A model generated the notes under the pieces. That model saw only the letters and a list, made by a program, of their open reading frames with translations, ran no database searches and had not been told where the DNA came from. DNA of 64,000 bases from Chrysomallon squamiferum (taxonomy: Eukaryota > Animalia > Mollusca): NCBI GenBank assembly GCA_012295275.1, contig CM022672.1, forward strand, positions 22,444,001-22,508,000. The letters are read 5' to 3'. Of the stretch, positions 1 through 64,000 are shown piece by piece (within the stretch, counting starts at the first letter, position 1; every line of letters starts with the position of its first letter). Position numbers and translations under genes: made by a program.

Positions 1-118
1 CTTATTTTGATAACAGATAATTTACAATAAATTATAGTCATTTTCTTCTGATACATATCCAATTAAATTAAATATAATAAATTACCAAGAGATAATCTAT
101 ATATAAATATATGCTTAC

Positions 119-1022
119 TTCTGATTTTCTGCTGTGCTTTGATTTAGTTTTCAGAGGACTTATCTGAAAACAAAATGAAACTTCAATGCACAGATATATA
201 TATATGACATCAATAATAAAAAGAAATTGTGGACTACAGAGAGTTCTGTATGAAGCAGACACCCAAATTAAAACATTGGGTTTAACTTTTTGCTTTTCTG
301 ATTCTCTGAATATTTTCTTTTTGCCTTTTTGATAAGTGATCTCTGTAGAAACAACCATAAAAATTATTATTAATAAACTTATATTGGAAAACAACAGAAC
401 AATAGCTTGTCTATTAATAGACAGGTAAAAAAAAAGTGAGACACAGAAATACATCCTTCATTTTCAGAATAAAATCTTCTTTAATATTCACAAATTTTAT
501 AGATGCTATAATTTTATCTCTTTCATTTCCTGCCTGTCTATTTATCTGTCTCTGTCTGTGTTCGTGTGCATGCAGTGGTGCAAATCATTTGTACCTTACT
601 GTAAATAAACGTATTGAGTACCTAAGGTGAGCAATAGCTTATTATCCACATGACCTGCTAGAAATAATATGTGCATGATTTAAAATAAATAAATAAAAAG
701 GTCTTGTATTAAATTATATTTTTTGGTTTTTGATTTTTGATTTTACTTACTTCACATTTTTTGCCATGCTTTGTTTTAGTTTTCTGTGGACTCTTCTGAA
801 ATGTCATACATGCATATATAAATACATTTGTTCAATCAGTCATAATGACTGAAGAGAGTTAGTTACAAGTTTTGCTTCACAATATTTATCTTTCAAAACT
901 TATGCAAGATAAAGTATTTTCCACTGGCCATAATCTCCTAATATTATAATACGTTTATGAGGTTATTATTTTTTTTTTCTCGTTATATTAATAGATAAAC
1001 TGTCCCCGACTGGAAACTATAA

Positions 1023-1055
<33 letters not shown>

Positions 1056-3800
1056 TGTGTGTGTGTTTATATACATATCCATCCATCCATCCATATGTGT
1101 ATATATATATATATATATATATGTATCTATGTATACAAACACATTCATACATGCATATATGTGCATATACATAAAAATATACACACATAAACATATACAT
1201 CTTATTTTTGAAAATATGATGTCCCAATAACTTTACTAACCTTTTGCTTGCTACTTCGTTTTTTTTTGGGTACCAATGGAATTATCTGAAAAAGTTTGAT
1301 ACAGAAAGAAATAATAAGAATAATTGTTCAGCATCAATCAATAAATATTTGGAATTTCTGTGTCCTTCTGTACAAAAAAGTATCAGTTCAAGACAGTGGT
1401 ATGGTTTCTTTTAATGTGCGTGTTTTAACATCCTCCTAATTTTATAATATTTTTATTTAGTTTATTATGTTTTTTGCTATTTTTATTTATAGAAGGTAGA
1501 TAGACATATATAGATAGAAAGATACAGAGATCAAAAAACAAATTTCATCAGCAGGTCTACTTGTATGAAACTATATCATAAAGCAGATAACTATGTTTTC
1601 ATTACCAGTTCAGAACATTGAGTAAGATTAAAAATCTGTGTATTTTTCTTAAAACAAATTTCCCAGAAATAAATTCAAAGAACCATATGAAAATTAATAT
1701 TATATTAAGCATGTTTTTGTTTTTTTAAATTTTATGTACATGTATTTACAACATGTATTTTCTTTCTTACCTCAACTTCACTAATTATGCCACTTGATGT
1801 TGCAGATGGTATTTTCTACAGAAATGAATATGAAAAAAATATTTGCAGTACATTTCAGTCCAATAACCTGAATAAGTGAATTATAAGTTACTTTAAAGGG
1901 TCAAGGATGCAACATAAATATCATTATGTTTGTTGTAGACAAAATTATATGAAAATATAAAATTAACAGGAGATAAATAAAGATTTAAAAGTCTGTCAAG
2001 AAATAGCTGACTCATATTAACAATACAAGCTCATAAGAAACAAACATAGCAGATGATCTCTTTCCATTACTTACATTCTTATGATGGCCATGCTTCTCTG
2101 TAGATTTCTGATGTGGAGATTTTGATGGAAAGCTCTGAATTAAAAATAAGATGTACCAGATATAATTTGATTTTGTTAATGAAATTTTAAGCTTAAATGA
2201 AAAGTTTACTGTAGCTTAACATGACTGGTCCCATTATACTTAGTCTTACAAATGATAGCTATGATCAATCCACCTGTGACCGAAACTAAGTGGTACAGCT
2301 TGATATTTACTGCCATACTGATTTTTGTAATTATGAACTAAGATAAATATAATACAGATTATTTGTAATACCTAATAATGCCAGGATAACACAGCTAGTT
2401 GTGTGGTTAGTGGTAAAAGGTTGGGGAGGGGATATCTATTGTCATAATAATTTTCATATTTATGAACTTATATATATATATATAAATGAACATTTGTAAT
2501 GACTCCATAACTTTATAAACTCAAGGAACTGTAAAATCCAATATATATATATATATATATCTTGAGCACCTTTCTAGAAGCTTCTTCATTCACATCCCGA
2601 ATGAGACTTACAAATGAAGCTGAACTTGGTGTTACAGAATTTGAAGGCTGCTAAAGTTCAAACAAAACATAGTTTGTGAATAATAAGTAATCTGAAGTTG
2701 AAAACATTTTACATTAGCTACATTATATGTGATTTACATACAGTCTTACTGTTAGTTTAACAAATTCTTACTGATTAAGATTTTTTCAATCTATAACAAT
2801 ATTTTAATTATTAATATAAAATCTTAATCCAAATTCATCTATAATTTATTCTTAATTTGCATGTACTGACAAGAGAGTCTTACAATTTGTTCTGTTGTCG
2901 TTAATTTTTTTAAAGTTATTTTTAAATGTACAGTTTTATCCTACAAGGAAAACTAGTCAATATGTAATATATATATTGTTAGTTCAGTGATCCCAGAATA
3001 TCTGTTACTCACAGTATCACCATGACCTTCTCGTTTTAGTGATTTAGAAAGCTGTTGCTTCAAAATCAGTGCCTGCAAAGTAAATAAAAGAAATTACTCT
3101 TGAATATTTTATTTAATCTTAAAAGACAACACATAACTGATAAACAGTTTGGGCTCCTGCATCTCATAGCCCAAGGCTTTCTGATGCTTTAATATGGTAC
3201 TGTTAAATCTGTGTGATAATTATTTCCATAATTACTGCAATCATACTTAGCTGCATTTATTCAACAAGTCTAGAAGACTATAAATTAATGAATGTTTTCT
3301 AATATATTCTTATATACATTTCTCCTAAGATGTTTTTCAACATCTTAAATTTTATAAAGATGTTTGTAAGTTTCCTTTGCAATATAATTACAATAAATAT
3401 TAACTGTATCATAATTTATACATGTTTTTTTTTTCTTTTCTTCATACCTGCAGCTCTTGAGTAAGCCTCTCAATTTCTTCATTAGATGGTGTTTTGGCAG
3501 TTTTTTTCTGGAAGAGTTAGAAGTAAAATCTATCAATTATCACTAGTGACACCATATTCAGTGAATAATTTATGTGCATTTTCTTTTGCCTTTTTATTAA
3601 ATAATGTCTGAGAAAAGAAACGTTTATTTTTTACTGCTTAACATTCTTGCATCTTTGCCTGTAAGGTGACCATTTATCATAGTTATCCACTATTTTAATA
3701 TATATCCTAACATCTTTTGGAAATATATAGAAGTTAATATATTATTTCAATCAAAACCTATGATTCAACCCTATTCTACAGTGTGTTTGTGTGTTTTGTT

Positions 3801-3836
<36 letters not shown>

Positions 3837-5936
3837 TCTGTGTGTATGTGTATAATTTAATGTTAAAATCAGAACATTACTTACATCAAAATCTGATGAT
3901 TTAGAGTGACCTCTCTGCAAAAGTTCAAACATAACAAGAAATACAAGGATTAAGATATTTATCATTATTATTATTATTATTATTAATTTATTTCCTTTTG
4001 ATTTGTTTGCTTTTTGAGGGTATTTTCATTTTTTTTCTTTCTTATTATCATTTTACAAAACTGTAAACATTTAACTGATATCATATTGTTATTGATCAGC
4101 AATCTAGTTTACTAGACATATCTATTTAGTGAAATTATATCATATATGACTACATTTGATACTTACTTCTTCACTACGTCCCTTCCTTCCAATATCTTTA
4201 GGTCGCTTTCTGATTATCTGCTCAGTAAATAAATATATATATTTTTTATCTACATTGTATAAAGCAATAAATATCAGTAAAAACTGTGAATAAATAAGTA
4301 ACATGTATTTCAAAGATATGGACAGCCGAACACTAAACATTTTTTTAAATAATAAATTAGAATGTATTTACTATGCTGACAAAGATCAAGGCAAATTAAA
4401 TTATCTTCCTAATTTTCCAACTTAGCCAAGAAATACAAAATTTAAGGTCTCATATTTCCAGTTTTAAATCCAATTAAGACTACCTGAATTATTGCTGAAG
4501 ATTCCTGTTTATTAGAAGACAGACATATTGCACAGATATGCCACATATGCCTGCCACTTTATAGAATGCTGAGAGTGACATTTTTGTTTTTGTGTTATTT
4601 AAGAATGGCTAGCAACCACAGGTTTATTCAAAGCAATATAAATTGTTAGTTTATTTCAAAATTTACCTTCCCTTCACTTCCACTTCTGACTAACATTTTA
4701 GAGCTTGATGATTTGACAGCTGATCTCTACAAAGTCAGTATAAAATCAAGTATAATTCATTCAACCCCCCACCGAAAACGAGAATAATTTAAAAAAAATA
4801 ATAAAATAAAATAAAAATTATTAATAATTTAGAGTTCCATTCATTTAAAAAAAATAAAAAAATAAATAAACTTAATATTTTTTATTTGACTGTAGTTTTG
4901 TGCTTAACTTTTTTTTTTCTCTCATCTAATCTTAAAAAAAATAACATTCTAATACCTAATCTAATTTTTTTTAAAATAAAAATAAAGTCTCGTTGAAGAA
5001 AATAATTACATGTATTATCACAACATTATAATCATAGTTACTCACACTTTCATGCCCTCTTTTGGATTCAGAACTAGGTATCTACAAAATATAATGAAAA
5101 CATTTTCACAAGGGCTATCCAATAACATATATAGCTTTAAACAAAATGAGTGTGCTTCAAATTTTATATTTAAACCTACAGACAGGTTGCTTGATTGATT
5201 GATTGACTAATAGATACATAGATATAAATGTTTTAAGATTTTAAAAATTACAGCCTTTTTAAAAATGTTCACCTAATGTATAGAGTAAAACCTGTTTTCT
5301 GTCATGCTCATCCAAAAAATTTGATTTAAACATACCAAATTTGGTAGGATAGCAAAGTACGAGCACCAGAAGTTCTTAAGGATTTTACCACTATTCACAT
5401 CTTCAGCAAGGACCTTTGGTTTGACTGTATAAAATAACCCGTCATGGGAAGGAAGAATTTTTAACACATGCTACCATGGCATCCTGCCTATGATGCTGTG
5501 GTCTCAGGGGTGACATCATATACATTTGGAATTTGACATAATAAGTAGTTTTAACTGTTAAACTTAATCTTCTGCCTGTAATTTTTTTACCATTAAGCCA
5601 TACTTGTTACTTCAGCTAGTTCTGTGTATAAATGCATAGCATAAGAAACAAACAAAAAACGTATATAAAATACAATAATGTAAATACAGAAACAATATCT
5701 CTACTATCAACAGACAGTCATAACTAGACTGTGACTCACATCTAATTCATCTTCTTCTTTAAGTTCCTACAAAAACAAACAAATTAAATATAAACAATCA
5801 AGATGTATATCAGAGAAACTGTTTTACTTTCAAATAAATATGTTATCATTAGAAAATACAGAATGCTGATGTTCAGTTTTATGGGAAGGAAATAATCCAA
5901 CAAAGGCAACTCATTATTACTTAACATACTGAATAC

Positions 5937-5980
<44 letters not shown>

Positions 5981-7136
5981 TTTTATTTAAAGATAATGAA
6001 AAATAAAAAGTACATTTATTAAATGTACATTTACAGAATGAACTCTAAGATACATCAAGATACATCAAGTATTTTATAAATGGTATCTGGTTATACCTTC
6101 TAGATACACATATTTATCATTTCTTAGCCATTTTAACTTATTAAGAAATTTTCATGATGTCAAGAATTAACAAGTATCTAGACATATATTTTGTTTGCCA
6201 TAAATAAGTTTATTTTTTTAACCTTCCATAATAACTATATCTATAATTAATATATTTTACTCACAGTGGAATCAGCAGCATCTTTTTCCTGTGCTTCAAC
6301 AGTAGATTTCTGTAATTACAACAAATGATCATTTCTTTTTATTTTTTTTTTTTTTTTTTAACTTCTCTTTGATACTTCTATTATTATTTCCTATTTTATT
6401 TTGTCAAACTATTTAATAACAAAAAAAAAGTGTGGAAATTAAAATTATCAATCTATTATGCTATTCCACTCTACAAAATAGACTTTTAATATCTTAATTT
6501 TGCCTTCTTTTTGTGAATAAAACAGTTTTATTTAAAATTACATACTCATACAAAAACAAAAACAAAAAATGGAGTTATAAATTCACTTAATATATATTTA
6601 CATATTTCCAAATGATTTAAAATGCTAATCTTCAGTAAATATCTATTTATAACATAAATATATTTGGATTACAGACTATTGATGTTTTTAAAAATGTAAA
6701 AATAAACTCACATCATCTTCTTGAGAATGCTTCCTGAAAAACCGTGATGCAAAGGATCCTGGTGATCTAGAGGTGGATCCCTTTAAAAGTTAAAATATTT
6801 GAAATAGTAAATCAACATGAGCAACATGATTGATTATAGTAAAGTAAAGTTTTAAGACACAGTTTATTTTTAATTTTGTATAAAATTCTATGAGCATTAG
6901 AAAAACATGTTTCTATTTTAAATCGTTCAGTAAATATAAATGTATGCAGCATTCTAATCATTACTCATATTATTTCATTAAACATATTTTCCATTCATAT
7001 TAGCTTTCACATAACTTGTGATTATTCTGACAGCCAAAATAATTTTAGTTTCTGTGTGATTAATTTATGATTAATTATTCAGTGTTAACACTCAAAATGA
7101 GGTACATTCAGTTTTTAAATTTATTCTCTTCATGCA

Positions 7137-7178
<42 letters not shown>

Positions 7179-7424
7179 AAAAGAAATCTAAGAAGTGAAA
7201 AAACTGTTTATAAAAATATATGATTGAATTCTATTTAAGCTTAGAATAATGCTTTTTCAAATTTTTTCAAATTTAACACTAACAACTCACATCATCTGAG
7301 GTATCCTGCTTCCCAAAGAGTCTGGAACCAAACCGCTTCAATCTTGGTGATTCAGATTTCTGACTGTCCTGCCAAAAATATTTAAATATTCTGACTTTTT
7401 CTCAAACAGGCAGTGAATCATCAT

Positions 7425-7461
<37 letters not shown>

Positions 7462-9871
7462 TTTACAGGTTATTATTTTTTTTTTCTAGTCCTAACATAT
7501 GCTTTCTAAAGAGTCTTTTCAAAAGTTAAATTGTTTTTTAAATGACAAAATATTTTCACCAAATGTTAAACAGACATACAAGAAGCTAGATTTAAATAAC
7601 TGAAAAACACAAAAAGTTCTTAAATCAAAAAAGAAATTATTATTTTTTTTTTAAAAGATGGTCTAATTCATTTAGTTTAACTTTACATTTCTCTCAACTT
7701 TATTTTGGTCACTTAATCATTATTTTATTTGTTCCTTGTCAAAAAAAAAAATATAAAGATTTATGCAAGTACTGCTGTAACTTTTTTCTGAACACAACTT
7801 ACATCTTTATCCTTTTTTTCTGATACTCTTGGCAACTGGAAAACAGATGACTTTTTCTGTGACATCTGTAATAACAAAATGAAGAAAAAGAAGAACATAG
7901 AAATTAGTCTCCCTTATGGTTTTTTCTAAACTATATCAAATAAGACGATATTTGTAAACAGTTCCCCATTCTAAATTATAGGTTCCAGCATGCAAAATTT
8001 GAACTTTTTTTAAATATAGAAACCAAAATAATTTCTTTTACAAAATTTAAATGGGCTAAAAATCGTAAGCACTTTGCTCAGAGTTCAATTTTAAAAACTG
8101 CACAAGGTGTTTTGGTTAACTGTATCTAGATCAAACTATAGGAATCTGCTCAGTTTCTATTTTATTTTTAAATTTTTATTTTGCCCATCAATCAGCTTTA
8201 CTGGAAACTTAATCTTAAACATTGAAACTGGACCAAATACACTCTGTCTGACTCGTTTTATTATTATTTACATTACATACATTGCTGTCAGAATCAGACT
8301 GTCTTCGATTTGGTGACTCCGATCGGGATCTCTGAAAAGAATCAAAAACAAATTAGTCGTAAGAAAAATTACAGGAATAACTAAGAATTTTTAAATATTA
8401 AATTTTGCCTTCTAGAATTTTTAACCAGTTAAAGAATTTTGATGTCATGTGAAAAAATGGCTTCAAAGATGCATACAAAAAAACTGTTTAAACATTTAAC
8501 TAATTTTGGATGTTAAATAATAATGTAGAACTGTTAACAGGTGTATGGTAAATAAAAAAAACTATGCTTAATCCAGTTAAAAATAAATAATTTTGTGCAA
8601 TGCAGAATATTCTATTTTTTTGGCATCAAAGAAATGGTTTTAAATATATCTTTATAACTGATTAGTAAAGTTTATTAAAGCATACATCATGGACTTTCTT
8701 ATGATGCCTGCGACTTGATGGTGCTGACCGTGATCGCTGTAAAAATAAATATTTTATTTTAAACATTAAGCAATCTGTCTAAATCATTTAAATGTTCAAC
8801 TGATAACTTGAATAATAAATGCTGCATTTTAATTATTTGAATGTTTCATAATCAACTGTCATCTCCTATAAAATATTTTTTGATAAATTAAAATATTAAA
8901 AATATGCTTTTTATGCTAACTTTAGTTTTGTTTTAACGAAGAAAATTTCCTTAAATCTTGTGACATGAACATATTACCTAACTATGTGGCTTTAATTTGG
9001 GTCTAAAGAGAACATTCTAGGAATACATAATTATATACATTTATATCTGAATGGCTACTCACTTCTTTTGTTCGAGTTTGTGAAGAAGCAGAATGATCAG
9101 ATGATGCCTGTAAAATAATGATTTGGAAAATGCAATAAATAATTAAAAACAACAACAAAAAGTTTTTGGTGCCTTCCCTGCTACAATTAATTTTATTAAC
9201 ATTTCAAAGACTGTATTATTTGGATATTAATATGAATTTTAATTTAACCTATGTCTAAAATATTTTTATATAATAAATAAAGAGCATGACAAATATATAA
9301 ATTTTTAAATAAATTAATTTATTAAATCAGGTACTCTGTGGTAAGATGAAAAAATATATTAAGAAATATATTATATGATTTTATGCTTAAACATTATTTA
9401 TAATTAAAAGTTTACACAAGATTAAAATCAAGTGTTAAATCTATGTTAAATTCAAAATGGCTCCAACAAATAGTTACTAGAATCTGACCTCCAGTATTAT
9501 ATACGTTATAAATATATTAACAATGTAAAACAACTGAATTTGTACTTACATCTTCACTGGTTTTCTTCCATTTTTTACCAGGATCTTTTGGTTTTTTACT
9601 CATTTTGTTATCATTGGACTCCAGAAGATATTCTTCAGCATGTTCTTCCTCTGGCTCATCAGCAGTTTCTCCTGCATTGTTATTTGCTAGTGCAGAAAAA
9701 TTTCTGTTATAAAGCTTCTTAAAAAATTTTGTTGGGAAGAGAGTCTTGCCCTTTAACCAATTTTTCAGGACCAGCTACAGAAACATAGTAAATAAAAATT
9801 TGTTATGTTCATTTTTATTAAAGATAAGGTGATGCCAAAAAAAATCCATACGTATTACAACAACAACAACA

Positions 9872-9903
<32 letters not shown>

Positions 9904-10865
9904 GAAGAAGATAAAGAAGAAGAAAGAAAGAAAGAAAGAAAGATTTATTCAGAAATTTCCAATATAGTTATAAGCACTGTTAACTTGAAATTGGTTACTT
10001 TTCAGAGAATATCTGTTGTTTGTTTATAAAACTGTTTTTTAATAAAAATTATTAGCCAATTTTGCAAATATGGCAAACAATTAAAAATAATATATGTCTA
10101 AATATTTCTTTTCTATATCATAAATAAAAATAAAAATAATGCTTACTAACATATGTACTGATATTTAACATTTTAGAACAAAGTACAAATGCATTTTGAG
10201 AAAATGTCATTATTATTTTATCTTGTTAATGAAATATTTGTTTCTGGATTCATAATATATTTCATCATTCTGTTTTCATTTTCAGGGCCCTAACCATGGT
10301 TTCAGGAGACATGAAATTTGTAACTTGCAATAACTTTTTTTTATGTCTGTATGTCAATTAATTGTGCATATCCATTCTACAATCACTAACTTGTATTTGT
10401 GTGGAATAAACCTCATCAAAGCAAAACAAATATTTTCTCATCCACCCGTTTTTATATCAGATATTTATTTATTTGGTTCCATTTACCTTTTTTAGAAGTA
10501 TTCCAATAATCAGTATCATGAGCACAACATGGAAGGCAATGAAAACAGTAATTTCTGTTTCCAGAGTCTTGGCTGCTTTCTGGAAACAAAAACAAAATCA
10601 GGGCTTTTAAAGATTTTTATTTTTTTATTTTATTTTATTTTATTTTTTTTTTTTTGTTAGTTTCAGAAATTAGTTTTAATATAACTCTCAAGTATATTGA
10701 CAGAATCAAATAATTCCTCTTTAACAGCAGATTTGGTGTACCATCTTTCTACTGAAGACTGCATGCCTGTTCATTTGAGTTTAAATAATCCTTCTCTTTT
10801 TATTTTTTTTTTTTTTTTTTTTTCATCTAAAATACAATGTCTTGCTTTAATAATAATAATATAAT

Positions 10866-10900
<35 letters not shown>

Positions 10901-11233
10901 AAGCTCATTATAATTCAAACTCAGAGAAAATCCTAACTGCAGAAATATGTATATTGACTGTGATTTCTAAGCTTGTTCTGTTAACCTTAGAATGACACAG
11001 CTGACATACCAGAACCGGTTGTTACAGTTGGAGTAGGTAATACATTTTGGAGACAGTCTACTATTTGTCAAAATTAAAAACAAAATAATAAATAAAAAAT
11101 TAAAATGTTTAACCTGTATATATTTATTTATTTTAGTTTTTCCCTAATGCAAATGTTTATCTCAAAATCAAATATTAAAACGAGATGCCAAAAAAAAACC
11201 TGTTTATTATTATTTTTTTATGTAGAGTGACAA

Positions 11234-11268
<35 letters not shown>

Positions 11269-11720
11269 CCCGAGATTATGTCAGTTTTCATTTATATTTA
11301 TAGATCATCACATACAGACTTGCAGTATTAGGATTATCGCGTTATCAGATCTGGTATCGGTTCTGTGCCTTACAGGTAAACTGCGGGTAAATTGCTGCTC
11401 CGCAAATTTATAATTAATTATAATTTTTAGAAATGTAACGTTTTTAATTTTCATTTAATACTGAGCTAAAATTGTACTCATAATACAGTGTTTCGTTTCG
11501 TCTGGAATAACATGACAGAATCAACAACTAATCAATTGTTTCCTACCTAATGCTTAATTTATTATACTACTGATTATTAATAGCATATAGCGTCTTAAAT
11601 AGAAAACATTAATGAAACTGAATCATCTCTCCAATAAACATACCATTTTTATATTTTGTTTGAGTTAATTTGTGGTCTCATCTTACCCAACGACGGTAAC
11701 TGTTCTTCATCTCGATTCAT
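119..11720 (-). CDS. Uncharacterised micro-exon gene encoding a Ser/Lys/Arg/Glu-rich low-complexity protein; 3' end probably runs off the window
   Basis: AG..GT-bounded exons read by hand: 11687-11720 (ATG, MNRDEEQLPSL), 11010-11060, 10487-10579, 9550-9774, 9063-9107, 8686-8736, 8281-8331, 7803-7865, 7291-7368, 6712-6780, 6265-6309, 5740-5766, 5046-5081, 4667-4726, 4167-4217, 3885-3914, 3448-3507, 3013-3072, 2570-2650, 2075-2134, 1771-1815, 1241-1285, 751-795, 119-163. From 9107 down, every exon is a multiple of 3, phase 0 and stop-free (e.g. RSRSAPSSRRHHKKVHD, KKTAKTPSNEEIERLTQELQ). The frame from the exon-1 ATG hits TAA at 9719-9721 unless one base is skipped. Confidence 0.75.
1025..1125. 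repeat. Compound (TG)n-(ATCC)n-(TA)n microsatellite
   Basis: Direct observation. Confidence 0.9.
5938..5980. repeat. (TAA)n microsatellite
   Basis: About 14 units. Confidence 0.9.
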
Positions 11721-11759
11721 CACAGTTCAAATTACTTTCCAATTAATGGCATTTCGACA

Positions 11760-12010
11760 TTTTGAAGAAAATGCGCCCGTGTTATATGAAAACGTATGTG
11801 CTTTTTTTTTTCTTCTTTTTTACTAACTTTTATTATTATTATTATTTTTAATTACATTTTCGGATCTAATTTACGGTGGCAACATTATTTCAAACCATTT
11901 CGGTGAGCCGAATGCCTAACAACAAATTGTCAGTTGAAACCGACGCCGTAACGCCGCCCACTGGATACTGTGACACATTTGTGACGTCATTTATTCTTGC
12001 ACGCGCAATA
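11760..12010 (-). promoter_or_regulatory. Probable promoter of the micro-exon gene, with a perfect CRE palindrome TGACGTCA at 11982-11989
   Basis: Locally CpG-rich patch in otherwise CpG-poor DNA directly upstream of the first exon; full CRE octamer about 260 bp from the ATG. Confidence 0.4.
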
Positions 12011-12032
12011 TTTGACCTTTACTTCATTGTTC

Positions 12033-12064
<32 letters not shown>

Positions 12065-12285
12065 GAAATAAAATAAAATATGTCTAATGTATTAGCATAA
12101 CGGTTAAAAGGTATGTGCATTCCAATATTTTTCGTTTTATTCAACCATTTCATTGGCAAAAATGCTTTTCAAATCAATTGATATACGATAATAAAAGATA
12201 TAAAGTAAATAATAATAATAATAATAATAAATATTGTTTAGCGGCCATTTGTATCCGTTTTTTAAGGTAAGTAGAAAGGTTATTT

Positions 12286-12306
12286 ATTTATTATTATTAT
12301 TATTAT

Positions 12307-12347
<41 letters not shown>
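12286..12347. repeat. (TTA)n-(TAG)n microsatellite
   Basis: Direct observation. Confidence 0.9.
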
Positions 12348-12935
12348 TTCATACAAAATTGCAGTGCCCAGAAAGAAGACAACCATAGTATTCCTACGTC
12401 AGACGGCACGATGGGAAAGTAAAGAAACTTTAAAGTTAGAAACTAAACAAGAAAATATGTGAAATGGTAGACCATTTATCCAATAAGAGGTACTGTCGTA
12501 GTATAGATTCATCGGTGATTGCGTAATCATGAAAAATGTATTTATGAATTTTTGCACTTTAGAGTTTTTGAAAATTAAAAAATTGAAACGCATTTCTTTT
12601 TGTGTAGTCTAGTTACTACCATCTAAAAGCAAGCACACGAAATGTATATACTTCAAAGTTATTTACCAGAAAAAGATAACACTTGGGCATAAATACACTG
12701 AGGCAAATGAGGCAAATACCTCATATCGAAACTGATTTATTTTTTTGTAATTATTATTCAAAGATTTTATTTTAAAAATATAAAATATTAATCTCTATTC
12801 CGATAGAAACGATATCCACTGAATTAATTCGTTTATGTCTACGGTTACCGTCTGAAGACCCCAGATCCCTCGCCAATTTTTTTGCCCCGGTCTGCTCGGT
12901 GATTAAGTGTTTGCCACATTTTAAAAAGAGTCTAG

Positions 12936-12985
12936 TTACGGCTGTGTAATAAATAACGTTTTATAAATAAAAGGCAGTATTGGTA

Positions 12986-13024
<39 letters not shown>

Positions 13025-14743
13025 TTTTAAAAAGCCGACAGTAATAAAGAAAATAAATATATAATTTTTCGCTGATACATAATCCCAAATACACTTTAAT
13101 GCAGTTCATTTAGTCAAAATAATATCTTTTTCTACCACTGGTAATAAATTACAGTTCTAATCATCTTTTAACAAAAGACAGTATAAAGAAATTAATGTCA
13201 GTTATTAATCGTTTTTCTTTCTTTCTTATTATTATTATTATTTTTTTTTTTTCATTTTAGTGAGTGAGAAAGCTTTTCCTGTTAAAATCGAAATTTTCTT
13301 TATCAGTGATATGAACAAGTATTTTATTGAACTCGTGAAGACATTTAAAAAACTGCTTATTGCCTCATAGTATTAAAATAGATATAAAACACATGAGAAT
13401 AAAATCATTTAAATAAAAACACCATTTAAAGATGCAAATCGTCTTACAATTAACTACTTACTGGTGGAACATCATCATATTCATAATCGTCAACAGCAGC
13501 AGGTTCATCATCAAACTCATCTTTTTGAGTTTCTGAAATAGAAAACGTATTAAATTTATTATTACACAAATATGTCCATATATATGTCCCAAGAGGGCTA
13601 GAACTAAGCCAACACCAATAACAGTACTAAGGACTGAAACACTGGGATATAGTCATTTTATAAAAGTAGGTCATCCAAAATTACCGTACCTGTCAAAAGG
13701 AATCAGCAAATAAAAATGCTCACGTTCTGCTATGATATCTTCCTCTGGTATAGGTTCTATTGCAGGGCGGTCTCCAACTGAATCCACAGCCAAAACAGCT
13801 TTTTCTACCGTCTGTTCTTCAACAGCTTCGTATTTTTCTCTGGTTGAAGGGTTGTTCAAAGCAGATATGATCTTCTTATGCTCAGCATCCATGTCTGTTA
13901 AGCGGGACTCAAAATCCTGCGAAGTCAGGTCAAACACCATGCCACCAAATACTGCATATACAGGTTCATCGCCCGAAAGACTAGTTGACTGGGCTACCAA
14001 ACCTTTTTTTTTTTTTTTTTTTAAAGAAAAAAGTTTAAATTGTGCACTTCATTCAGTGAATATGCTGAAATTCATTTGAGGTTTGTGTCATTAGAAAATA
14101 TTTAAATAATTATAGAAGATTAGCCGTCTGCATTTAATTAGTAAATTTATGAAAAAAATTATCATGTCACATACTTGTACATAATACACATCCTTACCAC
14201 AGCTTACAATCTGCCTGGTGTTACATATATTGTCATGAAAGACAATTTTTCCTGCTTCCTTTCGAACAACTCGAGAAAATTCCAAGAAGGTACAACTACA
14301 GCTTAATTCGTGGTGTCGTATATCCCTGAAAATTTAAACATGTATCATTCACTTGTATACAATAATTATATAAAAATAAGTATGAATTGTCAAGTATGAA
14401 AATAACACAAAAAGTTCATGATAGCTTTTTATTTACAGTTTATATATGATTATCTGAAAAACTTTTAAAAACACTTTTTGGATAAAACAATTAGGTATTT
14501 TTTAAATTTAAGATCAAAATTAATTTCCGTAATAAAAATCTTAAATAAAATCTGGAAAACTCACACAATCATTAGGCCTGGTCTTCTTTCAATACACTTT
14601 CCTAGCTTTTGTAAATCTCTGTTTATTAACAAATCACATCTGACAACTTGGTTGATCAACCCACACCCTTCAAAGCAAAACTGGTAGGGCTTACCATCAG
14701 GAGTGTCTATAAGGGAGCATAATAGGAGCAATGCAATTAGCAT
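12936..14743 (-). CDS. Uncharacterised secreted protein (~220 aa): signal peptide, 8-Cys LRRNT/LRRCT-like region, acidic C-terminal tail
   Basis: Exons 14565-14747 (ATG 14743, MLIALLLLCSLIDTPDG), 14198-14325 (DIRHHELSCSCTFLEFSR...NICNTRQIVSC), 13724-14002, 13462-13532 (QTQKDEFDDEPAAVDDYEYDDVPP) have compatible phases. Stop is either CCG-TAA at 12936-12941 after splicing or read-through TAA at 13450-13452. A likely 5' UTR exon has its donor at 15272. Confidence 0.65.
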
Positions 14744-15221
14744 ACTCCTACAAATAATAAAAATAATAATAATAATAATTATTATTATTAATAAATATCA
14801 TTAATTATAATAATAAAATGATAATAATAAAAAAAGCAAACAGCATAAATAACAGTGGTATTAATAATTGTTATTTTATTATCGTTTTATTATGTGATTT
14901 ATATTCAAATAATGATTGTTTAAATATTTTGATTTTAGATACACACACGTTTAAATCATTTTTATCATGTTTGATTTCAGTTTTAAAAAAAAAAATTTAA
15001 ATAAATAATAATAAATACTAAAAATACGCCATAAAAACGTAGAATGAATAAGAAAATAATATAAAATAACTAATCCAAAGGATTTGCGTACAAATAAAAT
15101 TACAGTTCCTCTTTACAAAACAAAAATAAAATAAACAACTTCATAAAAGTTAATTATTTATTTTTACTACTAGTAGTAGTAATAGTAGTAGCAGCAACAA
15201 CAAATATGTATATAAAAAAGA

Positions 15222-15270
<49 letters not shown>
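15222..15270. repeat. (ATT)n microsatellite abutting a splice donor
   Basis: About 16 units. Confidence 0.9.
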
Positions 15271-15272
<2 letters not shown>

Positions 15273-15399
15273 TTCTTGGCTCTTCTTCAGGCAACCAATA
15301 AAATCTGGCTGCATTCTAGCCATTAAACATGTCTTTAAATATCATTTTTAGTCAACTATTTTGTAAATAAAATTTATAAAACTTCAACAGAAAAGTTTA

Positions 15400-15500
15400 G
15401 CAGACGACATACGTATCTCTCACGAGAATCGTCGTAGCAAACGAAACGTTATCACAAGGCACCGGATGTTACTGTGACGTTACATCCGGGATCCTCACCT
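15400..15500 (-). promoter_or_regulatory. Probable promoter of the secreted-protein gene: inverted pair of ETS-like CCGGATGT motifs (15462-15469, 15482-15489) flanking TGACGT
   Basis: CpG-rich patch upstream of the first exon; perfect 8-bp inverted repeat with a 12-bp spacer. Confidence 0.4.
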
Positions 15501-15727
15501 GTGATATTAAGGCTGTCTTCAACACTGAAATGAATTTATTTCCCAATGAAATTGTCCAAATAATATAATTTTTCTTTTCATATCAAAACAGAAGATTTTT
15601 TTTTTTTGTTAGTATGGAAAAAGAACACGTATGATATATTTACAAATTTTCGTGAATGGAAGGATCCTCAAAATTAAATACATCCAATTTTCTATGTATA
15701 ATCCTGGTTTTTTCCCCATTATTACTG

Positions 15728-15900
15728 GATACTTGCCATTTTGTGAAAAGTGAAAACAGGGACAATCTAATTGAGGGTGTCGGTCATGAATTTCTTTGTT
15801 TCTTTCTTTCTTTAAATTAGATGCTCTGAGATGCGAATTCATATCTTTTGGGATGATTTTACCTGATTTAAATTCGGACACGTTACACTTTTTTTTGTCG
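15728..15900. mobile_element. Degenerate non-autonomous DNA transposon (MITE-like) remnant
   Basis: Begins GATACTTGCCA..AACAGGGACA, resembling CATACTTGCCAAC-type termini; contains minus-strand GCATCTCAGAGCATCTAATT, a motif I recall from marine-invertebrate MITEs. Recognised from memory only; no second TIR found. Confidence 0.3.
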
Positions 15901-16247
15901 TTGGTACAGAGAGAAAAATAAAAAACGTAGTAACAAATAATTAATAAAGAATAAAAGCTATAAAATATACTAATCGCAAGTAATATGAGATCATTGTAAG
16001 GCATACAAAATTCTTAGTGTTTGGACTGGGAGTAAGGATGAATAAAATCTTTCTAACTATTGAACATCCAAGAAGTATTTATACAGATTTACTTTACAGA
16101 CGTCAAGATGTAAACATCAACAACTGGAGCTAAAGTTCTGAATATTTCCACTGTGTTAAAAACAAATGGTTACTCTCTTCAACTGTTTAAAAATGTAGCT
16201 TCAAACTTTTTTTTTTTTTTTAAATTATTATTCGATCAATAAAAGGG

Positions 16248-16316
<69 letters not shown>
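16248..16316. repeat. (ATT)n microsatellite
   Basis: About 23 units. Confidence 0.9.
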
Positions 16317-16318
<2 letters not shown>

Positions 16319-16764
16319 ACAGAGTCAGTTAATTTCGTATGAAGGAAAATTATTAATTACATAATTAGAAAGATGATAACAGTTATGCTGTTTTGGGAAC
16401 AGAACTAGAATAGAATGAAAATGAAGATGGAAGCTGGAGGAACAGCTGACCTGAGATTCTCGTTTTGGAATCACCCGACACAGCCTCTAGAAAAGAATCC
16501 ACAAACGCGATGCTAGATATACGACATACAGAGCGTCCTGAATTTAAGTGTGTGTGTGTGTGTGAAATGAGGCTGTATGAAAGGGACAGTGTTCCCCTAT
16601 TGTTCAGAAATTGTTACGGTAGCCCTGAAAATTAAGGTATGTAATAGGTAAGACTATTTTTTTTTCTGTTGCGTGCCTCCAAAACCATTCTCACGGAGGG
16701 ACGTATAACGTCTAGCCCGTTCCTTCCCAATTTAGCCGTACATACTTTACTGTGCCACTAATTC

Positions 16765-17210
16765 ACATATATGCATGTATGTATTTATGTATGTATTTTT
16801 TTGTGTTCATTTCTTTTACGTATGTGGGTGGTTGCTGTCTACATACATGTGTAGGTATGTAATGTATGTTTAGATGACTTATTTCCTTCTCTGTATGAAC
16901 GTGAGTATGAAGGGTGTTATGTCTGTGTATGTATACAAACATGTCTGTGTGTCACACATGTATGTAAGAAAGTTTCTGACTTTACGTGTTATCGTGCTTC
17001 CTTTACAATGTGTGTTTATATGTTTGTGTTTATGTTTGTTGGCATGTATATACGTTTATATTTTTAAATGCGAGTAAGTGTGTATGATTATAAGTGTGTT
17101 TATGTTATCTATGCATATGTGTGAGTGTGTGTACTTGTGTAAATTATGTAAGTTTGCATAGATGCATGTGTGTATATATATATTTGTACATACGTGTACA
17201 CATACAACAC
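16765..17210. repeat. Degenerate (TG/TA)-rich low-complexity tract
   Basis: Continuous TGTATG/TGTGT-type decayed microsatellite. Confidence 0.6.
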
Positions 17211-18389
17211 AGCGATACAGAGTTGTTCATAAAGTCATTATGAAGTCTCTGTGCATTTTTATAGCTAGTTAGATATACGAATATAAATTATAATAAATTG
17301 AAGGTAAAATGTTATGTATGTTCCGAATCCTATTTTTGTTGCTGTGACGGGCGAATCGAGAAGGCCCCCAACTTTCTTCCTTATTTTTATTCTCGTAGAT
17401 AAGTGAGTAGTTCTCTTTCCGTTGCAGCTTCTCCGCCCCTTTCTTTATTTGCGTGATCGTTTTTAACACTTTTTTTTTAGAGACAATGTTCCTTTAACTG
17501 GTATTAAATTTGTTTCGGTTTGCATAACGTTTCTGTCAACCATGTGACTTGGATTTGTATAATTTTTCAGAACTACCATTCTGAAGTAATAATACGTCGA
17601 TGTCTTTTCTAGTTCAATACGGAGTTCTGTCTCCTTAATAATCGTTTGTTTATTTTAAGTCTGTGGAAATTTGTTTCATAATTTTAAATGCAGTTGTTGA
17701 AGATTGAAATGTTAATATGTCAACCTCTCGAACACGAATGACTGTTACTGTTGTCAAGCTGTTTATTCAATAGATTGACGTCACACAATGGGTTACACAT
17801 TACTTTATATTAATTTATTCTGTATATACATTTTGCATTGCAATTACAGTTTTTGATGGAAAGAATAATTTAAATATTAATAGTAATATTTAGTTTTATT
17901 TATTTATTATTAATTAGTTAGTTACCGATTCGGATAATTTCGATCGGAAAACGAGTGTGCAGTTGTAACTGAACTCTTCGTCCGCTAATATTTTTTATTT
18001 ATTTACCATTATCATCAGCACCGTTTCATTATCATTATTTAATAAATCCCCATATAACAGTTGATACAAAGTATCCATGTTTTTATAGCTATTAATTTGG
18101 TATAATTTTATCAAATTTTGCAGACTTAACACTGTTAACAGATAATGAATTAGCATTTAAAAAAAAAAAAAATTTAAGCAATACAGGCTCACAAATTTAG
18201 CTGTAACAATTATGATGATAATGATGCACGTGCTTTCCTGGCTATGGAATGGTGAATGTAAAGTTGTGAACATCTATAGTAAATAAATAAATAAAGGAAA
18301 ATTCCTTTGGAATTTTATTGAGGGGTCATTGTTCTTACCACCATTGTATTTTAAAACAAACACAAAATACAGAACAAGACTGTTTTGCT

Positions 18390-21300
18390 TTTATTTATTT
18401 TTATTATTATTATTTTTTTTTTTAATTGAATACCACAAGAAAATATTTTACATTCATCAAATGGTTAAACCAAAAAATAAATAAATAAAGACAAATTATA
18501 GCCATTATGTTTGCTTTGCTTTGTTTTTACATTATTTCAGATTTATTATAACTTGCAATTCACATTTTAATATCACAACAATCTCTCTACTTTAAGGTTC
18601 CATCCAAAGAACAAATAGCGAGAAAATCTGCCAAATTGAGAATACTGTTTGGATAATACAAAAATTTGTCAGCCACTGCTGAATTAGTCTTTTAAAACTA
18701 CTACTTCACAATCATCTTATCTGTGACACCTTTCCTAAAGATCATTATTTATACTTCTTTTAAAAGAAGTCACAGATCAAAAATCTGTTCTCCGAAATTT
18801 TAATATATATATATCGTTTGTTTGTTTATTTTTTTAAAGGTTTAACATTAATCATTTTTTATGTAATTATGTACAGGTATAATTCATTGCTTTCTTATAC
18901 AAATTTACACTGTAGATTATTAAAAGACTTTCTTTGTTGTTCAGGCAAAGGATAGTTGACCTGTATTTAGACATTATTTAATTTAATTTTTATCAGTTGC
19001 TAAATAATAATAAAATAAAATAAATTAATTAAAAATATACCAGTATATACTGAAAAACAGACACTGTCTCAATAACATTTCACATTCATGAATTTTATAA
19101 CTTACATGAATGACCAAAAATTCTATCCGAATATAAATGACAGATTAAAAATAATAATACAAATATTTCAAAATAAAAAAAAAAAAAAAAATATCAACAA
19201 ATATCACATTTATCTAAATGATGAATGTAACAATATTTTCAGTTTGTGAAACAAAAATATTCCCAATACAATTCCTGCAAATACTCCCACACAATTAGAT
19301 ATGAATAAAAAAACTGAAATGGAATAAGAATGAACCAAATGCTTTACACCCCATATCATTCATGTAACATATATATATACATGAAGCACTGACTACTGTA
19401 CTATACAATCAAACACAGAACATTCTAAAGTATGTTGAATGAAAACATGATATTATGCATCTGGTATTCACAAAGCTGATGAAAAATGGGAGATCATGAA
19501 ATGTGCATTATATTCTTGCATAAAATACTCAATGCCAGCGAAAATTTTGCTGCGCTGTTGCCTTTAATATACCCAAATTGCATTCACTGCACAAGAGTTT
19601 TTATCTTGTGTATATAATAAAATAATAAAAATATAATATATTCAAGTGTATATTTTCCTTTCAGAGCAAAACCATTCATATTACAAGCATATGTTAAGGC
19701 ACAGTTAGACATTTGCATTCATATTTTAATCTGTTATACTTGCTAGATAAATATAGTGAGAGGAATATTTATTTTTTATTTTTTATTCTCGAAAGGTATG
19801 TTAAATACATGTACAGTATTATGTTGATTTCTGCCATTAATGTATGTATTCATTCAGAAATAAATAATTTCTTACAACCATGCATCATTTGAGATTTAGT
19901 GATGAAAAATGCATCAGGCACACATGCTTAGATACCTTAATGAAAAAATAAGTCAAACGTACTGAATGTACATCTAAATTTGTACATCATTATAAAACAT
20001 GATGTGAGATTTCTTTTGAAATTATGACTTGTGACATACAGGAATGGTTCAGAAACACCAAAGACAATTTACAGAATGAAAACATTGTAAAAAAAAAAAA
20101 TTGTTAGCACATAAAGAATGTTTGACGTGTAAGCTCAAGTGTAACTGAATAATGATAACATAAAAACAAATAAGTTCTAAAATGATAAATAATGGTATTT
20201 TTTTAGCACCAACTATGTATCTCTGTATGTGTATCTCTATACCTGCATTTGCGTGCATGTAAATAAAATAAATAAAAAATAAAATTCTATTTAAATATTT
20301 TGGAAATTAATATACTGAAGCTGAATACCTAAGCACTAATATTGTGAATTATAAAATTTAATTTTAACATTTACTTTATTATTATTATAATTTCTTTTAA
20401 GTTTCTCACAAAAAATTAAAAAATACAGATTTTGTTATCTGAAAACAGGATTTCTTGTCTACCAATACTGTTATCTGTAGTATGGTATTGTCCAATGATT
20501 AACTAATTAAAAACATATAAAAGATAACTAACAAGTGAAGCTTGGTTAAGATGATAAAATGCATTTTCTAACATGAACATAATAAAAGTGTATCTACTTT
20601 TCTAAAATTCAAAAGTATTGAGTTTGTCCATCACAAAAGTTGGTCCCATAAAATAAAATAATATAATACAATTCACATCACAATTTTATATATAAAATGC
20701 AATTTAAATTTACAATCATATAATAGCAAAACAATTTTAACAGTCACAACATAATAGGAGCATTCCATTTAAAATGCAAATAACAACTTTCTTGTATCTT
20801 TATCAATATGAAAATGTCTAATTCATAAGGATAAACAATTACTGAAGCAAGTATTTATCCTCTAAACAAATTCTATGAAGGCACACATCAAAATTTTTAC
20901 TTCACTCTCTTTACAATACTTTTAGAAGTCCAAGGCAAAAGATTATTTTAATTAATTTTTTTAGTTGTTTTTTTTCACATTAAAAGTATTTCCTTGACTT
21001 CAAACAGTTACTGTATTTTAATACCTTTAGATATTATAATTAGATATTATAATTAAACTTTGCTGGGATTCCCACACAACAATAACTGCAAAACAAAAAA
21101 AAAAAAAAAAAAAAAAAAAATATGAAAAAAAAATTGGAAAAAAAAGGAAAGAAAATAAAGGTATTTACTGAATTTAAAATAAAAAAACAACAACAAAAAT
21201 ACAAAACAATCTCTAACAAATGAATACAATATAAAAATTTTTTTTTTTACATGTAGATGAAGAAGGAAAAAAACTGAAATGAATTTAGCACCTAAATAAT

Positions 21301-22284
21301 GTTGCTGCCAAGATTAAAACACATCCACAAAACTGCTTCTGCTGAATTTAAAAAAAAAAGAAGAAGAAAAGTGTACATGTGTGTGTTTGTTTGTATTATA
21401 CATATCTGGGGGAGAGGAATCTGTTTCTTTTCTTAAATTTAAAAAGTTAAGATTGCATATTGTACATGATACAACATCAAATATTCTACTTATAAAGAAA
21501 AGGAGAAAAAAAGAGACAAGGCAAAAAGGCAAAAAAAAAAAAAAAATCCACCTCTTACACTAAGCTATATAAAAAATATAAAAATCATAAACTTATGAAA
21601 ATAACATTATTGCACACATACATAAATAAACATTAACTGATATATTAATTTGTTTGATAAATAATATTTATCATAATTATATACACATTATTACAATTCT
21701 TTTTAAACATATTCAACAGGATAAAAAAAAGAGAAAAGTTTCCTTCTGAATAAAAATTCTTTTAAAATTACCAAATAACAGTTAACAATAAACAAATCCA
21801 AACCATCAGAATCCATGCTGCAAAATACTAAATGAGGGATTCTCCCAAGTCCAAAAATATTTTCTATCACTGACATCAAATATACATTAACAACAGATCC
21901 TCTCAACTATAAAAATGGAAAAATTTAACTCTGAACAGAGGATTTAAAAATGTACCTTATTAAAAATTATCTTCCAAAATGTAATTAAAAGATGACAATA
22001 ATCTATTGAAAATGTTTTACAAATAGTTTGATAATGAAAGATTTTCTTATCTTTCAAAACTACTGCAAATTTAGATGTATTGCCCAATTATCAAGCAAAA
22101 AGAACAAGTAACTATCAAAGAAACATAAAAAATAACTTTTAAAACCTTCCTCCTTTGTTCTTTTTATTTTCTCTCCATCCAGTCCGGTATTATTTTAATA
22201 AAGAGATTTTTTTTTTTTTTTTTTTTTTTCTTTCCAAATGATTATGTCTACAATATTGATATGACAATGAGCAGCTGCACTAGA
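18390..22284 (-). other. Probable long (~3.9 kb) 3' UTR of ATF6
   Basis: No exon-like segments below the ATF6 stop; transcript-strand U/GU-rich composition; AATAAA clusters on the minus strand near 18390-18405. The end point is uncertain. Confidence 0.45.
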
Positions 22285-30102
<7,818 letters not shown>

Positions 30103-30818
30103 TCTAGAATAGAGGTTTAAATTGTAAACAATCGAATTTTCTAGGAAGAACACGCGAGAAAAATTAATATGGCAGCACTTATAATCCCAGAATCCTTTTC
30201 TACCGGTGACAACTTTAAATGTAGCTCGTGTAAATATTAAGTAACAGGAACCATAACACTAACAGTGTGATGCTGAGTATCAAATTAGCAAGATCAAATT
30301 TTATATCAAAATTCCCCTCATGTTAGCTAAATCTGTTCACGTTTATTGGATTAAAACGTACTTTGCAATAGCTTTTTAAAAAATAATATTTCTTCACACG
30401 ATCTTCAATTACACAAGACACTATTTAGAATGCACGCATTTATGTTTAAATAATGTTCGAATGTATCAGAAGAACTTTATTTCGACATATGAGAAATTAC
30501 GTACTCATTTTGAATTTGATAATATCGAATTTTGAGATTTTTCAAACTCCATAATCATGATAATGATGATAATATAAACTGTCATGTTAAACACGTTAAT
30601 ATTAATTTTATTTAATTAAGATTGCAACTAATGATTATTTGTAAATGTAATAAACCAACTTCTTAGTTACGTTGATGCAGCACTTTGAGAATTGGCATAA
30701 AATTAAATTACCCCATCTGTTTTACTTTAGCCTGGTTAAGAAGAACTAGTTAAGTGTAAGTTATAATAATTTTCAGACGGTGCGCAATCGAGGAAGAATA
30801 AATAAAGTAAAGGAAGCA
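30103..30818. promoter_or_regulatory. Short divergent (probably bidirectional) promoter region between ATF6 and the M16 peptidase gene
   Basis: Start codons at 30102 (-) and 30819 (+) face away from each other 716 bp apart; local CpG enrichment. Confidence 0.6.
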
Positions 30819-32238
30819 ATGGCTCCTTCCAGCAGTTTCGAATTTCTGTTTTCTGTGGTGGCAAATGGGAGCATTCCAGTATCAAAGTACCGTTCAAAGG
30901 ACACTGGCATTTGTGTCTTTATAGGACAAGTCGAAGGGCCTTTAGTTAATGGCTATTTTTGCTTGGGTATGTTTTATGTATTTCACAACTTAATTATTAC
31001 AGGTGTCGTCTGTTACTAAATTAAAAATAAAGCTTCATTTATGATTTAATCACTTAAATCAGTAACTTGAATAAGTTGGTGAATGACTTATAATATATAG
31101 TTAGACAACAGTCTCAATGACTTAACACATTAATGTTTACAAACTGTAATAAAATAAAAAAGAAATTTGTTCAATAATTTTAAAATATAATATATTCAAA
31201 TAACAAAAGGGGAAAAAAAAAAAAAGATGTAGCGCAGTGTCAGAGACTGGTTAATTTGTAATAAAATGGAAAAGAAATAAGTATCTATAAATGAGCTATT
31301 TAAATATATTTAAGTATTTAACTGTTAATTTCTGTCCACAGCAACAGAAGCACATGATGATGATGGACTGCCACATACACTGGAACATATGGTATTCATG
31401 GGGAGTGAGCAACACCCATACAAGGTACATTTATCATTTTAAAACAAGATAATAATTTGAATAGATTTTTAAAATTTATTTTAATAAAAGCTTTTTGTTT
31501 TAAATTACGGGTTTTAAATTTTTTTTAATCACAGTTTAAAAGAAAAGTTTGTTTAGCAACATAAACACTATGTATTGTTTACCAGCAATACATATATCTA
31601 TATTTGCTCATTTAGACTTTTGTTTTTACACTGACACTTGTAAAGTTATCAGTAAAGAAAATTTGACACACTGTATTTATTAGTTAGTGTCAAACACTTT
31701 TTTTTTTTTTTTTAACTTTCCATATTTCCAAAATTTGTTAAAACCTTTAACACATCTGTTGAGTGTTAGGTGGAAAACCAAAATTCAGTTTTAGTTATTT
31801 GTTAAATAATATTTCTTCATCCAGGGTGTTCTTGATGTTCTTGCTAATCGGTGCCTGGCATCAGGAACAAATGCTTGGACAGACACTGACCATACATGCT
31901 ACACAATGACCAATGCAGGATCTGAAGGTTTTCTTAAACTATTACCTCTCTACATTGAGCATATATTGTATCCCACTTTGAAGGTAAGTAAATTATCATG
32001 ATAAACACAATTTAATTTATTTTACTTTTAGTGGTTGAGGAGAAAAAAGTATAATAATAAAATTGATGAAAATGTCTTAACAAATTATTTGATGTGTGTG
32101 TGTTTGTGTACACATTCATACACATACATACATACATACATACATACATACATACATACATACATACATACATACATACATACATACATACATACATACA
32201 TACATACATACATACGTACGTACGTGTGTGCGTGTGTG

Positions 32239-32288
<50 letters not shown>

Positions 32289-35200
32289 CACTCTGTATTG
32301 CAGAATAGTGCCTACATCACTGAAGTTCACCATGTAAACAGCGAGGGTGAAGATGCTGGTGTTGTTTACTGTGAAATGCAGGCTCGTGAGAACACTGGTG
32401 AAAGTCTGTGTCACCTCAACATGCTGCGAGCAATGTACCCGGGCACCTGTGGATACAAGTCAGAGACTGGGGGAATAATGGCTAATTTGCGAGGCAGTAC
32501 ATCGCATGAAAAGGTTTAAAAAAAAACCCCAGATATATAAAATACTTTTTTTTAACAAGTAGATGGTACTTTACATGGTAAAGTTTAGATGAATATAAAA
32601 TTTGGATCATTTTGAATTTAAAAGATGGTTTGTTGGACAAGATAAATACTTTTTAATAATAAAAAAAACTTAGTTTTTAATTTTAATTTTAATAGTAATA
32701 CCAAAAAATGTTTTAAGTTCTCTACAATAATCTAATATGCTGTGTTTGTATTGCTAATATTTTTAATTCAAATGAATAAAAAATATTTTGTTCTAAATGA
32801 ACATACGTAGATATATGTATAGTCAGTGTTTATATTTTATAAGCAATTGATAAATAATTATACCATGCTGATGTAATGGTGATTTATCTTTATGTTTATT
32901 ATTCAGTAAAAGCATGCTCTTATTACAGTAACAAAGTTTTTCATCCTTAGTTAAATGTTACTAAATGCACATCTCCTTATAATTCGAAAAAAAAAAGAAG
33001 GTCAGTTATTTTATTACAGGTTTGTAAGTACCATCATGACTTCTACCGTCCAGACAATCTGTGTCTAGTGATCACAGGTCAGGTGAAGCCAGAGGAAGTG
33101 TTTGAAGCTCTGGAACCAGTGGAAGAAATGATCAGATCAAAGGTAAAACAAACTATATTTATCTTACTCAGAATAATTTTAAATTATATTTTGAATTTTA
33201 AAAAATGTCATTTTTTTTTTTATATCTCATTTCTTGGCCTAGTTGCTGTATATTTTCTGATGAGTTGTTATTAAGTACAGCTTCTGTATGGGCACTTGTT
33301 GGTCTGAAATTACACCGATAAAACAGCTGATGGTAACAGGTTAGACCATGTACTGCAAGTTTATTATATACACATGCAGGGATATCTTGAACAGTCACCA
33401 AGTCGATTTTTTTCTTTGACTTGCAAACCAAAATCTGAGTTTTGAATGACCTTCAGATAAGCTGCCGCTAGTTGGCATAACAAACAACACAACATCCACC
33501 CAGCATCCCATGTCTCTACATTTGCCTCATGTGGTTAACTCACTGTGGAAGCATTTCTTGTGTTGTGCTTGTGTTTTGTGCAGTATTTTGCCAAATATCC
33601 AAGGATTCTAAGGATGTGAGTGCAAAGGACTGCTAGAAAAGAAGAAGCATATGGTGTCCATTGAATTAAAGCATGAAGTCATAGAAAAACATGAGCAAGG
33701 TGTGCTTGTAGTCAATATGGCTAGCAGTATGAGCGTAATACTTTTATGATATATACCACACTGAAGCATAAGGAGTCAATAAAGGCTATAACTCCAGCCA
33801 AAGGCATTAAAATAAGTTCTAAGCTGCAGACCTCTGCCCATGAAAAGATGGAGAAACCCTAACCCTGTACACTTTACAAAACCAATTTATTTCTTTACAT
33901 ACTCTTTTATTTTGTTTTTACACAATATTTTTCATTTATACATACATTTTTCTTATTTAAAAACATGTTTTTGGGGGTCTGGAACAGATTAAAGGTATTT
34001 CAATTAATTTCATTTGGGAAAATTGATTTGATATACAAGCAAATTGAGTTACGATCTTGGTCACGGAACGAATTAAAATCATAAGTCAAGGTACCACTAT
34101 ATTTACAATTTTAAGTAATTATGATAATTAAAAAAAAATGTATCTGGAAGGAAATCTGTAACAGATAATTAGGTACTTTTGATGGTCTTGATTCCCATTC
34201 TTTACTTGATATAATTACAATCGATTTCATTAAAAGCATGATTAATTTATTTTATTTGGGATTAAGACTCCAAATATCAGCCTTGTAAAGGAATATTTGT
34301 ACTCAAGAAAAGGTAATTTTTTTCTGATTTTCTTTGAAGTCAAAATATAATTTCTTATATGCTTTCATTTTTCATGCACCACTATTTGTCACCCAGTCAG
34401 TATTTATATACTGTGACAAGTATGAAGTAAATGTGTAAAATTTTTTTTTCAATTTTTAAGGGTGAGCTTCCCCCTTTTACTCGTCCATGGCAGCTTGAGG
34501 TGCCCCCTCTTGAAAAGAGTGTGGAACAGGCAATTGCCTATCCATCTGATGAAGAGAAGTATGGCATGGTCTACATGGCCTGGAGAGGACCAAAAGCTAA
34601 GGTGAAAACTGTACAGAATTATTTTGTATTTTCATTGTAATAAAATATTTCTTTATTTTCAAAATGGACAATGCTTTTAATTTGAAGCAATGCATATTTA
34701 TTCAATAACTATTTAGACACTATATTATAATTGTTTCTCAGACAGAGATACTTCACTGAGTAATTCCTTTATACAGCACTTTCCTAAAAACAGCAGTGCA
34801 TATATCAGTAAACCATGGTCTCTGATAAATAGACAGCATGTTTGTATATTAAATTTCCGTTTACAAACAGTGGTTGTATTTATGGTTGTATTATTCTATT
34901 AAAATGTATTATTAAATTATAATGTTGAGAACAAAACACCAGCAGGTATTCGTATATGGTAACAAAAACTTTCTTGTTGTATACAGGAGCAGTATAGGTT
35001 GCTGAGTGTAGGAGTTCTGATGCAGTACCTGTCAGATTCTGCCATCTCACCATTACAGAGAGAGTTAGTGGAGATAGCTGACCCATACTGTAGCAAGGTA
35101 CCCTAATAATTCTTTAAATCTTTAAAAAAAGTTAATAACCATTCTATAATAACTAGTTAAGACACTGTTAATCTTTTATTATTATTTTAATTTATTATTA

Positions 35201-38200
35201 TTATATTTTTCTCTCTCTCTTTGACCCACTGATTAAAAAAAAAGTTAGAAAAAATGATGATTGCTCATAAGAAGGTCACCTTTACAATTTAATAACCATT
35301 TAAGACATTTGTTTTGCTTCACTGCACTGGTTTAAATTCTAATAAACATTTAGCTCTAAAGTTTATCATTGTTTTTATTAATTTCAGATTCGAGACTCGG
35401 TGATAGAAAACTCAGAAAGTTGTATCTATTTCCAGTTCCAAAATGTGCCTTTTGACAAACTGAGGATGATTCATCCTAAGTAAGAACTTTGTGAATTTTT
35501 TGATATTTTGATTGACCATTGCAGTGTGTCTTCTCCTTTTTTGTTAATTTTAATTACTAAACATACAGGTTTCTTAAAGGAATTTATTCAGATGTTTAGT
35601 TATTGGATTCACTTATGCAAATTCTTGTAATTTATGTTTTTTCTCTTTCTGAATAGTTTGTGTTGTTGTTTAAATCTTCTTATTATTTCATCATTGGTTA
35701 TGACATCATTATAGATGGCAAAAAGAACTAAAAAGAAAATCTGCTAAATAAATGAATTTAAAAACAAATGATTCTGTGGTGTATTGGAACACTGCTAAAT
35801 CTTTGTGTTTGTTTTCAGGTCCAGACAAATTTATTCATATTCACTTGACAGCAAATAGTCTTAATAAACTGTGTTTAATAATTTAAGATTTTAATATGTT
35901 TGTGCTGCAAACCTGTTTTTCAGAGTATCTGACTGTCTTTTTAACTTGGCTACTGGGAAGGAAGCCTTTGATATGGAGAGAATGAACAATCTGATTCACC
36001 GCAGCTTGCTAGAAACACTGAACAGTGTAATGAACTTTTTTAAAACTTAAATACAATTTATAGTGACTTGTAAAATTGCATTTTATTGTAATTTAGTATT
36101 CATCTTGTTGTTTGGTTTATTTTATTTCTTTTAAATAAAACTGGAACAAAATGATTAATTTTACAATTGTAATTTTTAACTGAAACTATAAAAGGTTTTA
36201 GATTTTTCATTTCTGGAAATTTTATTTTATTTTATTTTTTATTTTTTTATTTTTTATTTTTTATTTTTTAAAATTGTGATTATTACTTTTTCCATAGTTT
36301 TTTAATATTACTTTTTGTAGTGCTCATCTATGTGTTGATTTTTATCTTCTTATACTAACTTGTAGGTGGAAGATTCCCCACATGATGCCATGGCTTTCAT
36401 TCTTCTTAGTGATTTTCTATATGGAGACACCAGGGATGATGTGAGCCATCAATAATTTATATTGATCTTTTTATTTATTTATTTATTTATTATTTATTAT
36501 ATAAAACATCACTGATAAAATATAATAAAAAAAAAAAAAAAAATAATAATATCAAGACAGCACTGCTGTGGAATGAAAATAGCTAGTGTTAGGTTTGAGG
36601 TTGGAGATATGGTTAGATTAGAATGTTTGACATCAATTGTTGTTGCAGTAGATCTGTTGAGGTATTGTTGTTGTAGAGCTTGTCATCAACATACTATTTT
36701 GATTTTATTAAAACAACTCATTGTTATCATACATCTAATTTTTATTTTTAAAGTTAAGCATATCAGTTTAAGCACATGATTTACTAAACTATATCTTTTT
36801 CAAAGTTTTTTTTAATGTATAAATTTTTCTATACATATGTCTAACATAGAACATGTTTAAAAAAAACACTGCATGGATATCTGCAGCTATCACACTAGAC
36901 ATATATCAGAAGCAGATTAAGTAATATTTTATTTTTATTATTAATTTAATATGGAGTAGAACGGGATAACATGTTGGGATTTTCTTTTTTGTTGTTGTTC
37001 TTTATCGTGCATGTTTGAACAGATACAAATAAAAAAAAAAAAGTGTTCACCAGTACTTCTTTAATTAATTTTTTTCTTCCTTCAGCTGGAAGTAAGAGTC
37101 AATTCCATTGCTAACTACAAGAAAATGAAAAATGAGACAGAGACATACTGGCAAGAAATTCTTAAACATTACTTTGTGGACAAGCCTGTGGTTGTGGTAT
37201 GTTCATTAATTAAGCAATTTTTGAAAAGATGAAGTACTTTGTGTAGAATACTATGACTTGTTTGAATGTTGTTTTCTATTTTAAGTTTTATTATGTTCAA
37301 ATATGTGTGTTTTTTATATTTCAACATGTATTTATTCTAGCAAACATTTTATTTTATTTTATTACATCCATTCTCTCACTTGCACACATTTTCTCTCCCA
37401 TCCCCCATTTCTTCATTCTCACCCCATAAAGATATGTTCAAAGATAAACTCTATGGTAATGCTGTTTACTCCAAGCAATATTGGTCTAACTTAAAACATT
37501 CAACTAATGATTTTTTTAATGTGTCATACAAGTCATGACAACACTAGTAATTTTTAGTCTTTAATTTTTTTATTATTATTTTGTTGTTTTTTTGCAGATG
37601 ATTGGTGAGCCTAGCAAAGAGCTGATGGAGTCATTGGCTAAAGCAGAAAAAGACAGAATTGCTTTACAGTGCAAGTTTCTGGGAGAAGCCGGGCTAAAAC
37701 AGAAGGCAGAAGCTTTAGAGAAAGCCATAGAGGAAAACGAGGTAGTTAGTGTGGGAGAGATTTAACCCTGTTGTCTTTAATATTAGATAATATTTTTATT
37801 AACAATGAAATATGTTGTCATAGTAAAAGAAAATTATTGTTTTTAATTTAATTTGGGTTTTTTCTCAGACTCTTTAATTTTTAATCATAGGCTAAAACAG
37901 TTATATTAAAAGTTATTTTAAAAAAAACCCATATGTATTGGTTTTTCTCCTTTTAATGTTAATTTAACAAGGTTTAAATTAAAAGAATTGGTAGAAATCT
38001 TTATATGTGTATATGCATTTGCATACATACTGTGAATTTTCTGATAGAAAAACCCAAACAAAAAAGTAATTCAATAAATTAAAGTAGTATTGTCATGTCT
38101 TGTTTTACACAGTTAGAGCCACCTGAAGATCTCATAAAGGGAATTACTGTACCTGATGTTTCCAGAATTAGCTTTCATCCCATTAAACCAGCAGCTAACT

Positions 38201-41200
38201 TCAACAGTGCAACAGCTGCATCCAATGAGAAGTTCTGCTTGACTGACATTCCATTTAAATTTGAGCTTGATGATGTACACACAAATTTTGTGAAGGTGAG
38301 AATAGCTTATGTAAATTATCTTAAAACAAGATTTTATAATAGAGTAATGTATCTATTACATCCAGTAGTTGGTGCACCTGATATGTGTTGCCCAGTAAGT
38401 TAACCTTTTTTCTGTTTGTTTTTTCTTCTCTGTATTGAAATTAATTCAGCTTGAAAGATGATTACATCCGTATTTTTTTTTTTTTTTTAAATTCAGTCCT
38501 GCTTCCATTTTTTTAAATTTTAGTTCTAAAATGCTAAAATAAGAAATATTGGAAATTAAAATTTATTTCAGTGTTAAATTTTTTTTATTTATCTTCGGGA
38601 AACAAAGTTTAAGATCATTAATTTATAAAAACCCTGATAAGATGAAAGTTGAGGCATTATGATAAATAATTTTCTAAAAAACATTCTCTCACATTCCAAA
38701 TGAAATTTTGATAGCAGGATCTTATTGTAAAGAAAGAGAATATATTATTTACATGATCGGATGTGCATCACATTGAAACTGTTGTTGTTATTCTTTTTAA
38801 TGCATCACTACTTTAGATATCTGAAATCAAAACATATTATGTTAATACTAACTTATTCTTGTTTTTTAAATTTAAATGATTTTTGTTTTCAGATATTTGC
38901 ATTGTTGGACTCATCGTCCATTTCACGTCAGCTCAGATATTATCTTCCACTATTTTGTGAACTTATTTTGGAAAGTCCTGTACTTAGAGATGGAGGTTGG
39001 TTATGTGTTTAACAACAGAACATATTTCATTTGTTGTTTTTGTCTTGTTCTCCTGACAGTATTACAGGTCTAGCCCTTCAAAGATACTGTGTATTTTCCG
39101 GTCTGTGGGAAGGCGATTACAAAAGATCTCTTGTTAAAAGAAAAGGAATAATTCATTCCTTGGAAGCAGCAAATTTTATCTCTCAGTTTTCTCTGTGGTC
39201 CTTAATTATATGAATAATAGCATGTAAATATGGATTAAAAAATGTTGACTGGTTAACAAACTTAAATGTTTTTAAAATTCTTTCTCTTTTATATATAATA
39301 CAATTCATCCTTTTATAATACTTCATCCATATGCAAAGAATACTTCTTTCCATTCAGTATGTATCCACAATTAAGTCTTATTACTTACAAGCTTGTTTTT
39401 CTTTATATAGCATTGCCTCTAGTACATCATGATATAGGTGATATATATTAACTTTAGATTCTAAATGAATAAATGAATGTTTAACAACATGAAATCCAGG
39501 TTAGCTATTGGGTGTCAGTCAGGTATGAAAATTATTTGTATAAAATTCAAATAGTAAAATAATACAAACAAATTTTTAAATTTATAAAACAGTAAAAATC
39601 TATGCCACGTCAGATTCTTACCCTTTGTCTTTTCTCTTATTTAAAAAAAAAAAAATTGTATTTATTTATTTTTTTACTTAATTTATTTTTAAAATTATTT
39701 TGTATTTTAATTTTTTACATTTTTTTGGTTAAATTTGTCAATTTTTAATGTATATATAATTTTTATTATTCCTTTTTTGCAGTGATTGTACCCCATGAAA
39801 AAGTGATATCGCAGCTGGAAGCCGACACACTGTCCATACATTGTGCAGTTGGAATTAACGGCAACAAGTTTTCCTGTGGACAGTTTCCTCACTTTGTTAT
39901 CATGTCTGTCAAAGTAGGTTAATTAAAATTTCATATGGCCGCCCATATTAAATATCTTTTAATAAAAATAATGGTGTTTGAATTAATATTTATTTATAGG
40001 CATGTTATATTATCATAAATAACAGTATATTTTCACAAAATTACCAGAAAATCATTTTGACCACCAAGATAAATGTGTGAGCAAGGTTGAAACATAAACA
40101 ATAATAGCACAGCATTTTTAGGCATCACTGACTGCAAGAAATCCATCAGTTGTATTAAAAAATTTACATATTTGATATACAATTAAAATGTGTTAATGTT
40201 TGTTACAGCTACATTATTAACAGTAAAACTCTCTGAATTAGGAACTTTTATAGTACATTAATGAATATTTCATTTATGCACATAAATATGTAAACCAACA
40301 TATGTTGAGAAACATATACATACATACACAAACACACATAGACACACATATTAATAAAGTTAAAATGTATATGTATTTTGACATCTGTTTCACTTCTATT
40401 AAATTTGACTAAAAAACACAACTATTTCTATTAATTATTAGGACCAAATTGCTATATTTTTGAAAATATAATAAAACTATAAAAAGTTTATACGAGTAAA
40501 ACATGTGAATTAATGTTTGTTACGGTCAATCTACTGTATACAAGATAAAAATGTTTATATAATCAAGTTGTTGTTTACAAGGTAGAGGAGGAGAAGTATT
40601 CGACTGGTGTCAGCTGGCTCAAAGAACTGATTTTCAATACACAGTTCACTGCAGAGAGAATCAAAATCATCACAAATAGAATGACCAATGACATCGCTGC
40701 TTTCAAACGCAATGGGCAGATGGTTACCAGGACAGTTATGAGAGATGTAGTATTTTCCAAAGGTTACTGTTTATTTTGTTTTTTTCTTTTTTTCTTTGAT
40801 GCTGTAAGTATCTAGTGTGAATATATTTTTGTTATTGTATTTGTTCAGAAATTTAACCTACGCTAATAATGAAGTTTGTCCATGTTTTTGTAATTTATGT
40901 TTCTTACGTATAAAATATCATCATATTAAAAAATAAAAATATTTGTAACTTGGGTTACGCACTATTCATTAAACTACTTTTAAAAACAGAAAAAATTTAT
41001 ACCCACACTTACAGTTTTATCATTATAAAGATTAAAAGTAAAATTTAAATGAATATTTTTTGTTGTACAGACAGTAACCATTGTGTGGTTAGCATGCTCC
41101 GCCAACACAAGTTTCTCACTGATCTCACAAACAGGCTGGAAAATGAGCCAGGCAAAGTAAGTCACACATTTTGCATTCAATCTTAAATCTTAGAAATAAA

Positions 41201-42699
41201 ACAGCAGATCCATATGAAGGACCTAGCACGAATTTGGTCTAATCCACAGCAGACAAATTTTGTGAAATTTAATGTTTGAGTTATTACATTATGCAGCAAA
41301 ATTAAAAGTAATACTAAAATATTTTTCACTTCTACTGTTTATTTTGGTTGACTTTGGTTAGACCATACAGACCCTAATAGATCTTATCAACTTCAGTCAT
41401 TACTACCTGGTCCAAATGTCATTATCTATTTCTTTGGTATTAGATTACTTTTCTTTCTTACTTCTTATGTATTATTTTTATTATCTTGTTATTAAATTAA
41501 TTTAATGCTGGATTTTAATTTATAAAAAATCAGCCAAAAAAATTATAAAAAAATTCTGTTTTTATTTTTAAAATAAGGTTATTGAAGAACTCGAATCACT
41601 ACGCAGGATGCTGTCCTCTGACGACAACATCAGGATCCACATGTCTGCCAATGTACACACGCTGTCTGAACACACTCAGCCGGAGTTGCCATGGAAACAG
41701 TTCACACAGTCTGGTGCTGGTGATTATAAGCAAAGGTAAAATACACCCCCTTTTGACTCATATAGCAACTCCATGCCAAATGAATTTACTTACAGAAAGA
41801 TTGTTGCATAAATGTCTGCCTGAAGACACAAGACATAAATTATTTTACTTCAGTTTTGATCATATAATTGTTTAATCAGAAGCCCAGGGACCCTGTGGAC
41901 CACCTTTTTAAGGATCCATCTGGTTCAGCTAAGTACCAAAAATTCAGTCAGATCAAATTATAAACAAGTTACACATTTGTTCATCATCTGAATGCTTTTA
42001 CAGATTAATCAGTTGACATGTATGTTTTTTTATTTTTTTTATATATATATATATATATATTTTTTTATAGTGCATTATAATGGTTAAATTGATGCAAAAC
42101 ATTCTTGTGGGAGATTTTTACACAGATGACAGTTTTTCACTGTGTGTACAGTGTGAACTTAGAAGCATCATTTGAACTCCAGATCAAATTTCTCTGATAT
42201 ATTTAAATTAAAACAAAGGAATATTTGACATTAAAATAATCTGAGTATGAAGCATCACAGTTTCTGTGTGTGTATGTTTATATATATCTATGATATATTT
42301 TATCCTTTTCTTAATTCTTCTTTTCATTTCATTGTTTTCCAAACTGTACAGTTTGCCAAGCAAGAAGACCTGTGACGATGTCTTGTCGTACACAGACAGT
42401 TTCTACAAGTGTGCCATTGTTGGTGTGGGCTCTGTCGAGTCATCCTACTTCATCCAGGTTGTGCCCTGCATTTCTGACTACCTCCACCCTGACCTGGCTG
42501 CAGTGATGGTGTTCATCCAGTACCTCACTCAGCTGGAGGGTCCCATGTGGAGACAGATCAGAGGCCTGGGACTCTCGTATCACTACAGGTGAGTAGCCCA
42601 GAAAGTGACTAAATTTAATGATTGATATTTAAAATACAAGCCAGTGATGATGACCAGGTGATTGCAGGTTTCATTTACAACAGCTTTTTACTTCTGTAT

Positions 42700-42731
<32 letters not shown>

Positions 42732-45657
42732 ACAGAGAGATTGAAAAAGATAGATGTAGATATAGATGTACATAAATATATGGATAAATAGATGGATATA
42801 TATTAAATGGTGCTTCATATTAATAACAGATGGGTAAAATATTAGAAAATTTTGCAGTGTGTTACAAAATACAAAAGGTTTTAGATAGATATATAATAAG
42901 CTGTGTTTCATATTAGTAAATTGATGTATAAAAATATTAGAGAATTTTACAAACCCTTACAAAATAAAAATAGTTTAAAATTTAATATTGAAACATTTAA
43001 AGACACAAAACCATATCAGCCCAGATTCTTATAACAAAAGTTTAATTGCTATTGCATCACAATTGATAGTCAAACAGACAGTTCTAGGTTTTATTCAAAT
43101 TATAGAAACAAAATTTCATTTCTTGCTAATCTTGACATTTTTGTGCTTTAAAGTTAATACTTTGAAGTCCAGTTTCACTAGCATGTAATATGTAATATTT
43201 CTAGTAAAGTCATGTTAGGAATTTAACTTAGATATTTCAGGCTAGATGAGCACTGGAAATAGTAAAATAAAGTGTGAGATCATTCTTAGATATCTTTTAT
43301 ATTTTATTACTGCCTTATATACTGAAATAAAAACTTTCTTTTCTTTTTTAATGGCAGTATGTATGTGAAACCAGAGACAGGCTTGTTGTATTTCGTGCTA
43401 GCAAGATCCACTCATGTTGTTGAGGCTTACAAAGAAGGAAGAAATATTGTGGTGAGATAAAATAGAAGACAACAACAATTTAAGATAAATAATAAATGAT
43501 AATAGGATAATTTAAAAGACTGACTCACATTAATTTTATATTTATATGCATACAGGCAAGTTTGCAAGCATGAATGGGACAAACATGCACTCTAAACACA
43601 CATAATTACTTCCCTCAAAGAAAAAACACTCACACAGACACACACAAACTTTTTCTGATTTTAATCGGAAACCAGTGTAACAAGATGCAAAAGCAACACA
43701 AACTGCTCACCCAGTAATATACAAATTAAGATATGACAGTTATATTAGATTTTTAATTGCTCTTGCTGAAGACTATTCTCCATTTGCATACATTTTTCTT
43801 TATTTTTTTAGTAATAATTAAAAGAGCAGTTTTATACTTTTTATTTCAGATGTGCTATGTTAATGGCTATTGCAGAAGACTATTCTCCATTTACATACAG
43901 ATATTATTATTATTATTATTATTTTTTTTTTTTAATAGTAATAAAAACAGCAATTATTTCCTGTTTTTATTTTAGATGAGCTATGTTAATGGAGTAGCTG
44001 AGTTTACTGAAATGGAGTTGGAGTCAGCTCGTAGCAGTCTGATTTTTGAAATTATTGAAGAAGAGAAAACTGTGTCTGATGTCTGCCTGGAATCACTGCT
44101 GTCTTACCTGAGAGGTGTCGATCACAAATACAACAAGTGAGTTTTGTTAACGTTGTATGTGTACCTTCACAAATGTATATAAAAACCCACATATACATTT
44201 AGTGATATATAAAAAAAAACAAAAGAAAAGCAAGCACACATTTAGTCATTTTTTAAATGTTTTATACATTATGATTGAAGAATAAATACTCTAGGTTTTC
44301 CTGTCTGTTGGAAGGTGTAAATAAGAGATCACTTGCTATTAAATGCTACAGATTTTACAACCAAGATCATAACATATTTGACATGGCAAACTGATATTTT
44401 CATTTCATTTATTTTTATTATTATATTTTATTATTGTTGTTGTTGTTGTTATTTTTTATTTGCAACAAGACTAGAAGAAACTTTTTGCAAATCACTTCAT
44501 GTTATAATGTGATAATGTTATGGCTAAGAAATTGATGGCGTCAGCTTATTTTAGGCTTTAAATTTTATTGTTTTATTTGGTTGTTAATTAGGACTGGATA
44601 GCAGAAAATACACCAAACATAACTTGGAAGTGTACAAAATAATTTTTTAACAATTTTTCTTCAATATCACCAGAGGTACCCTGTAAGCATGGGTTTGACA
44701 GCTAATTTCTATTATTAACATCTTGAATTATTTCATTCATTCTGTTACAGAACTCTGCTTTCTGAAGTGTCCAAGGTGACCCTGAATGACCTCAAAAGAG
44801 TTGGATCTCAGTACATTATGCACCTGTTTGATGTGAACCTGCTCCGATGTGCTGCTGTTGTGAATCCATCCAAAGTGGACGAAGTTATCAGTGAATTCAA
44901 AGAGTAAGTAGACTGAGAGCATTAACCATCCAGTGATTTTAAAATTATGACAAACATTCAGGGTAAAAGAAACTCAGTAACTGGGGGTTTTAGACTAACT
45001 ATGCTATAACCTTACCACCTAATAAGAACTGGTCAACACAGGCTGGGTGTGTAGATACTAGAGAATGAGATAAACAGGGTATGGAGTATGTGTACTTTTT
45101 GGATGGACTCGAAAACTGGGATTTGTAATACAAAGACCTAAAATCTTTTGTAAATTCATATTATATGTATCAGGTTAAATCATCGACTACATTTTAATAG
45201 GCCACCTCTTGGATGAAACCAGCATTGAGTAACAGATTTTTAAATATTTTATTTCAGGTTAAATCTACAGCTAAGTTTTAATCTATCTGTGATTAACAGG
45301 CCTTCACTTATTTCAAAATATAAACTAACAAAAACAACATATTAATAATATTGCATTTACTATTCAATATCTCATTACTGTGTGAATTCAGAATTTAATT
45401 AAATATTTTAAATTTTATTTCAGGTTAAATCTTTGACTAAGTTTTAATCTAACTCTGAATAACAGGTCTATTGTGATTCAATTTTTTTTTTAAAAATCCA
45501 ATTATATTAATAATATTGCTGTTTGTATTCTTGTATTCTGCATTACATTGTTATGAATCCATCATTAAGTAAATGATTTAAAAAAATGTATTTCAGGTTA
45601 AATGTTCGACTAAGTGTTATACCAACACTGGATAGTGGACCTCTCTGTGAACTGTGA
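30819..45657 (+). CDS. M16 (insulinase-family) zinc metallopeptidase, C. elegans C05D11.1 / yeast SDD3-like, ~1000 aa, 23 coding exons
   Basis: Exons start at 30819, 31342, 31825, 32304, 33020, 34461, 34987, 35388, 35924, 36366, 37086, 37598, 38113, 38893, 39783, 40582, 41071, 41578, 42353, 43358, 43976, 44751, 45597, with a continuous frame. Motifs: [17 protein letters not shown] (HxxEH), [58 protein letters not shown]. Stop TGA at 45655-45657. Confidence 0.92.
32118..32282. repeat. Compound (TACA)n-(TG)n-(TA)n microsatellite
   Basis: About 24 TACA units followed by TG and about 20 TA units; source of several spurious ORFs in the track. Confidence 0.95.
33385..34099 (+). mobile_element. Internally deleted Tigger/pogo-family DNA transposon remnant in M16 intron 5
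   Basis: 33639-33857 translates, with one frameshift, to [72 protein letters not shown], a CENP-B-type HTH transposase N-terminus. The right end ATAAGTCAAGGTACCACTA-TA matches a Tigger-type TIR plus TA target. The left TIR is not found. Confidence 0.8.
39085..39260 (+). mobile_element. Degenerate SINE remnant (MetaSINE-like central domain and tail)
   Basis: GTCTGTGGGAAGGCGATTACAAAAGATCTCTTG...CTCTCAG...TGTGGTCCTTAATTATATG resembles the GTCTGTGGGATGGTGCATATAAAAGATCCCTTG core I recall from mollusc SINEs; not verified by search. Confidence 0.45.
43750..43995 (+). repeat. Tandem duplication (~126 bp) copying a splice acceptor plus the first bases of M16 exon 21
   Basis: TTTCAG|ATGTGCTATGTTAATGG at 43850 versus TTTTAG|ATGAGCTATGTTAATGG at 43976; both units carry GAAGACTATTCTCCATTT. 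Confidence 0.8.
45160..45657 (+). repeat. Four diverged tandem copies of the M16 terminal-exon acceptor and exon start
   Basis: TCAG|GTTAAAT..CTA recurs with exon starts at 45174, 45258, 45424 and 45597. Confidence 0.8.
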
Positions 45658-47058
45658 TCTTTGCATTTCCTGATGCCATCAAGAAAATTTAAAACCAAAG
45701 ATCTGTGAATTTCAGTGTTACATCTTCTTGATTCAGTTTACAAAGAACTTTAAAACAACAATTTCTGTTTCCATGGTTAATGTTAAATGTTCTTCTTTAC
45801 AAAAAACTTTTTTCAAACCAATTTTCATGTTAAATCAGACAAAAGTAAATATCATAAATCCTTGAACAGAGGTTTGTATAATAATAATAAAACAAATTTA
45901 AAAAAGGATTTAGAAAATGAATATGATTGTAAAATAAAACATCTGTATTTTAGATCCTTTAATTCAAGTATGCCTAATTGAGACTTAACATCTTTAAGGC
46001 CTGGCATGGTGATAATTGGAAAAAAGTTAATTAATAATTAAGTTTTAAGAAGCTATATTTGAAGTTTGTTATTTGCATTTTTTCTAGTTTTGTTAAAATG
46101 TTTGTTAGTTTTCATTACATTTACATTTTCATGAAAAAAATAAAATGTGAAAGACCTTTTTAAAAAATTGAAAAAGAACATACAATGTGGCGGTATGTTA
46201 AAAAGTTTTGAATGAAAAATATAGAAACCTGTTTTCAGTAGTTGCAGTCTGTTTAAAAACAAGAAGAAAAAAGACATTATTGTGAAATTTTCAAAGCTGT
46301 CTTGTCTGATATTTAAGGATTTATGGTATTGTTTTCTGTTTTTAATGCATTTTCTGGATAATGGTTCTCAGGAGTTGGGCAATTTGGTTTTTTTTATCTG
46401 TTACATCAACATTCTTACATTTATCATTTTTCATTTAAGAACACTGTTGGTTGAAATTTTTGCTTCTGTTGCTGTGTTGGTGAAATAAATACTGTAATTA
46501 AAAAATCTTGTTGTTTCTTTTTTATTGTATACATTTATAAACAAGAATTCTAGCTGTGAATCATTGCAAAATGTGACACAGTCATATTGATGGTCTGTGG
46601 AAAACTTGCTGTTCATCAGAGGGTTTTTGTAGCCACAAGTCAATAAGGGCAACCTTTCTCAAGAAGCAGGCCACCTGAAATACAGCTCATAATTAGGTGT
46701 GTTGCACTACTAATAAACCTAATTTTCCTCTTGAAATCAGGCGTGTCCTTTCAAAAAGATCAGTGGCTTCTGTTTGCTCTTGATTAGCATAATATATGTC
46801 ACTTTTATAATAAGGATTTATAATAAATACATTTTTAATGTCCTAAGAAACAGAGATTACTTTTTTTTACTTTTAGCAATAATCACTAGGAGACATTTTA
46901 GTTTTTATAAAAGGAATATGACACTTTCAGGATAAATTTTAGCTACATAAAATACCGATAAGAAAGAGTTATTGTTTTATTGTTGTTTTAGGAAAATTAT
47001 TTTTGAAAACTTCTTTTTTATGCTTGTTGGAGAAGGTAATTTACTAAAGAAAACCAAC

Positions 47059-47090
47059 AATAAACATATGTTTGAAAAAATTTGTTTATT
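47059..47090. terminator. Opposed polyadenylation signals of the convergent M16 (+, AATAAA 47059-47064) and collagen (-, AATAAA 47085-47090) genes
   Basis: Two hexamers face each other 20 bp apart at the switch between + strand and - strand UTR-like composition. Confidence 0.4.
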
Positions 47091-47209
47091 AAAACAAAAA
47101 ATTCTACATTTGGCAGTGATTGAAATGGACGGTTAATGTAGCCCGGACATCACAGTTCTTATGGCCTGATATCTTGGTAAGCTAGCACCAGAGAAAAAAT
47201 ATATATATA

Positions 47210-47505
47210 CTTACAACTGGTCAAAATGCAGTTCTGTTCAAGTATCAAATGTAAAACAAATTTTCATTGGTAGAATTACTCAGAATAAAACTAAGCATCA
47301 TTGGTAGATATATATCAACTGTCATGGTGGAATTTGCTCAGTGTAAAATTAGTTTATTGGTAGAAACTACTAAATGTAAGTTGACAGTAATTTATAGAAT
47401 TTAGTCAATATAAAACCATCACTGACAGATAATTACTAGAAGTAGAATCAGTGGTCACTGGTAAAATTTACTCAATAGATAACTAACAGTCACTGGTTGA
47501 ATTTC
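47210..47505. repeat. Degenerate ~35-bp minisatellite (core CAYTGGTAGAATTACTCA) in the collagen 3' UTR region
   Basis: The core recurs about 8 times at roughly regular spacing. Confidence 0.6.
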
Positions 47506-48623
47506 AACCAATGATTGAGGATCATGCAAGAATTCTTGGAAAGAACTGCAAAATTTCCAGTTGCAATAAAAATGTATACATGTTGAGCACTAATGAATGA
47601 AAAATTGCAAGAAATACATGATAACAAAATTGTTAGCAAAGAAGAGAAAGCATTAGACTATTAATTTCATATAGACTAAACATTTTTAATTGTACATACA
47701 AACAATTGGCACATATAGATTCCACTATGCATAACATACATTTTATTTTTAATACCTGTACATGATAATACATAAGTGTGCAGTATTTTTTGCTAGTGTA
47801 TAATTTGTCCCATAGTCATAGCCAACAAGTTTTGATTTCTTTCTTAATTTTCTACTGATTGAACTCGTTAATATTCTTATTTGTTCTCAAAATGAGATTT
47901 TGATTACAATTGTCAACATGAGATTATGCTTTAACAATTCTTTCTTTTTTCTTCATACTTTACATATTAAATTGCTAAAATATAAAATAATGATGTTTTC
48001 TAAAATCAGTACATTTTATTTTTTATTTTTTTTTAATAAACAGCATGCATGGCAGAGCTTCAGATTAGTTAAGTAACAGAAAAAAATACCATTTTAAAGA
48101 AGTAAAATAATAATTTTCTTCATTTATATTAATAAAAAGAAAAACAGTTTTCTTAATTGAAATTTTGAATAACATATTTATAGAATGCTTCTGGCCATAT
48201 TTGAAAAGGACAAATAAATGGAATAATTCTAGAGAGTTCGTATGTGAAAATGATAATTAAGCATTTTTGTATTTTAATAAGGAATTTGGATTATTTATAT
48301 ACCAAAATTATAATTAAAAAAGAAAATCAGTTTTTAGACCAGTTGTTTTGTAAAAAAATGACAATTAAAAAAGAAAAAGTAATCAATTAGTATTGATTAT
48401 GACTATGGAAAAGTTTAAACATTTCTAGATTATTACAAATATCTGTGCTCTTCTACGTCAGTGCTGATGATACCTGCAGACAGACTATTACAACATGGAC
48501 GGATTTTTGTGAGAATGATCAAAACATGTATCACAATCTCTTGACAGAATTAACGGTCCAAATTAATTAAATGTCTTTTTTTTTTGTTTTATATTTTTTG
48601 TTATGTTTTAAAAAAAAAAGGAA

Positions 48624-50011
48624 TTAATGAAAACACACTGGGCCTGCCTCAAAGCCAAATTTCTGCCATGGGTTGCCATAGTCACCAGGCATAAAACTAA
48701 CAATTGGCAAGCGACTCAGTTTGTCTGATCTTACTTCAAACACAGTAAATCCATTTTGTCTGCGATCCTGTAAAACAAAAAATAATCAACCATTTTGAAC
48801 AATAAAATAAATTCAAATAAAGAATTAATATATTGTTAATTAGTGCCAAAAATATTCTAAGGTTATGTATAATAAATCTTATGGTAATCATTTATGTTTT
48901 TTGCATTTAAACCTTATGGTAATCATTTATGTTTTTTATCTTATTTTTGTTTCATTGCAAACACATTATTTAAATTATATTAAACTATAACTTATTATGT
49001 TCAATTATTATTAATATGTTTAATAAAAGTAATATAGATTTTATTAATTTTTAATCTTAAACCCACAAAATATCTGAGAAACAAATAACTGGTACATTTA
49101 TTAAATTAACTTTTATAACAAAAATAAAAGTTAATGTTTTTTTTGTTTTTTTTCCTTTTTATAAATATTAACCAAAATAATGACACATCAACAACTGTAA
49201 TAATAAACAAACTGAATAAAATAAAACAAACCATTTAAATCTTATTATATTTTTACAAAAAATAAATAATAATCATAATAATTAATAAATAAATTAGTTA
49301 ATTATAAAAACTTACCCTGCATCCATCATGTAGAACTTGTGACCTGTCAAAGTTCTCTGTATTGAACTTAGTACCATCGTCTCCTAGCAACGTGATTCCA
49401 TTCTTGTGATCCTTGGCAGCCTGATCGTACCAGGCCACAGAACCTGAGCAGTAGTAGGTGAACCTTTGACTGACCTCAGTACTCAGCATTCGAAGCAAAC
49501 TTATCTGAACAGTAGTCTGGGGACCGCCATATTGGACCTGAGAAAACCAAAATAAAAAATTTGTTATTTTTTGAAATAGAAAGACACCCCTCCCCAAACA
49601 TTTGTGACTTACTGTATTGTAAAAACAGGACAAATTTTATATTTTAATGATGCATGAAATATAAATGGAAAAAATATATTAGACCAATAATATTTTATTG
49701 CACCAATTTTTTTTCCAGATAGTCTCAATGTAGGACTGAATGAATGGATTAGTTTTCATATATTTTTTATCTGTAGTTATTCTGAATTTCAAATGATATT
49801 GAATAAAACTTAAATTATTTTTTTCATCACTGAATAAAACTTAAATTATTTCATCAGAAATTAAATAAATAAATAAATAAAATAATAAGCACACAAACAG
49901 TTGCTGTGAAAATTGATAAATTTCACATGTAATTACCTCTGTGCTGTCAAATGCCACAGAAAATACAAAGATAACAAAAAAACACACACACACACCTGAC
50001 ACACACATACA

Positions 50012-50070
<59 letters not shown>

Positions 50071-53000
50071 TTATTTATATTTTAAATTGCACTTTACCTT
50101 AAATCCATTTTTCAGATTATGGAACCATTGGTGAGGATTGTCTTTGTTACGCTGCCAGTACTGTTCAGGACTCTGTCAAAATATTACAAACCATATTATA
50201 TTAAATTATTATTTATACATAAATATAAAACTACACAAAAATATATATATATATATGCCTGTAACACAGATCATCATTCTTTAAGATAAATACAACACTA
50301 AACAAATTCCATATTCAGTTGTTTTTTTTTTAAAGTTATAAAATAATAGAACACTAAAACTCATTAGGATTCTGTTAAAATAAATAATATAAGACATTAA
50401 AAAAATTCCATCTAAAAAAAAATCTTAAACCCTTTCCCTGCAATAACATTTTATTACTGTTAACCACAAAGTGGATTTTTCCCCTCAGTCTTAAACAAAA
50501 CTTCTCATTATGCTTTGAGAAGCAGACCCACACCCAGAGAGACTCCCAAACAGAATACAAATCTTGTTGATTTTGCCAGGAGCTATTTTCATTTACACAG
50601 AAAAAGGGTTAAAATATAATTTATCATATTGTATTCCTCATTTACAGTATTTGTCACAAAAAGAGCATTACTTGGAACTTTTATTGCTGTAAAAACTCAC
50701 CATTTTTGTGCGAGATGTTGGAAAGATGCAAGTTTCACCCATTGCAGTGAGGTTACACCAGACCTTGCAGTGCATCATCAATGGACCCCATGTTAGGGTC
50801 AATCCAGTACCATCCTGGACAAATACAAAATAAAAAAACATAAAAACATCTTCTCTATGTATTTTGACAAGTTTTAAATCAGATATTTAAAATTCAGATT
50901 TACTGTTCTGAAAGTGAAAACAAAAATAATAACAAAAAAGTCTTTGCTATATATCTCAGCAATTATTAAATCAGTTATTAAATATCAGACAAACCACTGT
51001 AAGAAATAATAAAAATCATAACATAAAATGTCTTCTCTATATATTTCAACAGTTTATGAATAAATTATTTCAGTTAAAATTCAGACAAACTCAATTGAAA
51101 GTGAAAACAAAAATCATAAACATAAAATGTCTTTTGTGTATATCGGAACAATTAGTGATTAATTTTTAAAACTCAGGCCTCTCTGCTTAAAGTGAATATA
51201 AATCTAGTCTATTTGCTATTTTCTGTCTATTAGATAAAAAATAAAAAATTCAGTTAACATGTCAACAAAAGAGGAAAACAGACATTATTTAAATTAAATA
51301 AAAAATAAGTTACAGTATGATTGAAGTAACAGTATATATTCATCTTATTAATAATTAGTGAACCACTTCTAAACAAAAAATAACCTCTGAAGTAATATAT
51401 TCATCAATTTGACTTTTTATTACTGTAAAAACATAGAGATCAATAATAATTCTATGACCAGGCTCATCAATAAAAATTCATAGATAATTCAATTTTTTTT
51501 CTTTTTCCTTTTTTTTAGGGACTAGCATGTCCTTCAAGACTGAAAGGAGAAAAAGAAATGATACAATAATTATGAATCATTTCTGCATCTCTGAACCAGA
51601 CACTCACCGTCTTTGAAATCAGAATGACCGAATGCAATGTCTCTGCAGGACGTGGCTGGGTTTTCTCTGGTGCCTCTCGGATACTTGATGTTGTTCACCT
51701 CATCCTGCAGCCCGTCGATGTGCTTGAAAAGAATGGTTACCACTTCCTTCATCACGTTCTTCATCTTAATCTCGCCTCCATTCGGCCTGCTTCTTGCCAT
51801 CATGTTGGTCAACTGGCTCTGGATGTCATCGTGCACATCATAGTCATCGATGGATCGCTTTCTTCGCCTTCGCCTCCTCTTCCTCTTTGTTCCAGCCTTG
51901 ACATTGAGATCAGCAGGGACAGCAGCAGCTGATGCGTCACCTGGTGGACCCGGTTCTCCTGGGGGACCCTGTTGTCATGGAAATAGGTGAGATTTTGTTT
52001 TGTTTTTTTAGGTTATGGGCTTTTTGTTACTGGAGCGAATGAGTGAATATTTATTTAAAGACAACCAGACCTTTTTTTTTTAATATTAATGATTATTATT
52101 AGTTGTTTAAATAATTACTGGATGAATATTTATTTAAAAAGGCCTGAAAAGTTTTTAATATTAATAATTATTATTAGTTGTTAAACTAATTACTAGTGTA
52201 AATGACTGAGTAAATATTTAAAGATACAGAACACTTTTTAATGATAATGATTATTATTAGTTATTTAAGTTATAATTTTGTATACTAACCATAAGTGAGG
52301 AGTGACCCTTTTAAATAGTTTCTGTTACTTATTAGTATCAGTGGATCTTTCATATGCATTTTTCATTAAGAAAGCATGAAATAGAGACTTATTTAAACAA
52401 GTTAATAATTTACCTGTAAACCTGCATCTCCTTTTGGACCTGTTTCACCCTGATAAAAGATAAAGACAAAAATATTTTCAACAAATATAATATATAAATA
52501 TACAGACACATATATGGAATGACAACATATATTTTAAATATTTTATTATTTTATTCTCAAAAACCGAACAGTAGCAGGATGAAGTAAAAGGTGTGTTTTA
52601 AAATATTAAAATAACTTACAGGTTCTCCTTTAGGACCAGCTGGACCAATAGCTCCCTGTAATAAAACAGTTTGACAGTTATGAATGAATATTGATTTGTC
52701 CATTAGTAGTTCTCAGTCACACGCACACATACACACACTCACACACACACACACACACACAAAAAACACACACACACACACACACTCAAGCAAGCACACA
52801 CACACACACACACACTCACACACACACTCACACATACACACACACACACACACAGAGAAAATCATACAAATACAACTAATTCTACTTTTTTTTTAATGTA
52901 TACTCACTGGTGCACCTGGAGCTCCTTCAATACCAGGAGGACCCCTGGGTCCAGGCTTTCCCTAAAAAAAATGAAATTTTAATTATCATTAGAGCAAATG

Positions 53001-56000
53001 TATTTTAACCCCTTCTTATTTTACCACAGTATCATCATCAACAAAGCAAAAATCTGAACAAGATTAAAGATTACTGAAATATTATATGATCCATTAACAA
53101 GAATTAAAAAAAAAAAAAATGAACATAAAATCTAAGTTATGGAATAGCAAACATATACTGTAGTAAATCTGATATGATACAAAAAAGGATTTGGTGTAAT
53201 GAATCCAAAGTGATGAAACTGTTTTTAATTATGAAGCAGCTTGAAGCTATCCCAGTCTTAGGATGACTATCAATAACACATATTTTCAATGTCATTTAAC
53301 TAAAGTATATATATACACACACTACACATAATTAATATAGAAATCCCTTTTTCCAATAGTATATATATGTATTATTATGTAATTATGTAATATGTATTGC
53401 AAACAGTTAATACATTTTTTTTTTTTAAATTATATTTAAAGTGAATATTTGTGACAACAACAACTTACAACATCACCCTTGTCTCCTTTGGGTCCTTCAG
53501 GTCCTGGAGGACCACGTTCTCCTTTTTCTCCTGGATCACCATTGAGTCCCATTAATCCCATGGATCCACGATGGCCCTGGAACACAAGTTATAAATATAC
53601 TTGTGTATTTTGGGGTTTAACATACAACATGATGTAATATAAACAGATCTTATTAATTGTGAAAAACGTGTTTTGGTTTTAATATACTTCAAGATATAAA
53701 TGGATTTTTATTAACTGTGAAAACACATTTTGGTTTTAACATATTTCAATATACAGTAATAAAAAAAAAAATTAATAAATATTTTTATTAATGGAATTTA
53801 ATTGTTTTTAAGGAGTAAGTCAATTTTTATCATCTATGTATCAGTAGAAGCAAATGATATTTTATTTGGAAGATCTCCAGTGTTGAATATTGTTTTGCTT
53901 TTCTCATGATCTTTATCATCATCATCATCGATGCCATTGCTTCTATTATGATCACTATCATCAATACCCCCATTAACATCATTAACATCATTACTTGCCA
54001 TCATCAACATAATCATCATCATCATCATAATTATTATTATTATTATTACTGCAATTATTATCCAAGATAAGTAATATTTTTTTTTCTCAAACTTACCTTA
54101 ATTCCTTTGGGTCCTTTTTCTCCTTTTGGTCCTGAAGGACCTGCTGGTCCCTAAAAGAAAAAGTAATAAAAATAATAATTTTCATACTAATATCAATAAA
54201 GTAATCCAGAATTTACTTTAAATATGTTGTGAAATATTTTCATTTCAAACTTCACTATTAATTACTGTTGCCATTATTGTGATCATCATTATAATTGTTG
54301 TTACAGCAGTTGCTGTTGTTGGCATTATTATTACTATCATCATGAATCATCATCATAATCATCATTGTTTACCATTTTTATTGTTAGTGTTGTTGTTGTT
54401 GATACCTTTTAATTCTTACCTTTGAATAAAGAGCTCAGATACTGTTATTATGAATGGCTATTAATGTTTCTCTACAAGATATCTCACTGTATGATTTTTT
54501 TTTTTCTTTGAATTCAACATTGGGAATATATAACAACATTCTTAGACACTGATCAATAGATTCTTTTATTTATTTTATTTTTTTTTTTTTTTTCAATTAT
54601 TTCAGTTTTTACAATTTTTTCACAAGAATATTACTAAGAAATATCCAACAGACTTACAATCTGGCCCTGATCACCACTTAACCCTGGGCCACCTGGAGGT
54701 CCTGGCTCTCCCTGTAAAAAAATAAAATATTAAATTTAGTTATATACTGACCATAACAAAATTAAAAACATATCATGTAATATAAAAATTCTGATACAGA
54801 CATTCACAATAATACATTCTGATATACATATAACTTATGTAGAGACACATAAATCAATGCCATATAAATCAATAAAGGCAGTTTTCAAAATATTGTCAAG
54901 AAAAACAATAATTAAAAAAAAAAATATTTGAAACTTGACACTTTATAAATTATACATTCATATTTTGAATCTGATCAACATCATTAATGTTGTCTTAAAG
55001 ACATTTTTAAATAAATGAAGATTACATTTTACAAATGATGAATGTTTCTATGATTAAAGTAGAAGTATTACTTTTTTAATCATTTTCAATTTAAAAAAAT
55101 ATAAATATAAAATAATTTAATTAAATCTGAGTTTTAAAATAAAATCTTACCACTGGTCCTGGTTGTCCTGCAGGACCTGGAGGTCCTGGTGGTCCAATGG
55201 GGCCCTAAAATGAAACAAGATTCTTGTTAGTCAATAATTGCATAATCATATTAACAAAGAAAATTAAAATAATCTAATATACAGATTTAAAATTAATTTT
55301 TTTTAAATTAGTTATACCATAAAGATTATACTTTTAACATGAAATCAAATGCTGTTAATATGTTTCTCTTTCAAGCAGAAATTTATATATCACTAATAAT
55401 TATTTAATTTTTGTAAAGATTAGATTATGTCAATAATATAATAATAATTATTATTATTAATTTTTATTATTATTATTATTAGTTATTATTGTTGTTGTTA
55501 ATGTTTTCATTACTATTATTATTTTTTTTTATTTTTTTTATTTATTTACATATTTCAAAAATAAAGACAGGTTTAGACTTAGATATATTATTAAACAAAA
55601 CTTACAACTGGACCAGGAAGTCCTCTTGGTCCTCGTGGTCCTTGTTGACCTCGATCTCCTTTCTCTCCTGGTGGTCCTTCTGGTCCTTGGATTCCTGGTA
55701 TTCCCATTTCTCCCTATTTGCAAAAACAAAATTAAAAATTATATATATGTATCTCTGTTGTGTTTGTGTATGTGTATAATCATATTCATATTTAATTTAA
55801 TTTATCTGTGTAATAACGTAGCTAAATAAAATTATTGTTTGTATTTGTCTGTGCACCTGAAAAAAAATGTTTTGTGTAAATATATGCATCTGATATAGTT
55901 ATTACTAATAATTCAAAAACAAAACAGGTTTTTACTGATTGCTGAGTCATACTTTCTACTATATCACGGTAGTTTGAAAAAGAACTGTAATGCGTTGTTT

Positions 56001-56602
56001 TATTTATTATTTATAATTACTATATTATTATTATATTTTGTAAAACGTATATGTTATGTAGTGAGTACATACCTGTCTTCCAGTCCTGCCTGGTAAACCT
56101 GGTTCACCTTGCTGTCCTGGTTCTCCCTATAGAAAAAGAAAATAATAGAGAAAAAATAATAATAAAATAAAACAAACAACCTCACCAAAAATCCCACCAA
56201 CATTACTTTGACAGAAACATGAATTAACATATTGCAAAAATTAAATTTAACTATATTTAACTATATTTCTGTTAGTGCATGCATGAATATCAGACAGTCA
56301 GTACATCTGTACTTTAAGTAAAAAATAGCTATATATATGTAATACAGAGATAGATACATACAATACAAATAGGCTAAATGCACATATATATATTTGCAAC
56401 ACACACACACACACACACATACACACACACACACACCACACAGAGTCATACACATGTACAGAAAAATAGCCAAAACAGACACAGACATACATACATAAAA
56501 AAGAGCAATATACACCCTCAAGACCAGACTTATATAAAGGCCCTCACAAAATCAGTAGTAGACCAAGGTCTTAATTCAAACTGCTCATCAAGTTATTTTG
56601 TA

Positions 56603-56644
<42 letters not shown>

Positions 56645-59600
56645 GATACATATTAAGAAGAAAAAACATATTTAAAAAACCTACCAAGGCACCAGGTCCA
56701 CCAGGCTCTCCATCTGTTCCAGGCACACCAGGCTCTCCCTGTTAAAAAAGGAGAGCATTTTTATATTACCACAATCAACTGAAATTTGACTCATTATATA
56801 AATAAAATAATGATTATATAATGAAGATTATTTAAACAATTCATAATTCAAAAATTTCTGTATACAAATGTCAGTTTAATTTGTACAGTAAAATGGGATT
56901 TTATTTCCATTGTTTAACAGTATGAAATATGTTTTAAGTTAAATCATATTTCATTTATAAACAAATATAGAAAAAAAAAATCAGACAGACATATAGACAG
57001 ATTTTTGTTCATTTGATTTAAAAAAATTACTTACATATGCCAAATAAAAAATAAAAAAATTTAAAGATAATTATTTTAATCCAATTTATAGTTGTGCCAT
57101 AATCTTAAATTTTAAATATTATTTTCTTGTAAAAATGTATTACATATATGTTACCTTAATTACTAATTTATGGATCATCTGAATTAAAAAAACAAGCTCA
57201 CCTTAGGACCAGGCTCCCCTGGATCTCCTTGAGGACCAGTCAGTCCTGGCATACCCTGAAAAATAATTGTACATAATAAATATATATATATATATTTATC
57301 TTAATTTATACATTTTTATCAGAAATTTATTCCCCACCTCAAATAATATCTAAGTCTTCTTCTCAGGACTATAATTAAATTAGTATTAATTAATTATAAT
57401 TATAATTCAAAAAATATATGCTGAAAAGGAAGAGCAAGAAAAAATAGATTTATTAATAATGTATAATAACTGAGGTAAAAATAAATTATGATATTTAAAA
57501 TATAAGTCATCAAAGAAATATATTAAAAAATATGTAACACTATAAGATCAAACATTTTTGTTAAAAATATTATATATTTATGAGTTTGTATTATACCATG
57601 TCTCCTTTCTCTCCCTCTGGTCCTCTAGGTCCCCTGGGACCTGGTTCACCCTGGAGTCCTTGTCGACCTTCATCTCCTTTTGCACCATCCACTCCTGGCA
57701 GACCCTGAAATAGAAATCACAACTGAATGAACGAATGAAAGATGGATGGATGGCTGGATGACTGCATGAATATATATTCCACACATTTTATTATTTACTA
57801 ATGGCTATACAACATTATAAATATCTTTACTTTATTTGTTTATATTCTGATACAATGACAGCATAGAAAGCAATTGAATCTGTTTAGGTATTTTATTTTT
57901 TGTACTGGTTCTGTTTTTATAATGAACCTTCACAAATACTGGGCAGTCATTGCTTTGAGGAACAAAAGACATCCTCAGCTCATTGATATGCTAACACACA
58001 CACTCACCATTATGTTTTTGTATTTGATTCAAAGGACTTACCGGTCCACCATCAGTACCTGGTGGTCCAGGAGGTCCAGGATCTCCCTTGTCTCCTTTAG
58101 GACCAATTGGTCCTTCAGGTCCAGGAACACCAGGAAGTCCACTGTTTCCCTGGAAATGAGAAGATATAAACATCATCAAAGTAGAAATTCTCAACATCAA
58201 ATAACTTCTACTCTTTGTTATTCCCTTTTTTTTTATATATAAATTTCTGATATATTTCATAATTAATTAAATGTAAAATAATATAATTATCATTTACTGT
58301 TAAATTGAAGAGAAAAGTAATAATGTACTCACAGCTGCTCCAGAGGGTCCAGGATTTCCCATTGGTCCAGGTGGACCTGGTGGTCCCTGAGAAAAGAATT
58401 AATATTATGAATAAATAAACAGCAAGTCATAACTAATACAAAACAAAAAAAATCAATTCCACAGAGGTATAAAGAGTTTTCTTTGCATTATCAAAAAAAA
58501 AAAAAAAAAAAAATAACCAGTTTAATATCTGGCATAAAAGGAGTTAATTTTTCATTTGTGTTCATCATGTTTACTAAATGTAAGACATTAAGGAGTAATA
58601 ATCAGTCAACATTCCAATGGGAATTTGCATTTTTTAAATATAAGTAATTATAAAATGTAAAATATTTAAGATTCTAGTGATCACACTGAGGTCCAAATTT
58701 GCTATTTTGTTTATATATATAGACAGAGACAGACAGACAGACAGACAAACAGATATACTAGAAACTACCATTCACTGAGTAATTTTCAGATCTTGTTCAT
58801 TTTAATTTTAATGTTACCATCACTTCTTGTTTTAATTAACATGCTTTTCAGGGGTATATCCAAGAGTTAGAAAGGAGGCATAGGCTCGTGAGCATGATAA
58901 AATAACTCTTAAGGTGAAATAAGTTTCAATATGAAATATATATATAAACACACACAAACACACACACACACAAACACACACACACAAACACACAAACACA
59001 CACACACACACACGATACGAATAACTCGGCTGCTTTGAATTTTAAAATTATTCACCTTAACACCATTGTCACCCTTTTCTCCTTTAGTGCCTGGGGGACC
59101 TGGCATTCCCTGCATTCCTGGAAGTCCTGTGGGACCGAGTTGTCCTCTAGGTCCTTCTGATCCCTGGGAAACAATAAATAATATTATTATTTGTATATAA
59201 AGTTAATTTACTTTAATCAAAAAAAGAAAGAAAGAAAATTATTATCCATGTTAAATCTGAGTTCTTCTATAATCTAGGAAATACTGTGTATAAAAAACAA
59301 AAATTATTATATAAACTAGAATTTAATTATATTATTTGTAAACTGTTAGATGATAAAATTTTCATTTACTTATCATTAATGTTAAGTGTTTGAATGTTAA
59401 GAACCTGTTATAAGCATCAATGTTTAATAGTACTTCAATACAAAAATTAACCTGATGGAATGAAACAGACATTAACTGTTGGTTGCAGACTATATAAAAA
59501 TTAAGCTGAAATGAATAAATTATCAAGTAAAGGGTGTTTTTTTTCAGTTTTTCATAATTTTCTAACTGAAGTGTAATAACAATATTTTTATAGGAAGAAA

Positions 59601-61652
59601 ACAAGGTCCATTTGTCAATTCTAGTGTAACATAGGGACAGAATTTCCCATTCCAACCTTAATGAGGTAAGTAAATAATTGTATGTGATGTTTTACCTTTG
59701 AACCAGGAATACCACGTGGTCCTCTTAATCCCATCTCACCAGGAGGTCCCTAAAAACAAATAATAAAACATTTTATTTTTTTTAATTTATAGTGAAACAT
59801 AACTGTCAAGTATATGCCTACTTTCTTTCTATTTAATTACAGATATTTTTTAAAATCTAAATAAACAAAAATTAATAAAAGTTCAAAAAAAAAAAATAAA
59901 AAAAGGAGTTATTATGCTGAATAATAATGGAATTTTTAACAGCATAATGGTAAATGGCAATTTAATTAATTATTAAAAACAAATTGATTGCAGAGATTTA
60001 GAAAATAGACTGAATTTTTGTTAAGAACTTACAATTGGTCCAGAAGGTCCTTGGATACCTACAGGTCCTTGAGGTCCTGGTGGACCCTGAAACAAAAGGT
60101 GAATGATGTAAAGAGGTGTTTAAACAATAATGTGATTATAACATTATAATGAAATGACTCATATTTCATCTGTCCACAAAACATTCATTATTAATATAAA
60201 TTTTAATTGTAGTCATCTACATCACTATTTTTAAAGTTGTTTCAGTATCATTCCTCACAGAGTCTTTAAAATAAAAATTAATTTAGCTGTGACTACATAT
60301 CCTTTATGTTTTGATAATTTTTAATCTTATTTTTCCCACTCTCTAGTTTCATTCACACTAAAAATAATGTTATTCGTCAGTTTTAAAAACAATTGTCTGT
60401 GGAACTATTACCTTATACGAGTGTTTGTAAGTCAACCTTTGCAATATGAAGAGTGTTTTTATATTAAAATAAATAAAAATATGAATACAGTAGATTAGAA
60501 ATATGCCAGTTTATATACAGTGCTCGAATAGAAAGAAGTTACTGGTCTTGCCAAATCATGATCATTAATTACCAATGGCATAAAATAAAATGGTATAGAC
60601 ACAGCAGTCAGGTGAATCAGCCTGGAAAATAATATTGTTTTGGGTCTTGTCCACTAAATATATGTTTATAAATTTTAAATTATATTTATTTCAATTTTAA
60701 ACAAATCAAATGAGAAACTTACCATGACTCCATGATCTCCTTTGAAACCTCTGAGACCTGGAGGACCAGGATCACCCTAAAATAGAAACAGTAAATGAAT
60801 CAAAACTGATACATCATTGTAGTTTATCACTGAATAATAATTTTAAAGAAAACCCTAAGGAAAGATGACTGAGATAAAAATATAAATAAATAAGAAAAAA
60901 ATCTTTTTTTGTTGCAAACACTATTTCATGATACCTTTAATGACATCTAGTAAGAATTTAAATGCATTTTAATCTATTTTTTTAATTATTTATCCACCAA
61001 AATAAATTAAATATATTTGAAGAAAACATACTTAGACCAATTTTTGATTAATTAATTAATTAGTTTTAAAATGAATTGAGTGGAACCTATGAAACTTTCC
61101 CTAAACAGCCTCTATTTTTTCTACTGATTAATTAATTATTGCAGTAATTTGTGAAAGAATTTCAAAAACTGAAAAAGCATAAAATAATATTTAAGTATCA
61201 TATATTTTTGATGATATTTATAAATAACATCTCCTTATTTATCTCGGAAAAGATCTTTTTAAGAATCAAAATGTTAAGATTTTAAAAATTAAAACAATTA
61301 TCACCTACAGTTAAAGTAACATACATGATAATACCATTTCTAAACTATTTTGTTTATACCTTATCTCCTTCAAATCCTGGTGGTCCCACTGGTCCAGCAG
61401 GTCCCCTGTATCCCTAAAAGAAAAATAAATTTCAGTGTTACAACAACAAAAAAACACAATAAAAAAACACCTTTATATTAATGTACATCGGAATCCAGGA
61501 ACATTAATGCTTTTTGTAAAACATCTTAAAAAGTATTTGTTTGGCTTGTATGGTTTAATTATTATTATTTCACATTCAGATTTAATAAAGCAATGTAAAA
61601 AATATATTCTTTAAGAAAGGACATGTTTTCAAAAGTGTTCAGAAGTAACTGA

Positions 61653-61685
<33 letters not shown>

Positions 61686-63585
61686 GTTCAAAGAATTTTA
61701 CAAATCTAGTATAAAATGTGAGAGCAGATCTTGTAAAAAACAAACACCTGTTTTTGTGATTTTTAAATATATAGTGTGAACCTCAGAGATTAAACACAGA
61801 CACACACTCACACAGGCTCTACAAAAAAGGCATCAAGATGGGCATAAATTTTACATAATAAACAAAAGTGAAAATTTAAGTTTTAATTTACTCACTGGTC
61901 CTCCCCTTGGTCCTGGTTGTCCTGGGGTACCTGGGACTCCTTCTATTCCCTGATAACAAAGAGAAATATTAATATTTTAATACAGTCAACTGAGTTAATT
62001 TTCAGTGTCAAATGAAAATATCTAAAAAAAAAAAAAAAAAAGTTATTAAGCATTTCTGTTGACATAGGCAAAAGAAATTAAAAAAATTAAAATATAGTTA
62101 CATGTTCTTCTTCATTATAATATGAAGCGTTTAGATTACTACAGCATACTTTTTTCTTTTCTTTTGCATTCGTTAAAAATTATTATGAAAAACATTTTTA
62201 CTGGATCTTATTTTTAAACTTCAGCTAACTGTAAAGCTCAAAACTTAGGTGACAGTAAAGTAAATTACAGTAATTTATGCTAAAACTATGCAATAAAAGT
62301 TCAAGTCAAAATAAAAACATATAAAAAGTGTTTGAAACTCACCATGTCTCCTTTTTTCTCCTCTCTTTCCCCTTGAGCCAGGAAGACCAGGAATACCCTG
62401 AAATAACAAACAGATTTTTCTTTACTTATCAGATTGTTCAGCAATAATATCAGGTAGAATTTCATCAGAATAAAACCTGCTGCTGTCTTTATATTTAATG
62501 AACAATTCACTACGGTCTTGCAGTACTGACAGTTTTACTACTGGATACGAATATTAATAATTAAATATAATTTATATTAAAAACTAATAAATTAAATATA
62601 AATAAATACATATATATGGTTAACTTGATCACTGATTTGCATAAATTATTAAATCATTAACAAAATTATCTAAATTAATCAGTAATGATCTGATTATTAA
62701 TAGTGTCGGATTGAGCCAATGACAAAAAATACTAAAACCTTGAGCTCTTAAATGATTATTAACCCTTAGGATCTCACTGACCTCTCCATTGTGACCATTA
62801 TCCAAATTCATTGTTTACTTCCAGTTTACAATCATTATTGATCTTTTTGCCATTATATACATCACATCCAAAGCTAAGTGTAACTATATATGTTCAAAAA
62901 TAACTTAACAAAAAACAAAATTAAAATGTTTATCAATTGCTGACCTGTGTTCCTGGTGGGCCAGCATTTCCTTGTTCACCTTGGGCACCTTTTTCTCCCT
63001 ACAAATAAAATATATATTACGTTTAAATCATTAAAATAGATATACAAGTATATAACACATAACATATACAGCATTTCACTGTTCACCTTGGGCACCTTTA
63101 TCTACCTATAGTCAAATAATATATTGCATTTAAATCATTAAATTAATATAACATATATAATGCAAAATAATAATTAAAAACATTAATTATAAGAAAATTT
63201 ATTGAATTTATTATACAAATTTATATGTAATTTCAAATGCTAAAGTAAATATTAAGCAATTACAGTCTCTTTAAGATCATTACAGATTAAATCAGTATTT
63301 TTAATTATTATGAAAATTAATAAAGTAACCTATTGTACAATACACAAAATCTGGAAAATTCGATTTAAAAAATAAATATTCTAAACATATTGAATTCTGA
63401 AAACATTCTAATTTTAAATAATATATATATATATATATGATTTCAAACTCAGAATGAATATTTATGTATATAGATAGATAGATAGTCAGACAGACAAACA
63501 GATAGATAGATAGTGAAAAAATAATTCTTACTGGTGGTCCAACTTCTCCTTTGCCACCTGGTGTCCCTGGAGAGCCTGGCGTACC
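48624..63585 (-). CDS. Fibrillar collagen alpha chain, clade B (type V/XI)-like: C-terminal part of the triple helix plus COLFI C-propeptide; 5' part lies beyond the window; two +1 frameshifts as assembled
   Basis: Gly-X-Y exons of 54/108 nt: 63532-63585, 62945-62998, 62343-62397 (55 nt), 61896-61949, 61360-61413, 60723-60776, 60033-60086, 59696-59749, 59056-59163, 58333-58386, 58042-58149, 57597-57704, 57202-57255, 56685-56738, 56073-56126, 55606-55713, 55151-55204, 54658-54711, 54097-54150, 53469-53576, 52908-52961; 36-nt exons 52620-52655 and 52414-52449. KGHRG cross-link motif present. COLFI exons 51608-51968 ([12 protein letters not shown]), 50701-50814 (WYWIDPN..GETC), 50098-50172, 49316-49537, 48624-48767 ([17 protein letters not shown]). 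Confidence 0.95.
50835..51200. repeat. Degenerate ~90-100 bp tandem repeat (about 4 units) in a collagen intron
   Basis: AACATAAAAYRTCTT..TATAT..AAATTCAGA..GAAAGTGAAAACAAAAAT recurs. Confidence 0.65.
52035..52265. repeat. Degenerate ~80-bp tandem repeat (3 units) in a collagen intron
   Basis: GAATATTTATTTAAA...TTTTTAATATTAATGATTATTATTAGTTGTT repeated three times. Confidence 0.65.
52718..52855. repeat. Interrupted (CA)n microsatellite
   Basis: Direct observation; gives HT-repeat spurious ORFs. Confidence 0.9.
63069..63142 (-). pseudogene. Decayed duplicate (pseudo-exon) of collagen exon 62945-62998 with its acceptor
   Basis: TAG|GTA GAT AAA GGT GCC CAA GGT GAA CAG TGA versus the true TAG|GGA GAA AAA GGT GCC CAA GGT GAA CAA GGA; flanking intron TTTAAATCATTAAA is also duplicated. 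Confidence 0.75.
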
Positions 63586-63951
63586 CTGGGAAATAAAAAT
63601 GTATGCAACATAAAACAACAAATAACTTATACATATTACATAAATATCAGCAAACTATACACTCAATAATAACAGACTGAAAAAAAAAAATGTCTCAGTG
63701 CTCTGAAAATAAATTATAACTGAAATTGTGATACGGTCTATATCTGACCACTTGCAGTTTTTGTGTCAATTTATCTACAGTTTAATATGATTTTTGTTCT
63801 TTTACAATTGTTTTAATTTTTGTGTTGGTATGATAAACTATTTTAGTTCAATGTGATTAAAAAAATTAAATAAATATATATATATTTTTTTTAAGTAAAC
63901 GTTATAGCTGTATGACAAAAATAATGCCATTAATACAGTTTTCTGTAAAAA

Positions 63952-63954
<3 letters not shown>

Positions 63955-63999
<45 letters not shown>
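63955..63999. repeat. (AC)n microsatellite at the window end
   Basis: About 22 units. Confidence 0.9.

Positions 64000-64000
<1 letters not shown>

What the first reader, a model, noticed from the sequence alone, without database searches (positions are those of the whole stretch)
119..9107. Orphan gene built from a run of 20 symmetric phase-0 micro-exons: candidate combinatorial-splicing (MEG-like) system
Seen: 20 consecutive exons of 27-81 nt (45,51,51,63,78,69,45,27,36,60,51,30,60,60,81,60,45,45,45,45), spaced about 250-700 bp apart. All are multiples of 3, phase 0, stop-free and have canonical splice sites. They encode short Ser/Lys/Arg/Glu/His-rich peptides with no fold I recognise, and the gene is essentially invisible in the ORF track. 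Known: symmetric micro-exon arrays allow any subset to be skipped in frame, as in Schistosoma micro-exon genes, tropoelastin and triadin. Inference: a lineage-specific disordered protein whose length, charge and phosphosites (RS, SP, RxxS motifs) are tuned by exon choice. This is the best candidate for an undescribed system in this window.
Basis: partly seen in the sequence, partly recalled or inferred. Interest (0 to 1): 0.78.

Follow-up and report, generated by a model that had tools for sequence, protein, structure and literature searches.

The report
Membrane protein with small-exon tail
These 20 small in-frame exons encode the predicted floppy, inside-the-cell tail of a membrane protein whose gene splices two different front ends onto it, and the available RNA shows no exon skipping, so this is likely an ordinary scaffold-type protein that grew by exon duplication rather than a mix-and-match splicing system.

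Summary
The 20 minus-strand, phase-0 exons are real, with the stated lengths, and far above chance. Contigs of two RNA runs (one study) join micro-exons 1-8 in order. They show no skip, and each has one unbranched contig longer than the rest of the array. The gene starts right of the finding: a 225-nt exon and a transmembrane exon (10487-10579) precede the array. RNA splices two different front ends onto the transmembrane exon: an acidic-stalk exon (13462), predicted to follow a signal peptide and an 8-cysteine LRR-cap-like domain, or a first exon ending in ATG (11644). The micro-exons therefore encode a basic, serine-rich, predicted disordered cytoplasmic tail; exons 18-20 are tandem duplicates. 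MEG membership fails: 3 of 20 exons are 36 nt or shorter, the encoded part is predicted cytoplasmic, and no skipping was seen. No homologue was found, but only single-exon fragments could be searched and the C-terminus lies outside the window. The closest layout is chicken BG. The scan noted similar arrays on other DNA, including another piece of this genome, but not this gene. Skipping in other tissues remains untested.

The parts
14565..14747 (-). Predicted exon A (ATG at 14743): hydrophobic signal-peptide-like start plus four cysteines; LRR N-cap-like pattern
   Evidence: Splice-site and frame prediction; the donor is chosen by frame and motif and was not seen in RNA
14198..14325 (-). Predicted exon B: CxC..C..C, LRR C-cap-like
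   Evidence: Prediction; atlas lead only; post-hoc pattern
13724..14002 (-). Predicted exon C: helical then acidic stalk
   Evidence: Open frame and phase fit; both ends are uncertain because the acceptor follows an A-run and stronger sites of other phase exist
13462..13532 (-). Exon D: acidic, Tyr-containing juxtamembrane stalk; spliced to the TM exon; reading on into its intron gives a stop after 3 more codons
   Evidence: Donor shown by the loose end at 10579 in X1 and X2, equal to window 13462-13491; terminal reading predicted
11954..11989 (.). GC box (11954) and CRE-type palindrome (11982) in a CpG-rich patch: likely promoter of the short form
   Evidence: Sequence; function inferred
11644..11899 (-). 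Alternative first exon whose last three bases are ATG, spliced in frame to the TM exon; left limit of the 5' end unknown (at least 255 nt if colinear)
   Evidence: Loose end at 10580 in X1 and X2; the X2 letters equal window 11645-11674; GT..AG intron of 1064 nt
10487..10579 (-). Transmembrane exon (93 nt, phase 0): 9 residues, a hydrophobic helix, then basic residues
   Evidence: RNA joint to 9774; Kyte-Doolittle 19-residue peak 2.95
9550..9774 (-). 225-nt phase-0 exon: basic juxtamembrane segment, acidic patch, Lys-rich end
   Evidence: RNA joints at both ends
9063..9107 (-). micro-exon 1 (45 nt)
   Evidence: RNA
8686..8736 (-). micro-exon 2 (51 nt)
   Evidence: RNA
8281..8331 (-). micro-exon 3 (51 nt)
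   Evidence: RNA
7803..7865 (-). micro-exon 4 (63 nt)
   Evidence: RNA
7291..7368 (-). micro-exon 5 (78 nt), basic amphipathic segment, resembles exon 6
   Evidence: (RNA)
6712..6780 (-). micro-exon 6 (69 nt)
   Evidence: RNA
6265..6309 (-). micro-exon 7 (45 nt)
   Evidence: RNA
5740..5766 (-). micro-exon 8 (27 nt, acidic)
   Evidence: loose end in X1 and X2 read by eye
5046..5081 (-). micro-exon 9 (36 nt)
   Evidence: predicted
4667..4726 (-). micro-exon 10 (60 nt)
   Evidence: predicted
4167..4217 (-). micro-exon 11 (51 nt)
   Evidence: predicted
3885..3914 (-). micro-exon 12 (30 nt)
   Evidence: predicted
3448..3507 (-). micro-exon 13 (60 nt); a short amphipathic helix is predicted across the 13/14 junction
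   Evidence: predicted
3013..3072 (-). micro-exon 14 (60 nt)
   Evidence: predicted
2570..2650 (-). micro-exon 15 (81 nt, or 39/57 nt by inner in-frame donors)
   Evidence: predicted
2075..2134 (-). micro-exon 16 (60 nt)
   Evidence: predicted
1771..1815 (-). micro-exon 17 (45 nt)
   Evidence: predicted
1241..1285 (-). micro-exon 18 (45 nt), 64% like exon 20 with its splice sites
751..795 (-). micro-exon 19 (45 nt), 82% like exon 20 with its splice sites
119..163 (-). micro-exon 20 (45 nt); ends in a donor, so the gene runs on past the window's left end

Best explanation
The 20 small exons encode most of the predicted disordered, basic, serine-rich cytoplasmic tail of a single-pass membrane protein; the eight seen in RNA are spliced in order without skips, and the array likely grew by tandem exon duplication, so its frame symmetry is likely a by-product rather than a diversifying device. 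Shown: the exons; splicing of the TM exon, the 225-nt exon and exons 1-8; and two different upstream exons spliced onto the TM exon. Inferred: the long form is a type I protein with a signal peptide, an 8-Cys LRR-cap-like domain and an acidic stalk. The short form starts 10 residues before the helix and is a signal-anchored protein with the same tail inside. Inferred mechanism: the Lys/Arg clusters and short amphipathic helices of the tail dock on the acidic inner membrane face or on partner proteins, serine phosphorylation releases them, and promoter choice decides whether the scaffold also carries an outside sensing or adhesion module. Confidence is about 0.8 for the architecture and about 0.35 for the scaffold mechanism.
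For: RNA joints for 8 introns in X1 and X2, all GT..AG and in order; none skips an exon; the run X3 that covers the introns shows none of these joints. The X2 contig runs 1961 nt unbroken from the TM exon and the X1 contig 851 nt past exon 7, while exons 8-20 total only 645 nt. Internal control: both assemblies break exactly at the TM exon's first base and keep both 5' alternatives. There is one internal hydrophobic helix followed by basic residues, and a hydrophobic N-terminus; the positive-inside rule is recalled knowledge. Exons 19 and 20 are 82% alike including splice sites and exon 18 is 64%; exons 5/6 and 16/19 resemble each other. A predicted helix straddles exons 13/14. The fibrillar collagen in the same window has a run of 54/108-nt phase-0 exons, so symmetry alone is no sign of skipping. 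PMC3632108 (abstract, sections 17, 19) reports that disordered proteins tend to be built of symmetric exons, often by tandem duplication.
Against: Exons A-C and their joins are predicted only, and two of the chosen splice sites score weakly. The LRR-cap reading has no significant hit: Pfam, PDB sequence and fold searches were blank, atlas scores were under 0.8, and the low-confidence model of exon B showed strands, not a helix. Phospho-motifs are not above shuffles. The short form's leader would hold 8 upstream ATGs if colinear. The C-terminus is unseen and no partner is known.
Confidence: 0.62

Rival explanations
1. One reading: the array is a combinatorial splicing device, and tissues or stages not sampled here skip subsets of exons to tune tail length, charge and phosphosites.
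For: All 20 exons are symmetric phase 0, so any subset could be dropped. Net charge differs sharply between exons (-5 to +6). Exon 15 has alternative in-frame donors. Alternative exons are more often disordered and symmetric in human genes (PMC3632108, section 17).
Against: No skip joint and no contig break at a micro-exon boundary in X1 or X2, although a 5' branch is kept in both. A predicted helix spans two exons. The exonic differences shown give pN/pS of about 0.38 (8 replacement, 6 silent; 561 and 159 sites), which does not point to diversifying selection.
Confidence: 0.13
2. Two genes: a small secreted Cys-rich protein gene (exons A-D, own stop) and a separate signal-anchored tail gene with its own promoter near 11.95 kb. 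The exon D to TM splice is read-through with little function.
For: Exon D read into its intron stops after three more codons, and an AATAAA lies at 13328. The TM-and-tail part is CpG-poor (o/e 0.21) like the neighbouring genes, whereas 11-13.4 kb is CpG-rich (1.31) with a CRE and GC box. The short first exon is shown in RNA.
Against: The exon D junction is in frame, uses a good donor (score 4.9), appears in both RNA runs, and yields a coherent signal peptide-domain-stalk-helix order.
Confidence: 0.15
3. This is the front part of a known protein family whose defining domain lies beyond the window's left end; the micro-exons are then just a lineage-expanded linker between the membrane anchor and that domain.
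For: Exon 20 ends in a donor; the contigs continue at least about 200 nt (X1) and 600 nt (X2) past exon 20 if all exons are included. The CpG-poor gene body suggests a broadly expressed gene (inference from recalled invertebrate methylation patterns).
Against: No fragment of the front part found a relative, although these searches are weak for short, low-complexity pieces.
Confidence: 0.2

Closest known systems
Chicken BG genes (butyrophilin family; PMC5938342, passages read)
   Same: Signal sequence, small ectodomain, TM exon, then a long cytoplasmic tail encoded by many small symmetric exons whose number varies between BG genes.
   Different: BG has an Ig-V domain and 21-nt heptad exons with split first codons, forming a coiled coil, with intron read-through isoforms. 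Here the exons are 27-81 nt, phase 0, mostly non-repetitive and predicted disordered, the ectodomain is Cys-rich, and an RNA form lacks it altogether. No sequence relationship was found or tested.
Schistosoma micro-exon genes, MEGs (PMC8293314 and PMC4015677, passages read)
   Same: A run of short symmetric exons, no homologues, a signal peptide predicted in one form.
   Different: MEG exons are mostly 36 nt or shorter, encode secreted or surface-exposed parts, show exon skipping and high dN/dS. Here 3 of 20 exons are that short, the array is predicted cytoplasmic, no skipping was seen and pN/pS is about 0.38.
Disordered proteins assembled from symmetric exons, such as SIBLING/enamel proteins and calpastatin (PMC3632108, abstract and sections 17, 19)
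   Same: Disordered low-complexity region built of same-phase symmetric exons with tandem exon duplication.
   Different: Those examples are soluble or secreted; this one is membrane-anchored with alternative front ends.
Snail GRC/PTC2 single-pass transmembrane genes (PMC7494358, passages read)
   Same: Single-pass membrane proteins with no known domains or homologues outside gastropods; this genome is called a snail's in earlier notes.
   Different: Those are clustered and hyperdiverse. This gene stands alone in the window with modest polymorphism; homology was not tested.
Single-LRR membrane proteins with N- and C-caps, such as platelet GPIX/GPIb-beta (recalled; search gave no supporting paper)
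   Same: Predicted small ectodomain with N-cap-like and C-cap-like cysteine spacing around one LRR-like strand.
   Different: Resemblance by pattern only, one N-cap cysteine is missing, the last cysteine gap is short, and the cytoplasmic tail is far longer.

Membership tests
Schistosoma-type MEG | Coding sequence made mainly of symmetric exons of 36 nt or less | tested here: not met
   3 of 20 exons are 36 nt or shorter, median 51; the 20 exons make up 1047 of 2022 modelled coding nt
Schistosoma-type MEG | Exons symmetric (removable in frame) | tested here: met
   20 of 20 phase 0 and multiples of 3
Schistosoma-type MEG | Multiple exon-skipped isoforms | tested here: inconclusive
Schistosoma-type MEG | Micro-exon product secreted or exposed at the surface | tested here: not met
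   The array lies behind a TM helix followed by basic residues, so it is predicted cytoplasmic; prediction, not assay
Schistosoma-type MEG | High dN/dS | tested here: inconclusive
   Within-species differences only: 8 replacement and 6 silent among the 40 of 54 rows shown, ratio about 0.38; no orthologue for dN/dS
BG / butyrophilin | Ig-V ectodomain | tested here: not met
   No Ig family hit for exons A, B, C, D in Pfam at E up to 10
BG / butyrophilin | Tail of 21-nt heptad exons forming a coiled coil | tested here: not met
   Exon lengths 27-81 nt, Ser 21%, FoldIndex -0.30, only short amphipathic stretches
LRR-cap (LRRNT/LRR/LRRCT) membrane proteins | Significant profile or fold match to LRRNT, LRR or LRRCT | tested here: inconclusive
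   Pfam, PDB and fold search blank on single exons. The atlas's ten best family hits all share a family or clan with the LRR-type best one but score under 0.8. A recalled, loosened C-cap pattern matches, against 0 of 100000 shuffles, post hoc; the N-cap pattern matches 3150 of 100000 shuffles
LRR-cap (LRRNT/LRR/LRRCT) membrane proteins | Fold of the whole spliced ectodomain | not testable with these tools
   Only single exons could be folded; models had pLDDT 63 and 58
Tyrosine-motif transmembrane adaptors (LAT-like; recalled) | Tyrosine signalling motifs in the tail | tested here: not met
   0 Tyr in the 349 micro-exon residues and no YxxPhi motif in the tail within the window

The most novel reading that the evidence does not exclude
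One mollusc locus yields three products: a secreted LRR-cap-like module, a receptor carrying it, and an ectodomain-less anchor. The two membrane forms share a 20+-exon cytoplasmic tail whose charge blocks are switched by tissue-specific exon skipping, which would be an intracellular counterpart of MEG-type diversification in a free-living animal.
Probability: 0.1. Interest if true: 0.62.

Novelty: new variant of a known kind. Interest (0 to 1): 0.3.

Why it matters
As it stands, this is a hard-to-annotate membrane-protein gene that ORF-based annotation would miss, and a clean case in which a symmetric small-exon array shows no skipping in the RNA at hand. The RNA-shown choice between an ectodomain-bearing and an ectodomain-less form is the more interesting feature. 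It would matter more if long reads showed tissue-specific skipping, or if the LRR-cap-like module proved to be a recognition domain, since lineage-restricted single-pass proteins control parasite resistance in some snails (PMC7494358, passages).

Tried and rejected
No whole genome is held, so the exons beyond the window's left end could not be read.

Homologue searches with single exons found nothing: the 75-aa exon among longer proteins (0 of 20 candidates); the exon C region at near and longer lengths (0 of 4; 0 of 252); metagenome contigs (0 of 328; 0 of 372 pattern matches confirmed); atlas for the 75-aa exon (best 0.88, unnamed clusters, low recognition); earlier findings by sequence.

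The one phmmer hit (P0001, E 9e-10, 26% identity, 9 stretches) is a coral tandem-repeat protein. I rejected it because its score is summed over repeats.

Pfam hits to exon C (PDZ_3, YunG, DUF3095; E 0.016-0.08, below cut-off) and PDB sequence hits (E 0.12 or worse) were rejected as chance. Single-exon folds were low confidence. One model was searched, with no match; the other was not searched.

An alternative reading of the 93-nt exon as a Cys cluster, with a shorter acceptor inside the 225-nt exon, was rejected because RNA uses the full 225-nt exon. A first-exon donor at 11687 was not seen among the loose ends shown (23 shown, 69 not shown).

RNA run X4 gave no cover of the exons; this is no evidence on expression. 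Three non-canonical joints inside introns (one in X1 at depth 6, two in X3, sides 20-22) were set aside as repeats or other sequences. The X1 contig break inside exon 5 was read as a heterozygous site, not a splice event, because both contigs reach into the exon (inference).

Literature searches for a mollusc micro-exon gene of this kind listed none that describes it by title or abstract start. The original MEG paper (DeMarco 2010) was not read, and no supplements were opened.
Full report
Observation. The window is AT-rich, intron-rich eukaryotic DNA (GC 0.24-0.32). The ORF list shows only one frame of 100 codons or more within 119-9107, at 68-457, which runs through intron sequence around exon 20. 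All 20 of 20 exons are on the minus strand with AG..GT ends, the stated lengths, phase 0 and no stop; introns are 252-658 nt. To avoid picking ends that fit, I called exons without any frame rule. The minus strand of 1-9300 gave 15 calls, 13 of them multiples of three and open in frame 0, and 12 identical to listed exons. The plus strand gave 1 call and none of that kind. 100 block shuffles gave 0.19 on average and at most 2. Two control regions gave at most 1 per strand. Exons have GC 0.39 against 0.25 in introns, and stops number 0, 14 and 39 in the three frames. The array is real.

RNA. One search listed four runs of one organism. I laid their contigs on 6200-10620. RNA runs X1 (contig depth 126-172) and X2 (depth 20), of one study, cover the exons. 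Of 12 joint rows, 9 are eight consecutive introns of this gene: 93-nt exon to 225-nt exon, on to micro-exon 1, and through to micro-exon 7. The other 3 rows are non-canonical and intronic. A loose end in both runs reads micro-exon 8. No row joins an exon to any but its neighbour. Run X3 covers all 30 bins including introns and shows none of these joints. Whatever is included there, the assembler kept no branch. That assemblies break at well-supported branches and drop rare ones is partly the tool's own caveat and partly recalled, so this speaks against frequent skipping in these samples only.

The gene is larger than the finding. Both runs have two loose ends at the first base of the 93-nt exon. 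One equals window 13462-13491, the end of an acidic exon 2.9 kb upstream. The other equals 11645-11674 in X2 and differs by one base in X1; it is an exon whose last three bases are ATG, next to a GC box and a CRE-type palindrome in a CpG-rich patch. Both introns are GT..AG and both joins are in frame. This also serves as an internal control: the same assemblies that show no micro-exon branch do keep this 5' branch. In that frame the 93-nt exon encodes a strongly hydrophobic helix (peak 2.95) followed by lysines. Upstream of 13462, three predicted exons (14565-14747, 14198-14325, 13724-14002) give an open model of 674 residues to the window edge: a hydrophobic N-terminus, a segment of about 87 residues with 8 cysteines, an acidic stalk (pI 4.05), the helix, and the tail. 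These three exons and their joins are predicted, not seen in RNA.

The tail. The 349 micro-exon residues are 21% Ser, 14% Lys and 9% Arg, with no Tyr or Trp, pI 10.1 and FoldIndex -0.30. Net charge per exon runs from -5 to +6. RxxS/T (9 against 6.9 in shuffles, P 0.24), S/T-P (8 against 4.7, P 0.07) and 14-3-3-type motifs (2 against 0.7, P 0.14) are not significantly enriched. Short amphipathic stretches lie in exon 5, exon 15 and across the 13/14 junction. Exons 19 and 18 match exon 20 at 82% and 64% over 56 nt including splice sites. Exons 5/6 and 16/19 resemble each other as peptides (190 pairs tested, so only the 19/20 pair is strong). Among the 40 of 54 difference rows shown, 14 are exonic: 8 replacement and 6 silent over 561 and 159 sites, a ratio near 0.38. 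Exon 8 also differs by replacement changes in both runs, read by eye.

The ectodomain. By eye its cysteine spacing resembles an LRR N-cap, one LRR strand split by the A/B intron, and a C-cap. The atlas, given exon B alone, returned LRR-type families for its ten best family hits but with scores of 0.78 and below, which the tool rates as a lead only. A recalled and loosened C-cap pattern matches and was met by 0 of 100000 shuffles, but it was written after seeing the sequence; the N-cap pattern is weak (3150 of 100000). Pfam, PDB and fold searches on single exons were blank. I rate the LRR-cap reading at roughly even odds.

Relatives. No search with a single-exon fragment found a relative. These are weak negatives, because the whole protein could not be used and the C-terminus lies outside the window (no genome held). 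Earlier notes on this genome call the organism a snail; I did not test that.

How it likely works. A single-pass membrane scaffold whose long basic, Ser-rich tail lies in the cytoplasm and is predicted to bind the acidic membrane face or partner proteins under phosphorylation control. Promoter choice gives a form with or without an outside Cys-rich module. The exons, their order and the two 5' joins are shown; topology, translation of the short form (8 upstream ATGs if its leader is colinear) and the scaffold role are inferred. Rivals are skipping in unsampled tissues, read-through between two genes (exon D has its own stop and an AATAAA), and a known family defined by a domain beyond the window.

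Comparison. MEGs are described as made mainly of symmetric exons of 36 nt or less, secreted or surface-located, skipped, and with high dN/dS (PMC8293314, PMC4015677; passages). This gene fails the length and location criteria and shows no skipping so far, so it is not a MEG and is not shown to work like one. The nearest layout is chicken BG: signal, ectodomain, TM exon, and a tail of many small exons (PMC5938342, passages; lead taken from earlier notes). It lacks the Ig-V domain and the heptad exons. Disordered regions built from symmetric, tandemly duplicated exons are a documented general pattern, and phase 0,0 exons are about as common among constitutive (24.9%) as among alternative (22.4%) human exons (PMC3632108, abstract and sections 17, 19). 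The collagen gene in the same window has a long run of symmetric phase-0 exons too.

Verdict. Observation confirmed; the combinatorial-splicing interpretation is unsupported by the available RNA. This is a new variant of a known kind of gene layout, with an RNA-shown choice of front ends as its most notable feature. Interest 0.3.

Noticed in passing
window 13440-13532 and 13328, minus strand: Exon D read on into its intron stops after three more codons and an AATAAA follows about 120 nt later: a possible secreted form of the ectodomain, like secreted versus membrane forms from one gene.
   Followed up: partly
window 11647-11990, minus strand: The leader of the short form would hold 8 to 10 short upstream ORFs before the terminal ATG, which could repress or regulate its translation.
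   Followed up: partly
window 13462-13532: Two tyrosines flanked by acidic residues in the juxtamembrane stalk look like tyrosine-sulfation sites (recalled motif, untested).
   Followed up: no
window 2570-2650: Exon 15 has three in-frame donors (after 39, 57 and 81 nt), all weak; the best candidate for real alternative splicing inside the array.
   Followed up: partly
window about 23100-27300, minus strand: Exons of a bZIP factor followed by a hydrophobic segment, ATF6-like by eye (Pfam bZIP_1 E 0.0007, below cut-off; name recalled).
   Followed up: partly
window about 32900-42600, plus strand: Exons of an M16-family peptidase-like gene (Pfam Peptidase_M16_C E 7e-06 at 32951-33271).
   Followed up: partly
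window 49300-63600, minus strand: Fibrillar collagen gene (COLFI) with 54/108-nt phase-0 Gly-X-Y exons and two 36-nt exons near the end of the helix.
   Followed up: partly
window 11000-18000: CpG-rich island-like zone (o/e 1.05-1.31, dipping to 0.52 over exons A-D) between CpG-poor gene bodies (0.21-0.32), with CRE-type palindromes at 11982 and 17776.
   Followed up: partly
window 14003-14030: The predicted acceptor of exon C is preceded by a 19-A run between the T-rich tract and the AG; possibly a homopolymer expansion or assembly error.
   Followed up: no
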